NCBI GenBank assembly: GCA_031393955.1
Contig: JANMWI010000034.1
Coordinates: 433 to 64,432 of the forward strand
Direction: 5' to 3'
DNA: 64,000 nt
Source of the DNA: Acidobacteriota bacterium
GTDB lineage: Bacteria > Acidobacteriota > Vicinamibacteria > Vicinamibacterales > 2-12-FULL-66-21
Positions within the stretch are counted from its first letter, which is position 1. Every line of letters starts with the position of its first letter. The notes below the pieces were generated by a model. The model ran no database searches and was not told the DNA's origin. It saw nothing but the letters and a program-made list of their open reading frames with translations. Positions 1 to 64,000 of the stretch are shown piece by piece. The position numbers and the translations under genes were made by a program.

Positions 1-2
1 AC

Positions 3-437
3 CGCCTGTCCGACCGCGTCACCGTGCACCACGAGGCCGTCAGCGACGGCCCGGGCGTGGCGCGGTTTATCGGCGACGGCGTTCAGGGGGACAACCGGCT
101 GGCCGGCGACGGCGCCGGAACGATCGACGTCACGACGACGAGCCTCGACGCAATCTGCGCGGCGCACGGCCTGACGCCGGCGCTGATCAAGCTCGACGTC
201 GAGGGCGCGGAGCTGGCGGTCCTGCGCGGCGCGCGCGCGACGATCGCGGCGGCGGGTGACGCGCTCGCGCTCTACATGGAGATCCATCCGCACCTCTGGG
301 CGTCGTTCGGCTACGGGCAGGCGGAGCTCGAGCACGAGCTGGACCGCCAGGGCCTCCGCCCCGAGCGGCTCGACGGCCGGCCCGACCCGTGGGGACTCGC
401 CGGTGTGTGCCTGAGGCTGCGACGATGCGCGTCCTGA
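3..437 (+). CDS. FkbM-family SAM-dependent methyltransferase, C-terminal part (5' end outside window)
   Basis: The frame of ORF 24..437 stays open to the window edge. The segment TSLDAICAAHGLTPALIKLDVEGAELAVLRGA is the typical FkbM-type methyltransferase motif. The 3' end overlaps the next gene. Confidence 0.6.
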   Translation, partial: RLSDRVTVHHEAVSDGPGVARFIGDGVQGDNRLAGDGAGTIDVTTTSLDAICAAHGLTPALIKLDVEGAELAVLRGARATIAAAGDALALYMEIHPHLWASFGYGQAELEHELDRQGLRPERLDGRPDPWGLAGVCLRLRRCAS

Positions 438-1615
438 TCGCGCATGAGGCGCCGGCTGGCGGCGGCGGTGTCGAGAGCTATCTCGCCGCGATCATGCCCG
501 CGCTCCGCTCGCGCGGACACCAGGTCGCCTTCCTGTGCGCCGATTCTCGCCGGGGAGAGGGGCCGACGCGCCTGGACGACGCCGCGGAGGTGATGAGCGT
601 GGCGGACGAGGGCATGGCGGGTGCGATGACTCGCGTCGGCCGCTGGAGCCCGGACGTCTGCTTTTCGCACAACATGGGTCCGCTGGCCGTGGACGAGCAG
701 CTGCTGGCGACCTGTCCGGTCGTCAAGATGATGCACGGCTACTTCGGCACCTGCATCAGCGGTCTCAAGTCGCACGCCTTTCCGGCGGTCCGCCCCTGCT
801 CGCGCGTGCTGGGCGCGGCCTGCCTGGCGCTCTATTTTCCGCGGCGCTGCGGTCAGCTCCGGCCGGCACTGATGGTCGATCAGTTTCGTTGGGCGGCGCG
901 CCAGCAGCGGCTCTTCACCCGGTACGCGCAGGTCGTCGTCGCCAGCCGGCACATGGCGCACGAATACGCGCGCCACGGCGTCGACGACGGACGCCTCACC
1001 GTCGCGCCGCTGTTTTCGACGATCGCGGCCGCGGAGCTCGTGCGGACCCCGCCGGCTGACCCGCTGGTCGTGTTTGTTGGCCGGATGACGGACCTCAAGG
1101 GGGGGGACATCCTGATTCGCGCCGCCGCCGGCGCACGGGCACCTGGCGGGCGCCCGCTGCGGCTCGCGTTTGCCGGCAGCGGACCGGCCGAGGCGTCATG
1201 GCGTGCGCTCGCCCGCGACCGTGGCGTCGACGCGGTCTTTCACGGCTGGGTCACCGGCGAGGCGCGCGACCGCGTGCTGCGAAGCGCGAGCCTGCTCGCG
1301 GTGCCAAGCCTGTGGCCGGAACCGTTCGGGCTGGTCGGCGTCGAGGCGGCGGCGCACGGCGTTCCGGCAGTGGCGTTCGACGTCGGCGGGATCGGCGAGT
1401 GGCTGCGCGACGACGTCAGCGGCGTACTGGTGAAGGAAGTCGGCGACCCCGAGTCGCTCGGCCGTGCGATGCGGCTAGCCCTCGAGGACGAGCGGCTGGC
1501 GCGGCTGGGTGCGGGCGCGCGCCAGGTTGCCGCGGAGCTGAGCCTGCCGGCCCACCTCGACACCATCGAACGGGTCCTGGCGCGGGCGGCCGGATCGGCG
1601 AGGACCGCCGCGTGA
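425..1615 (+). CDS. Glycosyltransferase, GT-B fold / family 4
   Basis: Trimmed from ORF 389..1615 to ATG 425 (MRVLIAHEAP...). The C-terminal half has the GT4 signature PSLWPEPFGLVGVEAAAHGVPAVAFDVGGIGEWL. Confidence 0.8.
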   Translation: MRVLIAHEAPAGGGGVESYLAAIMPALRSRGHQVAFLCADSRRGEGPTRLDDAAEVMSVADEGMAGAMTRVGRWSPDVCFSHNMGPLAVDEQLLATCPVVKMMHGYFGTCISGLKSHAFPAVRPCSRVLGAACLALYFPRRCGQLRPALMVDQFRWAARQQRLFTRYAQVVVASRHMAHEYARHGVDDGRLTVAPLFSTIAAAELVRTPPADPLVVFVGRMTDLKGGDILIRAAAGARAPGGRPLRLAFAGSGPAEASWRALARDRGVDAVFHGWVTGEARDRVLRSASLLAVPSLWPEPFGLVGVEAAAHGVPAVAFDVGGIGEWLRDDVSGVLVKEVGDPESLGRAMRLALEDERLARLGAGARQVAAELSLPAHLDTIERVLARAAGSARTAA

Positions 1616-2754
1616 CGCGCACCTTTCATCTCCTGACCGGCGAGTACCCGCCGCAGACCGGCGGCGTCGGCGACTACACCCGTATCGTGGCGCGCGGCCT
1701 CGCGGCGCGCGGCTTCAACGTGCATGTGTGGTGTCCGGAGGTGACCGCCGGCGTCGCCGAGCGCGTCCACCTGCACAGCCTGCCCGACCGCTTCGGCCCG
1801 GGCGCGCGCGACGCCCTCGCCTCGGCGTTCGCCGCCGCACCGGGTGCGGTCGTCGTCCAGTACGTTCCGAACGCCTTCGGGGCGCGCGGCGCCAACGTGG
1901 CCTTCTGCCTCTGGCTGCTCGGCCTCCACCGGCAGGCGGTCGACGTGCGGGTGATGTTCCACGAACCCTATTTCTATTTTTCCCGGACCCGCCCGTCGCG
2001 CAACCTGCTGGCAGCGGCGCAGCGCGTCATGGCGGCGCTGCTGCTCAAGGCCAGCCCGGTCGCCTACATTTCGACGGCGACCTGGCAGCGATATCTTCGA
2101 CCGTGGGGGGCGCGCGCCTTCGTCGAGCTGCCGATCCCCGCGACGATCGCGTCGACCGCGGGCGCGGACGAGATCTCGCGCTGGCGGGCGACGCTGGCCG
2201 GTACGACCGCCGGGACGCGCCTTGTCGGCCACTTCGGGACGTTCGGCGATCATGTCGCTCGAGAGCTCGAGCCCGCGATCGTCGCGGTGCTCGACGCCGT
2301 ACCGGACGCGCGCTTCGTCTGCATCGGCAGGGGAGCGGAGGCCTTCGCGGCGCGGCTGCGCCGGCGTCACACCGTGCTCGGACCGCGCATCGTCGCGACC
2401 CGGGAGGGCCTGTCCGGCGAGGAGGTGGCGGCGGTCCTCGGCGCCTGCGACGTCGCGCTGCAGCCCTACCCTGACGGCGTCACGACCCGCCGCACTTCCG
2501 TGATGGCGGCGCTCGCCAACGGCATCGCGGTCGTCACCACCGACGGCGCGCTGACCGAGCCGATCTGGCGGGCCACCGGCGCGGTCTCGCTTGCGCCGGC
2601 CGGGGCGGCGCAAGCGCTCGGCACGGCCGTGTCCGGCCTTCTCGCCGATGCCGCCGCGCGCACGGCGCTCGCCGAGCGCGGCCGCCGCGTCTACGAGGAC
2701 CAGTTCGCGATCGGACATACCCTCGATCGCCTGGCCGGCCGGGAGGCGGCATGA
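1612..2754 (+). CDS. Glycosyltransferase, GT-B fold / family 4-like
   Basis: GTG 1612 overlaps the previous stop (GTGA). The N-terminus is VTRTFHLLTGEYPPQTGGVGDYT. The Arg-rich 5' extension of ORF 1198..2754 overlaps the upstream gene and was discarded. Confidence 0.7.
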   Translation: MTRTFHLLTGEYPPQTGGVGDYTRIVARGLAARGFNVHVWCPEVTAGVAERVHLHSLPDRFGPGARDALASAFAAAPGAVVVQYVPNAFGARGANVAFCLWLLGLHRQAVDVRVMFHEPYFYFSRTRPSRNLLAAAQRVMAALLLKASPVAYISTATWQRYLRPWGARAFVELPIPATIASTAGADEISRWRATLAGTTAGTRLVGHFGTFGDHVARELEPAIVAVLDAVPDARFVCIGRGAEAFAARLRRRHTVLGPRIVATREGLSGEEVAAVLGACDVALQPYPDGVTTRRTSVMAALANGIAVVTTDGALTEPIWRATGAVSLAPAGAAQALGTAVSGLLADAAARTALAERGRRVYEDQFAIGHTLDRLAGREAA

Positions 2755-3911
2755 CCGGTCGGCCGCTGCGCATCCTGCTTGTCGGCGACTACGCTGACGA
2801 TCCTCGTCTCGGTTCCGCGAAAGTGCCGTACAAACTACGCGAGGAATTCGCCGCCGCCGGCCACGAGTGCGACGTGCTCTTTGCGGGCGATCTCGGCGCG
2901 CGGCCGGCGGGCCGTCAGCTCCGGCAGCTCGCCGCGCCGGCGCTCGCCTTTCGCGCCATTCGCCGCGCCTTTGCGAGGCGTGACTACGACGTCGTCGATG
3001 CCGCCAGCGCCGAGGGGCTGTGGTTCGGCGCGGCACGGCGGCTCGGACGCTGGCCGGCGACGGTCTTCGTCTGCCGGTCCAACGGGCTCGAACACGCAAA
3101 CTACCGGCGAATGCTCGACGACAGCCGCGCCGGGCTGTCACGGAAGCCGTGGCCGCGCCGCATCTGGTACCCGGCGTCGCGGCTGTCGCAGGTGGCGGCG
3201 GCGGCCCGCCTCTCGGATCGGATGATCGTCCTGAACGAGCAGGACCGGCAGTTTGCGGTCGGCCGCGGCTGGCAGGCTCCGGACCGTATACACGTCGTCG
3301 CGCACGGCGTCTCGAGCCGTTTTCTGGCGGGGCCGCCCGCCACGGGCGAGCGGGGAGCCGGCGTGCTGTTCTGTGGATCCTGGGATCAGGTGAAAGGCAT
3401 TCACTATCTTGCCGAAGCGTTCGATCTCCTGGCACGCGCCGGCACGCCGGTGCCGCTGACGATTCTCGGGCCCGGTCCGGACGCCGCCACCGTGCTGAGC
3501 GCCTTCGCAGAGGAAACACGGCGCTACGTCACGGTTCTCGAGCGCCTGCCGGAGGAGGCGGTGGTCGCGGAGTACCGCCGCCACGATCTGCTGGTGTTGC
3601 CCTCGACCTACGAAGGCTTTGGTCTGGTTGTGATTGAGGCGATGAGCCAGGGCCTGCCGGTCGTCGCTACGCCCGTCGGCTGTGTGCCGCAGCTTGTCGC
3701 TGACGGCGAGACCGGGACGATCGTGCCGGCGCGCGACAGCCAGGCGCTCGCCGCCGCGATCAGCCGCCTGATGGCGTCGCCCGGCGACCGTGCCCGGTTC
3801 GGCGCCGCGGCGGCGGCGCGTGTTTCGGGGCTATCCTGGGCCCGCACCGCCAGGGAAACACTCGCCGTCTACGAGGCGGCGCGTAGCGCCGGCCAGAAGA
3901 GGGCGGCGTGA
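2751..3911 (+). CDS. Glycosyltransferase family 4
   Basis: ATGA overlap with the upstream gene. Contains STYEGFGLVVIEAMSQGLPVVATPVGCVPQLV (E-x7-E type motif). Confidence 0.8.
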   Translation: MTGRPLRILLVGDYADDPRLGSAKVPYKLREEFAAAGHECDVLFAGDLGARPAGRQLRQLAAPALAFRAIRRAFARRDYDVVDAASAEGLWFGAARRLGRWPATVFVCRSNGLEHANYRRMLDDSRAGLSRKPWPRRIWYPASRLSQVAAAARLSDRMIVLNEQDRQFAVGRGWQAPDRIHVVAHGVSSRFLAGPPATGERGAGVLFCGSWDQVKGIHYLAEAFDLLARAGTPVPLTILGPGPDAATVLSAFAEETRRYVTVLERLPEEAVVAEYRRHDLLVLPSTYEGFGLVVIEAMSQGLPVVATPVGCVPQLVADGETGTIVPARDSQALAAAISRLMASPGDRARFGAAAAARVSGLSWARTARETLAVYEAARSAGQKRAA

Positions 3912-4816
3912 GCGCGCTGACCGTCGGCATCACGACGCGCAACCGTCCCGCCTCGCTCGAGCGCTGCGTCCGCTCGCTGCGCGTGCTGGCTCCGCTGTCG
4001 CCGCGCATCATTGTCTTTGACGATGCGTCAGAGATCCCCGCCGGCGAGTCGCTCGCCGCGGCCGGGCTCGACGCCGCCGGCGTGACCGTGATTCGCGATG
4101 ACGGCCACCGCGGCTACATCGTCGGACGCAACCGGATCGTCGCGGCGGCGCGCACGCCCTACGTGCTGCTGCTGGATGACGACACGGTCGTGCTGTCAGT
4201 GGCGGCGGTCCGGTCGGCGATGGCGGTGCTGGATGAGGATCCCGAGGTCGCCGCCGTGGGATTCGCGCAGGCGGAGGCCGATGGCCAACCGTGGCCCGAG
4301 CGGATGCAGCCGGGCCGCGGCTCCGCCCCGGTCTATGTCAGCGCGTTCATCGGCTTCGGCCATCTGCTGCGGCGCGACAGCTTCGAGCGGCTGGGCGGCT
4401 ATCGCGAAAGCTTCGGATACTACGGCGAGGAGAAGGATTACTGCGTCCGCCTCCTCGATGCCGGCCAGCGGGTCGTCTACCTGCCTGATGCGCTCGTCGC
4501 GCACATCCCCGATCAGGCCGGCCGCAGCGCGACGCGCTACGTGCGCTTCGCCATCCGTAACGATTGCCTGTATTCGCTCTATAACGAACCGTGGCCGATC
4601 GTCGTGCTCGGCCTGCCGCTGCGGCTGTGGCGCTACCGGCAGATGAAGGCCGCCACCGGCGCGGAAGGCGGCGGCGGGCGGTGGATTGCCGCGGAGCTCG
4701 CCGGCCTGCTGCCGGACGTCTGGCGCCATCGCCGCGCGGTATCGTGGAAGACCTTCCGGGAGTGGCGCCGGTTGTCGCGGACGATGGTGCCGTATCGGGC
4801 GGCCGGGCGGGCATGA
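3908..4816 (+). CDS. Glycosyltransferase family 2
   Basis: GTGA overlap with the upstream gene. GT-A features: LTVGITTRNRPASLERCVRSL, IIVFDDASE, VLLLDDDTVV (DxD). Confidence 0.8.
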   Translation: MSALTVGITTRNRPASLERCVRSLRVLAPLSPRIIVFDDASEIPAGESLAAAGLDAAGVTVIRDDGHRGYIVGRNRIVAAARTPYVLLLDDDTVVLSVAAVRSAMAVLDEDPEVAAVGFAQAEADGQPWPERMQPGRGSAPVYVSAFIGFGHLLRRDSFERLGGYRESFGYYGEEKDYCVRLLDAGQRVVYLPDALVAHIPDQAGRSATRYVRFAIRNDCLYSLYNEPWPIVVLGLPLRLWRYRQMKAATGAEGGGGRWIAAELAGLLPDVWRHRRAVSWKTFREWRRLSRTMVPYRAAGRA

Positions 4817-5943
4817 AGCGCCTCCTGACGATCGGCCACTCCTACGTCGTCGCGCTCAACCGGCGGCTCGCGGACGAAATGGCGCGCGAGGGGGAGGGCC
4901 GCTGGAGCGTAACCGCCGCCGCGCCGGCGCGGTATCACGGCGACCTGCGCCACCTCACGTTCGAAGCCGGAAACGAGGACGCCTGCGTGACGCGGCAGCT
5001 GTCGTCTCACGCGAGCCGGGTCCCGCACCTGATGCTCTACGGCGGCCTGCGCCGGCTGATGGCGGAGCCGTGGGACCTGATCCACTGCTGGGAGGAGCCC
5101 TACGTCGCGGCGGGCGCCCAGATCGCCGCGATGGCGCCGGCCGAGGCGCGGCTGGTCTTCGCGACATTCCAGAATCTGCCGAAGTTCTACCCGCCGCCGT
5201 TCAACTGGTTCGAGCGGCGTGTCCTCCGCCGTGCGGACGGCTGGATCGCCTTCGGCAGGACGGTCCACGACACGCAGATGCAGCGGTCCGGCTATGCCGC
5301 GCTGCCGTCGCGCGTCATCCCGCCGGGTGTCGACACTCGGGTCTTCGCGCCGGATGCCGCTGGGCGGGCGGATGTCAGGCGGGCACGCGGCTGGGGCGAC
5401 GAGACGCCGGTCGTCGGCTTCCTCGGCCGCTTCGTCGCGGCGAAAGGCATGGACATCCTCACCGCGGCGCTCCGCCGGATCGAGGCGCCGTGGCGCGCGC
5501 TGTTTGTCGGCGGCGGCGATGACCGCGCCGCCATCGATGCGCTGGCGGCGTCCTTTCCGGGGCGCGTCAGCATCGCCACCGGGGTGGCGCATCGAGACGT
5601 GCCACAGTATCTCAACGCGATGGATCTGCTCTGCGCGCCGAGCCGGACGACGCCAGCCTGGCGGGAGCAGTTTGGCAGGATGCTGACCGAAGCCATGGCG
5701 TGCGGGGTGCCGGTGCTGGCCAGCCGCAGCGGAGAGATTCCGCACGTCGTCGGTGATGCCGGCATGCTGCTGGAAGAGAGCGACGTGGACGGATGGGCCC
5801 GGGCGATCGCCCTGGTGATGGCGGAGCCGGCGCGGCGGCGGGAGATGGCCGATCGAGGGCTGCGGCGGTCGCGGCTGGAATTCGCGTGGCCGGTGGTCGC
5901 GCGCCAGCACCTCGCCTTTTTCGATGAGCTGGTGACGCGATGA
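4813..5943 (+). CDS. Glycosyltransferase family 4
   Basis: Trimmed from ORF 4591..5943 to ATG 4813 (MKRLLTIGHSYVV), which forms an ATGA overlap. Contains EQFGRMLTEAMACGVPVLASRSGEIPHVV. Confidence 0.75.
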   Translation: MKRLLTIGHSYVVALNRRLADEMAREGEGRWSVTAAAPARYHGDLRHLTFEAGNEDACVTRQLSSHASRVPHLMLYGGLRRLMAEPWDLIHCWEEPYVAAGAQIAAMAPAEARLVFATFQNLPKFYPPPFNWFERRVLRRADGWIAFGRTVHDTQMQRSGYAALPSRVIPPGVDTRVFAPDAAGRADVRRARGWGDETPVVGFLGRFVAAKGMDILTAALRRIEAPWRALFVGGGDDRAAIDALAASFPGRVSIATGVAHRDVPQYLNAMDLLCAPSRTTPAWREQFGRMLTEAMACGVPVLASRSGEIPHVVGDAGMLLEESDVDGWARAIALVMAEPARRREMADRGLRRSRLEFAWPVVARQHLAFFDELVTR

Positions 5944-7124
5944 CGGCCCCGCTGAAAGTGGCGGTCCTCGCGGATCTGCTCGAGGAGCGATGGCCGAGCA
6001 TGGACCTCGTCGCCGAGATGCTCGTCGCCCATCTGCGGGCCGATCATGCCGGAGCGATCGAGCCGGTGCTGATCCGGCCGGCCTTGCGCCCCCGCGCGGC
6101 GAGGCTGCCCGGGGCGCGAGATTCACGCGCCGCCTTCACCGCCGACCGCTTCACCAACCGCTTGTGGGACTATCCCGCGGTCACGCGCGGCATCGCCCGG
6201 AGCTTCGACGTCTTCCACGTCGTCGATCACAGCTACGCCCATCTCGTCCATACGCTGCCGGCCGAACGGACGCTCGTCACCTGCCACGATCTCGACACCT
6301 TCCGATCGATTCTCGAGCCCGATCGCGAGGCGCGGTCGATCCTGTTCCGCTCGATGACGCGGCGGATTCTCAGCGGCCTGCAGGCGGCGGGGCACGTCGC
6401 CTGCGATACCGAGGCGACGCGCGAGGCGCTGGTCGCGCGGGCCGGGATTGATCCGGCGCGGACCACTGTCGTTTTGAACGGGCCGCACCCGAGCTGCACG
6501 CCGGCGGCGGAGCCGGCCGCCGACGTCGAGGCGGCGCGCCTGCTCGGGCCGGCCGGACGGATGACCGAGATCCTGCACGTCGGCAGCACGATTGCCCGGA
6601 AGCGGATCGACGTCCTCCTGCACGTTCTCGATGCCGTGCGGCGGCAGCGGCCGGACGTGCGGCTGGTGCGCGTCGGCGGTCCCTTCACCGGCGAGCAGCG
6701 GGCGCTCGTGCGCGATCTCGGCCTGGACGATGTGATTGTCGTGCTGCCGTTTCTCGATCGCGCGACGCTGGCGGCGGTCTACCGGCGGAGCGCCGTGGTG
6801 CTGCTGCCGTCCGAGCGTGAGGGGTTCGGCCTGCCGGTGCTCGAGGCGCTCGCCTGCGGCACCCCGGTGGTGGCGAGCGACATCGAGGCGCTGCGCGAAG
6901 TCGGTGCCGAGGCCGTCCGCTACTGCCCGGCCGATGACGTCGAGGCGTGGACCGCCGCGGTGGTGGCCGCGCTCGACGAGCGCCGCGCCGATCCGGCCGG
7001 ATGGGGGGAGCGGCGTTCGGCGGGCATCGCCCGCGCCGCGTCGTTCAGCTGGTCACGATATACGCGCGAGGTGGTGGCGCTGTACCGCCGTCTCGCGCCT
7101 GTTCCGGCCGCCGCGTCGTCATGA
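5940..7124 (+). CDS. Glycosyltransferase family 4
   Basis: ATGA overlap with the upstream gene. Contains PSEREGFGLPVLEALACGTPVVASDIEALREV. Confidence 0.75.
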   Translation: MTAPLKVAVLADLLEERWPSMDLVAEMLVAHLRADHAGAIEPVLIRPALRPRAARLPGARDSRAAFTADRFTNRLWDYPAVTRGIARSFDVFHVVDHSYAHLVHTLPAERTLVTCHDLDTFRSILEPDREARSILFRSMTRRILSGLQAAGHVACDTEATREALVARAGIDPARTTVVLNGPHPSCTPAAEPAADVEAARLLGPAGRMTEILHVGSTIARKRIDVLLHVLDAVRRQRPDVRLVRVGGPFTGEQRALVRDLGLDDVIVVLPFLDRATLAAVYRRSAVVLLPSEREGFGLPVLEALACGTPVVASDIEALREVGAEAVRYCPADDVEAWTAAVVAALDERRADPAGWGERRSAGIARAASFSWSRYTREVVALYRRLAPVPAAASS

Positions 7125-8254
7125 GCCGCGCCGGGTCCCCGATCCGCGTCGTGCATGTCGGCAAGTTCTACCCGCCGGTCGCCGGCGGCATGGAGCGGGT
7201 CGTCGAATCGCTGTGCGAAGGAACGGCCGACGCTGTCGAGAGCGGCGTGATTGCCTTCAATACCGGGCGGGCGACGGTGCGCGAGGAACGGCACGGCGTC
7301 GCGGTGACCCGGGTCGGTACGATCGGCGCGGCCGGTTCGGTGCCGATCGCGCCGGGGCTGGCGGCGGAGCTGCGGCGGGCGCGCGGCGACGTGATGGTCG
7401 TCCATGAGCCGAATCCGTGGGCGCTGCTGGCGCTCGCGGTGACCCGGCCGACGCTGCCCATCGTGGTCTGGTTCCACAGCGAGGTGGTGCGTCCGCGCCT
7501 GCAGTACCAGTTGTTCTACCATCCGATGGTGCGCCGCGTATACGACCGCGCCGCGCGGATCGTCGTGTCCTCGCCGCTGCTCGCCGAGCATGCCGCCGCG
7601 CTGGCACCGTACCGCGAACGGACGCGGGTCATTCCGTTCGGGATCGATCCGGAGCGCTGGGTGGCGACGGCGGCGGTTCGCGCCCGCGCCGCGGAGATCC
7701 GCGCCGCCGCCGGGCCGACGCCGCTGGTGCTGTTCGCCGGCCGGATGGTGCCCTACAAGGGGGTCGACGTCCTGCTCCGTGCGCTGGCCGGTCTGGATGT
7801 CTCGGCGGTGCTGGTCGGTGACGGCCCGTCGCGCGGGAGCTGGACGACGCTGGCCGGGGCGCTCGGCCTCGGCAGCCGCGTCCGCTTCGCCGGGGAGGTG
7901 CCGCACGAGGAGCTGGCGGCGCTCTATCACGCCTGCGACCTCTTCGTCCTGCCGTCCGTGACGCGGGCGGAGGCGTTCGGCTACGTCCAGCTCGAGGCGA
8001 TGGCGTGCGCCAAGCCGGTGGTCAGCACGCGGCTGCCGTCGGGAGTGCCGTGGGTCAACCGCCACGGTGAAACCGGGCTGACGGTGCCGCCCGGTGACGT
8101 CGACAGTCTGCGCCGCGCGATTGTCGAGCTCGCCGGCGACGAGTCGCTGAGGCGCCGGTTCGGCCACGCCGGACGGGTCCGCGTCGAGACGGCGTTCACG
8201 CTGGCGATCATGCGAAGCGCCGCCGCGGCGGTCTATCGGGAAGCGGTGTCGTGA
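7121..8254 (+). CDS. Glycosyltransferase family 4
   Basis: Trimmed from ORF 6947..8254 to ATG 7121 (MSRAGSPIRVVHVGKFYPPVAGGME), which forms an ATGA overlap. Contains EAFGYVQLEAMACAKPVVSTRLPSGVPWV. Confidence 0.8.
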   Translation: MSRAGSPIRVVHVGKFYPPVAGGMERVVESLCEGTADAVESGVIAFNTGRATVREERHGVAVTRVGTIGAAGSVPIAPGLAAELRRARGDVMVVHEPNPWALLALAVTRPTLPIVVWFHSEVVRPRLQYQLFYHPMVRRVYDRAARIVVSSPLLAEHAAALAPYRERTRVIPFGIDPERWVATAAVRARAAEIRAAAGPTPLVLFAGRMVPYKGVDVLLRALAGLDVSAVLVGDGPSRGSWTTLAGALGLGSRVRFAGEVPHEELAALYHACDLFVLPSVTRAEAFGYVQLEAMACAKPVVSTRLPSGVPWVNRHGETGLTVPPGDVDSLRRAIVELAGDESLRRRFGHAGRVRVETAFTLAIMRSAAAAVYREAVS

Positions 8255-8859
8255 TGGGCAAGCGCGCGCTCGACGTGCTGCTGTCGTCGTTCGGGTTGCT
8301 GGCGTCGGCGCCGCTGTGGGCCGTCCTGGCCGCAGCGATCAAGGCCGGGGACGGCGGTCCGGTGTTCTACGCGCAGGAGCGGGTCGGGCTCGGCGGCCGC
8401 ACTTTCCGGGCGCTGAAGTTCCGCTCGATGCGTCCGGACGCCGAGGCCGCGACCGGCGCGGTGCAGGCGATGGCCGCCGATTCCAGGGTCACGCCGATCG
8501 GCCGGCTGATGCGCGCCACCGCGATGGACGAATTGCCGCAGCTCTGGAACATCCTGCGCGGCGATATGAGCTTCGTCGGTCCGCGGGCGCTGCGCCCGGG
8601 GGAGATTGAAGCCGACGGCGACGGCCGGCTGGTGCGTCTTGAGGACGTGCCCGGCTTCGCGCAGCGGATCCTCGTCCGGCCGGGGCTGACCGGCATCGCG
8701 CAGGTCTACGCCCGTCGCGACATCCCGCGGCGCCAGAAGTTCCGCTACGACCGCCTCTACGTGCGCCAGCGCTCGTGGCTGCTCGACGTACGATTGATTC
8801 TGCTGTCGTTTTGGATTAGCGTGCATGGCACATGGGAAGCGCGTGGTAGGAAGTACTGA
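8251..8859 (+). CDS. Polyprenyl-phosphate sugar-phosphate transferase (bacterial sugar transferase family, small PglC / WbaP-C-terminal type priming enzyme)
   Basis: One N-terminal hydrophobic helix (LLSSFGLLASAPLWAVLAAAI). Also GGPVFYAQERVGLGGRTFRALKFRSM, DELPQLWNILRGDMSFVGPRAL and GLTGIAQV. The start is GTG 8251 or ATG 8254, overlapping the previous stop. Confidence 0.85.
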   Translation: MMGKRALDVLLSSFGLLASAPLWAVLAAAIKAGDGGPVFYAQERVGLGGRTFRALKFRSMRPDAEAATGAVQAMAADSRVTPIGRLMRATAMDELPQLWNILRGDMSFVGPRALRPGEIEADGDGRLVRLEDVPGFAQRILVRPGLTGIAQVYARRDIPRRQKFRYDRLYVRQRSWLLDVRLILLSFWISVHGTWEARGRKY

Positions 8860-10060
8860 CGCGCCGTCGCTCGGCGCAGCCGGCGCGCCTCGCGATCTTG
8901 CGGACGTCGTCATCGTCGGCGGCGGGCCCGCGGGGCTGATGGCGGCGCGGCTGCTGGCCGCCGACGGACGCTCGGTCGTGGTGCTCGAGGAGCACGAGCA
9001 GTTCGGCGTCCCGGTGCACTGCACCGGGCTGCTTGGCGTCGAGGCCTTCGACGAGCTCGATATCCCCCAACACGCCATCCTGACGACGACCCACGCGGCG
9101 CGCTTCGTCGCCGCGGACGGCAGCGACATCGCGATCGACGCCGAGCGCGTCCGCGCCGCCGTGATCGATCGCGCGGTCTTCGATCAGTCCCTCGCCACGG
9201 CCGCCCGCGCCGCCGGCGCCGATCTCCGCAACGGCGCGCGTGTACGCTCGGTGTCTGTGCTGCCCGACCGGGTACGCGTCAGCGGCGACGGCGACGACGC
9301 GTCGATTGACGCCCGCGCCTGCATCCTCGCCTGTGGCGCCAGCTACCGCTTCAACCGCGCGCTCGGGCTGGGCGCGCCGCGCGCCTACATCCAGAGCGCG
9401 CAGCTGGAAATGCCATTCGACGGGCCGCCGATGGTCGAGGTCTACCTCGGCCGGCAGATTGCGCCGGGCGGCTTCGCCTGGACGGTGCCGTTCGCGCGCG
9501 GCGACCGCCGCTTCAATCGGATCGGGTTGATGTGCGACGAGAATGCGACAGCGCGTTTCGCCGCGCTCGGGACGTCGATTCAACAGCGATACGGCCTCGA
9601 CGGCGCCGACTGGCCGGCACCGCGGCTCAAGATCCTGCCGCTCGGACCCGTCACCCGGACCTATCACTCCCGCGTCGTCGCCGTCGGCGACGCCGCCGGC
9701 CTCGTCAAGCCGACCACCGGCGGCGGCATTTACTACGGCCTGGTCAGCGGCCAGATCGCCGCTGAGGTGCTGCACGAGGCGCTCGGCGAGGACAACCTCG
9801 GCGAGGCGAGGCTTCGCGCCTACGAGGATCGCTGGCAGGCCAGGCTCGGCGCCGAGATTCGCGCCGGCCTACGATTCCGCCGGCTCGCGTCGCGGCTGAA
9901 CGACGGCGCCATCGATGCGCTGGTCGAGCTCGCCCGGATCGACGGGATCGTGCCGCTCCTCAAGCAGACCGCCAACTTCAACTGGCACGGCCGCTCGGCG
10001 ATGGCGCTGCTCCGGCACGCGCAGTTCCGCAAGATCCTGATCGCCTCGATGTGGAGCTAG
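8825..10060 (+). CDS. FAD-dependent oxidoreductase, geranylgeranyl-reductase family
   Basis: Dinucleotide-binding motif DVVIVGGGPAGLMAARLLAADGRSVVVLEE, plus VVAVGDAAGLVKPTTGGGIYYG. The 5' end overlaps the previous gene by 35 nt, so the start (ATG 8825 or GTG 8843) is uncertain. Confidence 0.7.
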   Translation: MAHGKRVVGSTDAPSLGAAGAPRDLADVVIVGGGPAGLMAARLLAADGRSVVVLEEHEQFGVPVHCTGLLGVEAFDELDIPQHAILTTTHAARFVAADGSDIAIDAERVRAAVIDRAVFDQSLATAARAAGADLRNGARVRSVSVLPDRVRVSGDGDDASIDARACILACGASYRFNRALGLGAPRAYIQSAQLEMPFDGPPMVEVYLGRQIAPGGFAWTVPFARGDRRFNRIGLMCDENATARFAALGTSIQQRYGLDGADWPAPRLKILPLGPVTRTYHSRVVAVGDAAGLVKPTTGGGIYYGLVSGQIAAEVLHEALGEDNLGEARLRAYEDRWQARLGAEIRAGLRFRRLASRLNDGAIDALVELARIDGIVPLLKQTANFNWHGRSAMALLRHAQFRKILIASMWS

Positions 10061-10073
10061 TTCGACAATCCCT

Positions 10074-10838
10074 GTGACAGACCGTCTCGCCTCCGGCGAC
10101 TACGCCCGCAAGCAGATCTACTGCCCGAGCCGGGTCGTGGCGTGGAGCCATGGCAGCCGCTTCCGCCTCGCGGCGGAGCTCGCGACCGCGGGGGCCCGCG
10201 GTCGGCTGCTCGATTACGGGTGCGGCGACGGCACCTTCATGGTGCTGACCCAGGGGGCATTCACCGAGGCGGTCGGCGCTGACATCGATGCCGCGCAGCT
10301 CGCCGAGTGCCGCCGCCGGTTGTCGGACCTCGCCGGCCTGTCGTTCGTGCTCACCGCCGACCTCGCCGGGCCCGAGCACGCCCATGCCTACGGCGTCGTG
10401 ACCTGCATGGAAGTACTCGAGCACTGCGTCGACGGTGAGCGGCGCCGCGTCCTCGACGATCTGGGCCGGCTGGTGGCGGCATCAGGACGGCTGATCATCA
10501 GCGTCCCGATCGAGGTCGGGCCGGCGCTCGCCGGCAAGCAGCTGTTCCGCGCGATTGCGGCATGGCGGGGTCAGGGCGACTACCGCCACCGCGAAACCTA
10601 CACCCCGCGCGAGCTGCTCGCGGCGGTGCGCGGCGGCCCGAACCTGGCGCGGGCCCAGTACACCGTCCAGGGTCCCGCCGGCCCGATTGAGTACTGCGGC
10701 CACAAGGGGTTCGACTGGCGGGTCCTCGAGCGCGAAATCGAGGCGCGATTGCGCGTCGAGCGCCGTCTGTTCACGCCGCTCGGCCGGCTCGGTCCGGTGC
10801 TGAACAGCCAGGTCTGGTTCGTCTGCGCCCCTCGCTGA
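10074..10838 (+). CDS. Class I SAM-dependent methyltransferase
   Basis: GTG start. Motif I is LLDYGCGDGTF, followed by VVTCMEVLEHC and GRLIISVP. Confidence 0.7.
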   Translation: MTDRLASGDYARKQIYCPSRVVAWSHGSRFRLAAELATAGARGRLLDYGCGDGTFMVLTQGAFTEAVGADIDAAQLAECRRRLSDLAGLSFVLTADLAGPEHAHAYGVVTCMEVLEHCVDGERRRVLDDLGRLVAASGRLIISVPIEVGPALAGKQLFRAIAAWRGQGDYRHRETYTPRELLAAVRGGPNLARAQYTVQGPAGPIEYCGHKGFDWRVLEREIEARLRVERRLFTPLGRLGPVLNSQVWFVCAPR

Positions 10839-10949
10839 TCGGCCGATCCGGCTGATCGTCCTCCGACCCCTCCGCGCCTTCGGCCTGCGCCCTGCCGCCG
10901 TGCCAGGATGCCGCCATCGCGGCGCGACGCCAGCGTTCGGCCACGAGGA

Positions 10950-11646
10950 CGCCGGAGGCGAAGTCGCTCATCGAACAGGGGTCGGTGACGCGCAAGGACG
11001 GCGGATGGACCGGCACGGCGGTGGGCGATCGGCATATTCCCCAGAGCATGGCGGCGGCGATCGGGCGGCGGCTGGACCGTGTCAGCGCGACGGCGAACGA
11101 GGTCCTGCGCGCCGCCATCGGTACCGTGCCCGCGCGGCGGTGGCGGTGGAGAGGCTGGCGTATCACTTCATCGCCGCCGGCGCGCACGAGCGCGGGTTGG
11201 TCTGCGCGAAAGAGGCCGCCGCCGAGGCGGCCCGCCTCTTTGCCTATGACGAGGCGCTTGCCGCCTACGGGCTCGCGCCCTCGAATGCACGGAGATTCTC
11301 AACCGGCCGGATGAACAGGCGGCGCTCGAAGAGGCGATGGGCAAAACGAGCATCGACAGCGGCGGCATGATCCCGGCAGTCGGGCACTTCGAGCGGGCGC
11401 TGGCGTTCACGACCGATCCAATCGCCCGGGCGAGACAGCACTGGACACCGCTCTCGACGCCCTGAGCCGGGCCGAGGCGTCCGGGCTGATGTTCATGGAG
11501 AACCGAAGCCTCGCGTACGTCCGCTTCAGGCGCGGCGAGCTGGCGGAGGCGCTGCAGCTCTGCGACGAGGCGATCGGGCTCACGGCCGGACGCGAGCCCA
11601 GAATGACGCGCCTGCTGATGGGCGGCCGGAGAGAGCGCCGCCAATG
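10950..11646 (+). pseudogene. Decayed remnant of a large AAA-ATPase/TPR (LuxR- or cyclase-associated type) regulator
   Basis: Recognisable pieces lie in three different plus frames. They are IPQSMAAAIGRRLDRVSATANEVLRAA, then VERLAYHFIAAGAHERGLVCAKEAAAEAARLFAYDEALAAY, then ECTEILNRPDEQAALEEAMGKTSIDSGG...HFERALAF, then ALDALSRAEASGLMFMENRSLAYVRFRRGELAEALQLCDEAIGL. There is no N-terminal ATPase part. At least 3 frame changes and stops are present. Confidence 0.45.
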
Positions 11647-11654
11647 AGGCGGCG

Positions 11655-12365
11655 CTACCGGTCGCGCACCGCCGGCAGCGGGCGCGCCGCGCGCGGGCTG
11701 TGCGGCAGCGCCTCTTCGGATTTGCGGGGGCTGAACCATTCGGCCAGCCGCATCAGCCGTCCGCTGCGCGCCGGCAGCAGCGTGTGCAGCCGCTCCAGGA
11801 TCTCGATGGCGTGCGCCAGCGTCGGCACGACGCCGATGCCGCGCTCGAGGGCATGCTTCTCGATCGCGGCGTCGCCGCCGCGCATCAGCAGCAGCGCCTT
11901 GGCGGCCGAGGCGCCGACCACTTCGATGCAGTTGAGCAGCAGGTCGTCGACGATCAGGTTGAGGCGCAGTCCGTTGGCGACCTCGCCGCGCGAGCCGGGG
12001 ATGGTCAGGACCGCCGGCAGGTAGAAGCCGTGCTGCTCGATCCACCACTGCGTCTGGAACTGGACCGATTCGCCGGCGCTCGCCGGCCGGTTGGTCAGGA
12101 AGAACACTTCCCATCCCGACTCGCGGGTCAGCGCGTAGAGCCGGGCGATCTGCTCAGGCTCGTACGGCTTCAGACCCATCCACCAGTTCGGGGTCTTCGC
12201 GACGTACTCCCAGACCCGCCTGACGTCCCCCTGAGCCAGTGCCTCGGAAGAGCGGGGGTCCTCTTCGTCCAGCTGCCGGCCGAGGCTGGCGCGCGACGTG
12301 TCGTGAAAGGCGGTCTTGAAGTCGGCGAGGACGCCGTCGACGTCGATGCCGATGCGCAGCGACAT
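11655..12365 (-). CDS. HAD-superfamily hydrolase, 5'(3')-deoxyribonucleotidase (NT5C)-like
   Basis: Trimmed from ORF 11655..13037 to ATG 12365 (MSLRIGIDVDGVLADF, DxDxV HAD motif I). The start shares one base with the upstream stop (TGATG). Confidence 0.6.
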   Translation of the reverse strand: MSLRIGIDVDGVLADFKTAFHDTSRASLGRQLDEEDPRSSEALAQGDVRRVWEYVAKTPNWWMGLKPYEPEQIARLYALTRESGWEVFFLTNRPASAGESVQFQTQWWIEQHGFYLPAVLTIPGSRGEVANGLRLNLIVDDLLLNCIEVVGASAAKALLLMRGGDAAIEKHALERGIGVVPTLAHAIEILERLHTLLPARSGRLMRLAEWFSPRKSEEALPHSPRAARPLPAVRDR

Positions 12366-13519
12366 CAGCGCTCCGCCATCCGCTGCGGCGGGGTGTGTAC
12401 CAGGATTGCCGCCAGGACCGCGGCCAGCACCGCATTCGCCGGCACGGTCAGCCCCGTCTCCCACACGCTCTGCACCGCGACACCGGCAAGCCCTGCCGCG
12501 GCCCCCGCCCGCAAGTAGTACATCGAGGTGCGATCGGTGCGCAGGCTGAGCGCCGCCGCCCGGACGAACGCCAGCATCGCCAGGCCCACCGGCAAGCCGA
12601 GCAGCAGTCCGCCCTCCGAGGCGACCTGCAGATAATGATTGTGGGCCTGATTGAAGATCACTTCGGGTCTGCTGCGCTGATAGACCGCCATCGCGGTCTG
12701 AAAGGTTCCCGCCCCCGTTCCCGTCAGCCAGAAGTCGCGGAGCACCGGTAGCGTATCGTGCCAGATTGCGGCGCGATCCGCCAAGGCCGCCCCGGACGCG
12801 CCAAATCTGACCGAGAGCGCCGCGAAGCCGACCTGCGTCAGGATGCCGAGCGTGCCGGCGGCCGCCAGCAGCGCCGCGTAGTGTCCGCGCCGCCGCGACT
12901 CCCGTCGTCCCCCCTCCCGCCGTCGCCACAGGACGGCACCCGACGCCAGCGCCACGCCCATCCCGACCATGCCCGAGCGCGACAGCGAGGCGACCGCGGC
13001 CACCAGCAGCGCCAGGCACGAGGCGACCAGCAGCCACGCCCGCGCATCGAGCGCCGCCAGCAGCCGGTGGCGCCAGCTGTCGCCGGCCGTATGCGGATGC
13101 ACGGCGGCGTGAGCGGCGAGGTAGCCGAGGCCGAGCGGCACCGCCATCATCGCCCAGGTGCCGAAATGATTGCGGTTGGTGAACGGGCCAAACGGCGCGG
13201 GACCTTCACGCGGCGGGGCAAAGTGCCAGTACATCAGCCCTTTCGCCGTCGCGCTCTGCGCCAGCGCGACCCCCGCCAGCGCCAGGCCGGCGACCGCGAC
13301 GGCCCGCGCGACCGTGCGGGTGCCGCCGGCCTCGAACGCCCGGCGTGCGGTGAGGAACAGCAGGCAGGCGGCCGAGAAGAGCAGCCATGCCCAGACCGAG
13401 TCGCCGGTGGCGATGCTCAGCGGGCGCGGGCCGGCGGCTGGGACCAGGGCAAAGGCGGCTTCGACGCGCAGCGCCGCCGGGCTCACCGCGGCAAGCCACG
13501 GGCGCGGCAGCGGGATCAC
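12365..13519 (-). CDS. O-antigen ligase / polymerase family (Wzy_C-type) membrane protein
   Basis: Multi-pass hydrophobic protein with the family core IFNQAHNHYLQVASEGGLLLGLPVGLAML. The first canonical start is GTG 13519. The frame stays open and hydrophobic for about 200 nt further upstream (see findings). Confidence 0.7.
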   Translation of the reverse strand: MIPLPRPWLAAVSPAALRVEAAFALVPAAGPRPLSIATGDSVWAWLLFSAACLLFLTARRAFEAGGTRTVARAVAVAGLALAGVALAQSATAKGLMYWHFAPPREGPAPFGPFTNRNHFGTWAMMAVPLGLGYLAAHAAVHPHTAGDSWRHRLLAALDARAWLLVASCLALLVAAVASLSRSGMVGMGVALASGAVLWRRREGGRRESRRRGHYAALLAAAGTLGILTQVGFAALSVRFGASGAALADRAAIWHDTLPVLRDFWLTGTGAGTFQTAMAVYQRSRPEVIFNQAHNHYLQVASEGGLLLGLPVGLAMLAFVRAAALSLRTDRTSMYYLRAGAAAGLAGVAVQSVWETGLTVPANAVLAAVLAAILVHTPPQRMAER

Positions 13520-13721
13520 CTGCGCTGCGCCGGCGGCAAGCGCCGCGAGGATCAGCAGGTCGAGCCGACGCGTCGCCGACGGTCCGGCGATGGCGGGAGG
13601 AAAGGCGGCCGCGACCGCCAGGCAGCCGAGGAGCGGCGGAAGGAACGCGGCGGGGTGGATGCCGCCAAAGGCAAAGGCCGTCCAGCCGACGCTGCCCCCC
13701 AGAACGAACGCGTGCCAGCGG

Positions 13722-15992
13722 CTACGCGACGTTGCTCTGCGCGTAGTAGCTCTTGTACTGGTAGCCGTAATACCGGGAATAGTAGTACTTGTTGCGGTCG
13801 AAGTCGACCCGGTTGAGGACGACGCCGATGCCGCGGGCGCGGCCGTTCTGCAGCGTTTCGAGCGCCCGCTCAGCGTGCACGCGCCGCGTCATCTCCGAGC
13901 CGACCACGAACACCACCCCGGCGACCTTCTGCGCGATGATCACCGAATCGGTCACCGCCAGCACCGGCGGCGTGTCGATCACCACCCAGTCGAACGGCCC
14001 GCTCGACAGGTTGGCGAGCAGGTGGTTCATCCGCTCGGAAGCCAGCAGTTCGGACGGGTTCGGCGGCGTGCGGCCGGCGGTAATCACGAACAGGTTCGGG
14101 TCGGTGGTGCGCTGGAGCACCTCGCGGACGCGGGCCTGGCCGACCAGCAGGTGGGAGAGTCCCGACCCGTTCTGCAGCCCCATCGTCTTGTGCAGCCCCG
14201 GGCGGCGCATGTCGGCATCGATCAGCAGCACGCGCGAGCCGCCGAGCGCCAGCGCCATCGCGAGATTGCAGGCCGTCGTCGTCTTGCCCTCGAGCGGCTG
14301 GCTGCTGGTGACGGCGATGATCCGGGTCGACTCGCCGCCGCTCGTGAAGACCAGCGAGGTCCGCAGCGAGCGGAACGCCTCGCCGAAATCGTGCGGCACG
14401 GTTTCGGTCAGGACCGGGACGCGGCTGCCGCGCAGCGCCGGGACGAGCCCGAGCAGCGGCAGGCGGAGGCGCTTGGTGATGTCCTCGGGGGTCTTGATCG
14501 TGTCATCCAGGTATTCGATGCCGAAGGCCAGGCCGAACGCCACCGTCAGGCCGGCGAGGATCGCGGTCAGCCAGTCGCGGCGCGGATTCGGCGAGATCGG
14601 GGCACGCCGGGGCTCGGCGCGATCGACCAGCCGGACGTTGTTGGCGCGGCTGTTGGCGACCACCGAGAGCTGCTTCTGACGGTCGAGCAGCGACTGGAAT
14701 ATCTGACGCTGGCTGTCGAGATCGCGCTGGAGGATGCGGTAGTCGCCGCTCTTGCGATCGAGCTCGACATTCGCCGTATTGGCCCGATCGAGATCGGCGC
14801 CGAAGTTCCGTTCCTGCGCGGCCGCCGCTTCGTAGTCGTTCCTGGCGGCGTCGATCACCTTGCGGCGCTCCGCCACCAGCAGCCGGCTGGCCGCCTCGAT
14901 CTTCAACGCGACTTCGCGCATCTTCGGCGCGTCGGGCCCGTAGGTCTGCGACAGCGACACCTGCTCGGCCTTGAGCGTCGCCAGCTGGCTCTGGGCCGCC
15001 ACCACCGACGGGCTGTTGCCGATGATCGGAAACGTATCGGCGGCGTCGCTCGCCGGATCGGCGCTGCGGACCTGGTTGTAGAGCGTCTCTTTCTGCTGCC
15101 GCTCGGTGCGCTTCTCGGTCACTGCCTGGCTGAGCGAGGTGAGCCGCGCGACGACGATATTCTGGCGGTCATCGAGCGACTGGGCGTTGTTGACCTCGCG
15201 ATACTGCTGCAGCGCCTGCTCGCCCTCCTTGACCTTCATCGTGGCCGCCTCGAGCTGCTCGTTGACGAAAGCGAGCTCCTTGGAGTTGTTGGCGAGCCGC
15301 TGATCGAGGTTCTGCTGGACGTATTCCTCGGCGAGAGTGTTGGCGGCCAGCGCCGCGAAGTCCGGGTCGGTGTGCTGATAGGTGACGTCGACGAGCCGGG
15401 TCGTCGCGTACGGCGTGATCACGACCCCGCCGAGAAACGCCCCGATCAGCGCGGCTTCCTGCGCCGACTCGTCGGCCACCGGGATCACCGGCGCCGCCGC
15501 CCGCTTCGTCGAGACGAGGCCGCGGACCGTCTCCGACAGCGACGCGCGCGCCTGCCGCAGCAGGGTGAGGGGGTCGCGGCGTTCGGGTCCCTGGCCGTTG
15601 AACGCCGGGCTGTCCTTGAGTGAGAGCCGCCGCACCACGCGGCGCGCGAGCTCGCGGCTGCGCAGGATTTCGTACTGCGTCTGGTAGTACGGGGCCGACT
15701 CCTGCCAGTAGCTGGGATCGTTGACGCCGATATTCGTGACCGAGGTGCTGCGCTCGTCCTGGATCTCGATCCGAGAGGCGGTCTGGTAGACCGGAATCGC
15801 CGAGTAGGTCTGCACCATCATCGAGGTGACGACGAGCACGAACGCCGTGCCGGCGATCCGCCGATGCTTGAAGACCGAGGTCAGGCGATCGAGGAGATGG
15901 ATCGGCTGGCCGCCGCCAACGGGGGGCATCGGCAGCGCGGCGAGGCTGTCGGCCGGCATTGCCCCGGGGGCCATCTCCTGAGTGTCGAACAT
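13722..15992 (-). CDS. Polysaccharide co-polymerase / tyrosine autokinase (Wzc/GumC/EpsG type)
   Basis: N-terminal Wzz-type region with long coiled-coil segments. The C-terminal kinase has Walker A SSQPLEGKTTTACNLAMALA and LLIDADMRRP. A Tyr-cluster tail is present: NKYYYSRYYGYQYKSYYAQSNVA. Confidence 0.9.
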   Translation of the reverse strand: MFDTQEMAPGAMPADSLAALPMPPVGGGQPIHLLDRLTSVFKHRRIAGTAFVLVVTSMMVQTYSAIPVYQTASRIEIQDERSTSVTNIGVNDPSYWQESAPYYQTQYEILRSRELARRVVRRLSLKDSPAFNGQGPERRDPLTLLRQARASLSETVRGLVSTKRAAAPVIPVADESAQEAALIGAFLGGVVITPYATTRLVDVTYQHTDPDFAALAANTLAEEYVQQNLDQRLANNSKELAFVNEQLEAATMKVKEGEQALQQYREVNNAQSLDDRQNIVVARLTSLSQAVTEKRTERQQKETLYNQVRSADPASDAADTFPIIGNSPSVVAAQSQLATLKAEQVSLSQTYGPDAPKMREVALKIEAASRLLVAERRKVIDAARNDYEAAAAQERNFGADLDRANTANVELDRKSGDYRILQRDLDSQRQIFQSLLDRQKQLSVVANSRANNVRLVDRAEPRRAPISPNPRRDWLTAILAGLTVAFGLAFGIEYLDDTIKTPEDITKRLRLPLLGLVPALRGSRVPVLTETVPHDFGEAFRSLRTSLVFTSGGESTRIIAVTSSQPLEGKTTTACNLAMALALGGSRVLLIDADMRRPGLHKTMGLQNGSGLSHLLVGQARVREVLQRTTDPNLFVITAGRTPPNPSELLASERMNHLLANLSSGPFDWVVIDTPPVLAVTDSVIIAQKVAGVVFVVGSEMTRRVHAERALETLQNGRARGIGVVLNRVDFDRNKYYYSRYYGYQYKSYYAQSNVA

Positions 15993-16013
15993 GGTGATCT
16001 GGCGCTCGATCCG

Positions 16014-16580
16014 CTAGTCGCAGCCCGGCGACGGACTGGCGCAAGGCTTGGCGTTCGGCGCGATTGCCGTGACGCCGACCGCCGCCGCCGACGCCGCGAC
16101 CGCGGCGGCGGTGTTTTTGAACAGGCCGGCGAACCACGGCGCCTTGGCCCCCAGCCGGACGAACGTCGTCACGGTTTCACCCGGCGACACGCCAAAAGGC
16201 TGGCCGACCGCAAGGATCCGGCCGCTCTCGGCGAGCACTTCGGCGACGTAGGAGCCGCCCTCGAGTTCACCGAACGTGATCCGGCCGGCGGTGTCCGAGG
16301 TGCCCGTCGCGGCGATGCGGCCGGTTACAACGTGGCGCAGGCGGAGACGAGCCCCTGGAACGGGCTGATTGCTGGAGTCCCAGACCCCGACCACGGTGCG
16401 GGCGAACCCCCGGCCGGTTCCCACCCGCGCCCCCGACAGGACTCGCGGCGCGGCCTGCAGCTGCGGCGACGGGGCCGGCGCCTGGGCGTAGGGCGCCTGG
16501 GCGGCCTGCGGACCCGCGCCCACGAGCATGAGGCAGATCGCCAGAGTGGTGCCGAGTCTCGACAAGTGTTCTAAACACAT
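16014..16580 (-). CDS. Secreted carboxypeptidase-regulatory-like (CarboxypepD_reg) domain protein
   Basis: Signal-like N-terminus (TLAICLMLVGAGPQAAQA). Domain motif VWDSSNQPVPGARLRLRHVVTGRIAATGTSDTAGRITFGELEGGSYVAEV. It ends 22 nt upstream of the kinase gene start. Confidence 0.6.
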   Translation of the reverse strand: MCLEHLSRLGTTLAICLMLVGAGPQAAQAPYAQAPAPSPQLQAAPRVLSGARVGTGRGFARTVVGVWDSSNQPVPGARLRLRHVVTGRIAATGTSDTAGRITFGELEGGSYVAEVLAESGRILAVGQPFGVSPGETVTTFVRLGAKAPWFAGLFKNTAAAVAASAAAVGVTAIAPNAKPCASPSPGCD

Positions 16581-17244
16581 GTTGCGGGTACTTGTTTATC
16601 GACCTGATGAACGCCTGACTGTAGGTTCAGGGTGTAACACAAATCGTACCCGTTCGGGGCTCCCGGAGAGGCCGGCTCGAGGCCCGGCACCGGCGTGGCG
16701 ACCGCCGCGCCGGCCTCGCGGCGGCAACTCGGAACGACCGCTTTCAGGCCATATTTACGCCAAGGACGGCGCGCCCCCCGCCGGCGGCGGTCTGGTTCCC
16801 CGGAGTCCGGCTCGTCTTGCCAGCCAGACCGCCCGCCCGCGGCCGCTCCGGGTTGTTACAGAACCGACCAACAACTTTCAGATCTGTGATGTCGGGCCAC
16901 GCCGCCACGGCACCGCGAACGGAATCTGGTGAGGCGGTGCCGGGCTTTAACGAATCACCCGATTCGTCACCAACTGTTCCACCCCGAGGCATTCCCGGCC
17001 CCGACCGTAGCGTTCCGGTCCGGGTGGAGATGCCAGGGCGGCCCGCTGCCGCTGGCGTGCTTCAAGAGAACGGTTCATGGCACGGCCCGTGACTACACCC
17101 GTAGTGCCACTCCCTGGCTAGCCGTGGTCGTCCGGCTTGATCCAGGAAGCGCGCACGCCAGATTCCCATGGCTAGTCCAATCAGCGCGCAGGGTCGTCAG
17201 GCCACGGTTGCAGGCGTTTCGCCGGCGCGTTTTCGCACGTCGAC

Positions 17245-20200
17245 GTGGCCGCGGTGAGGCGAACCCGACCGTTCGCAGCCTGCACGGCCGTGGCGCTGCT
17301 CGTGGCGGCGGCCCTGGCGCTGCGAGCGGATGCTCCGCAGGTCCCGTCCCGGACGTGGGCGCCGACCGGCGACCTCGCGCATGGTCGATCCGGCGCCGCG
17401 GCGACACTCCTGCCGGACGGCCGCGTCCTTGTCAGTGGCGGTCTCGACCAGAGCGAGGTCACCGCGTCGGCGGAGCGCTACTCCGCGGCCTCCGCGACCT
17501 TCCTGCAGACGCCGGTCATGCAGGAAGCCCGTACCGGGCACACCGCCACACTCCTCTTGAACGGCAGGGTCCTGGTGGCGGGCGGTCTCGGCGCCGCCGG
17601 GCACGCGCTTGCCTCGATTGAGCGCTACGACCCCGTCGTCAACGCCTGGATCGGCGGAGCCGGCCTGCACCGTGCCCGTACGGGCCACACCGCAACGCTG
17701 ACCGCCGACGGCTACCTGATTCTGGCCGGCGGCGAAGACGCCGGCATTCCCACCGACTCGGTGGAGCTCTACGAACCGCTCTCCGGCGGCGTCTATGCGA
17801 TCGACGCGCCGCTCAGCGCGCCGCGTTCGGGCCACGCCGCGGTGACCCTCGGCGATGGCCGGATGCTCATCATCGGCGGCTCCGACGGCGCGCACGCGCT
17901 CTCATCGGTCGACATCATCGATCCGTATGGCGGCACGATCACCGCCGGACCGCCGCTGGCGACGCCGCGAACGGGCCACACCGCCACGATGCTGCTCGAC
18001 GGACGGGTGCTCGTCGCCGGGGGCTCCGATGGGATGACCGCCCTGACCTCGGCCGAGATTTACGACCCGGCGACGAATACGTTTGCCCCCGCCGGCGGCA
18101 CCCTTTCGGCCGCGCGCGAGGGACACCTGGCGATCCTGCTGCCCCACAACAACGCCGTGCTGATCGTCGGCGGCGCCGCCGCCGGCGAGGCGGTGCCGTC
18201 AGCCGAGTTGTTCGTCCCATGGCAGGGTGTCCGCGGACGCTTCTTTCCAACCGCGCCGCCGTCGCTCGGACGGATCCAGGCGGCCGGCGCCGCTCTCAGC
18301 TTTCCCGCCGACCTGACGCGGCGCTCCGGGCCTCACGACGGGCTGATTCTGCTCGCCGGCGGCCGCGCCGCGCCGGCGGCCACCGATCCGCTTCGGGGCG
18401 CCGAGCTGTACGGCTTTGCGACCGTGACCACCGACAAGGCCGACTACGCGCCCAACCGCACCGTCACGATTTCAGGCGCCGGCTGGCAGCCGGGGGAGAC
18501 GGTGTCGCTCGTCATCACAGAGGCCGGCGGGCCGCACCGGTTCGGGCCGTTCCTCGCGGTGGCCGACGGCGCCGGCCGGTTTCAGACGGATCAATTCTCG
18601 ACCGACCTTCACGACTTCGAGCTGAAGTTCTACCTGACCGCAACCGGATCGGTGTCGCAGGCGCAGACCTCGTTCACCGACGCGCAGAACGCCACCACCA
18701 CGACCCTGAGCTGCGCGCCCCACGCGGTGACGGGGCTGCCGCTCAATGTCGCGACGACCTGCACGGCGACGGTGACCGATACCGGCAGCCCGCTAAATGG
18801 ACCCCCGACCGGGACGGTCGCCTGGAACGTGGCCACTGGACCTGCGAAAGGCACCTTCAACGGCGATCCGTGCACCCTGACCGCCGCCAGCGCGAGCACC
18901 TCGACGTGCAGCGTCACCTACACCCCGACCAATAACAAGAACGGCAGCATCCAGGCCGCCTACACCAGCGACACGACCGCGAACTGGGCCAACAGCAGTT
19001 CCGCGTATTCCAGCTACACCGTCATCGCCCCCGACGGCTCGGGCACGATGACGATGACGCCGACCACGGTGACCGCCGGCACCACCGGCGGCACCTATTC
19101 GCTGACGTTCCGCGCGGCTTCCGACGGTACGGTTGGCTATCGTGCCGGGTCGACGGCGACCATTCAGATTCCGGCCGGGTGGACGGCCCCGCAGAGCGGC
19201 GCGGCCGGCAGTCCCGGCTACGTCAGCATCACTGGCGGCAACTGCCCGACACGCAGCATTAGCGCGATCAGCGGGACCGGGCCGTGGATCGTGACGGTGG
19301 ATATCGTCTGCGGTTCGAACGACACGTTCATTCTGAGCTACGCCGGCGGCGGCACGGCGGTCACGGCGCCGACCGCCGCCGGCACGTACACCTTCGCGAC
19401 GCAGACGCAGAATGAGGGCGGACCGCTGACCGACCTGGCCGCGAGTCCGACCGTCACCGTCAATCCAGGGGCGGCGACGCAGCTTGGCTTCACGACCGCG
19501 CCCGGCGGCGGCACCGGCGGCACCGCCTGGACCGCGCAGCCGGTAGTGGCCGTGCAGGACACCTATGGCAACACTGTCGCCTCGAGCAGCGCGTCGATCA
19601 CCCTGACGATCGGAACGAATCCGGCCGGCGGCGCGCTGACCTGCACGGCCAATCCGAAGACGGCGGTCTCCGCGGTCGCGACGTTTGCCGGCTGCCGTAT
19701 CGATTCCGCCGGCGTCGGCTACATACTGGCCGCGACCGCGTCCGGTCTGACCGCGGCCACCAGCCCGCCGTTCGACATCACGGTGGGTCCGGCCGCGAAG
19801 CTGGCCGCCACGACCAGCCCGAGCAACAGCACGGGCGGAACCGCTTTTACGACCCAGCCGGTCATCACCGTGCAGGATGCCGGCGGCAACACGGTCACCG
19901 CCAGCAGCGCGTCGGTCACCCTGGCGATCGGCACCAACCCAGCGAGTGGCACGCTCGGCGGGACGGCAACTGTCGCGGCCGTGAATGGCGTGGCGGTATT
20001 CAGCGGTCTCTCGATCGACAAGGCCGGAACCGGCTACACGCTGACGGCCGCGAGCGCCGGCCTGACCGGCGCGACAACCAGCGCGTTCAACGTCACGGTC
20101 GGCGCCGCGGTGAAGCTCGCATATACGACCGCTCCGGGCGGCGGCACCGGCGGCACCGCGTGGGCGGCGCAGCCGGTGGTCGCGGTGCAGGACGCGGGCG

Positions 20201-23200
20201 GCAACACGGTGACCGGCAGCAGTGCGTCGGTCGCGCTGACGATTGGCACGAACCCAGGCGGCGGCGCGCTCACCTGCACATCGAATCCCGTTACCGCCGT
20301 GGCCGGCGTGGCGGCGTTCGCCAGCTGCCGCATCGACCTCGCCGGGGCGGGCTATACGCTGGTCGCGTCGAGCCCGGGACTGACGTCGGCGACGAGCGCG
20401 CCGCTGACGATCAGCGTCGGGCCGGCGGCCAGGCTGACCTTCACCACCAGCCCCGGCGGCGCGACCGGCGGGGTCGCCCTCGGTATTCAGCCGGTCGTGA
20501 CCGTCCAGGACGCCGGTGGCAATACCGTCACCAGCAGCACCGCGTCGATCGCGCTGGCGATCGGCACCAACCCGTCGGCGGGGACGCTGAGCGGAACCGC
20601 CACCGTTGCCGCGATCAGCGGCGTCGCGACCTTCAGCGGCCTGTCGATCGACAAGGCCGGCGCGGGCTACACGCTCACCGCCGCCAGCACGGGCCTGACC
20701 GCCGGCACCAGCGGCAGCTTCAACATCACCGTCGGTCCGGCGGTGAAGGTCGGCTTCACCACCAGTCCCGGCAGCGCGGCCGCCGGCGCCGCGTTCAGCC
20801 CGCAGCCGGTCGTGGTCGTGCAGGATGCCGGCGGCAACTCGGTGACGACGAGCAGCGCCTCGATCACGCTGACGATCGGCACCAACCCTGGTGGCGGCAC
20901 GCTGAGCGGCACCGCAACGCTCAGTGCCGTGAACGGCGTCGCGACGTTCAGCGGTTTGTCGATCGACAGGTCAGGCACCGGTTACACGCTGACGGCCGCC
21001 AGCGCGGGCCTGTCCGGGGGGACGAGCGCGGCATTCAACATCACGTTCGCGGCGGCGTCGCGGGTCGTCTTCACGACTGCGCCCGGGGGAGGCACCGGTG
21101 GCCTGGCCTGGGCGGCGCAGCCAGTCGTCACGGTCCAGGATGCGTTCGGCAACACCGTCACCATCAGCACCGCGTCGGTGACGCTGGCGATCGGCGCCAA
21201 CCCCGGCAGCGGCACGCTCGGCGGCACAGCGACGCTCAACGCGGTCGGTGGTGTCGCGACGTTCAGTGGTCTGTCGATCGACAAGGTCGGCACCGGCTAT
21301 ACGCTGACCGCCGCCAGCGCCGGCCTGACCGGGGCAACCAGCGCGACCTTCAACGTCACGCTCGGACCGGCCGCGAAGGTCGCCTTCACGACCCAGCCGG
21401 CCAGTTCCACCGGCGCGACCGCGTTCCCCACCCAGCCGGTCGTGACCGTGCAGGATGCCGGCGGCAACACGGTGACCGGGAGCACGGCGTCCGTGACCCT
21501 GGCGATCGGCACCAACCCTGGCAGCGGCACGCTCGCCGGGACGGCGACGGTTACAGCGCTCGCCGGCGTGGCGACGTTCACCGGCTTGTCGATTGATAAG
21601 GCCGGCACGGGCTACACCCTGACCGCCGCCAGCGCCGGCCTGACCGGCGGCACCAGCAGCGCCTTCAACATCACCGTCGGAGCTGCCGTCAAAGTCGCGA
21701 TCACGACCAACCCGGGCAGCTCGACCGGCGGCGTCGCTTTCGCGCCGCAGCCGGTGGTCGCGGTGCAGGACGCGGGCGGCAACACCGTCACCACCAGTAG
21801 CGCGTCGATCACGCTGGCGATTGGCACGAATCCCTCGGCCGGGACCCTGGCTGGAACGGTGACGCTCAGTGCCGTCAGCGGGGTCGCGACTTTCAGCGGG
21901 CTGTCGATCAATAAGGCCGGCACGGGCTATACCCTGACCGCCACCAGCACCGGTCTGACCGGCGCCACCACGGCCGCGTTCAATATCACCGTCGGCCCGG
22001 CGACCCAGCTGGCATTTACCACCCAGCCGGGCGGCGGAACCGGCGGCACCGCGTGGGCGACGCAGCCGGTCGTGACGGTGATGGACGCGGGCGGCAACAC
22101 CGTGACGGCCAGCAGTGCCTCGATCACCCTCGCCATTGCCAGCAATCCCGGCGGCGGCAGTCTGAGCTGCACGGCCAACCCGAAGGCCGCGACCTCGGGT
22201 GTGGACACGTTCGCCGGGTGCCAGATTGACCTGGCAGGCACCGGCTACACGCTGAGCGCGTCGAGCGCCGGTCTTACGTCGGCGACGAGCAGCGCGTTCA
22301 ACGTCACGGTGGGTGCGGCGGTGAAACTCGGCTTCACCACCAGCCCGGTCAGCTCGGTCGCAGGCGCCGGCTTCGGCGCGGTCGTCGCGGTGCAGGATGC
22401 CGGCGGCAACACGGTGACGAGCAGCACAGCGCTCATCTCTCTCGCGATCGGCACCAACCCGGGAAGCGGCACGTTGAGCGGCACCGTCGCCGGAGTCGCG
22501 ACCGGCGGCGTCGCCACCTTCAGCGGCCTGTCGATCGACAAGGTCGGCACCGGCTATACGCTGACGGCGGCGAGCACCGGCCTCACCGCCGGCGCCAGCG
22601 GCAGTTTCAACATCACGTTCGCCGCGGCCGCCAAGGTCGTGTTCACGACGCAGCCGGGCGGCGGCACCGGCGGCACCGCATGGCCGACGCAGCCGGCCGT
22701 CACGGTCCAGGACGCGTTCGGCAACATCGTCACCACCAGCACCGCTTCGATCACGCTGGCGATCGGCACGAACCTGAGCGGCGGCACGCTGACCTGCACC
22801 GCCAACCCGAAGGCGGCGGTCTCCGGAGTCGCGACGTTCGCCGCCTGCCGGATCGACTTCAGCGGCACCGGCTACACGCTGACCGCGGCGAGCGCCGGAC
22901 TGACCGGCGCGACCAGCAGCACCTTCAACGTCACCGTCGGTCCGGCGGCGAAACTGGCCTTCTCAACCAGCCCCAGCAATTCGACCGGCGGCGTCGCCTT
23001 CGGCACCCAGCCATCAGTGACCGTACAGGATGCCGGCGGCAACACGGTCACGACCAGCAGCGCGTCGATCACGCTGGCGATCGGCACCAATCCTTCGAGC
23101 GGAACCCTTGCCGGCACCAAGACCATCAACGCCGCCAGCGGCGTCGCGACCTTCAGCGGCCTGTCGATCGACAAGGCCGGCACCGGCTACACGCTGACCG

Positions 23201-26200
23201 CCGCCAGTACCGGTCTGACCGGCGCGACGAGCGGCGCCTTCAACATCACGGTCGGCCCGGCGGCGAAGCTGGCGGTGACGACCGGCCCGGGCAACAGCGT
23301 CGCCGGCGCGGCATTCGGCACCTCACCGGCCGTCACCGTGCTGGACGCGGGTGGCAATACCGTCACGACCAGCAGCGTGTCGATCACGCTGGCGATCGGT
23401 ACCAATCCCGGCAGCGGGACACTCAGCGGCACCGCGACCGTGAGCGCCGTGAACGGCGTCGCCACCTTCAGCGGCCTCTCGATCGACAAGGCCGGCACCG
23501 GCTACACACTGACCGCGGCGAGCAGCGGCCTGACCGGGGCCACCAGCGGCACTTTCAACATCACCTTTGCCGCCGCCTCCCAGCTCGTGTTCACGACCCA
23601 GCCAGGCGGCGGCACCAGCGGGGCCGCCTGGACGACCCAGCCGGTCGTAACGGTCCTCGACGCGTTCGGCAACACCGTCACCAACAGCACGGTCTCGATC
23701 ACCTTGGCGATCGCCAGCAACCCCGGCGGCGGCACGCTGACCTGCACCGCCAACCCGAAGGCGGCGGCATCCGGCGTCGATGCCTTCGCCGGCTGCAGGA
23801 TCAGCAAAGGCGGCCTCGCCTACACCCTGACGGCGTCGAGCGCCGGACTGACGAGCGCCACCAGCACGAGCTTCAATCTGAACGATGCGACGACGACGAC
23901 GTTCAGTTGCGCGCCGTTCCCGACAACCGGCGTGGAGCTGAACGCGTCAACGACCTGCACCGCCACGGTTGCCGATACCGGCGCGACGTTCGGACCGCCG
24001 ACCGGCACGGTCGCGTTCGCGCGGGCCGGCGGCGCGGGGACGATCTCGGGCAGTCCCTGTACCCTGGCGGCCGCCACCGCCTCGACGTCCGCGTGCGCGT
24101 TCACGTTCACACCGACGTCGGGCACGAGCGGGACACTGACGGCGACTTATTCATCGGACAACGCCACCAACTGGGCGTCGAGCGCCAGCGCCGCCGGCGG
24201 CTACACCGTCATCGCGACTGACGGTTCAGGCACCGAGACGGTCAACATCACGACCGCGACCGCCGGGGCTACCGGGCTGAGTTTCGCGTTCACCTTCACG
24301 ACCGCCGCCGACGGCACGACCGGCTACGCCTCGGGCGCGCAGCTGACGCTGGTCATTCCCGCAGGCTGGACCGCGCCGCAGACGAGCAGCTCGGCTGGCG
24401 CCGGGTACATCAGTCTGTCAAACAACACCGGCGGCGGCGGCAACTGCAGCAACGGGACGACCATCAACAACATCTCGGGCACCGGACCCTGGACCATCAC
24501 GGTCGATATCCTCTGCGGCACGAACCGCATCTTCAAAATCAATTACGCCGCGGTGACCGCACCCACCGCGCCGGCCGCTTATTCGTTCGACGCCCAGACC
24601 AAGAACGCCAACGGCACGTTTGCCAGCGTCGCCAGCAGCCCGGTCGTGACGGTCGGCGCCGGCGCCGCGAGCAAGCTCGCGTTCACCAGTGCTCCGGGCA
24701 CGTCCACCGCCGGCGCCGCATTCGGCACCCAGCCGGTCGTCGTCGTCCAGGACCAGTACGGCAACACCGTGACGGGCAGCTCGGCTTCCATCACCCTGGC
24801 GATCCAGAACAACCCCGGCGGCGGCACGCTGTCGTGCACGGCCAATCCGAAAGCGGCGACGTCGGGTGTCGCGTCGTTTGCCGGGTGCAGCATCAACAAG
24901 ACCGGGGCCGGCTATACCCTGTCAGCCTCATCCACCGGGCTCACCGCCGCGACCAGTGCGTCATTCACCATCACTCCGGCCGCTGCCACGGTGCTCGCCT
25001 TCACGACCCAGCCGGCCGGCGCCGTCGTCGGCGCGGCGTTCACCACCCAGCCGGTGGTTACCAGCCAGGACGCGTACGGCAACAACTCGACCGTCGGTCT
25101 GCCGTCATCGTTGACGCTGACCATGACCATTGCGACCGGCGGCGGCGCGCTGGCCGGAACAACGACGATTGATATTGGCACCGCGGCGGCGAACGGCGTC
25201 GCCGCCTTCTCGACGCTCGAGATTGATACGGCGCAGACCAACACGCTGCAGGCGGCGGTCTCGGGGGGCGTGCTCACTGCGGCAACCAGCGGCGCGTTCG
25301 CCGTCGCCAGGGGCGTAACGGTGACGACCACCTCGAACGCCACTGCCAACTACGGAGCGTCGAACGTCACGTTGATCGCGCTGGTGACCGCGGGCAACGC
25401 GGCGGTCAACGAAGGAACCGTCACCTTTACCGTCAAGGACGGCGTTGGCACGGTCATCGGCACGCCGGTCACGTCGGCCATCGTCTCCGGCGGGAACGCC
25501 GCGGCAACCTTCGCGCTGGGCGCGACCGCGGCGGGCCGGTATTCGATCTTCACGACCTACAATCCGGCGGTATCGAGTCCGAATTTCAACGCCAGCAGCG
25601 GTGCCGCCGGAACGCTGACCCTGACGACCTCCGTGATGCGGGTCAGCTCGGGTGCCTATACCGGCGACGGGATCTCCGGGTCGCAAATTCAGTTGCTCGG
25701 CTTCGTCCCCGACGTCGTCATCGTCAAGGGGGACGCGGCGCAGGAGCCGGTGTTCTGGACCTCGACGATGACCGGCGGTCAGGCCAAGCCGATGAGCAGC
25801 GGCGGCGCCGCGGCGACAAATCTGGTTCAGGCGTCGATGATCAACGGCTTCACGGTCGGCACAGACGCCCGGGTCAATACGAACGGCGGCAGCTATTACT
25901 GGACCGCGTTCGGCGCGGCGACCGGCGGACTGGTCGTCGGCACCTACACCGGCAACGGCAGCGGCCAGAGCGTCAACAGCCTCGGCTTCCAGCCGGATCT
26001 GGTGATCGTCGCAGGTGCGGGCGCGACGACACCGGTCTTCCGCACTTCGGCGATCAGCGGAGCGGTGAGCCTGACGACCGGTAGCGCGCTGACCACGCGC
26101 ATCACCTCGCTCGACGCCAATGGGTTCACCGTCGGCACGGACGCGGCGGTGAATACGTCCGGCGTCGTCTACCACTACGCGGCATGGACGACTGCCACCG

Positions 26201-29200
26201 GCAAGGTCGCGGTCGGGGCATACGCCGGGAGCGCGGCGGCGCGGAATATCACCGGCCTCGGGTTCGGCCCGCAGGCGGCGATCGTCAAGTCGTATGACTG
26301 CACCACTGCGGGGGTCGAGCATTCGTCGGCGCTCGGTCCCGCCGCTGATGCCAGCCTGCCGTTCGACGCGTCGGGCGGCATCGCGACGGCGCGGATCACG
26401 ACGCTGCAGTCGAACGGCTTCGGGCTTGGCACCAACGGCGCCGTGAACGGCAGCGGCTGCAACTACGCGTGGATGGCGTTCGCCGGCGACGCCCCGACCG
26501 CCGTCAGGATGAAGTCGTCGTCGGCCACCCGTTTCGACTCCGGGACGTTCGTCGAATGGGCGACCGGGTTCGAAGCGGACAATCTCGGCTTCCACGTCTA
26601 TCGTGAAGAGGACGGCGTTCGGGTGCGGGTCAGCGACGGGCTAATCGCGGGGTCGGGGCTGCTGATGGGCCCCGGCGCGTCGGCCTCGGCGTCGCAGACC
26701 TACGGCTGGTGGGACCTGAAGCGCGCCAGGGATTCGAAGGCGACCTACTGGCTCGAGGATGTTGATTTGAACGGCTCGCGGACCTGGCACGGTCCGATTG
26801 CGCCGGCCGATGGCGCGACCCGGGAGCCGGCGAATCGGGCGCAGTCATCCCTGCTGAAGCAGCTGGGCAAGCGGGCGCCGCGGGCGGTGACCCGGCCGAT
26901 GCCGGCGGGCGGCAATACCGCGGTGACGACCGCCGCCATCCTGACGTGGGAGTCGACGTCCGGCGCGACCGGCTACGACCTCCGTTTCGACACCGTCAGC
27001 GAGCCTTCGGCGACGATTACCGGCCTGTCCGAGCCGTCATATGCGCCGCCCGCGATGGCGCCGGCGACGACTTACTACTGGCAGGTGGTGGCGCATTATC
27101 CCGACGAAGAGGTGACAGGCCCGGTGTGGGCGTTCACGACGGCTGTCCCGGCTGCGTCACTGCAGGATGCCGTCGGCGCGGCGCTGCCGGGGAGCGGCGG
27201 CATGACCGCGGTGACGATGGCTGTGGCGGTGCCGAACGCCGGGGTGCGATCGCAGCCGGCGGCCGTGGCACTCGCGCCCGCCGTTCCGGAGCAGGCGGCG
27301 GCGGGGGCGAGTGCAGTCGCGCCGGCCGCCGGCCCCGCGGTCACGTCCCGGGCTCCTGTCGCCGCGGCGGCGCCAATGATGCCGGCGGCGGAAGCCGTCA
27401 TCGCGGCGCCGGCGGCGCAGGAGAGCGCCAGCATCCCGCCGCGCGACGCATCGCAGGCGCCGGCCGCGGCGGGCGAACGAGGCGCTGTCCAGTCGGCGAC
27501 CGCGACCAGCCGCTGGATCGCGGACCCGCCGGCGCCGAGGAACGTGCGGGTGCTGGCGCCGGGCATCCCGTTGGAGGCGGCGCCCGGCGGAGCGCCGGCG
27601 GAGACGCCGGTGCTGTCTCCCGCCGCGACTCAGGCGGCCGTCGCCGGTGGTCCGTCGGTGAAATTGTCGGTGACCGCGGACGGCTGGTACCGCGTCCTGC
27701 TCGCGGACCTGGCGGCTGCCGGCCTGGCGGTGGATGCGCCGCTGCAGCTGTCTCTCGACGGTGTGGAACAGCCGATTGAGACGGTCACCGACGGCGTTGG
27801 CGGCGCCGCCATCGAGTTCTACGGCATGGCTGCCGACACTCCGTACAGCAACGCGCGTGTCTACTGGGTGAAGGGAGGAGGCGGACCGGTCCGGCGGGTG
27901 AAGCGGCTGCCGTCAGGCCTCGGGGGCGCGCCTGCAGCCGCCAGCTTCCCGTTCACGATCGAAAAGAAGGACCGCACGATCTATTTCGCCGCCCTGCTCA
28001 ACGGCGACGCCGACAACTTCTTTGGGGATCTCGTGACGAGCGAGGCGGTGGACGAGGCGATCGCGGTGAGGCATCTCGATCCGTCGGGATCGGACGCAGT
28101 GCTCGAGGTCACGCTCCAGGGGGTGACAGAGGCCGGCGCGGATGCGAATCACCTCGTCGACGTCCAGGTCAACGGCGTCCGCGCAGGACAACTGAGCTTC
28201 TCCGGCCGCCAGCGCGGCAGCCAGTCGTTCACGCTTGCCGCTTCGTCGCTTCGCGACGGCGACAACACGGTGACGCTGACCGCGCGCGGTGGCGACGAGG
28301 ACGTCAGCCTGGTCGACGTGATCCGGCTGACCTATCCCCACACCTATGGGGCGGAGGGCGATCGGCTGCGGCTGTCCGCCGCCGGTCAGCAGGCGGTGTC
28401 GGTCGGCGGGTTCAGCGGCGCGGCGATCCGGGTCATCGACATCACCGATCCGGCCGCCGCGCTGGAAGTCGTGCCGGCGGTGACGGCGGAGCCGGCCGGC
28501 TTCCGCGTGTCGTTCCAGGCGCCGGGATCAGGTCGCCGGACGCTGCTGGTCTTCACCGACGGCAATGTCCTGACGCCTGCCTCGACCGCCGGGAATGCGC
28601 CGTCACACTGGCGGGATGCCGCCAATGCGGCGGACTACCTGGTGCTGGCACCGGGCGCCTTTCACGGCGCGGTGGCGCCGCTCAAGGCGCTGCGCGAAAG
28701 CCAGGGTCTCGCGGTGTCGGTGGTCGATCTGGAAGACGTTTACGACGAATTCAGCTTCGGCCAGAAGCGCCCGGACGCGATCCGCGAGTTTCTGGTCCAG
28801 GCCAGCCGGACCTGGCGCCGCGCGCCGCGCTTCGTGGTGCTCGTCGGCAACGCCACGACCGACCCGCGCAACTACCTCGGCACCAACGAGCCCGACTACC
28901 TGCCGACGAAGCTGGTCACGACCGCGGTGCTCGAGACCGCGTCCGACGACTGGTTCGCCGATGCCGATGGCGACGGCATCGCGGAGCTGGCGATGATCGG
29001 GCGTCTGCCGGCGCAGAGCGCCGATCAGGCGGCGGCGATGGTCAACAAGATCGTCGCCTACGAGCGGGCCGACGCCGCGGCGTGGTCGAAGTCGGTCGCG
29101 CTCGTCGCCGACGCCAGCGCGCCGGGGGACCGCGACTTCGCCGGATCGAGCGCCCAGCTGCAGCGCGGCATCCCCGCCGGCTACGCGGTCAGCAATATCT

Positions 29201-29673
29201 TCCGCGGGCCGATGGGCACCGGCGCCGCGCGCAGCGCGCTGCTGAGCGCCATCAACGACGGCCAGGCGCTCGTCGACTACGCCGGCCACGGCTCGGTCGA
29301 CACCTGGCAGGACAATCTGCTGACCGGCGCGGACGCGCCCGCCTTCACGAACGGCGCGCGGCTGCCGGTGTTCGTGATGATGGATTGCCTGAATGGCTTC
29401 TTCCAGGGCCTCTTCCCCGAGGAGAGTCTCGCCGAGGCGCTGATCAGGACCCCGTCCGGCGGCGCCGTCGCGGTGTGGGCGTCGTCCGGCTTCACCGATC
29501 CCGGCAACCAGGCGCCGCTCAACGCGGCCTTCGTCCGCGAGCTGTTCTCCGGCGCGGGCCCGACGCTTGGCGAAGCGATTGCGGTCGCCAAGCGCCAGGC
29601 CTCCGACCCCGACGTCCGCCGGACCTGGCTGTTGTTCGGCGACCCGGCGACGCGTCTCAAGGGACGGCCCTAG
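17245..29673 (+). CDS. Giant secreted/surface protein: Kelch repeats + 16 Ig-like repeats + FN3-like + C-terminal peptidase C25 (gingipain-type) domain
   Basis: Uninterrupted 12,429-nt ORF (4142 codons). It starts with a signal-like N-terminus (RRTRPFAACTAVALLVAAALALRADA). Kelch-type repeats (RTGHTATLLxDGRVLVAGG) lie at about 17380-18400. Tandem ~105-aa Ig-like repeats lie at about 19455-25312. Three copies of an unknown ~95-aa module lie at 25630-26490. An FN3-like segment (TGYDLRF...TTYYWQV) and an Ala/Pro-rich linker (about 27140-27650) follow. The C25 catalytic region carries His (VDYAGHGSVDTW) and Cys (VFVMMDCLNGFF) motifs. Confidence 0.85.
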   Translation: MAAVRRTRPFAACTAVALLVAAALALRADAPQVPSRTWAPTGDLAHGRSGAAATLLPDGRVLVSGGLDQSEVTASAERYSAASATFLQTPVMQEARTGHTATLLLNGRVLVAGGLGAAGHALASIERYDPVVNAWIGGAGLHRARTGHTATLTADGYLILAGGEDAGIPTDSVELYEPLSGGVYAIDAPLSAPRSGHAAVTLGDGRMLIIGGSDGAHALSSVDIIDPYGGTITAGPPLATPRTGHTATMLLDGRVLVAGGSDGMTALTSAEIYDPATNTFAPAGGTLSAAREGHLAILLPHNNAVLIVGGAAAGEAVPSAELFVPWQGVRGRFFPTAPPSLGRIQAAGAALSFPADLTRRSGPHDGLILLAGGRAAPAATDPLRGAELYGFATVTTDKADYAPNRTVTISGAGWQPGETVSLVITEAGGPHRFGPFLAVADGAGRFQTDQFSTDLHDFELKFYLTATGSVSQAQTSFTDAQNATTTTLSCAPHAVTGLPLNVATTCTATVTDTGSPLNGPPTGTVAWNVATGPAKGTFNGDPCTLTAASASTSTCSVTYTPTNNKNGSIQAAYTSDTTANWANSSSAYSSYTVIAPDGSGTMTMTPTTVTAGTTGGTYSLTFRAASDGTVGYRAGSTATIQIPAGWTAPQSGAAGSPGYVSITGGNCPTRSISAISGTGPWIVTVDIVCGSNDTFILSYAGGGTAVTAPTAAGTYTFATQTQNEGGPLTDLAASPTVTVNPGAATQLGFTTAPGGGTGGTAWTAQPVVAVQDTYGNTVASSSASITLTIGTNPAGGALTCTANPKTAVSAVATFAGCRIDSAGVGYILAATASGLTAATSPPFDITVGPAAKLAATTSPSNSTGGTAFTTQPVITVQDAGGNTVTASSASVTLAIGTNPASGTLGGTATVAAVNGVAVFSGLSIDKAGTGYTLTAASAGLTGATTSAFNVTVGAAVKLAYTTAPGGGTGGTAWAAQPVVAVQDAGGNTVTGSSASVALTIGTNPGGGALTCTSNPVTAVAGVAAFASCRIDLAGAGYTLVASSPGLTSATSAPLTISVGPAARLTFTTSPGGATGGVALGIQPVVTVQDAGGNTVTSSTASIALAIGTNPSAGTLSGTATVAAISGVATFSGLSIDKAGAGYTLTAASTGLTAGTSGSFNITVGPAVKVGFTTSPGSAAAGAAFSPQPVVVVQDAGGNSVTTSSASITLTIGTNPGGGTLSGTATLSAVNGVATFSGLSIDRSGTGYTLTAASAGLSGGTSAAFNITFAAASRVVFTTAPGGGTGGLAWAAQPVVTVQDAFGNTVTISTASVTLAIGANPGSGTLGGTATLNAVGGVATFSGLSIDKVGTGYTLTAASAGLTGATSATFNVTLGPAAKVAFTTQPASSTGATAFPTQPVVTVQDAGGNTVTGSTASVTLAIGTNPGSGTLAGTATVTALAGVATFTGLSIDKAGTGYTLTAASAGLTGGTSSAFNITVGAAVKVAITTNPGSSTGGVAFAPQPVVAVQDAGGNTVTTSSASITLAIGTNPSAGTLAGTVTLSAVSGVATFSGLSINKAGTGYTLTATSTGLTGATTAAFNITVGPATQLAFTTQPGGGTGGTAWATQPVVTVMDAGGNTVTASSASITLAIASNPGGGSLSCTANPKAATSGVDTFAGCQIDLAGTGYTLSASSAGLTSATSSAFNVTVGAAVKLGFTTSPVSSVAGAGFGAVVAVQDAGGNTVTSSTALISLAIGTNPGSGTLSGTVAGVATGGVATFSGLSIDKVGTGYTLTAASTGLTAGASGSFNITFAAAAKVVFTTQPGGGTGGTAWPTQPAVTVQDAFGNIVTTSTASITLAIGTNLSGGTLTCTANPKAAVSGVATFAACRIDFSGTGYTLTAASAGLTGATSSTFNVTVGPAAKLAFSTSPSNSTGGVAFGTQPSVTVQDAGGNTVTTSSASITLAIGTNPSSGTLAGTKTINAASGVATFSGLSIDKAGTGYTLTAASTGLTGATSGAFNITVGPAAKLAVTTGPGNSVAGAAFGTSPAVTVLDAGGNTVTTSSVSITLAIGTNPGSGTLSGTATVSAVNGVATFSGLSIDKAGTGYTLTAASSGLTGATSGTFNITFAAASQLVFTTQPGGGTSGAAWTTQPVVTVLDAFGNTVTNSTVSITLAIASNPGGGTLTCTANPKAAASGVDAFAGCRISKGGLAYTLTASSAGLTSATSTSFNLNDATTTTFSCAPFPTTGVELNASTTCTATVADTGATFGPPTGTVAFARAGGAGTISGSPCTLAAATASTSACAFTFTPTSGTSGTLTATYSSDNATNWASSASAAGGYTVIATDGSGTETVNITTATAGATGLSFAFTFTTAADGTTGYASGAQLTLVIPAGWTAPQTSSSAGAGYISLSNNTGGGGNCSNGTTINNISGTGPWTITVDILCGTNRIFKINYAAVTAPTAPAAYSFDAQTKNANGTFASVASSPVVTVGAGAASKLAFTSAPGTSTAGAAFGTQPVVVVQDQYGNTVTGSSASITLAIQNNPGGGTLSCTANPKAATSGVASFAGCSINKTGAGYTLSASSTGLTAATSASFTITPAAATVLAFTTQPAGAVVGAAFTTQPVVTSQDAYGNNSTVGLPSSLTLTMTIATGGGALAGTTTIDIGTAAANGVAAFSTLEIDTAQTNTLQAAVSGGVLTAATSGAFAVARGVTVTTTSNATANYGASNVTLIALVTAGNAAVNEGTVTFTVKDGVGTVIGTPVTSAIVSGGNAAATFALGATAAGRYSIFTTYNPAVSSPNFNASSGAAGTLTLTTSVMRVSSGAYTGDGISGSQIQLLGFVPDVVIVKGDAAQEPVFWTSTMTGGQAKPMSSGGAAATNLVQASMINGFTVGTDARVNTNGGSYYWTAFGAATGGLVVGTYTGNGSGQSVNSLGFQPDLVIVAGAGATTPVFRTSAISGAVSLTTGSALTTRITSLDANGFTVGTDAAVNTSGVVYHYAAWTTATGKVAVGAYAGSAAARNITGLGFGPQAAIVKSYDCTTAGVEHSSALGPAADASLPFDASGGIATARITTLQSNGFGLGTNGAVNGSGCNYAWMAFAGDAPTAVRMKSSSATRFDSGTFVEWATGFEADNLGFHVYREEDGVRVRVSDGLIAGSGLLMGPGASASASQTYGWWDLKRARDSKATYWLEDVDLNGSRTWHGPIAPADGATREPANRAQSSLLKQLGKRAPRAVTRPMPAGGNTAVTTAAILTWESTSGATGYDLRFDTVSEPSATITGLSEPSYAPPAMAPATTYYWQVVAHYPDEEVTGPVWAFTTAVPAASLQDAVGAALPGSGGMTAVTMAVAVPNAGVRSQPAAVALAPAVPEQAAAGASAVAPAAGPAVTSRAPVAAAAPMMPAAEAVIAAPAAQESASIPPRDASQAPAAAGERGAVQSATATSRWIADPPAPRNVRVLAPGIPLEAAPGGAPAETPVLSPAATQAAVAGGPSVKLSVTADGWYRVLLADLAAAGLAVDAPLQLSLDGVEQPIETVTDGVGGAAIEFYGMAADTPYSNARVYWVKGGGGPVRRVKRLPSGLGGAPAAASFPFTIEKKDRTIYFAALLNGDADNFFGDLVTSEAVDEAIAVRHLDPSGSDAVLEVTLQGVTEAGADANHLVDVQVNGVRAGQLSFSGRQRGSQSFTLAASSLRDGDNTVTLTARGGDEDVSLVDVIRLTYPHTYGAEGDRLRLSAAGQQAVSVGGFSGAAIRVIDITDPAAALEVVPAVTAEPAGFRVSFQAPGSGRRTLLVFTDGNVLTPASTAGNAPSHWRDAANAADYLVLAPGAFHGAVAPLKALRESQGLAVSVVDLEDVYDEFSFGQKRPDAIREFLVQASRTWRRAPRFVVLVGNATTDPRNYLGTNEPDYLPTKLVTTAVLETASDDWFADADGDGIAELAMIGRLPAQSADQAAAMVNKIVAYERADAAAWSKSVALVADASAPGDRDFAGSSAQLQRGIPAGYAVSNIFRGPMGTGAARSALLSAINDGQALVDYAGHGSVDTWQDNLLTGADAPAFTNGARLPVFVMMDCLNGFFQGLFPEESLAEALIRTPSGGAVAVWASSGFTDPGNQAPLNAAFVRELFSGAGPTLGEAIAVAKRQASDPDVRRTWLLFGDPATRLKGRP
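18679..19455 (+). repeat. Module M1 (Cys-containing Ig-like domain + IPAGWTAPQ domain), copy 1 of a two-copy intragenic duplication
   Basis: DAQNATTTTLSCAP...TCTATVTDTG...IQIPAGWTAPQS...ISGTGPWIVTVDIVCGSND is collinear with copy 2 at 23884-24655. Confidence 0.7.
19455..23883 (+). repeat. Array A: 14 tandem ~315-bp (about 105-aa) Ig-like coding repeats
   Basis: The repeated unit is QPVVTVQDAGGNTVTxSSASITLAIGTNPGxGTLxGTATVxAVxGVATFSGLSIDKAGTGYTLTAASxGLTGATSxAFNITVGPAAKLAFTTxPG. The period is also visible as a ladder of 101-104-aa antisense ORFs, clearest from 20667 to 23807. Confidence 0.9.
23884..24655 (+). repeat. Module M2, copy 2 of the intragenic duplication
   Basis: DATTTTFSCAP...TCTATVADTG...LVIPAGWTAPQT...ISGTGPWTITVDILCGTNR parallels 18679-19455. 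Confidence 0.7.
24655..25312 (+). repeat. Array B: 2 further Ig-like repeat units following M2
   Basis: Units begin at TQPVVVVQDQYGNTVTGSSASITLAIQNNPGGG and TQPVVTSQDAYGNNSTVG. Confidence 0.75.
25630..26490 (+). repeat. Three tandem copies of an unrecognised ~95-aa module
   Basis: The shared pattern is G-x-Y-[TA]-G ... LGF-x-P-[DQ]-x-x-IV ... [IT]-x-[ST]-[LMQ]-x-x-NGF-x-[VL]-GT-[DN]-x-x-VN-x-x-G-x-x-Y-x-[WYA]-x-A-[FW]. Examples are LGFVPDVVIVK..INGFTVGTDARVNTNGGSYYWTAF, LGFQPDLVIVA..ANGFTVGTDAAVNTSGVVYHYAAW and LGFGPQAAIVK..SNGFGLGTNGAVNGSGCNYAWMAF. Confidence 0.7.
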
Positions 29674-31301
29674 TCTAGCGAGTCAGGCCGGCGCCTGAAC
29701 CACTTCGGCGCGCCGCGGACAATCCGGTCCAGGTAGGCGAGCGGCAGCAGCCGCGCCGGCGATCCCGCATACCGCGCGCGCATGTACTGCCGCGACGGAA
29801 ACAGGTGCTCCCGCAGCAGTCTCGCGCGATCGCCCCAGCGCCCGACGGACGCCAGGTCGGCACGAACGACGTCGAGAAACCTGGCACGGCCGCCGATGAA
29901 GCGCGCGGCGGGCTCCATCGCCCCGGGTTGCCCGAGGTGGGCGAGGACCTCCGGCGGGAGCGCGGTTCCGAACCGGTCCTGCGCCAGCGCGAGGCCGCGC
30001 GCCGCCACGGCCCGCATCCGCGCCTGTCCGGCGCGATCGATGAAGCGCACGCACTCGTCGGCAGCCAGCCGGCCGGCGAGCAGGTGGATGTCCCACAGCC
30101 AGAGCAGGTCGGGTGCGTCGTGATGGTGGGCGACGCGATGGATGCAGGCGAGCAGCAAGGCGTCGGCGTCGCCGAGCGTCCGCGCCGCCGGTCCGACCGA
30201 CGGAACCGGCACCGACCGTCCCCAGGCGTCGGCAAACGGCAGCGCATCGCCGAAGGCGCGCGCGTCGGAGACGCGCCAGTGGAGATCGACGAAGTGGTTC
30301 AGTCCCTGGCTGTCGGCGCGCACGTAGTGGTACTGGGCGCGCGCCAGCTCGCCGTCCGGTTCCCGCATCCGCCGATAGCCGCACTGCGCGAGCGCGTCGG
30401 CGGCGCAGTCGAGCGATGCCCGGTCGATCAACAGGTCGACATCGCGGCTCGGCCGCAGGTGCGGCTCGGGGTAGAGCGTCGCGGCAAGGCCGGCCCCTTT
30501 CAGCAGCAGGAACTCGATCCCCGAGTCGGCAAACGACGCGCTAATCCGGCAGAGCTCCCGGTGGCGCAGCAGGTCCCGCAGCTGCGCGTCGGCGATGCGC
30601 TGCTCGGCCCGGCGGCGCAGATCCTCCGGCAGCGGACTGGCCGCTTCGAGCAGCCTCGCGGCGAACAGCACGTCCACATCGTCGGTTGCGGCGCACGCCC
30701 AGAGCGCCGCCGCGTCTGCAATCGTATCCGCCGTCAGGGGGCCGGTCAGCGCGCGGCAGAGACGACGCTGCGGCGGGTCGCCGAGCGGCGCGGCTGATGA
30801 GGGAGACGCAAGCGATTCGGGGTCGCGGTCCGGGCGGCGGAGGAGCGGTACGGCGAACCGGGCGGCGATGCCGGCGATTCGCCGCAGCCGGGCGCGTGCC
30901 CCCGAGACCGGGATGGCTCGCCCGTTACGGGTGACGGCGACCACCGTGGCGAGCAGGTCGCGCTCGTCGATCGGCGCGTCGCAGCCCCCCTTGCCATCGC
31001 CGCGCAGGACGAAGTCCCGGCGGCCGTCGGCACGGCGCCTGACCGCGACCACCCGATGGACCAGCAGGCCGCCCGGCCGGCGCGCCAGCACGATCCCGCC
31101 GCGCCGCACCGCCTCCGGACGGATCGGCGCGATCGTCACGACATCGCCGTGGCGGATCGCCGGCGCCATGCTGCTGCCCTCGGCGCGGAAGCGGACCGCG
31201 CCGCCGCGGGCGAGGAGCTCGACGCAGGTGTCGGCGAAGAGCGCCGGATCCGCACTCACGACCACCGGCGGCGGGCTCGCGGCATCGGCGGCGCGTGTCA
31301 T
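29670..31301 (-). CDS. Fusion protein: N-terminal S24/S26 (LexA/signal-peptidase-like) serine peptidase domain + C-terminal uncharacterised nucleotidyltransferase (NTP_transf_5-type)
   Basis: Trimmed from ORF 29670..31973 to ATG 31301 (MTRAADAAS...), which forms an ATGA overlap with the upstream gene. The peptidase motif is AEGSSMAPAIRHGDVVTIAP...VLRGDGKGGCDAP. The nucleotidyltransferase motif is IEFLLLKGAGLAATLYPEPHLRPSRDVDLLIDRASLDCAADALAQCGY...HFVDLHW. Confidence 0.7.
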   Translation of the reverse strand: MTRAADAASPPPVVVSADPALFADTCVELLARGGAVRFRAEGSSMAPAIRHGDVVTIAPIRPEAVRRGGIVLARRPGGLLVHRVVAVRRRADGRRDFVLRGDGKGGCDAPIDERDLLATVVAVTRNGRAIPVSGARARLRRIAGIAARFAVPLLRRPDRDPESLASPSSAAPLGDPPQRRLCRALTGPLTADTIADAAALWACAATDDVDVLFAARLLEAASPLPEDLRRRAEQRIADAQLRDLLRHRELCRISASFADSGIEFLLLKGAGLAATLYPEPHLRPSRDVDLLIDRASLDCAADALAQCGYRRMREPDGELARAQYHYVRADSQGLNHFVDLHWRVSDARAFGDALPFADAWGRSVPVPSVGPAARTLGDADALLLACIHRVAHHHDAPDLLWLWDIHLLAGRLAADECVRFIDRAGQARMRAVAARGLALAQDRFGTALPPEVLAHLGQPGAMEPAARFIGGRARFLDVVRADLASVGRWGDRARLLREHLFPSRQYMRARYAGSPARLLPLAYLDRIVRGAPKWFRRRPDSLD

Positions 31302-32182
31302 CCGCCACTCCGCACGAAATCCAGGACGCCTCGATCTGGCACGAACGCCAGCTCCGCGAACGGCACGCGCTCGCTGACGGCGGCGAGGAACGAGAGCGAG
31401 AAGTCGAGTCCGGCGCGGCTGTAGAACGGCGGGAACGACCGCGCCATCAGCTCGGCGACGACCGCGGTCCGGCCGAACGGGGCGGCGGCGTTTTGCGCCG
31501 CGTGGCGGAGCACGAAGCCGCGCGTCAGCCTGGTCCGGGTCGGCGACGCCAGCGGCTCGTCGCCGTGCCAGGGGGTGCCGTACATCCAGATCTCGTTGTC
31601 GGCCTGCCGCAGGATGACGCGGTCGTCGCTGAGCACGGTGACGCCAGGCTCCGCCTCCCACAGCGTCGCGATCGTCGTCTTGCCGGCGCCCGAATGGCCG
31701 GCGAACAGGTAGCCGGCGCCGCTCGCGTCGCGGACGGCGCAGCCGTGAATCTCGACGCCGCGGCCGAGCGCCAGCCAGTTGGTGATGAGCAGTTCGTCGA
31801 GCGGATACTCGAGGGGATAAATCGGGGCGGCGGTGTCGAAGTACGGGGCGTGGAGGTGGACGGTGCCGGCGGCGAAGTCCCGATCGAAGACCGCGACCTT
31901 GTAGGGCGCGGATCCGAACACCGGCGAGGTGAAGCTCCAGGTCAGCTGCGCGCCGGTGGCGTGCAGCCGCCACAGCCCGCCGGAGTCGAACAGCGGCGGC
32001 CCGGACGGTGCCGGCGGACGGCTCGCCCAGGTGGCCGAGATCCGGATGTCCGGCGCGCCGCCGTCGGCGAGGAAGCGTGACACCGCCGCCGGCACGGTCA
32101 GGCGAAGCCGATCGTCGGCGCTGGTGACGGCGGCGGTGATGCCGCCGATCGCCAGGCGCACCTCCGCGGGCTCCCCGCTCAC
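31298..32182 (-). CDS. HPr kinase/phosphorylase-related (HprK C-terminal-domain-like) P-loop protein
   Basis: GTG start 7 nt after the small ORF's stop. P-loop motif YLFAGHSGAGKTTIATLW. About 290 aa, the size typical of stand-alone HprK-related kinases found next to PqqD-like genes. Confidence 0.7.
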   Translation of the reverse strand: MSGEPAEVRLAIGGITAAVTSADDRLRLTVPAAVSRFLADGGAPDIRISATWASRPPAPSGPPLFDSGGLWRLHATGAQLTWSFTSPVFGSAPYKVAVFDRDFAAGTVHLHAPYFDTAAPIYPLEYPLDELLITNWLALGRGVEIHGCAVRDASGAGYLFAGHSGAGKTTIATLWEAEPGVTVLSDDRVILRQADNEIWMYGTPWHGDEPLASPTRTRLTRGFVLRHAAQNAAAPFGRTAVVAELMARSFPPFYSRAGLDFSLSFLAAVSERVPFAELAFVPDRGVLDFVRSGG

Positions 32183-32189
32183 GGCGCGC

Positions 32190-32369
32190 CTACGACGTCA
32201 GCGAACTGCACGCCGACGGCACGCTGCACTTCGCCTGGCCGGGGCCGGAAATCTTGCTGGTCTTGCAGGAGCCGAGCACGGCCTCTTCGGGCCGCAGCGA
32301 GACCTGTTTTATTTCCGGTTTGGCATACGGCTTCCTGCTGATCGTGTCCCGCTCGGTCGGTTCCTTCAC
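32190..32369 (-). CDS. Candidate RiPP precursor peptide (59 aa), not in the supplied ORF track
   Basis: Read by hand on the minus strand. GTG 32369 is preceded by AGGAGG (32380..32375) with a 5-nt spacer, and TAG ends the ORF at 32192..32190. The translation is MKEPTERDTISRKPYAKPEIKQVSLRPEEAVLGSCKTSKISGPGQAKCSVPSACSSLTS. 50 of 59 codons end in G/C. It lies 48 nt after the rSAM stop and 7 nt before the HprK-like start. Confidence 0.65.
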   Translation of the reverse strand: MKEPTERDTISRKPYAKPEIKQVSLRPEEAVLGSCKTSKISGPGQAKCSVPSACSSLTS

Positions 32370-32374
32370 TGTTG

Positions 32375-32380
32375 CCTCCT
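32375..32380 (-). promoter_or_regulatory. Shine-Dalgarno (AGGAGG) for the 59-codon ORF
   Basis: The plus strand reads cctcct at 32375-32380, 5 nt from GTG 32369. Confidence 0.6.
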
Positions 32381-32417
32381 GTCGCTCATCGAATCCGGCG
32401 GCGGTGCCGGGATCCTG

Positions 32418-33692
32418 CTAGTGGCTCTGGCAGGACGAGCACCCGCCGCTGCCGCACCCGCCGCCGGACGCCGCCTTCGGCGCCGCCATCGGCAGGAACG
32501 TGCGCGATGCCGGCACCGGTGCCGGCACGTGCTGCTGCAGACGCGCGGCAGCGTCGAGAATCCCCTGATAGCCGCTGTGGCCCTCGCAGTATTCGCAGTC
32601 GCCGTGCGGCCGGACCGGCAGGCCGAAGGCGTGGGCGCGGAGATGCGCCACCTGGCACAGGAAGTCGACCGGCGACTCCGGGTCGCCGTTCTCGAGCTCG
32701 CCGTTGGCCGGGCACATGCCGCACATCGCCTTGAGCTCGCACTGGATGCACTTGGTCTGCCGGGTGATCTTCTTCGTATCGCGGACCCGCTGCAGGAACT
32801 CGTGCCAGCCGTCGCGGACGCTGCCGCCGCGCAGGCTGTAGGTGTCCTGCCGCGACAGCACGCAGATGCTCATCTCGCCGTTCGGATCGATCGCGAAGCT
32901 GTCGATGCCGCCGCCGCAGTGATAGAGCTGATCGCTCGTCTCGGGCGGATGGACCGGCCGGAGGAACTGCTCGGCGAACAGCTGCCACTCGGCCAGCCGC
33001 CGCGGGTCCTGCATGTCGAACTCGACGCACTCTTCGGGCGTCAGCCGGACGGCGAGCGGGCTCTGCGAGCAGTCGATGCGCGGGTTCATCTCGGTGTCGA
33101 AGCGGAATTCGACGCCGAGCTCCTCCGCGAACTGCTGCATCGCCAGCACTTCGTGCTTGTTGATCGTCACCGCGACGGTCTTCAGCTTGAGCGGCAGGCC
33201 GCGGTCGAGCAGCAGGCGGACGCCGCGCAGGCACTTGTCGTACGACCCCGGCACGCCGGTCAGCCGTTCGTAGGTCTCGCGGGTCCGGCCGTAGAGCGTG
33301 ATCTCAATCGCGAACGGCCGCCACTCGGCGAGGTAGTCGGCGATCGCCTCGGTGATGAGCGTGCCGTTGGTGAACAGGGTGATGATGAAGCCGGCGCGCT
33401 TGGCGTGGGTGTAGATCTCGAGGAAGTCGCGGCGCGCGAAAATCTCGCCGCCGGTGAGCAGCAGCCACAGGCAGCCGGCCTCCGCCATCTCGTCGAGCAC
33501 CCGGCACAGCTCGGCGGTCGAGAGCTCGCCGGCCTGCGCCGCGCGGTCGCCCATCGGCAGGTTGTTGTAGCAGTGCACGCACGCCAGCGGGCAGCGGCGC
33601 GTTACCTCGATGGTGGCGTTGAGCGGCGCCCGCAGGGTGCGGACCTGGGCGTGCAGCGACTGGCTGAAGGCGCCGTAGCTGATGGTCTCCAC
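32418..33692 (-). CDS. Radical SAM / SPASM-domain peptide-modifying enzyme
   Basis: CxxxCxxC motif (TRRCPLACVHCYNN). The SPASM Cys pattern is HCGGGIDSFAIDPNGEMSIC ... CIQCELKAMCGMCPA ... FLCQ. An extra Cys-rich C-terminal tail ends in SGGGCGSGGCSSCQSH. Confidence 0.85.
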   Translation of the reverse strand: METISYGAFSQSLHAQVRTLRAPLNATIEVTRRCPLACVHCYNNLPMGDRAAQAGELSTAELCRVLDEMAEAGCLWLLLTGGEIFARRDFLEIYTHAKRAGFIITLFTNGTLITEAIADYLAEWRPFAIEITLYGRTRETYERLTGVPGSYDKCLRGVRLLLDRGLPLKLKTVAVTINKHEVLAMQQFAEELGVEFRFDTEMNPRIDCSQSPLAVRLTPEECVEFDMQDPRRLAEWQLFAEQFLRPVHPPETSDQLYHCGGGIDSFAIDPNGEMSICVLSRQDTYSLRGGSVRDGWHEFLQRVRDTKKITRQTKCIQCELKAMCGMCPANGELENGDPESPVDFLCQVAHLRAHAFGLPVRPHGDCEYCEGHSGYQGILDAAARLQQHVPAPVPASRTFLPMAAPKAASGGGCGSGGCSSCQSH

Positions 33693-33694
33693 GG

Positions 33695-34015
33695 TCAGGC
33701 CCGTCCCGCTTCCGCCGCGTCGACCAGCTTGCGCTCGACCAGCGAGTCGATCAATTCGCGGACGTCCGCCGTCGCCGCCTCCGGGCCGATGTCGTACTCG
33801 GCGCAGAGCGCGTCGACAATTTCCGGCACCGACACCGGCTGCTGCAGCAGCGTCCAGACGCGGGCGGCCACCTCGGTCAGCGTATAGACGGCATCGAGGT
33901 CGCCGACCCGGCTGGACACGGGAATCAGGATCGTTTCCGAGCCGATGCGGCGGCTGACGAGACCGGGATGGGCCACGACGCGGCCGTCCACGCTCTCGAC
34001 GCTTGCGCGTGTCAT
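33695..34015 (-). CDS. PqqD-family peptide chaperone (RRE-type)
   Basis: 106 aa. Contains VYTLTEVAARVWTLLQQPVSVPEIVDALCAEYDIGPEAATADVRELIDSLVERKLV. GGAGG lies 4 nt upstream of the ATG. The stop is 2 nt before the rSAM start. Confidence 0.8.
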   Translation of the reverse strand: MTRASVESVDGRVVAHPGLVSRRIGSETILIPVSSRVGDLDAVYTLTEVAARVWTLLQQPVSVPEIVDALCAEYDIGPEAATADVRELIDSLVERKLVDAAEAGRA

Positions 34016-34087
34016 GTCGCCTCCTTCTGCTGAGATGGCTCTATTGTAGCCGATTGCCGCCGGCCGGCGGCGCCGGCGGCGGGGCGG

Positions 34088-34882
34088 TCACCAGTGGTCG
34101 AGGGTGCCGTCGCGCCGGGCGCGCCGGACCCCCAGTCCGAACACCGCGAGGCTGAGCGGCACCCCGATCGCCGCAAAAATCGCCAGCCGGCCGAGATCGC
34201 CGGCGATACCGCCCGGCGGGGCGCCGTCGAGGACCGCCGCCCGCATGCCGTTGACGGCGTGCGTAATCGGCAGCAGCGCCGAGACGTGGCGGAGCGCCGT
34301 CGGCAGGTAGTCGACCGGATAGAGCACGCCGCCAAGCAGCCACGATCCACTGCCGAACAGCCACAGCAGCGGGTCGCCGCGCTTGAAGATCAGCGTGAAG
34401 GTCGCCGAGAGGATCCCGATGCTGCTGAAGGCGAGCAGCGACAGCAGCAGCACCAGCACCGCGGCGGGTACGTTCATGCCCGAGAGCGGGACGCCAAATG
34501 CCATCCCGATGATCAGGTAGACGCCGGCATCGAGCGAGGCGCGCAGGTACGGATACACCGACGAGCAGACCAGGAACGTCGTCGGCGAGGTCGGCGTCGT
34601 CAGCACCGCCTTGAGCGTGCCGGCCAGCTGGCTGCCTTTGATCGCCTGGGAGAAGCACACCAGGCAGGTCGTCATGTAGGCGTTGACGGTCATGCCGACG
34701 AGCAGGAACGGAAACGACGCGTAGCCCTGCGGCCGCGTCGTCCCGAGCAGCTGCGCGAAGAAGAAGAACGCCGCGACCGTGATGCCGACGTGCATCGCCT
34801 CGAGCGCGAACGACAGCCGGTAGCTGACGTCGGTGGCGAGATCCCGCTTGAGGAACGCGGCCAGCTTCCAGACGAGCGGCAT
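34088..34882 (-). CDS. ABC-2 type transporter permease
   Basis: Trimmed from ORF 34088..35719 to ATG 34882 (MPLVWKLAAFLKRDL), which forms an ATGA overlap with the ATPase stop. About six hydrophobic segments. Confidence 0.75.
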   Translation of the reverse strand: MPLVWKLAAFLKRDLATDVSYRLSFALEAMHVGITVAAFFFFAQLLGTTRPQGYASFPFLLVGMTVNAYMTTCLVCFSQAIKGSQLAGTLKAVLTTPTSPTTFLVCSSVYPYLRASLDAGVYLIIGMAFGVPLSGMNVPAAVLVLLLSLLAFSSIGILSATFTLIFKRGDPLLWLFGSGSWLLGGVLYPVDYLPTALRHVSALLPITHAVNGMRAAVLDGAPPGGIAGDLGRLAIFAAIGVPLSLAVFGLGVRRARRDGTLDHW

Positions 34883-35679
34883 CACCGGCTCGCCTCGTCC
34901 GCCGCCGGCTCCGCGTCGAACCGGATCCCGACGGGCAGATCGGCCGCGTCCCACACGCCGGCGATGGTCCCGCCGCGGAGGAGCGCCACGCGATCGCAGA
35001 GCGCTCTGGCGGTGCCCAGGTCGTGCGTCACCATCAGCACCGTCTTGCCCATGTCCGCGGCCAGCGAGCGCCGCAGCAGCGCGTGGAACGCGTCCTGCGA
35101 TGCCGGGTCGAGGCTGCGGGCCGGTTCGTCGAGCAGCAGGATCGGCGGATCCGCGAGGAGCGCCCGCGCGAGGCCGAGCTTCTGCCGCATCCCCGTCGAG
35201 CAGCGCTGGACGACCGTTTCCTCGAGCTCGGGGGCGCCGATCAGCCGCAGCACCTCGCCGGTGCGGCGCCGCGCCGCGGCGGGCGACAGGTCGTTCAGGG
35301 CGGCAAAGAACTCCAGGTTGGCCCGGCCGGTCAGCCGCGCGTAGAACCCGTCGGTGCCGGCGGGAGCGTAGCCGACCAGGCGCCGCACCTGTTGTGCCTG
35401 CGACACCAGGCTGCAGCCGCCGACGAACCCCTCGCCGGCGGTCGGCAGTTGCGTGGTCGCGAGAATCTCGAGCAGCGTGGTCTTGCCGGCGCCGTTCGCG
35501 CCGACGAGACCGATGATTTCGCCGCGGCGAACCTCGAGCGTCACATCCGTCAGCACGTCGTGGCGGCGCGGCGCGCCGGCGCCGGCCGGCCGCCCCGCCC
35601 GGGCCGGGAACGATTTCGCAATCGCGCGCAGTCGAATGGCGGCGCCCGGCGGCATGTCTGTCATCAGAGGTGCGGGCAC
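34882..35679 (-). CDS. ABC transporter ATP-binding protein
   Basis: Walker A GLVGANGAGKTTLL, signature CSTGMRQKLGLARAL, Walker B ILLLDEP. The start is uncertain (GTG 35679, or an ATG 5 or 8 codons downstream). Confidence 0.85.
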   Translation of the reverse strand: MPAPLMTDMPPGAAIRLRAIAKSFPARAGRPAGAGAPRRHDVLTDVTLEVRRGEIIGLVGANGAGKTTLLEILATTQLPTAGEGFVGGCSLVSQAQQVRRLVGYAPAGTDGFYARLTGRANLEFFAALNDLSPAAARRRTGEVLRLIGAPELEETVVQRCSTGMRQKLGLARALLADPPILLLDEPARSLDPASQDAFHALLRRSLAADMGKTVLMVTHDLGTARALCDRVALLRGGTIAGVWDAADLPVGIRFDAEPAADEASR

Positions 35680-35808
35680 ATTGCAGGCTGGACCGGCTTG
35701 TCCAGGTTATCGGCGGCACCGCCGCCGGTCTTTATGCATCCGCCGGAATCGGCGTCCCGGCGCGATCGCGCGACCGGCGTCCGGCGTTCTGCGATAGATT
35801 ACAGACCG

Positions 35809-36651
35809 ATGGCCCGCGATGTTGACGTCCTCGCCGCTCCGACGCTGAAGCACCTGCGCGAGCGGTGGTGGGACGATGCTTTCACGCGCTTCCTTCGGGA
35901 CACGGTCCAGCCGCGCGCCGGGCGCCGGATCCTCGATGTCGGCTGCGGCACCGGCATCGCCGAGGTGCGGCTGTCGCGGCTCCAGCTGACCCAGGTTTCG
36001 CTCGTCGCCGTCGATCTCAACGTCGAGCGCGTTCAGCAGGCGCTCGGCGCGGCCCGTTCGCACAACATCCGCGCCAGTTTCGCGGCGGCGGACGGCCAGG
36101 CGCTGCCGTTCGCGGACGACACGTTCGACGCGGCGTTCTGCGTCGCCGTCCTCCAGCACGTCGCCGACGTCGGCGCGGCGGTACGCGACCTGGCGCGGGT
36201 GACGCGCCCGGGCGGCCGGCTCGTCGCGGTCGAGCCCGACAACAGCGCCCGGTATTTCTACAGTTCGGTCGATGCCGGGATGCGCGCCTTCGCGGCGGCG
36301 GGACTGTTCTTCGCGAGCCTCGCGGCGGAGCGCACCGATGCCACCGACGCCGCGGTCGGGCCGCGGCTGCCGAGCCTGTTCGCCGGCTGCGGCATCGAGT
36401 TGCTCGACGTCCAGCTGTTCCCGGTCTCCCGCGCGCAGCTCGGCGTGCCGGCCGCGGCGCTGTGGAAGGAGCGCCGCGAGGCGGTCGGGCTGGCGGTCGA
36501 GCGCGCCCAGGACGCCGCCACCAAGCGGCTCGGCGAGGCGTATCTGGCCCGGCTCGATGACTATGCCGCGGCGGCCGCCGCCGCCGGGCCGTCGTTTGTC
36601 GAGATCCAGAACACGATGCTGTTCGCGACCGTCGGACAGAAGCCCGAATGA
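35809..36651 (+). CDS. Class I SAM-dependent methyltransferase
   Basis: Trimmed from ORF 35023..36651 to ATG 35809 (MARDVDVLAAP). Motif I is ILDVGCGTGIA, plus FDAAFCVAVLQHV and GGRLVAVEP. Confidence 0.7.
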   Translation: MARDVDVLAAPTLKHLRERWWDDAFTRFLRDTVQPRAGRRILDVGCGTGIAEVRLSRLQLTQVSLVAVDLNVERVQQALGAARSHNIRASFAAADGQALPFADDTFDAAFCVAVLQHVADVGAAVRDLARVTRPGGRLVAVEPDNSARYFYSSVDAGMRAFAAAGLFFASLAAERTDATDAAVGPRLPSLFAGCGIELLDVQLFPVSRAQLGVPAAALWKERREAVGLAVERAQDAATKRLGEAYLARLDDYAAAAAAAGPSFVEIQNTMLFATVGQKPE

Positions 36652-37433
36652 CACGATCGAGCGCGGCCCGGGGCTGGGAAGGATGGGACTCGTACGCGCC
36701 GTTCTACGACTGGGAGAACGCGCAGACTGTCGCCCGCCGCGACGTCGCCTTCTGGCGGCGGCTGGCGGTCGCGCAGGACGGCCGGGTCCTCGAGCTCGGC
36801 TGTGGTACCGGCCGGGTCACGGTCCCGGTGGCACGTGCCGGCGCGCAGGTGGTCGGCATCGATCGCTCCACCGAGATGCTCGCCCGCGGCCGGCTGCGGC
36901 TGCGGCGGGCCAGGCTTCAGGATCAGGCGCGGCTGGTGCGCGGCGACATCCGGGCGCTGCCGTTCCGGACGCGCCCGGGCTTCCGTTTGGTGATGGCGCC
37001 CTATGGGATCCTCCAGTCGCTGACGCGGGAGGCGGATCTGCAGGCGACGCTGGCTTCGGTCGCGCGGGTGCTGCCGCGCGGCGCGCTGTTCGGCATCGAC
37101 CTCGTGCCGGATCTGCCGCGGTGGTCCGAATACGAGGGCCGGCGGAGCTTCGCCGGCCGGCGCGGCACCAAAACGCACCTCACGCTCGTCGAGTCGGTCC
37201 GCCAGGATCGCCGGCGGCGGCTGACGATCTTCGATCACGAGTACATCGAGCGCCGCGGCCGCACCGAGCGGGTGTACAAGTTCTCGCTGACCTTCCGGAC
37301 GCTGTCGGTGCCGCAGATGGCGCGCCGTCTCGAGGCGGCCGGTTTCGCGATCGACGCGGTTCTGGGGGACTATCGCGGCGGCGCCTGGGACAGCCGCGCG
37401 GACGTCTGGATCATCCTGGCCCGGCGGCGCTAG
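36648..37433 (+). CDS. Class I SAM-dependent methyltransferase
   Basis: ATGA overlap with the previous gene. Motif I is VLELGCGTGRVTVPVARAGAQVVGIDRSTEML. Confidence 0.7.
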   Translation: MTRSSAARGWEGWDSYAPFYDWENAQTVARRDVAFWRRLAVAQDGRVLELGCGTGRVTVPVARAGAQVVGIDRSTEMLARGRLRLRRARLQDQARLVRGDIRALPFRTRPGFRLVMAPYGILQSLTREADLQATLASVARVLPRGALFGIDLVPDLPRWSEYEGRRSFAGRRGTKTHLTLVESVRQDRRRRLTIFDHEYIERRGRTERVYKFSLTFRTLSVPQMARRLEAAGFAIDAVLGDYRGGAWDSRADVWIILARRR

Positions 37434-37517
37434 CGGTCCGGCGGGCGGTCGCACCGGTTCTCCGGCGTGTGGTAACATGACCGGTCATTTTCCTCGTTTA
37501 AATCTGGAGTTTTCACC

Positions 37518-38267
37518 ATGTCCGGCCATTCGAAATGGCACACGATCAAGCATAAGAAGGGTGCCGCGGACGCCAAGCGCGGCAAGATCTTCACCCGCAT
37601 CATCAAGGAACTGACGGTCGCGGCCCGCGGCGGCGGCGGCGATCCCGACATGAACCCGCGGCTGCGGACGATTGTCGCGGAAGCGAAGTCCGTGAACATG
37701 CCGGCCGACAACATCAAGCGCGCGATCCAGCGCGGCACCGGCGAGCTGCCCGGCGTCTCGTACGAGGAGATCACCTACGAGGGCTACGGCCCCGGCGGCG
37801 CGGCGGTGATTGTCGAGACCCTGACCGACAACAAGAACCGCACCGTCGGCGAAATCCGCCACACCCTCGCCAAGTTCGGCGGCAACCTCGCGGCCGAGAA
37901 CAGCGTCGCCTGGATGTTCGACAAGAAGGGCTACATCGTCGTCGAGAAGGCGAAGGCCAGCGAGGACACGCTGATGGCGGCGGCGATCGACGCCGGCGCC
38001 GACGACATGCGCGACGACGGCGAGGCGTGGGAGGTGGTGTCGGCACCGGAGGCGTTCCAGAAGGTGCTCGAGGCGGTCAAGGCGCTCGGCATCGAGCCGG
38101 CGGCGGCCGAGATTGCCTTTCTGCCGCAGAACTACGTCAAGCTCGAGGGCAAGCCGGCGCAGCAGATGATCCGCCTGATGGAAGCGCTCGAGGAGAACGA
38201 GGACAGCAAGAAGGTCTGGTCGAACGCCGACATTGAAGAGAAGGAGATCGAGGCCTCGTTGGCGTGA
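37518..38267 (+). CDS. yebC: YebC/PmpR-family DNA-binding transcriptional regulator
   Basis: Hallmark N-terminus MSGHSKWHTIKHKKGAADAKRGKIFTRIIKEL. A GGAG RBS lies upstream, and the leader is AT-richer. Confidence 0.9.
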   Translation: MSGHSKWHTIKHKKGAADAKRGKIFTRIIKELTVAARGGGGDPDMNPRLRTIVAEAKSVNMPADNIKRAIQRGTGELPGVSYEEITYEGYGPGGAAVIVETLTDNKNRTVGEIRHTLAKFGGNLAAENSVAWMFDKKGYIVVEKAKASEDTLMAAAIDAGADDMRDDGEAWEVVSAPEAFQKVLEAVKALGIEPAAAEIAFLPQNYVKLEGKPAQQMIRLMEALEENEDSKKVWSNADIEEKEIEASLA

Positions 38268-38806
38268 AGATCTTCGGGATCGATCCCGGCTCCGAGCGGA
38301 CCGGCTACGGCTGTATCGAGACCGCCGGCGGCCGCCACCAGCTCGTGATCTGCGGCGCCCTGTCGGCCCCCGCCCATTCGACGTTTCCCGAAAAGCTGAA
38401 GCACATTCACGCCGGGCTGGCGGCGCTGCTGGCGCGGCACCAGCCCGACTGCGTCGCGGTCGAGGAAGTCTTCCACGCCCGCAACGTCCAGAGCGCGCTG
38501 AAGCTCGGCCACGCCCGCGGCGTGGCGCTGCTCGCGGCCGCCGAAGCCGGCCTGCCGGTCGCCGAGTACGCGCCGACCCGGATCAAGCTGGCGGTGGTCG
38601 GCTTCGGCCGCGCCGAGAAGCACCAGGTCGGCGAGATGATCAAGCTGCTGCTCGGCCTCGCCGCGGTGCCGACGCCCCACGATGCGGCCGACGCCCTGGC
38701 GGTGGCGATCTGTCATCTGCACAGCGCCACCGGCGCGATTGCCGAGCGCGCTGCGGCGGTCCGGCCGGCGACGCCGCTGCGATCGTGGCGCGATTACCGG
38801 CCATGA
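38264..38806 (+). CDS. ruvC: Crossover junction endodeoxyribonuclease RuvC
   Basis: GTG start overlapping the yebC stop. Contains KIFGIDPGSERTGYG and AVEEVF. Confidence 0.9.
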   Translation: MKIFGIDPGSERTGYGCIETAGGRHQLVICGALSAPAHSTFPEKLKHIHAGLAALLARHQPDCVAVEEVFHARNVQSALKLGHARGVALLAAAEAGLPVAEYAPTRIKLAVVGFGRAEKHQVGEMIKLLLGLAAVPTPHDAADALAVAICHLHSATGAIAERAAAVRPATPLRSWRDYRP

Positions 38807-38882
38807 GCGCGCGTCGCGCGAGCACCGGTCTCGATTGGCACCTGGCGCGGCGGCCGGCTCCGCCGCCGGCGGGCGGGCGCCG

Positions 38883-39479
38883 GTGATTGCCGGCCTGCGC
38901 GGCGTGCTGCTCGAGAAGAGTCCCAGCCGCCTGATCGTCGACGTCGGCGGCGTCGGCTACGACGTCCAGGTGCCGCTCTCGACCTTCTACGTCATCGGTG
39001 AGGCCGGCACCGAGGTGACGCTGCGCGTCCACACCCACGTCCGTGAAGACGCGCTCGCGCTCTACGGCTTCGCGACGCCGCTCGAACAGCAGCTATTCGA
39101 AAAACTGATCGGCATCAGCGGCATCGGCCCGAAGCTGGCGCTGGCGGTGCTCTCGGGGATCGAGCCGGCCGACCTGATCCGGGCGATCCGGCTGCAGGAC
39201 GTCGCGCGGCTGACGGCGATTCCCGGCGTCGGCAAGAAGACCGCCGAGCGGATCGGCCTCGAGCTCAAGGACCGCCTGCCGGTGGCGCTGCCCGGCAGCG
39301 CGGCGGCGGCGCCGGTGGCGGCCGCCGACCAGTTCCGCGACGACCTGCTGTCGGCGCTCGTCAACCTCGGCTACCAGCGCGCCGCGGCCGAACGGGCGAT
39401 CGATAAGTCGGTCAAGCCGGACGCCGGCTTCGAGCAGGCGCTCCGCGACGTGCTGCGCGCGCTGATGGGGAGCCGATGA
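38883..39479 (+). CDS. ruvA: Holliday junction branch migration complex subunit RuvA
   Basis: Trimmed from ORF 38682..39479 to GTG 38883 ([31 protein letters not shown]). HhH motifs are ISGIGPKLA and [12 protein letters not shown]. Confidence 0.85.
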
Positions 39480-40513
39480 CCGGGAAAGACGACGCCACGC
39501 CCGACGATCGCCTCGTGACGGCGCTCCGCGCCGACGACGATGCCCAGTACGAGGCCGGGCTGCGGCCGCGGACGCTCGACGAATACATCGGCCAGGAGCG
39601 CGTCCGCGAGAACCTCCACGTCTCGATCACCGCCGCCAGACAGCGCGGCGAGGCGCTCGACCACGTCCTGCTGTACGGCCCGCCGGGGCTCGGCAAGACG
39701 ACGCTGGCGTGCGTCATCGCCAACGAGCTCGGCGTCGCCATCCGCCCGACCGCCGGACCGGTGATCGAGAAGGCTGGCGACCTGGCGGCGATGCTGACCG
39801 CGCTCCAGGAGCGCGAGGTCCTGTTCATCGACGAAGTCCACCGGATGAGCCCGGCGATCGAGGAAATCCTCTACCCGGCGATGGAGGACTACGAGCTTGA
39901 CATCATGATCGGCCAGGGCCCGAGCGCGCGCTCGATCAAGGTCCCGCTCAAGCGCTTCACGCTGATCGGCGCCACCACCCGTACCGGGCTGCTGACCTCG
40001 CCGCTCCGGGCGCGGTTCGGGATCGTCCACCGCCTCGACTTCTACGGCGCCGACGACATCCGCGAGATCGTCCAGCGCTCGGCGCGGATCATCGGCGTGC
40101 CGATCGACGCCGACGCCTCGGTCGAGATCGCCAGGCGCTCGCGCGGCACGCCGCGCGTCGCCAACCGGCTGCTGCGCCGCGTCCGCGACTATGCCCAGGT
40201 CCGCGCCGGCGGCCACATCACGCTCGACGTCGCGCACCGCGCGCTGCAGCTGCTCGACGTCGACGAGCGCGGCTTCGACGAGATCGATCGGCGGCTGCTG
40301 CGGACGATCATCGAGAAGTTCGGCGGCGGCCCGGTCGGCGTCGCCAGCCTGGCAGCGGCGATGAGCGAGGAGCGCGACGCGATCGAGGACATCTACGAGC
40401 CGTTCCTGATCCAGGCCGGCTTTCTCGACCGCACCCCGCGCGGCCGCGTCGCGACGGCGCGGGCCTACGAGTATTTCGGCCTGGCGGCCCCTGGAAAGGA
40501 TCGGTTGTGGTGA
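39476..40513 (+). CDS. ruvB: Holliday junction DNA helicase RuvB
   Basis: Contains [22 protein letters not shown] and [20 protein letters not shown] overlap with ruvA. Confidence 0.95.
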
Positions 40514-41541
40514 GCGCTTCGCGAACGGTGATAACGCGGCCCGCGGGACAGCTGCGGCGGGTGAAGATTGCCGGGCTGTCGACGTTCGTGCCGCCGCGGG
40601 TGCTGACCAACGACGACCTCGAGAAGCTCGTCGACACCAGCAACGAGTGGATCCTGCAGCGCACCGGCATCAAGGAGCGGCACATCGTCGATCCCGGCGT
40701 GGCGACCTCGGATCTCGCCCGCGAGGCGGCGATTGGCGCGATGGCCCAGGCCGGCGTCACCCCCGACCAGATCGGCTTCATCGTCGTCGGCACGACGACG
40801 CCGGATACGATCTTTCCGAGCACGGCGTGCCTGCTGCAGGACAAGATCGGCGCCCGCCATGCCTGGGGCTTCGATCTCGGCGCCGCCTGCTCGGGGTTCA
40901 CCTACGCGCTGACGACCGGCGCGCAGATGGTCGCGACCGGCGCCCACGACTACGTCCTGTGCGTCGGCGCCGACGTGATGTCGAGCATCATCGACTACAC
41001 CGACCGGACGACCTGCGTGCTGTTCGGCGACGGCGCCGGCGCGGTGGTGCTGGCGGCGGCCGACGAGGACGAGCCGCACATCATCGACTTCGCGCACGAG
41101 ATCGACGGCAGCGGCGGCCCGGCGCTGTGCATGCCGGCCGGCGGCAGCCGGCGGCCGGCGAGCCACGAGACGGTCGATCAGCGGCTGCACTACGTCAAGC
41201 AGGACGGCCAGGCGGTGTTCAAGTTCGCGGTCCGTAGGTCGGAGGAGATCTGCCGCCGCGTCCTCGAGCGCAACCAGATCGATCCGTCGAGCCTCGACCT
41301 GTTCGTCTCGCATCAGGCCAACCGCCGGATCATCACCGCGCTCGCCGAACGTCTCGGCCTGCCGCCCGAGAAGGTGATCATCAACCTCGACATGTACGGC
41401 AACACGACCGCGGCGACGATTCCGCTGGCGATGGCGGACGCGGTCCGGCAGCAGCGGCTCAAGAAGGGGGACCTGGTCCTGCTCGCCTCGGTCGGCGCCG
41501 GGTTCACCGTCGGCGCCGTGCTCCTGCACTGGGCGATCTGA
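40507..41541 (+). CDS. fabH: 3-oxoacyl-ACP synthase III (FabH)
   Basis: Active-site context [10 protein letters not shown], plus SHQANRRII and [12 protein letters not shown]. The start may be GTG 40507 or the internal GTG at 40561 ([12 protein letters not shown]). Confidence 0.85.
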
Positions 41542-42185
41542 TGGACCGGTCCCGGGTGTTCCTGCTGTCGCCGGCCAACTGCGCCGGCGCCCGCGCCCGG
41601 ATGGTACTGTCGGAGCGCGCGACCTTTCCGCTCGCGGTGCGGCTGCGATCGGCCGCGGGGGCGCCGATCGGCGAGGTCTTCAGCTTCATGAGCGGCCTGT
41701 ACTTCCGCGGCAAGCTGACCTACGCGCGCGCCTTTGCCGCCGCGCCCGATCCCGAATCGCCGATTTCCGGCGCCGGCGTCTTCGTGATCACGCCGACCGC
41801 CGGGCTGCGCGCCGCCGACACGCCGCTGACCGTCGACGCGATTCGCGGCTTCGCCGCCGTCGACGTCGACGCCGCCAATCCGGATTATCGCCGCCCGCTC
41901 GAACGGAGCGCCCGGGCGCTCGCCCGCGATCTCGGCGACTGCGACGTCGTCCTGCTCGGCAGCATCGCGTCGTCGAAATACGTCGACGTCCTGGCCGACA
42001 TCTTCGGCGCGCGGCTGCTCTTCCCGGCCGCCTTCGTCGGCCGCGGCGACATGAGCCGCGGCGGTCTGCTGCTGCGCGCGGCGGCCGCCGGCGTCGAGCT
42101 GTCCTACGTCCCCATCGAAGGCGCCGTCCGCCACGGCCAGCGCCCGCCCAAGCTCGACCCGCTGACACGGCCGTCACGGGGGTAG
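41541..42185 (+). CDS. Hypothetical protein (no family recognised)
   Basis: 214-aa ORF whose start abuts the fabH stop. Composition is coding-like. No motif that I can name. Confidence 0.4.
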   Translation: MDRSRVFLLSPANCAGARARMVLSERATFPLAVRLRSAAGAPIGEVFSFMSGLYFRGKLTYARAFAAAPDPESPISGAGVFVITPTAGLRAADTPLTVDAIRGFAAVDVDAANPDYRRPLERSARALARDLGDCDVVLLGSIASSKYVDVLADIFGARLLFPAAFVGRGDMSRGGLLLRAAAAGVELSYVPIEGAVRHGQRPPKLDPLTRPSRG

Positions 42186-42198
42186 CACGCAGCTGTCA

Positions 42199-42375
42199 GC
42201 TTCCCGCTTCCTGCTTCCTGCTTTCCGCTCCGCTTCCCGGCTTTCGCGCTCCGCACCCCGGCCCTTTGGCACCCCGGCACCGTGGCACCGTGGCACCCTG
42301 ACCCCTTGGCACCCCGGCACCGTGGCCCCTTGGCACCCCGGCACCCTGACCCCCTGACCCCTTGGCACCTTGCCT
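42199..42375 (+). repeat. 8-nt-periodic degenerate repeat element (CTTCCYG units, then YYGGCACC units), intergenic copy
   Basis: Reads gcttcccg cttcctg cttcctg ctttccg ... tttggcacc ccggcacc gtggcacc gtggcacc ctgacc ccttggcacc ccggcacc gtggcccc ttggcacc ccggcacc ctgacccc ctgacccc ttggcacc. Same unit and orientation as 61449-61625. Confidence 0.8.
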
Positions 42376-42392
42376 GCGCTACACTCCCCCCC

Positions 42393-44063
42393 ATGCTGAA
42401 ACATCTGCTGGCGGGGGCGGTGCTGGGGATCCTGGCTCCGGTGGTGTTGTCCGCCGCGGAGCGGGTGACGACGGCGAGCGGCACTGTCGAAGGCACGCTC
42501 GAAGCGAGCGGCGTCCGCGCCTACAAGGGCATTCCGTTCGCCGCGCCGCCGACCGGCGAGCGGCGCTGGAAGCCGCCGCAGCCGGTCGAGCCGTGGACCG
42601 GTGTCCGGCCGGCGGCGCAGTTCGGCCCGCGCTGCGAGCAGGCGCCGATTTTCGGCGACATGAATTTCCGATCGAGCGGAATGGGCGAGGACTGCCTCTA
42701 TCTGAACGTCTGGGCGCCGCCGCGTCCCGCCAGCGGGTTGCCTGCCGCGCCGGAGCCCGGAAGCAACCGAACCGGCGAAGGCCGGCCGGTGCTGGTCTAT
42801 TTCTACGGAGGCGGCTTCGTCGCCGGAGACGGCTCGGAGCCGCGCTACGACGGCGAGACCATGGCGAAGAAGGGCATCGTTGCCCTGACGGTGAACTACC
42901 GCCTCGGCGTGTTCGGCTTCCTAACCCATCCCGGGCTGACCGCCGAGTCCACGCAGCACGCGTCGGGCAATTACGCGCTGCTCGATATGGCGGCGGCGCT
43001 CGACTGGGTGCAGAAGAACATCGCGGCCTTCGGCGGCGATCCGCGCAAGGTGACGATTGCCGGCGAGTCGGCCGGATCGATTGCCGTCAGCGCGCTGATG
43101 GCGTCGCCGCTGTCGAAGGGGTTGATTGCCGGCGCGATCGGCGAGAGCGGCGCGCTGATCGCGCCGACCCTGCCGCCCGCGCCGCTTGCCGACGCGGAGG
43201 CGATTGGCGCCAAGTTCGCTGCGTCGCTCGGCGCCGGCACGATCGCCGCGCTGCGCGCGATGCCGACCGCGCAGGTGCAGGAGGCGGCGGCGAAATTGCC
43301 GGTGGGCCATTTCCCCGCGACGATCGACGGCTACTTCCTGCCGGCAGCGCCGGCCGACATCCTGGCGGCGGGCCAGCAGGCGCATGTGCCGCTCCTCGCC
43401 GGCTGGAACTCGGAAGAGGGTGGGGCGCGCGCGGTCCTCGGCAGCGGCGAGGCCACGCCCGACAATCTCAAGCAGGCGCTGGTGAAGATTTATGGCGACC
43501 GCGCGGATACGGCGGTCAAGCTGTATGGCGGGACGACGGCTGACGAGGTGCAGCAGGCGGCGACCGACCTGGCCGGCGATCGCTTCATCGCCTACAGCAC
43601 GTGGAAGTGGGCCGACCTGCACGGCAGGACCGGCGGACAGCCGGTTTACCGCTACCTCTACGCGCGGCCGCGCCCGCCGATGGTGCCGGCGATGGGCAAT
43701 GCCGTTCCTGGGTTGGCCGGGGGAGTGGTCAGCGGCGCCAACGCTCCGGCGGTGCGTCCGGCGCCGGCCCGCGGCGCGGTCCACTCCGCCGAGATCGAAT
43801 ACGCGATGGGCAACCTCGCCACGAACAAGGTCTATGCATGGAGCGCGGAGGACTACAAGGTCTCCGAGGTCATGCAGGCGTACTTTGCGAACTTCGTCAT
43901 GCACGGCAACCCGAACGGCGCTGGCCTGCCGGCGTGGCCCGCCGCCAACCGCGGCGACGCGGTCGTGCAGATGCGCATCGACGTCGAGCCGCGCGCGGAG
44001 CGCGAGCCGTACCGCGATCGCTATCTGTTCCTGGACACGGTCTACGGCGCGCCCGCGAAGTAG
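42393..44063 (+). CDS. Secreted carboxylesterase/lipase, type B family
   Basis: Trimmed from ORF 42282..44063 to ATG 42393 (MLKHLLAGAVLGILAPVVLSAAE, a signal peptide). Contains YKGIPFAAPPTGERRWKPPQP, DCLYLNVW and the nucleophile elbow GESAGS. Confidence 0.9.
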   Translation: MLKHLLAGAVLGILAPVVLSAAERVTTASGTVEGTLEASGVRAYKGIPFAAPPTGERRWKPPQPVEPWTGVRPAAQFGPRCEQAPIFGDMNFRSSGMGEDCLYLNVWAPPRPASGLPAAPEPGSNRTGEGRPVLVYFYGGGFVAGDGSEPRYDGETMAKKGIVALTVNYRLGVFGFLTHPGLTAESTQHASGNYALLDMAAALDWVQKNIAAFGGDPRKVTIAGESAGSIAVSALMASPLSKGLIAGAIGESGALIAPTLPPAPLADAEAIGAKFAASLGAGTIAALRAMPTAQVQEAAAKLPVGHFPATIDGYFLPAAPADILAAGQQAHVPLLAGWNSEEGGARAVLGSGEATPDNLKQALVKIYGDRADTAVKLYGGTTADEVQQAATDLAGDRFIAYSTWKWADLHGRTGGQPVYRYLYARPRPPMVPAMGNAVPGLAGGVVSGANAPAVRPAPARGAVHSAEIEYAMGNLATNKVYAWSAEDYKVSEVMQAYFANFVMHGNPNGAGLPAWPAANRGDAVVQMRIDVEPRAEREPYRDRYLFLDTVYGAPAK

Positions 44064-44196
44064 GCCGCGGTCCCCGGGCGGCCGGGCGCGGTCGCTTGTA
44101 GAATGTTTTCATGCGTGATGCCCGCTCGGAGGCGCGGCCCCATCTGGCCGAGGCGCGGCGGCTGATGGCCGCGGCCCGCGCGGGAAGCGGGGACCG

Positions 44197-45927
44197 GTGA
44201 GGCGCGCATTGCCCCGCTGGCTGCACGCGTCGCTCGTCGTCGCGGCCGTGTTTTTCGCGACGTCGGCGGCACGTCCGCGCGACACCGGCGCGCCGCGCGC
44301 CGCCGCCCTGCCGTTTGCGTTCACGAACACGGCGCGCCAGGCCGGTCTCACCGCCATCACGGTCTACGGCGGGACCGAGACGAACAAGTACCTGCTCGAG
44401 ACCACCGGCTGCGGCGTGGCGGTGTTCGACTTCGACGGCGACGGCTGGCTCGACATCTTCATCGTCAATGGATCGGTCCTCGGCGGGTTCACGACGGGAG
44501 AGGCGCCGACCGCCCACCTCTATCGCAATCGTCATGACGGCACCTACGAAGATGTCACCGCCCGCGCCGGGCTGACCCAGAGCGGCTGGGGGCAGGCGGC
44601 GTGCACCGGCGACTACGACAACGACGGCCACGAGGATCTGTTCGTCACCTACTGGGGGCAGAACCGGCTGTTCCGCAATCGCGGCGACGACACTTTCGAG
44701 GATGTGACGACGGCGGCGGGGCTGCGGACCGCAAAGCCGCGCTGGGGTGCCGGCTGCGCGTTTCTCGACTACGACCGGGACGGACGTCTCGATCTGTTCG
44801 CCGCCAATTACATTGATTTCGACCTTGCCTCGGCACCCCTACCCGAGTCGGGCCTGTGCCGCTACAAGGGCCTGCCCGTGGCCTGCGGCCCGCCCGGTCT
44901 GCCGGGAGGAAAGAACGTGCTCTATCGCAACCTTGGCGGCGGGAAGTTCGAGGACGTCTCGGAACGCTCCGCCATCACCCGCGCCAGCGGCACCTATGGC
45001 CTCGGCGTCAGCACGCTGGATTTCAACGACGATGGCTGGGTCGATCTCTACGTGGCGAACGACTCGAGCCCGAGCGCGCTGTATCTGAACAACGGCGACG
45101 GCACCTTCAAGGACGTCGGCGTCGTCGCCGGCTGCGCCTACAGCCAGGACGGCAAGCCGCAGGCGGGGATGGGTGTGGCGGTCGGCGATTACGATCGGAA
45201 CGGGACTGTCGATCTGTTCAAGACCAACTTCGCCGGCGATACCTCGACGTTGTACGCCAACGACGGCAAAGGGACGTGCGAGGACCGGACCTTCTCCGGC
45301 GGGATCGGGCTGAACACGCGCTGGCTGGGGTGGGGCGTGGGGTTCCTCGACCTGGACAACGACGGCTGGCTCGACCTCTTTCTCGTCAATGGCCACGTCT
45401 ACCCCGAAGTGCAGCGGCTGCAGAGCGAGGCCGGCTATCAGCAGCGGAAGGTCGTCTACCGCAATCTCGGCAACGGCGGGTTCGAAGACGTGTCGGAGCG
45501 GCTGGGGCCGCCGGTGACGACGCCGGCAGCGGGGCGCGGTGCGGCGTTCGCCGATCTCGACAACGACGGCGACACCGACGTGGTCGTCAACAACATGCAC
45601 GCACCGCCGGACCTGTTCCGGCTCGATTCGCCGCCTGGTGCCCACTGGATCACCCTCAAGCTGGTCGGCACGCGATCGAACCGCAGCGCCATCGGCGCGC
45701 GGGCCCGTCTGTTTACGGCCGCCGGCATGCAGGTGCAGGAAGTCCGCGGCGGCGGCAGCTACTTCTCACAGAACGACCTGCGCGTCCACTTCGGCCTCGG
45801 CCGCGAGACCGCGGTGGCACGGCTCGAGATTCGATGGCCGAACGGCCTCGAAGAGCAGTGGACCAGGCTCGACCTCGATCGCATTTCGACGATCATCGAG
45901 GGCAGCGGCACGGAGGTCCGGCACTGA
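44197..45927 (+). CDS. CRTAC1-family protein (FG-GAP/VCBS repeats + UnbV/ASPIC C-terminal domain)
   Basis: Seven DxDxDG-type repeats (FDFDGDGWLDIF, DYDNDGHEDLF, DYDRDGRLDLF, DFNDDGWVDLY, DYDRNGTVDLF, DLDNDGWLDLF, DLDNDGDTDVV). The C-terminal region is RSAIGARARLFTAAGMQVQEVRGGGSYFSQNDLRVHFGLG. Confidence 0.85.
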   Translation: MRRALPRWLHASLVVAAVFFATSAARPRDTGAPRAAALPFAFTNTARQAGLTAITVYGGTETNKYLLETTGCGVAVFDFDGDGWLDIFIVNGSVLGGFTTGEAPTAHLYRNRHDGTYEDVTARAGLTQSGWGQAACTGDYDNDGHEDLFVTYWGQNRLFRNRGDDTFEDVTTAAGLRTAKPRWGAGCAFLDYDRDGRLDLFAANYIDFDLASAPLPESGLCRYKGLPVACGPPGLPGGKNVLYRNLGGGKFEDVSERSAITRASGTYGLGVSTLDFNDDGWVDLYVANDSSPSALYLNNGDGTFKDVGVVAGCAYSQDGKPQAGMGVAVGDYDRNGTVDLFKTNFAGDTSTLYANDGKGTCEDRTFSGGIGLNTRWLGWGVGFLDLDNDGWLDLFLVNGHVYPEVQRLQSEAGYQQRKVVYRNLGNGGFEDVSERLGPPVTTPAAGRGAAFADLDNDGDTDVVVNNMHAPPDLFRLDSPPGAHWITLKLVGTRSNRSAIGARARLFTAAGMQVQEVRGGGSYFSQNDLRVHFGLGRETAVARLEIRWPNGLEEQWTRLDLDRISTIIEGSGTEVRH

Positions 45928-46158
45928 TGCCCGCCGCCACGCGGCGGAGGGCTTTGCGGTCGATCCTCGCGACGGTCAGCCTCGCGGCCGCCTCGACGAA
46001 GGCATCGCGCTCACTCAATTCGACCGCGTACTCGAACGGCGATCTCCAGTTCGCGCTGCGGTTCACGTTCTAGCACCCGCGAGCCGGAACCGTGAGTTCG
46101 TCAGATGGTGTGCTGGCGGGCCCCCCGCGTGATGCCGGGTCCGGCCGGCCGCCGGCTC

Positions 46159-49158
46159 CTAAACCGCCCGGAAGATGGCGACCGGCGCCGCGTCGAACGC
46201 TTCGCCAAGGAAGATCCAGGCGTCCTCTCCGGCGCGCGCCGGCCGGATCTCCGCACCGGTCAGTTCGTGCCGGAAGGTCCGGTCCGCGAGCGCGGGCGGC
46301 AGCATCAGGCGCGATGTCTTCCAGCACTCGCCGCCGATCGGGGCGGTGGTGCCGCCGCTGGTCAGGGCGCTGCACAGCCGCGGCGCCGCGAAGATCACGG
46401 CGTCGAGCCGGCCGTCGCGCTGCGCCGTCCTGGCGAACGCGACCGCGTCACCCTGGACGGTGACTTCGGTGGTCAGCGGCAGGTACGACCCGCCACAGAA
46501 GACGTGCGGCCACTCGCGCCGCAGCCGCAGCCCGGCGGCCGTCAGCAGCAGCTTGATCCGGCCGTCCTTCCAGCCGCTGACCCAGCCGCGCACCGCCTCG
46601 CCGCGGGCCGCCGGGTCGAGCACCAGCATGCGATCGACCTCGTCGAGCAGCTGCGCGCGGACGGCGAAGTCGACCGGGCGCCGGTTGTCGGGGTCCACCA
46701 GACTGAGCTCCCACAGCTCGGTGCCCTGGTAGAAATCGGGCACGCCGGGCGAGCCCAGCTTGAGGGTGACCTGGGCGAGCGAGTTGACCATGCCGACGAG
46801 TGCGATCCGCGCCTGCAGCGGCAGCATGGCGGCCAGCAGCCGCGCGCCGGCCGGTCCGGCCAGCGAGCTTTTGACAAAGTGGGTGAGCGCATCCTCATAA
46901 GGCTGGTTGGTCGTCAGCCAGCTGGTATGCGCCTTGGCCTCGCGCGCCGCCTTGAGCATGTATTCCGACAGGCGATCGATGATCTCGACGGGCACCTCGC
47001 GGGTCTCCGCCGCGGCGTCGGCCGGCCAGATGCCGATCAGCGCCTGGTAGAAGCGGTACTCGTCGACGCGGTCCGGCGCCGGCCCCTGATCGACGAGAAC
47101 GCGATGGGAACGGTTGATCCGCATCCACCGCGCGACCTCGCGTCCCCACTCGTCCGGCATCTCCGAGATGACGTTGATGCGGGCGCGGACGTCCTCGCCG
47201 ACCTTCGTGTCGTGCGTCGCGGTGGCGAGCATCTCGAACGGCCAGGTCTGGCTGCGGAAGACGTTGGCGGCGTGGAACTCCTCGACCGAGCGGCCGAACC
47301 GCGACGGGTCGCCGCCGACCTCATTGAGCGAGAGCAGGACGTTGTAGCGATAGAAGGTGGTGTCCTCCAGACCCTTCGCCTGAACCGGGCCGGTGTACTG
47401 CTGGAGCTTCATCGCGAAGCGCAGCCGCTCCTGCGCTTCAGCCTCATTCGCCGGGGGATACCCGCCCCGCCGCTCGCGTCCCTCGGGCGCGGGCTCGTCG
47501 TTCGGGTCGCGCGGCAGCACGACCTCGCGGAAGAACGAGAAGATCGACGATTCCATCGCCGGGTTGCGCAGCTGCGCCTTGGCAATCGCCCGCGCGACGA
47601 CCGCCCGATCCTCGAGCCGCCAGCCCCGCTCGTCGACATAGGTCCGGTAGACCGGAAAGCAGGCGACGAATTCGGTGATCGCTTCGCGGAGCGCATCGAG
47701 CGTGAAATCCCGCGACCGCCGGTTGTTCTCCGCAATCCGGTCGAGCATCTGCGCCAGTACCTTCAGCTCGCTCGCCATCGCGGTCGAGACGATCAGCCGC
47801 TTCGCCGCGTAGAGAACGTCCTCGAACGGCTCGTCGTGGCCGGTGAGCTTGGCGTAGACGCGCTTGGTGCGGCGGGCGTGGCGGGCGTCGACGAACAGCC
47901 CGTTGAGGTCGTTGAGGTAGTTGTAGCCGGTCGTGCCGTGGACCGCCCACTTTTCCGGCAGCCGCTCGCTGCCGGTGAGGATCTTCTCGGCGACGACGTA
48001 GATCGGCCGGGACGGCGGCTGGTCGGGCCCAGCCGGCGGCGGCACGTTCCACACTGACGCGGCCAGCGCCTGCAGGCGCCTGAAATATCCCGCCGGATCG
48101 AACAGCCCGTCGGGATGATCGATCCGGACCGCCTGAACCTTGCCGTCCCGGATCAGGCTGCCGAGCAGTTGGTGGGTCGCGTCGAACACTTCCGGGTTCT
48201 CGACGCGCAGCCCGGCAAGCGTGTTGACGTCGAAGAACCGCCGATAGTTGATTTCGTGTGACGCGGTGCGCCAGTAAGCCAGCCGGTAGGGCTGCCGCTC
48301 GAGCAGCTCGTGCAGTTCATTGAAGCTGGCGGGGTCGCCGGGCGCACCGTTGCAGCGCGCCACGCTCTGGTCGATCGCCGCACGGATCGCCGGCTCCGCG
48401 CCGTAGACCCGCTGCAGGCGGGCGCGGGCGATTTCCTTTTCGCGCTGCCGCTCGGCGATTCGCCCAGGCTCGCTCTCGGTATAGGCCGGCAGGTTCTGCA
48501 GCGACGCGACGATGCTCTGGAGCTCGAGCAAGTCCGGGTGATCGGCCGCGAGCGCCGCGGCTGCCGCCTCGACGGCCGCCTGATAGACTCGAGGAGCTTC
48601 CCGGGGATCGATTGGCACGACCTCATCGAAATAACGCACGACCAGCCCGCCGTTCGAGAAGGCCAGCTGCAACTCGCCGCGATCCAGCACGTTGCCGTAC
48701 TGGTCGCCGAGAATCGGCAGCAGCAGCTTCGCCTGGAGCTCGGCCTTCGCCGGCGTCCAGTCGACGTCGAAAAACGCCGCCGCCGGCGAGCTCGGGCCGT
48801 TCTCGAGCAGGTCGTGCCAGCGGGCGTTGCTGCTGCCGATGCCCATGTGATTCGGCACGAAGTCGACGATATGCCCCATGTCGTGGGCGGCCAGCGCGGC
48901 GCTGAACGCCGTCAGCGCCTCAGCGCCGCCGGCCTCGGGACTGATCTCGTTGTGGTTGGCGACGTCGTAGCCGTGCGTGCTGCCGGGCGCGGCGGTGAAG
49001 TACGGCGAGGTATAGCAGCAGGTCGCGCCAAGCCGCGCCAGGTACGGCACGATTGCCGTCGCCTCGGGCAGCGGAAAGGCGCTGTAGACCTGCAGCCGGT
49101 AGGTGCTGCTCGGCACGTAGCGGGGGCGATCCCCTGTGTACTCGTCGGGTATGGTCAT
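46159..49158 (-). CDS. treY: Malto-oligosyltrehalose synthase
   Basis: N-terminus YVPSSTYRLQVYSAFPLPEATAIVPYLARLGATCCYTSPYFTAAPGSTHGYDV, plus IVDFVPNHMG. About 1000 aa. Lies downstream of treZ. Confidence 0.85.
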   Translation of the reverse strand: MTIPDEYTGDRPRYVPSSTYRLQVYSAFPLPEATAIVPYLARLGATCCYTSPYFTAAPGSTHGYDVANHNEISPEAGGAEALTAFSAALAAHDMGHIVDFVPNHMGIGSSNARWHDLLENGPSSPAAAFFDVDWTPAKAELQAKLLLPILGDQYGNVLDRGELQLAFSNGGLVVRYFDEVVPIDPREAPRVYQAAVEAAAAALAADHPDLLELQSIVASLQNLPAYTESEPGRIAERQREKEIARARLQRVYGAEPAIRAAIDQSVARCNGAPGDPASFNELHELLERQPYRLAYWRTASHEINYRRFFDVNTLAGLRVENPEVFDATHQLLGSLIRDGKVQAVRIDHPDGLFDPAGYFRRLQALAASVWNVPPPAGPDQPPSRPIYVVAEKILTGSERLPEKWAVHGTTGYNYLNDLNGLFVDARHARRTKRVYAKLTGHDEPFEDVLYAAKRLIVSTAMASELKVLAQMLDRIAENNRRSRDFTLDALREAITEFVACFPVYRTYVDERGWRLEDRAVVARAIAKAQLRNPAMESSIFSFFREVVLPRDPNDEPAPEGRERRGGYPPANEAEAQERLRFAMKLQQYTGPVQAKGLEDTTFYRYNVLLSLNEVGGDPSRFGRSVEEFHAANVFRSQTWPFEMLATATHDTKVGEDVRARINVISEMPDEWGREVARWMRINRSHRVLVDQGPAPDRVDEYRFYQALIGIWPADAAAETREVPVEIIDRLSEYMLKAAREAKAHTSWLTTNQPYEDALTHFVKSSLAGPAGARLLAAMLPLQARIALVGMVNSLAQVTLKLGSPGVPDFYQGTELWELSLVDPDNRRPVDFAVRAQLLDEVDRMLVLDPAARGEAVRGWVSGWKDGRIKLLLTAAGLRLRREWPHVFCGGSYLPLTTEVTVQGDAVAFARTAQRDGRLDAVIFAAPRLCSALTSGGTTAPIGGECWKTSRLMLPPALADRTFRHELTGAEIRPARAGEDAWIFLGEAFDAAPVAIFRAV

Positions 49159-49198
49159 GGGTGTATCAACTGCTGATCTGCGGCGCCGCCAGCGGCGG

Positions 49199-51067
49199 TT
49201 AGCGCCGGCGAAAAATCACCGCGCCGGGCCGTTCGAAGCGCACCAGCGGCGCGCCGCCCTGTCGATCGATCGAGGGGGCAGTGGAGTCGTCTGCGAAGGT
49301 CGGGTCTTCGGTCGAGAGCACCAGCGTCCAGTCGCCGCCGGCATCGCCGCGCGCCTCGGCAAGCGGGGCGAGGTCGACCATCCCCGCGTCGGTCAGCCGC
49401 GCCACGACCCAGAAGGTCTCGCCGTCCGCGGCGCGGCGCATCACGACCGTTCCGGCATCGGGCGCTTCGGCTTCACCGGCGGTCTCGAGGCTGGCGCCGA
49501 GGGCAGCGTGGCTGGTGCGCAGCGTCAGCAGCCGGCGGTAAAGCGCCGCGAGGCCGGCGTGGCCGGGCTGGCCACGTTCCTCCCAGCGCAGGCGGCTCGC
49601 GTCATGGGTGCCGGGTGCCTGCGGATCCGGGATGGCGTCGCGCCGGCTCTCGTCGGCGAACTCGGGGAACGCCGCGAACTCGCGGCGGCGCCCCTCGGTG
49701 ACCAGCCGGCCGAGGTCAGGTTCGAGGTCGGTGAAGTACAGGAACGGCGTCCGCGCCGCCCACTCCTGGCCCATGAACAGCAGCGGCGTCATCGGTACCG
49801 TCAGCAGCAGGGTCGACGCGGCGCGCCACGCATCCGGCGCAATCTCGTGATGGAGGCGCTCGCCCATCGCCCGGTTGCCGATCTGGTCGTGGTTCTGCAG
49901 GCAGACGACGAACCGGCTCATCGGAATGTGCGAGGGATCCGACCCGCGCGCGATGCCGTGGCGCGGCGAGACCTGCCCGGTGTAGAGCCACCCCTGACGG
50001 ATGGTCCTGGCCAGCTCCTCGGTCGTCCCCTGGAAGTCGGCGTAGTAGCCATGCTCGTCGCGCGCCAGCAGGCGGCGGACGACATGATGGAAGTCGTCGG
50101 CCCAGACGCCGTCGAGACCCCAGCCGCCGTCCCCGGCATCCTCGATCATGCCGGCGAGATTGCGATGGTCTTCGGCGTGGATGAACACGCGGATCGCCGA
50201 CGCGGAGCGCGCCGCGCGGGCGATCTCCCGGACGATCGAGCCCTCGTCTTCCTCGACGAGCGCGTGGGTGGCGTCGAGGCGGAGGCCGTCGAGATGGTAT
50301 TCGCGGATCCAGTGCCGGGCGTTGTCGAGGATGAAGTGACGGACGAGCGCCGAGCCCGGACCGTCGAGGTTGAGCGCGCAGCCCCACGGCGTGTGATGGC
50401 GGTCGGTGAAATAGGCCTGAAGGAACTGCGCCAGGTAGCTGCCTTCGGGGCCGAGATGGTTGTAGACGACGTCGAGCATCACGCCGAGGCCGAGCCGGTG
50501 GGCGCGGTCGACCAGACGCCGGAGGTCGTCGGGCGAACCATAGACGCGCGACGGCGCGTAGAGGCAGACGCCGTCGTAGCCCCAGTTGCGGGTGCCGGGA
50601 AAGTCGGCAATCGGCATCAGCTCGACCATCGTGATGCCCTGGTCGCGGAGCGTCTCGAGCACCGCGGCCGCACCCGCGAAGGTCCCGTCCGGCGACGCCG
50701 TGCCGACGTGCAGTTCATAGACGACCAGATCACGCGCCGGAACGCCCGGCCAGCCGGCATCGCTCCAGGCGAAGGCCGCCGGATCGATCACTTGCGAGGG
50801 GCCGTGAACGCCGTCGGGCTGGAATCGCGACGCCGGATCGGGGCGCAGGGCGTCGCCGATCCGGTAGCTGTAGCGGTCGCCCGCCGCCGCCCGCGGGACG
50901 ACGCACTCGAACAGCCCGTCGGCGGGGCTGCCGGCACGGTAGTCGCCGGCCGCCGGACCGTCGTGGATGACCAGCGTGAGTTCACCCGGCGACGGCACAA
51001 CGAAGCGGACGCCGGCGTCGATCGGGATCGCGCCGAACACCGGCGGCTCGGGATGCGGGATGGTCAT
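49199..51067 (-). CDS. treZ: Malto-oligosyltrehalose trehalohydrolase
   Basis: Contains YELHVGTASPDGTFAGAAAVLETLRDQGITMVELMPIADFPGTRNWGYDGV, MLDVVYNHLGPEG and GLRLDATHAL. I prefer ATG 51067 (MTIPHPEPP) over TTG 51112, which would overlap treS by 32 nt. Confidence 0.85.
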   Translation of the reverse strand: MTIPHPEPPVFGAIPIDAGVRFVVPSPGELTLVIHDGPAAGDYRAGSPADGLFECVVPRAAAGDRYSYRIGDALRPDPASRFQPDGVHGPSQVIDPAAFAWSDAGWPGVPARDLVVYELHVGTASPDGTFAGAAAVLETLRDQGITMVELMPIADFPGTRNWGYDGVCLYAPSRVYGSPDDLRRLVDRAHRLGLGVMLDVVYNHLGPEGSYLAQFLQAYFTDRHHTPWGCALNLDGPGSALVRHFILDNARHWIREYHLDGLRLDATHALVEEDEGSIVREIARAARSASAIRVFIHAEDHRNLAGMIEDAGDGGWGLDGVWADDFHHVVRRLLARDEHGYYADFQGTTEELARTIRQGWLYTGQVSPRHGIARGSDPSHIPMSRFVVCLQNHDQIGNRAMGERLHHEIAPDAWRAASTLLLTVPMTPLLFMGQEWAARTPFLYFTDLEPDLGRLVTEGRRREFAAFPEFADESRRDAIPDPQAPGTHDASRLRWEERGQPGHAGLAALYRRLLTLRTSHAALGASLETAGEAEAPDAGTVVMRRAADGETFWVVARLTDAGMVDLAPLAEARGDAGGDWTLVLSTEDPTFADDSTAPSIDRQGGAPLVRFERPGAVIFRRR

Positions 51068-51080
51068 GTGGAGCGCCGCA

Positions 51081-54000
51081 TCAACGGTCTCCGGCTTCTC
51101 CGAGCAGTTCAAAAATCCCTCGCAGCGGTATCCGCACCCAGTCCGGGCGGTTATTGAGCTCGTAGTTCAACTCGTAGAGCGCCTTGTCGAGCACGAACAG
51201 CTGCAGCAGCGTGTCGCGCTGCGACGGGGCGGCCGGAATGAACGGCGCGCCGACAACCGACGTGAAATAGCCGCGCAGGAACGCGGCAGTCGTCCACGTT
51301 TGCCAGACCCGTGCCCACGGCTCGAGCCGCTCGAGCTCGGCCGGTCTCGACGCGACGTGGGCGAACAGGCCGGCGTAGGCGGCGTAACTGAACGACCGAA
51401 TCATGCCGGCGACATCCTTGAGCGGCGACTGCTTGAGCCGGCGCTGGGCAATCGGCCGGGCCGGTTCACCCTCGAAGTCGAGCAGGAAGTAGTCCCCTTC
51501 GGTCCACAGCACCTGGCCGAGGTGGTAATCGCCGTGCACCCGGATCTTCGAGGTCGAGAACTCGAGCGTCGGCGCGGCGCGGATCCGTTCGAGCAGCGTC
51601 GCGCGCGACTGCAGCAGCCGTTTGGCGCTGTCGGCGACGTCGGGCGGCAGCATCCCGTCCTGCGACTCGAGGGTGTGGAGCGCCTTCTGGGCCTCGGCGG
51701 CCGCATCGGCGGAGAGCGCGGCGAGATCCTCCTTCGTGAAGGGCTCGGGAGCAAACGCCAGGTTACTCGAGTCGGAGGCGAGCGCCAGATGCATTTCGGC
51801 GGTGCGCCGGCCGAGGATCTCGGCGCTGGCGATCGACGGCCCCATCGAGGTTTCGACCGCGGCCGGTTCGGTCGCCTCGATCAGGTCGGAATACTTCCCC
51901 GCCGCCGGCAGCGGCGGCGGCGGACTGCCCTCGACGGTCTCGTAGAACCGCTGGACCTCGTCGGTGGCGTGCGCCCAGCCGTCCCCCTGGCTCGACACCA
52001 GCTGCTGGATCATCGCCAGCGTCGCCGGCTCCTCGGCGATGCGTGCGTATTCGAAGGCGCCGGCGATTGCCGGCACACGCGTGAAACCGGCGTGCTCGGA
52101 CAACTGGCGGCCGATCTCGTAGTCGGGATTGACGCCCGGCTGCAACCGGCGGAACAGCTTCATGATCAGCCGGGTGCCGTAGAGGATCGAGGTGTTGCTC
52201 TGTTCGGCCGAGGTCCGCGACACCTTGATCGGCTCCTCGGACGCACCGCGCAGCCCGGCGAACGCCTCCGTCCGCAGCGCGCGGATCGCGCCCCGCTTCG
52301 TGACCACCTGTTCCTCGCCGCTGACGGCGTCGAGCAGCGTCCTGGCGAAGCGGTCATCCAGCCAGCCGTCGAACAGGACGCCCTTGCGGGCGCCGGTGAT
52401 GCTGGCGAGCACGGCAGCGGGGGAGCGCTCCTCGAGACCGTTGACGTCGGCATGGGCGCAGATCGTCAGCGGCAGGAAGTACTGGTCGCGGCCGCCGTCG
52501 GCGAACTCGACCTCGACAATCGTCAGGAACAGCGGCTGCGGGCCGCGGCGGAGGATGCCCCAGTCGGCGAAGCGCGCCGAGCGGGCGGGCCGTGCCTTGC
52601 CGCCGAACCAGCGCTGGCGCTGCAGGAACGGCAGGAGCAGGTCGCGCTCGACCAGCGTCCGGACGTTGCCTTCGAGCAGCGTCTCCCACGCCACCCCCAT
52701 GAACAGCGCCGGCGCCGGTGTCAGGTCGGTGGTGCCGGCGGTCGCGACCCTGGCCGTCACCGCGGCGGGGGCCTCCTGCAGGCGGAACCAGTAGAACGCG
52801 TACGGACCGAGCGTCAGGAAGTACGGCCGCTCGGTGATGCGCGGAAATTCGGTCAGGCCGAGCATCTCGACCGGCGTCATCCCCTTGAAGGCGGTGAGGT
52901 CGAGCTCGACCGGCTGGACCGCCCGCGCCAGGTTGGCGACGCAGAGGATCGTCTCCCCCTCATAGCGGCGGACGTAGGTCAGCACCTTGCGGTTCTGGGA
53001 CGGCAGGAAATCGATCGTCCCACGGCCGAACACCCGCGACTGCTTGCGCAGGCCGATCATCCGCTTCATCCAGTTGAGCAGCGAGAACGGCGCCCGCTCC
53101 TGGGATTCGACGTTGAGCCCCTGGTAGCCGTAGACCGGATCCATGATCGGCGGCGCATAGAGCTGCGCCGGATCGGCGCGCGAAAACCCGGCGTTGCGGT
53201 CGCCGGTCCACTGCATCGGCGTGCGGACGCCGTTGCGGTCGCCGAGATAGATGTTGTCGCCCATCCCGATCTCGTCGCCGTAGTAGATGACCGGGGTCCC
53301 CGGCATCGAGAACAGCAGGCCGTTGAGCAGCTCGATCCGCCGCCGGCTGTTCTCGAGCAGCGGCGCCAGGCGGCGCCGGATGCCGACATTGATCCGCATC
53401 TGCGGGTCGGCGGCATACGCCTGATACATGTAGTCGCGCTCCTCGTCGGTGACCATCTCGAGCGTCAGCTCGTCATGGTTGCGGAGGAACATCGCCCACT
53501 GGCAGTTGTCCGGAATGTCGGGGGTCTGGCGGAGAATCTCGGTGATCGGGTGGCGGTCTTCCTGCCGCACGCCCATGAACATCCGCGGCATCAGCGGGAA
53601 GTGGAACGCCATGTGGCACTCGTCGCCGTCGCCGAAGTACGGCCGGACGTCGGCCGGCCACTGATTCGCCTCGCCGAGCAGCATCCGATCCGGATATCGG
53701 ACATCGAGCGCGGCGCGGATCTTCTTGATGACGGTGTGGGTCTCCTCGAGGTTCTCGCAGATCGTCCCCTCGCGCTCGATCAGGTACGGGATGGCGTCGA
53801 GCCGCAGCCCGTCGACGCCGCGGTCGAGCCAGAACTGCATCACCTTGATGACGGCCTCGAGCACCGCCGGATTGTCGAAGTTCAGATCCGGCTGGTGATG
53901 GAAGAAGCGGTGCCAGTAATACGCCTTGGCGACGTCGTCCCACCGCCAGTTCGAGGTCTCGGTATCGGTGAAGATGATCCGCACTCCCTGGTACTTCTGG

Positions 54001-54401
54001 TTGGTGTCGCTCCAGACGTAGAACTCCCGCTCCGGTGAGCCGGCCGGCGCGCGTCGCGCCGCCTGGAACCAGGGATGCTGATCGGAGGTGTGGTTGATGA
54101 CCAGCTCGGTGATGACGCGGAGGCCAAGGCGATGCGCCTCGGCGACGAACCGGTCGAAGTCGTCGAGCGTCCCGTAGCTCGGATGGATGTTCTCGTAGTC
54201 GGCGATGTCGTAGCCGTCGTCTTTGAGCGGCGACGGATAGAACGGCAGCAGCCACAGGCAGTTGACCCCCAGGCTGTGGAGGTAGTCGAGCTTCTGAGTC
54301 AGGCCGCGGAAGTCTCCGACGCCGTCGTTGCTGCTGTCGAAGAAGGCGCGGACGTGCGCCTGATAGATGATCGCGTCCTTGTACCAGAGGGAGTCGGACA
54401 T
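51081..54401 (-). CDS. treS: Trehalose synthase fused to maltokinase (TreS-Mak/Pep2)
   Basis: N-terminus [64 protein letters not shown]. The C-terminal ~450 aa are kinase-like, with [13 protein letters not shown]. Confidence 0.9.
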
Positions 54402-54529
54402 ATTCTTTCTTCTACGGGACTCGTCGGGTGCTACGGGGTTCGTCGTGGTCCGGTCGGCCGCGGGTCAGCCGGCGCCGCGCCGGCCGGTTCGGCGACCGTC
54501 GTCCGGTTCTCCGGTTCGACCTGCCGGCG

Positions 54530-56575
54530 TCACACGGCCGCCGGCTCCGGCAGCGGCCGCAGCAGCTTGACGTGCAGGATGTGGGCCGCGCGCGAGCCGG
54601 GCTCGAGGCGGACGTAGTTGCGCGTCCCTCGCCAGTAGTACCGTTCGCCCGACAGCAGGTCGTGGACCTCGACGGTATCGTTCGGGCCGAACCCCCAGGC
54701 GGCAAGCGGCAGCTCGACGTAGCCGTGCTGCATCCGAAACGGATCGACGTTGACGACCACCAGGATCAGATCCCAGCCGTCGAGCGACCGCTTGCTGTAG
54801 CCGAGTAGAGACGGGTTGTCGGTTGGATGAAACGCCAGCCCGTGATCGTGCTGGAGCGCCGGATGCTCCCGCCGGATCGTGTTGACCGACCGGATCAGCC
54901 CGGCGAGGCTGTCCGGCTGATCGAAATCGCGCGGCCGGATCTGGTACTTCTCCGAGTCGAGGTATTCCTCGCTGCCCGGCTTGACCGGCGCGTTCTCGGC
55001 GAGCTCGTAGCCGCTGTAGATGCCGTACGACGCGCCGAGCGTCGCCGCCAGGACCAGGCGGAGCTCGAAGGCGGGGCGGCCGCCGTGCTGCAGGAACTCG
55101 TGCAGGATGTCGGGGGTATTGGCGAACAGGTTCGGCCGCATGTACTCGCGGACGTCGGTCTGGGTCAGCTCGGTGAAGTACTCCGTCAGCTCGGCGGCGG
55201 TGTTGCGCCACGTGAAGTAGCTGTACGACTGCGAGAAGCCGGCTTTGGCGAGATAGCGCATCAGCTTCGGACGCGTGAACGCTTCGGACAGGAAAATCGT
55301 GTCCGGGTGCGCCTTGCGGATCTCGGCAATCACCCAGTGCCAGAACCGGAACGGCTTGGTGTGCGGGTTGTCGACGCGGAAGATCCGCACGCCGTGGCCG
55401 ACCCAGAACTCGAAAATCTGCTTCAGCTCCTGCCAGAGTGCCGGCCACGCCTCCGAATCGAAGTTGATCGGATAGATGTCCTGGTATTTCTTCGGCGGAT
55501 TCTCGGCGTACTTGATTGTCCCGTCCGGGCGGTGGCGGAACCACTCGGGGTGCTCGGTGACGTATGGATGATCCGGCGACGCCTGGAAGGCGATGTCGAG
55601 CGCGATCTCGAGGCCGTGGTGCGCCGCCGCGGCGACGAAGCGGTCGAAGTCCTCGATTGTCCCAAGCCCCGGCTCGACCGCCATGTGGCCGCCGTCGCTC
55701 GAGCCAATCGCCCACGGGCTGCCCGGATCGCCCGGCCCCGGCGTCAGCGTATTGTTCGGTCCCTTGCGGAAACTGCGGCCGATCGGATGGACCGGCGGCA
55801 GATAGAGGACGTCGAAGCCCATCGACGCCACGTACGGCAGCAGCCGCGCCGCCTCGTCGAACGTCGCGCTGCGGGTCGGATCGGTGCCGGCCGAGCGCGG
55901 GAACATCTCGTACCACGCCCCGAAGCGCGCCCGCGCCCGCTCGACCGTGACCTGCAGCACCGGCTCGAATCGAGTCGCCGACCGCCGGTCGGGGTGTGCC
56001 GCCATCGCGTCGGCCAGCGCCGTGTCGCGCGCCGCCGCGACCCGCGCTGCCGCCTGGATCGAGGCGTCCCCCAGACGATCCGCCGCCGGCGTCAGCGTCG
56101 CGGCGGCTTCTGGCGCCAGCGCCGCGCGCTCGCGGACCAGCGCACTACCCTCGAGCAGCTCGCTCGTCACGTCCTGCCCGGCGTCCGACTTCTTCCCGAG
56201 ATCGCGCCGCCAGCTCGCGAAATGGTCGACCCAGGCCTCGACGGTATATTCGCAGCGGCCGATCGCCTCGACGATGAAGCTGCCGCTCCAGCGATCGTTG
56301 TCGACCGGCGCCATCGCCGCCTCGTGCCATGCGGCGTCGCCGGCCGTGCGGTAGAGCAGCCGCGCCGCCAGCTCGTCGTGGCCGTCCGCGAAGATGTCCG
56401 CGGTCACCGTCACCCGTTCGCCGGCTGCCCGTTTGATTGGAAACCGCCCGCAGTCGACCTGCGGTTCGACGCGTTCGACGACCACCCGCCGCGCCAGCGC
56501 GGCGTCAATCGAGGGGGGCGCCGCCGCGCTGCCGGTTGCCCGCGGCGACTTCGCCGCCCCTGTCCGCTTCGCCAT
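54530..56575 (-). CDS. glgE: Alpha-1,4-glucan:maltose-1-phosphate maltosyltransferase
   Basis: Contains RFGAWYEMFPRS, DVLYLPPVHPIG, GSPWAIGS and VRIFRVDNPHTKPFRFW. Confidence 0.9.
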   Translation of the reverse strand: MAKRTGAAKSPRATGSAAAPPSIDAALARRVVVERVEPQVDCGRFPIKRAAGERVTVTADIFADGHDELAARLLYRTAGDAAWHEAAMAPVDNDRWSGSFIVEAIGRCEYTVEAWVDHFASWRRDLGKKSDAGQDVTSELLEGSALVRERAALAPEAAATLTPAADRLGDASIQAAARVAAARDTALADAMAAHPDRRSATRFEPVLQVTVERARARFGAWYEMFPRSAGTDPTRSATFDEAARLLPYVASMGFDVLYLPPVHPIGRSFRKGPNNTLTPGPGDPGSPWAIGSSDGGHMAVEPGLGTIEDFDRFVAAAAHHGLEIALDIAFQASPDHPYVTEHPEWFRHRPDGTIKYAENPPKKYQDIYPINFDSEAWPALWQELKQIFEFWVGHGVRIFRVDNPHTKPFRFWHWVIAEIRKAHPDTIFLSEAFTRPKLMRYLAKAGFSQSYSYFTWRNTAAELTEYFTELTQTDVREYMRPNLFANTPDILHEFLQHGGRPAFELRLVLAATLGASYGIYSGYELAENAPVKPGSEEYLDSEKYQIRPRDFDQPDSLAGLIRSVNTIRREHPALQHDHGLAFHPTDNPSLLGYSKRSLDGWDLILVVVNVDPFRMQHGYVELPLAAWGFGPNDTVEVHDLLSGERYYWRGTRNYVRLEPGSRAAHILHVKLLRPLPEPAAV

Positions 56576-56639
56576 AATCCGTCCTGCCCGCCGCCCGCCC
56601 GCGCGGCGGCGCTCTATATGTCCAGGAAGCGTCCACCGC

Positions 56640-58820
<2,181 letters not shown>

Positions 58821-58940
58821 AACTGATGTTAGGTACCACGTTCGCGGCTCCGGCGCAACGAAAGCCAGACCAGCCGGTCTGGCCCGCGCTTTGCTCGTTC
58901 ATCACGAGTTCGCCACCGCAACCACAAGGAGTGCACTTCA

Positions 58941-59399
58941 ATGGACATGAACGACATCAACAAGAAAGCGCTTGCCTCGCTCAACGACCTGATCGAAACG
59001 TGCAAGGATGGAGAAGTCGGCTTTCGCACCGCCGCCGAGGGACTCACCGACCCGACCGTGAAGGCGACCTTCGCGAAGTTTTCCCGCGAGCGCGGCCAGA
59101 TGGCGCGTGATCTTCAGGATGAGGTGAAGGGTCTCGGCGGGACGCCCGAGACGTCAGGCAGCACCTCGGCCGCGCTGCACCGCGGCTGGATCAACATCAA
59201 GTCCGCGGTCACCGGCAAGGACGACAAGGCGATTGTCGCTGAGGCGGAACGCGGCGAGGACGTCGCCAAGGCGGCCTACGAGGCGGCGCTCAAGGTCGCG
59301 CTGCCGGGTCAGGTGAAGGCACTCGTCGAGCGCCAGGCCGCGCAGGTGCGGGCCGCGCACGACCACGTCCGGTCGCTCGAGAAGACCACCGCCCACTGA
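58941..59399 (+). CDS. PA2169/DUF2383-family four-helix-bundle (ferritin-like) protein
   Basis: Contains LNDLIETCKDGEVGFRTAAEG...FAKFSRERGQMARDLQDEV...LHRGWINIKSAV...AERGEDVAKAAYEAAL. An AAGGAG RBS is present. Confidence 0.7.
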   Translation: MDMNDINKKALASLNDLIETCKDGEVGFRTAAEGLTDPTVKATFAKFSRERGQMARDLQDEVKGLGGTPETSGSTSAALHRGWINIKSAVTGKDDKAIVAEAERGEDVAKAAYEAALKVALPGQVKALVERQAAQVRAAHDHVRSLEKTTAH

Positions 59400-59425
59400 C
59401 GCTGACGGCTCGATTCGAATGATCA

Positions 59426-59884
59426 ATGCGTGAAGCCGATGCCCGGACGCTGGCCGCCCTGCGCAGGTGGAGTGTGCTGCTCGACAGCGCGTTCCGCGTG
59501 CCCGGGACGAGCCTGACGTTCGGGCTCGACCCGCTCTTCGGTCTGATCCCGGTGCTCGGCGATCTGGCCGCGCCGCTGTTCACCGGGCTGCTCCTCCTCC
59601 ACGCCGTCCGCCTGCGGATCCCGAAGATCGTCCAGCTCCGCATGCTGATGAATGCCGCCATCGACTTCGCGATCGGCATCATCCCGGTCGTCGGCGATTT
59701 GTTCGATTTCGGCTGGAAGGCGAACGTCCGCAACCTCGCGCTGCTCGAGCGCCACGCCGCGCCCGGGTCGCGGGCGAGCGCGGCTGACTGGGCGTTCGTG
59801 GTCGGCGTCCTGATCGCGCTCGTGCTCGCGGCGATCGCACCGCTGCTCCTGCTGGTGTGGCTGATCGCGCGATTCAGTTCCTGA
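59426..59884 (+). CDS. DUF4112 domain membrane protein
   Basis: Contains LDSAFRVPGTSLTFGLDPLFGLIPVLGDLAAP...IIPVVGDLFDFGWKANVRN. Confidence 0.7.
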   Translation: MREADARTLAALRRWSVLLDSAFRVPGTSLTFGLDPLFGLIPVLGDLAAPLFTGLLLLHAVRLRIPKIVQLRMLMNAAIDFAIGIIPVVGDLFDFGWKANVRNLALLERHAAPGSRASAADWAFVVGVLIALVLAAIAPLLLLVWLIARFSS

Positions 59885-59919
59885 CACGCGCCGGCACGCG
59901 GATCAGCCCGTCCGCCCGG

Positions 59920-61137
59920 CTACTCGCCGAGCAGTTCGCCGATCGGCTGCAGGTCCTCGACGTGATCGCAGATCGCCTTGATCATCATCAGCATCGGCAC
60001 GGCGAGAATCGTGCCCCAGATGCCCCAGATCCAGCTCCAGAACAGCAGGCCGACGAAGATCGCGACCGGATTCATCTGCGCCGCCCGGCCCATCAGGAAC
60101 GGTGTCAGCAGGAAGCCCTCGAGGCTGGTGATCGCGAACGCCACGCCGCAGACGTACGCCGTTGTCAGCAGGTTGTCGAACTGCATGAAGGCCACCAGGC
60201 CGAGACCGCCGGTGACGATGACCGGGCCGAGATACGGGATCGAGTTGAAGATGCCGGCGAGCAGGCCCCAGACAATGTACTGATTGAGGCCGAACCACCA
60301 CAGCGCGGCGGCGGTCGCGACCGCGACGAGCAGGCTGGTCAGCACCTGGACGCGCATGAAGCCGGCGATCTGCAGGTTGATGTCGTCGAGGATCTGGACC
60401 GTGATCTTCTTGTGCGACAGCGTCGGGCCGGCAATCTTGACGACCTTGCGCTTGTAGAGATCGCCGGTGACGAGGAAGAAGTAGACCAGGAACAGGACCA
60501 GCACGAACTGTCCGCCGAAGCCGAGTAGTCCGACGCCGCCCGACCAGAGATAATCGCTGGCCCGGAACGGCGGCTGGATGACTTCGACTTTCTGGACGTC
60601 GGTCTGCTGCTTGATGCGGCGCGCCAGCGCCTGTTCCTCGGCGGTTGGCGCCGCCGCTTCCTGCGCCGCCTTGTCGATTTCGGTGGCTGCCTCCTGCACC
60701 TTCTGCAGCGCGCCTCCCTGGTCGGTCTGGTGATCGCGGAGCCGATCGCGCAGCCGCTGTGCCGCCGGCGGGATGCTCGAGACGATCGACATCGCCTGGC
60801 CGGTCAAGGTGTAGACACCGAGCCCGAGTGTGCCGACGAGCAGCAGCACCGCGATCCCCGCGCCGACGCCGCGGCCGATGCGGACGCGCTGGAGCGCGGC
60901 GACGATCGGCGCCAGCGCGTAGCTGATCAGCACGCCGAGCACGATCGGCACGAGCACCGACTGCGCGTACTGGAGCATCAGGATCGTCGCGATGACGGTG
61001 AGGACGTTCAGCGTCAGGCCGGTGATGCCGATTTCCTCTTCCTGGACGAGCGTGGTGGTGGCGCCCGGTCCGGCTGAGGCGAGGACTTCGCCGGTCTTCG
61101 TCGAGGGGAGAATCGGAGAGGCCTGATCTTCGCTCAT
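59920..61137 (-). CDS. AI-2E family transporter (PerM/YhhT-like permease)
   Basis: Trimmed from ORF 59920..61812 to ATG 61137 (MSEDQASP); ATG 61173 is also possible. Multi-pass protein with FNSIPYLGPVIV and WGIWGTILAVPMLMMIK. The discarded 5' extension is antisense to queA. Confidence 0.8.
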   Translation of the reverse strand: MSEDQASPILPSTKTGEVLASAGPGATTTLVQEEEIGITGLTLNVLTVIATILMLQYAQSVLVPIVLGVLISYALAPIVAALQRVRIGRGVGAGIAVLLLVGTLGLGVYTLTGQAMSIVSSIPPAAQRLRDRLRDHQTDQGGALQKVQEAATEIDKAAQEAAAPTAEEQALARRIKQQTDVQKVEVIQPPFRASDYLWSGGVGLLGFGGQFVLVLFLVYFFLVTGDLYKRKVVKIAGPTLSHKKITVQILDDINLQIAGFMRVQVLTSLLVAVATAAALWWFGLNQYIVWGLLAGIFNSIPYLGPVIVTGGLGLVAFMQFDNLLTTAYVCGVAFAITSLEGFLLTPFLMGRAAQMNPVAIFVGLLFWSWIWGIWGTILAVPMLMMIKAICDHVEDLQPIGELLGE

Positions 61138-61191
61138 GAATGTGTCGACCGCCGCGATTGTACCGCAGTACATTGAGGCCTCTTCCTCAGC

Positions 61192-62406
61192 ATGGACGTC
61201 GCCGATTTCACTTTCGCGCTTCCCGATGAGCTGATCGCGCAGGACGCCGCGCCGCGCGGCAGCTCGCGCCTGCTGGTGCTCGACCGCGCCGCCGGTTCGA
61301 TCCGTCACGCGCGGATCGCCGACCTCCCCGCGCTCCTCCGCCGCGGCGATCTGCTCGTCGTCAACAACACCCGCGTCTTCGCGGCCCGCCTCCTCGGCCA
61401 CCGCGTGCCAAGCGGCGGCGCAGTCGAATGCTTTCTGCTCGGCGAGCACTCCGGCACCCCGGCACCTTCGCACCCTGGCACTTTGGCACCCCGGCACCTT
61501 GGCACCGCGGACCCTGGCCCCCCGGCCCCCCGGCACCCTGGCACCGTGCCCCCTGGCACCCTGGCACCCCCGCACCCTGGCACCGTGCCCCCTGGCCCCC
61601 TGGCACCCCGGCACCTTGGCACCCTGAAGACCTACACCTCCCTGATGCATCCCGGGCAGAAGCTGAAGCCGGGCGCCCGCGTCCGCTTCGAGGGCGAAGC
61701 CGGCGTTCTGATCGGCGAGGTGACCGGCCGCCACTTCCACGGCCGCCGGACGATCGATCTGTGGAGCGAGGGGGGGGAGGAGGTCGAGGCGCTCATCGAT
61801 GCCCTCGGGCACATGCCGCTGCCGCCGTACATCAAGCGCGCCGACACGCTGGCGGATCGCGAGCGCTACCAGACGGTCTACGCGACGGTGCGCGGGTCAG
61901 TCGCGGCGCCGACCGCCGGCCTGCACTTCACGCCGGCGATCCTCGCCGAGCTCGATCGCGCCGGCATCGAGCGGGCCGAGATCACGCTGCACGTCGGCTA
62001 CGGCACCTTCAAGCCGGTCCGCGCCACCCGGGTCGAGGACCATGTCGTCGATCCCGAGCCGTACGACATCAGCGCGGCGGCGGCCGGCGCGATCGGCCGC
62101 GCCCGGCAGGAGGGCCGCCGTGTGATCGCGGTCGGGACGACGACCACCCGCGCGCTCGAGGATGCCGCGGCGCGGGGCGACGGGCGGATCGCCGCCGGGT
62201 CCGGCGTCGCCAGCCTGTTCATCCATCCCGGCCATCCCTTCCGGGCGATCGACGGCCTGCTCACCAACTTCCACCTGCCGGCCTCGTCGCTGCTGATGCT
62301 GGTCGCCGCCTTCGCTGGCCGCGAGCCGGTGCTCGCCGCCTACCGCGAAGCCGTCGCCGAGCGGTATCGCTTCTACAGCTACGGCGATGCGATGCTCGTG
62401 ATCTGA
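61192..62406 (+). CDS. queA: S-adenosylmethionine:tRNA ribosyltransferase-isomerase, carrying an in-frame ~59-codon repeat insertion
   Basis: Contains DFTFALPDELIAQ, LLVVNNTRVFAARL, GHMPLPPYIKR, RERYQTVYA, GSVAAPTAGLHFT, VGTTTTRALE and YRFYSYGDAMLV. At 404 aa it is longer than typical QueA because of the segment at 61449-61625. Confidence 0.9.
   Translation: MDVADFTFALPDELIAQDAAPRGSSRLLVLDRAAGSIRHARIADLPALLRRGDLLVVNNTRVFAARLLGHRVPSGGAVECFLLGEHSGTPAPSHPGTLAPRHLGTADPGPPAPRHPGTVPPGTLAPPHPGTVPPGPLAPRHLGTLKTYTSLMHPGQKLKPGARVRFEGEAGVLIGEVTGRHFHGRRTIDLWSEGGEEVEALIDALGHMPLPPYIKRADTLADRERYQTVYATVRGSVAAPTAGLHFTPAILAELDRAGIERAEITLHVGYGTFKPVRATRVEDHVVDPEPYDISAAAAGAIGRARQEGRRVIAVGTTTTRALEDAAARGDGRIAAGSGVASLFIHPGHPFRAIDGLLTNFHLPASSLLMLVAAFAGREPVLAAYREAVAERYRFYSYGDAMLVI
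61449..61625 (+). repeat. 8-nt-periodic YYGGCACC repeat element, copy inside queA (177 nt, in frame)
   Basis: Reads ccggcacc ccggcacc ttcgcacc ctggcac tttggcacc ccggcacc ttggcacc ... ctggcacc ccggcacc ttggcacc. It translates as GTPAPSHPGTLAPRHLGTADPGPPAPRHPGTVPPGTLAPPHPGTVPPGPLAPRHLGTL. Confidence 0.8.
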
Positions 62407-62474
62407 CCCGGCCGCGGCAGGCCGCATCAGAACCTTGCCGAACCTCCGGGAACCTGTTCTATGCTGACACCGCC

Positions 62475-63422
62475 GTGAAATTCTCCTACGACGACTTCGA
62501 TCTGTCGGGCGTCCGCACCTATCCGCTGGCGTCGCGGAACAGCAAGGCGAACGCCGCCGACTTCGCGCGGCCGTGCGCGCCGGGCGCTAGCGTGGCGGAG
62601 TTTGTCCGATCCCTGCCGTCGATCCTCGCCGGCCACGACTTCAAGGCGGTCGTCGCCGCCGTCCGCGCCGCCAAAGCCGGGGACCGCGGCATCGTCTGGG
62701 GGCTCGGTGCCCATGTCATCAAGACCGGTTTGTCGCCGGTGGTCATCGATCTGATGGAGCGCGGATTCGTCTCCGCGATCGCCACCAACGGCGCCGGCGT
62801 GATTCATGACTTCGAAGTCGCGTTGGCCGCGGCGACGTCCGAGGATGTCGAGGAGGCGCTTGGCCCGGGGCGCTTCGGGATGGCCGAGGAGACCGGCCGC
62901 CTGCTGAACGGCGCGATCAACAGCGGGGTCGCCGCGGGGCTGGGGCTCGGTCAGGCGGTCGCTCGAGGACTGCTCGAGCTCGCCCCGCCGCACGCCTCGC
63001 TGAGCGTGCTTGCCGCCGCCGCCCGTCTGAACATTCCCGTGACCGTCCACATCGCCATCGGCACCGACATCATTCATATGCATCCCGCGGCGTCGGGCGC
63101 CAGCCTGGGCGAGGGGAGCCTGCGCGACTTCCGTTATTTCTGCTCGAACGTCGCCCGGCTCGCTGGCGGCGTCTACCTGAACTGCGGGTCGGCGGTGGTG
63201 CTTCCCGAAGTGTTCCTGAAGGCGGTCGCGCTGGCCCGCAACCAGGAGGCGTCGCTCGAGGGCCTGACGACGGTGAATCTGGATTTCCTCCGCCAGTATC
63301 GGGCGCAGACCAACGTCGTGGCGCGGCCGGTCGCCGGCGTCGGCCGGGGCTACGCGCTGACCGGGCACCACGAGATCATGCTGCCGCTGCTTGCCGCCGC
63401 GCTGCTCGAGCGCAGCGAGTGA
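62475..63422 (+). CDS. Conserved hypothetical protein, possibly deoxyhypusine-synthase-like fold
   Basis: Trimmed from ORF 61428..63422 to GTG 62475 (VKFSYDDFD), the first in-frame start after the queA stop. GAHVIKTGLSPVVIDLMERGFVSAIATNGAGVIHDFE and NIPVTVHIAIGTDIIHMHP resemble DHS-family motifs from memory only. Confidence 0.4.
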   Translation: MKFSYDDFDLSGVRTYPLASRNSKANAADFARPCAPGASVAEFVRSLPSILAGHDFKAVVAAVRAAKAGDRGIVWGLGAHVIKTGLSPVVIDLMERGFVSAIATNGAGVIHDFEVALAAATSEDVEEALGPGRFGMAEETGRLLNGAINSGVAAGLGLGQAVARGLLELAPPHASLSVLAAAARLNIPVTVHIAIGTDIIHMHPAASGASLGEGSLRDFRYFCSNVARLAGGVYLNCGSAVVLPEVFLKAVALARNQEASLEGLTTVNLDFLRQYRAQTNVVARPVAGVGRGYALTGHHEIMLPLLAAALLERSE

Positions 63423-63487
63423 AATAAATAACGAGCGTAGCGAGTGAAATAGCGACCCCGGCAAGTGGAATAACGACCCCGGCGAGT
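63417..63487 (+). repeat. Three tandem imperfect direct repeats (20-25 nt) upstream of the tRNA
   Basis: Units are gagtgaaataaataacgagcgtagc / gagtgaaatagcgaccccggca / agtggaataacgaccccggc, followed by gagt. CGACCCCGGC recurs exactly, 21 nt apart (63453 and 63474). GAGTGAAATA recurs at 63417 and 63442. Confidence 0.7.
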
Positions 63488-63489
63488 CA

Positions 63490-63498
63490 TGCTAAAAT
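63490..63498 (+). promoter_or_regulatory. Candidate extended -10 promoter element (TGcTAAAAT) for the tRNA
   Basis: TGCTAAAAT ends 10 nt before the tRNA 5' end. No good -35 element is seen. Confidence 0.4.
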
Positions 63499-63508
63499 CA
63501 AAAGTTCT

Positions 63509-63585
63509 GGCGGTGTAGCTCAGTTGGTTAGAGCACGCGGCTCATATCCGCGTTGTCCGGGGTTCAAGTCCCTGCACCGCCACCA
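63509..63585 (+). tRNA. tRNA with CAT anticodon (elongator Met, or Ile2 if lysidine-modified), encoded CCA end
   Basis: The hand-folded cloverleaf has these parts. Acceptor GGCGGTG/CACCGCC. D arm GCTC-AGTTGGTTA-GAGC. Anticodon arm CGCGG-CTCATAT-CCGCG (CAT at 63543-63545). Variable loop TTGTC. T arm CGGGG-TTCAAGT-CCCTG. Discriminator A, then CCA. The 1:72 G-C pair argues against an initiator tRNA. Confidence 0.9.
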
Positions 63586-63689
63586 CTTCTCTTCCCCGGT
63601 CCAGGCCCGCGCAGTTGGCGCCTATCGCTGACCGCCCGCGAGGCAGCCGCCGCCGTCTTGCGGCCTGTGACCCCGGGGAGTTCCGTCTC

Positions 63690-64000
63690 ATGACACTTGC
63701 GGACCGCGTCCTCCGGACGATCAGGCGGCACGCGCTCGTCGCTCCCGGCGGCAGCGTCGTCGTGGCGCTGTCGGGCGGGCCTGATTCGGTCGCGCTCGTC
63801 GACCTCCTGCGCGAGCTCGAGGCCAGGGGGCATCTGCGGATTGCCGCGCTCGCGCACTTCGACCATCGGCTGCGCGGTGAAGCGTCGGATGCGGATGCCG
63901 CATTCTGCCGTGCGATGGCGCAGGACCTCGGGATCCCGTACGCGGAGGACGGCGCCGACGTCCGCGGCCAGGCGCAGTTGCTCGGACGCTCCGTTGAGGA
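63690..64000 (+). CDS. tilS: tRNA(Ile)-lysidine synthase, N-terminal part (3' end outside window)
   Basis: Hand translation from ATG 63690 gives MTLADRVLRTIRRHALVAPGGSVVVALSGGPDSVALVDLL...FDHRLRGEASDADAAFC. The PP-loop SGGxDS motif is present. The frame is open to the window edge. Confidence 0.8.
   Translation, partial: MTLADRVLRTIRRHALVAPGGSVVVALSGGPDSVALVDLLRELEARGHLRIAALAHFDHRLRGEASDADAAFCRAMAQDLGIPYAEDGADVRGQAQLLGRSVE

Follow-up and report, generated by a model that had tools for sequence, protein, structure and literature searches.

What does an HprK-type kinase do beside a short peptide gene in an Acidobacteriota genome, and could its substrate be the serine at the very end of that peptide? 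In the window, that is, the whole 64,000-nucleotide stretch of DNA analysed, a 59-codon gene with a GTG start (32190..32369, minus strand) encodes a candidate precursor peptide with three cysteines. A sequence-only reading had described this peptide as ending in Ser, with an HprK-related protein carrying the P-loop GHSGAGKTT encoded 7 nt downstream, and had predicted phosphorylation or glycosylation of the C-terminus. Both gene-level statements were right. The frame closes on TCG (32193..32195, minus strand), the codon of Ser59 and proposed phosphorylation site, and on the stop TAG (32190-32192); after a gap of 7 nt, the kinase gene (31298..32182, minus strand) starts with GTG at 32182 and encodes 294 residues, of which 161-169 form the P-loop (31673-31702, minus strand).

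The locus is predicted from its genes to be a seven-gene RiPP operon, and their content, order and coupling can be stated plainly (all coordinates on the minus strand). An ABC ATPase (34882-35679) and an ABC-2 permease (34088-34885), together a putative exporter, precede a discrete PqqD-type RiPP recognition element (33695..34015), whose best NCBIfam matches are lasso PqqD chaperones, below cut-off. Then comes a radical SAM/SPASM enzyme of 424 aa (32418..33692), which presumably acts on the Cys-containing core; it reached no curated NCBIfam cut-off (52/340 bits for PapB, 62/850 bits for AlbA). The precursor and kinase genes follow, and the TGA of the latter overlaps the ATG (31301) of a 543-aa fusion gene, as ATGA. 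Convergent with the cassette, a gene on the plus strand (17245..29673) encodes a giant secreted protein of 4142 aa with a C-terminal Peptidase_C25 domain; we consider it as associated with the finding and outside the cassette.

Judged by sequence, the most fitting description of this cassette is LPP-like machinery combined with a radical-SAM enzyme. LPP, the linear polyphosphorylated peptides, are the products of the lppA-K-B-S-D-N genes of Paenibacillus alginolyticus (Popov et al., Nat Commun 2026, PMC13381572). Both systems comprise a discrete PqqD recognition element, an HprK-like kinase, a SipW-type (archaeal-type signal peptidase I) peptidase, an NTP transferase and an exporter, and both are without a lasso cyclase. 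They differ in that LPP has no radical-SAM enzyme and is linear, whereas the window cassette has a radical SAM/SPASM enzyme, a fused peptidase and NTP transferase, and a core with three invariant Cys. In addition, the LPP exporter is MsbA-like whereas here an ABC-2 pair is found, and LPP has been reported from Bacillota only (PMC13381572), whereas the window is from Acidobacteriota and has relatives in many phyla. The two precursors share a YxxPx[VIL] leader motif, which in the window is a putative recognition-element-binding motif, YxxPx[ILV], spanning Y15-I20 (32310-32327, minus strand). The rest of the LPP leader consensus, YxxPxVLxHQxIxFETxxS, and the acceptor Ser3 after the cleavage site are unmatched in the window precursor.

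The HprK-related label given to the kinase stood at the level of the fold and was weak by sequence. Indeed, the best sequence matches stayed below their cut-offs: HprK_rel_B gave 1e-7 and 31.4 bits against a cut-off of 200, Hpr_kinase_C 3e-3, hpr-ser 17.8/240 bits and ScmC 11.3/125 bits, and HprK_rel_A did not match the window's kinase. Its relatives were also under the cut-offs for HprK_rel_A, HprK_rel_B, ScmC and hpr-ser. A search of PDB sequences with the kinase profile retrieved HprK/P 1jb1 at profile positions 129-190 (E 1.8e-4), a weak, P-loop-centred match that stood beside ABC transporters. The AF2 model (pLDDT 94.3, pTM 0.91) was submitted to Foldseek, and all of the PDB matches listed were PEPCK or HPr kinase/phosphatase (E 1e-5 to 2e-4, probability 0.99-1.00). 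Structure prediction supports an HprK/PEPCK fold.

The kinase also looks active, as predicted from its fold and its intact catalytic motif. Across 19 relatives, H146, G162, S164, G167, K168 and T170 are invariant, so that the Walker A motif and the preceding strand with a conserved His, a feature of the superfamily, are both present; D186 is invariant as well and D187 is at least 90% conserved (D186-D187, 31622-31627, minus strand). The H-K-D-[D/E] motif is kept in 80 of 82 kinase relatives, and the remaining 2 have Glu for the first Asp. In lasso kinases, the His-Lys-Asp-Asp motif is needed (PMC9266682) and the D158A/D159A variant of PsmK is dead (PMC6993621); D186 and D187 would be the positional equivalents of these two residues. 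Likeness to the characterised kinases is remote by sequence: with a Butyrivibrio plasmid LPP-like kinase taken as a stand-in for PadeK, PsmK and LppK, identity was 26% over the catalytic half.

Such a protein might conceivably not be a peptide kinase at all, acting as an ATPase, a scaffold, or a kinase of a sugar or small molecule of the pathway. HprK-family sequence matches extend over no more than about 60 residues around the P-loop, and structurally the protein matches PEPCK, a small-molecule enzyme, just as well. We find this most improbable, as the protein retains the His-Lys-Asp-Asp motif of peptide kinases, most loci have the kinase gene directly behind the precursor gene, and the conservation of the terminal Ser would be left unexplained.

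We then consider how closely the kinase is tied to the rest of the cassette. Genomic-context counts were drawn from genome collections, and related loci across phyla were collected with a radical-SAM alignment as query; none of our claims draws on the unpublished genome G152. Of the 59 closest loci retrieved with the radical-SAM enzyme, 57 carried the kinase, and contig ends cut the other 2. There were no kinase-less close relatives of the radical-SAM enzyme, and the kinase-less ones were too distant for precursor finding. All 82 kinase-bearing loci of this family, which come from Acidobacteriota, Binatia, Nitrospirota, Myxococcota, Planctomycetota, Omnitrophota, Verrucomicrobiota, Elusimicrobiota, Chloroflexota and others, had a radical SAM/SPASM gene (82/82). 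We count the kinase among the core genes of the cassette; its co-occurrence with this radical-SAM clade is near-universal.

Conservation of a C-terminal hydroxyl among homologous precursors had been named beforehand as a point on which the prediction would stand or fall, and conserved it is. All 93 database homologues of the precursor, which are metagenomic, end in Ser. A search with the kinase gave 29 further loci of the same phylum, and in each of them (29/29) a precursor-like ORF lay inside the 1.5-kb kinase flank, with 28 Ser ends and 1 Thr. Among the 82 kinase-bearing loci, 68 distinct precursor tails were detected by HMM, and 66 of these end in Ser or Thr (64 Ser, 2 Thr, 1 Pro, 1 His). 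Entropy falls to 0.41 bit at the last position of these tails, versus 3.3-3.4 bit at -3 to -5, and all six Ser codons are in use for the terminal residue (TCN 51, AGY 13). Terminal Ser/Thr is near-invariant, and the frequency of Ser is far beyond chance. In the kinase tree, the window falls in a 52-row clade (support 80), separate from a 12-row clade (support 94), and in the two clades together each of the 63 rows for which a precursor was identified has a Ser/Thr end. Exceptions are on long, deep branches save L096, whose 3 closest relatives end in Ser.

Homology alone does not fix the site of the kinase, because the related LppK acts on the core Ser3 and not on the C-terminus. The window's kinase could likewise target another residue, either a Ser3-like position or an internal Ser/Thr of the core, and the conserved C-x-x-x-G-S end could instead serve recognition by the radical-SAM enzyme, the exporter, the neighbouring C25 peptidase or the like. 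Indeed, LPP is the only characterised cassette with the same set of peptidase, recognition element, kinase and NTP transferase (PMC13381572), and the last residue is Trp in an LPP-like precursor from Butyrivibrio whose leader has the same YxKPEL. Moreover, 7 loci on divergent branches pair an intact kinase motif with candidate precursors whose last residues are P, H, V, C, C, R and D; the site may be able to move, or else these candidates are wrong. The precursor family itself argues against another site. The invariant columns of the alignment are Y15, P18, L25, P27, E29, A30, L32, C35, K36, G42, C48, C54 and S59, which include the three Cys (C35, C48, C54) and K36, and no second invariant Ser/Thr was found in the 93 homologues or in the 29 same-phylum and the cross-phylum loci. 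Because the Ser preceding Cys35 varies (S/A/G/N/H/F), an LppK-type site at the leader-core junction is not conserved. In LPP precursors, the C-termini are highly variable, whereas in the window family the terminal Ser is invariant; of all core positions this is the best conserved, and it follows the kinase. We therefore regard a site elsewhere in the core as distinctly unlikely.

The tail Ser/Thr being conserved, the kinase being a core gene and its His-Lys-Asp-Asp motif being kept, phosphorylation of the C-terminal Ser59 by the kinase is the best reading of sequence and gene context, and we hold it to be fairly probable. The precedent of the lasso kinases, cited in the sequence-only reading, holds: PadeK, ThcoK, SyanK and PsmK all place phosphate on the C-terminal Ser while the precursor is linear, and the hexoses found on the phosphate of pseudomycoidin need PsmN (PMC6993621, PMC9266682, PMC8498205). 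An invariant end on a freely varying core fits this precedent. For ThcoK, a free Ser at the terminus is a requirement.

The fusion gene may provide the subsequent steps. Its N-terminal part is a SipW/Sec11-type (S24/S26) peptidase domain (30897..31301, minus strand; PF00717, 6.9e-5; TIGR02228, 1.1e-8) with a GxSMxP motif containing Ser44 and invariant H82-R83 and G101-D102. It is likely the leader peptidase, by analogy with LppS of LPP, for which SipW-like leader peptidases were first described (PMC13381572). LppS itself depends on phosphorylation. The NTP_transf_5 domain that had been assigned to this gene was indeed found, C-terminal to the peptidase domain (29670..30719, minus strand; PF14907, 7.5e-41, residues 195-445), with 140.8 bits against a Pfam gathering cut-off of 31.2. 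It has a conserved DxD at fusion residues 287-289 (30435-30443, minus strand), and within the domain 89% of 27 relatives keep G99, D117 and D119; in PsmN, the D134A/D136A variant is inactive (PMC6993621). The domain was present within about 6 kb in just 24 of the 82 kinase-bearing loci, which makes the nucleotidyltransferase an accessory gene of the cassette and weakens the claim for decoration or glycosylation. No effect of LppN could be detected in a heterologous host (PMC13381572), and a direct activity of PsmN is unproven (PMC6993621). In sum, of the original prediction, the phosphorylation half gained support from tail conservation and the glycosylation half came out weaker.

The form of the tail raises another possibility, namely that the phosphate on Ser59 is transient. 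Gly is found at -2 in 51/68 tails and Cys at -6 in 47/68. Elimination of the phosphate could yield a C-terminal dehydroalanine, then either a lanthionine-type ring through the Cys six residues upstream or, by hydrolysis, a C-terminal amide. The logic of a kinase followed by elimination is established in class II-IV lanthipeptide synthetases, and in thiopeptides a C-terminal amide arises from a terminal Ser-derived Dha. This route appears highly improbable to us: no lyase or cyclase domain was detected in the seven operon genes with Pfam and NCBIfam, the co-occurring NTP_transf_5 requires a phosphate substrate in the pseudomycoidin precedent, and all characterised relatives retain the phosphate and extend it (PMC6993621, PMC13381572).

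Returning to stable phosphorylation of Ser59, we infer the site, the order of steps, the radical-SAM chemistry and the group added by the nucleotidyltransferase domain as follows. The PqqD recognition element would bind the 59-aa precursor via the YxxPxI leader motif, and the radical SAM/SPASM enzyme would alter the three-Cys core. The HprK-fold kinase would transfer a phosphate from ATP, possibly several, to the side-chain hydroxyl of Ser59 while the precursor is still linear. The NTP_transf_5 domain may then add to this phosphate, as in the PsmN-dependent hexosylation of pseudomycoidin. The fused SipW-like domain would cut off the leader, and the ABC-2 transporter would export the product.

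Three other systems share parts of this cassette. The lasso tailoring module of paeninodin and pseudomycoidin has a PF14907-type nucleotidyltransferase and a PqqD recognition element in common with the window, and the conserved precursor-terminal Ser of paeninodin-type kinase-bearing clusters is also a feature of the window family. In contrast, the paeninodin-type lasso cyclase (C, Asn-synthetase-like) and the B2 transglutaminase-like peptidase had no Pfam or NCBIfam match in the seven window proteins, in which the scaffold enzyme is a radical SAM/SPASM and the leader peptidase a serine peptidase. The SynChlorMet (SCM) cassette (ScmC, ScmD, ScmE, ScmF), a computational definition of TIGRFAMs/NCBIfam, shares a PqqD-like protein, one or more radical SAM/SPASM enzymes and an ScmC-type protein, but window scores stay far below the equivalog level (ScmC 11.3/125, ScmD 24.4/100, ScmE 89.4/400, ScmF 59.5/400 bits). 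Among the Atlas clusters nearest to the window's kinase, 17-51% of members carry the Pfam family 'ScmC' (PF27840). To our knowledge, SCM has no known precursor or product. Finally, sactipeptides and ranthipeptides share a radical SAM/SPASM maturase with a recognition element and a Cys-containing core; the window's maturase reaches no curated family cut-off. No report of kinase tailoring in sactipeptides or ranthipeptides was found in the literature.

Phosphorylated RiPPs are rare, namely microcin C, paeninodin, pseudomycoidin, phospeptin, salivaricin 10 and phosphorylated cyclic peptides (2025 survey, PMC12639078), which LPP joined in 2026 (PMC13381572). We found no literature description of a RiPP combining a radical-SAM enzyme with an HprK kinase. 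If our reading is true, C-terminal phosphorylation by HprK-type kinases would not be a peculiarity of lasso and linear peptides of Bacillota; a large family of radical-SAM peptides, spread over soil and sediment phyla, would share it as a core step. It would also define a new scaffold class, with cross-links and a phospho or phosphoglycosyl tail, and give a rule for finding precursors, that is, a YxxP leader and a ...G-S end beside the kinase. A broader proposal, unlikely as it stands, is that phospho(glyco)sylation of the C-terminal Ser, far from being optional tailoring, defines a very widespread, undescribed class of radical-SAM cross-linked RiPPs (>10 phyla) whose product acts with C25 (gingipain/PorU-like) peptidases. 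As one possibility, the phosphoglycosyl-tagged peptide would then be processed by, regulate, or be attached via a cell-surface cysteine peptidase, and would be no free antibiotic. In the precursor, the invariant Cys-Lys could be where a C25 peptidase cleaves.

Incidentally, 30 of 100 related loci carry C25 peptidase genes in the same orientation as the cassette, and the repeated link with C25 peptidases and giant surface proteins hints at a role at the cell surface.

The minus strand of the window carries seven tightly packed genes, encoding an ABC ATPase (34882-35679), an ABC-2 permease (34088-34885), a discrete PqqD recognition element (33695-34015; PF05402, 1.6e-16), a radical SAM/SPASM enzyme (32418-33692), the 59-codon precursor (32190-32369), a P-loop protein of 294 aa (31298-32182) and a fusion protein of 543 aa (29670-31301), in which an N-terminal S24/S26 peptidase domain precedes a C-terminal NTP_transf_5 domain (PF14907, 7.5e-41). 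The precursor ends in TCG (Ser59) followed by TAG, 7 nt before the start of the P-loop gene, whose stop codon in turn shares an ATGA with the start codon of the fusion gene. The sequence-only reading had described the Ser end, the 7-nt gap, the P-loop gene and the NTP_transf_5 domain, and was accurate on every point. Two class-I SAM-dependent methyltransferase genes (35800-36648 and 36648-37433, plus strand; Methyltransf_11/25, 2e-20 and 2.9e-18) diverge from the promoter side of the operon. The radical SAM enzyme extends past its SPASM cysteines by a Cys/Gly-rich C-terminal tail of ~60 residues (32421-32600, minus strand), which is variable, since relatives align only up to residue ~350-420.

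The proposed phosphorylation target, a C-terminal hydroxyl, was indeed conserved in homologous precursors. A peptide database search returned 93 homologues, and all 93 ended in Ser. Using the kinase as a query against 400 genomes of the same phylum, we found 29 further loci, all of which had a precursor-like ORF in the 1.5 kb flanking the kinase; 28 of these ORFs ended in Ser and one in Thr, even when their cores were barely alignable. To guard against the circularity of a kinase-seeded search, we used the radical SAM enzyme as a second seed. The kinase was present in 57 of the 59 closest loci, which span Acidobacteriota, Binatia, Nitrospirota, Myxococcota, Planctomycetota, Omnitrophota, Verrucomicrobiota, Chloroflexota, Desulfobacterota, one alphaproteobacterium and others, and the two exceptions were contigs ending at the radical SAM gene. 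The pooled set comprised 82 kinase-bearing loci, with an HMM-detected precursor in 69 and 68 distinct tails. The last residue of these tails was Ser in 64, Thr in 2, Pro in 1 and His in 1, giving an entropy of 0.41 bit as compared with 3.3-3.4 bit at positions -3 to -5; Gly was found at -2 in 51/68 and Cys at -6 in 47/68. All six Ser codons were in use at the terminal position (TCN 51, AGY 13), indicating that the residue is kept by selection rather than by recent common descent.

A less likely possibility was that the phosphorylation site lies elsewhere in the precursor. Yet no other Ser or Thr was invariant, and the Ser preceding Cys35 was replaced by Ala, Gly, Asn, His or Phe. On the other side, leader-motif searching of the 13 loci without an HMM-detected precursor gave candidates in 11, six with a terminal Ser and the other five ending in C, C, R, D and V. 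Together with the HMM-detected Pro and His tails, this makes seven loci in which an intact kinase motif accompanies a candidate precursor without terminal hydroxyl: either the site can move or the candidates are wrong. All these counts come from related loci, including a few duplicates (for example L047 and L086), and are not independent trials.

The label "HprK-related" given to the P-loop protein held for its fold and catalytic motif; by sequence alone the likeness was weak, as matches to HprK_rel_B (1e-7, 31 bits for a cut-off of 200) and Hpr_kinase_C (3e-3) showed. When the PDB was searched with a kinase-family profile, the match to HprK/P was no better than E 1.8e-4 and spanned ~60 residues. 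An AlphaFold model built from 19 relatives had a pLDDT of 94.3, and the Foldseek PDB matches listed for it were all PEPCK or HPr kinase/phosphatase. His146, the P-loop Lys168 and Asp186 were invariant in the alignment and Asp187 was kept in at least 90%; H-K-D-[D/E] was present in 80/82 relatives, the remaining two having Glu at the first Asp. Together they form the His-Lys-Asp-Asp motif that lasso-peptide kinases require according to mutagenesis (PMC9266682), and the D158A/D159A mutant of the lasso kinase PsmK is inactive (PMC6993621). Thus, the P-loop protein is a member of the HprK/PEPCK superfamily and looks catalytically competent. It nevertheless falls outside every curated family, as the window kinase and its relatives scored far below cut-off for ScmC, HprK_rel_A and HprK_rel_B. 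A non-peptide substrate was considered as an unlikely alternative for this kinase. In the kinase tree, a 52-row clade including the window (support 80) and a separate 12-row clade (support 94) together had a Ser or Thr end in 63/63 rows with an identified precursor, and the exceptions sat on long, deep branches, save for locus L096, the three nearest relatives of which have a Ser end.

Lasso-peptide kinases phosphorylate the C-terminal Ser of linear precursors, with little specificity for other parts of the peptide, and PsmN, a PF14907-type protein, is needed for the pseudomycoidin phosphate to carry one or two hexoses (PMC6993621, PMC9266682, PMC8498205). Linear polyphosphorylated peptides (LPP), defined in a 2026 paper, rely on a SipW-like signal peptidase I, a discrete recognition element, an HprK kinase, an NTP transferase and an exporter, without a cyclase; LppK phosphorylates core Ser3, which favours removal of the leader by LppS that the recognition element presents (PMC13381572). 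The window cassette holds exactly this gene set and its precursor leader shares the YxxPx[IVL] motif. The peptidase domain has GxSMxP (Ser44), an invariant His82-Arg83 and Gly-Asp, and among NCBIfam models it matches that of archaeal-type signal peptidase I best. In contrast with LPP, the cassette has an additional radical SAM/SPASM enzyme, a core with three invariant Cys, peptidase and NTP transferase in one protein, and an invariant C-terminal Ser, typical of lasso kinase clusters, instead of a junction-proximal one. An apparent LPP-type cluster in Clostridia, locus L132 (Butyrivibrio fibrisolvens plasmid pNP243, 179551-193967), shows the same contrast with the window cassette: it lacks a radical SAM gene, and its Cys/Pro/Tyr-rich precursor of 57 aa has a YVKPEL leader and a terminal Trp. 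Its other genes encode PqqD, an S24/S26 peptidase, a nucleotidyltransferase, a GT2 and the kinase, which is annotated as "hypothetical". This cluster adjoins polysaccharide glycosyltransferases.

In the interpretation that we favour and consider probable, the kinase would phosphorylate Ser59 of the linear precursor bound to the recognition element. Decoration of this phosphate by the NTP_transf_5 domain is a plausible, more tentative step in the window locus, where the domain has retained its DxD and forms one protein with the leader peptidase. The step is not general to the family, as NTP_transf_5 occurs in 24/82 loci. A less likely alternative is that phosphorylation is transient and leads to elimination. 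By analogy with the LPP "FET|" site and with Elusimicrobiota relatives reading ...FET-AAL..., cleavage may follow the conserved E-E-A of the leader, leaving a core of ~29 residues.

The proposed chemistry and machinery are already known. A full-text literature search found no description of a radical SAM RiPP tailored by an HprK-like kinase, and while LPP and paeninodins are stated to be Bacillota-restricted (PMC13381572), the radical SAM/kinase cassette occurs in many other phyla. Neither this combination nor its wide distribution has been described in the literature covered by this search. SynChlorMet, a computationally defined cassette on which our literature search found no paper, is a distant relative. 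Seven loci from Nitrospirota, Verrucomicrobiota and Aminicenantes (L093, L095, L096, L098, L100, L105 and L107) resemble its layout, in that the same kinase and PqqD are surrounded by two or three radical SAM/SPASM genes in tandem; their precursors are longer but mostly retain the Ser end.

A giant neighbouring protein (17245-29673, plus strand) ends in a Peptidase_C25 domain (PF01364, 3.3e-78). Such a domain adjoined the cassette in 30/100 related loci from many phyla (including L033, 4393-6099, and L091, 3815-5476), always on its strand and, in many cases, within a ~550-600-aa protein encoded immediately upstream of PqqD; the window differs, its giant gene being convergent with the cassette. 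This recurrence suggests a possible functional link: the C25 protein might, for example, be a second protease that cuts the precursor at its invariant Cys-Lys, or a PorU-like transpeptidase. Peptidase and NTP_transf_5 matches shared one open frame in L076, L078, L079, L093 and L106, as in the window; elsewhere they were separate genes or NTP_transf_5 was absent. In 12 Terriglobia loci (L054, L060, L062-L068, L072-L074; ~8100-13200), the S24-like match starts an open frame of ~5 kb reaching the stretch end, which may represent fusion with a giant protein or read-through into one. Parts of the window giant protein matched the stretch end in five of the 12, including its middle part in L054, L064, L067 and L068 and its C25 domain in L054 and L064.
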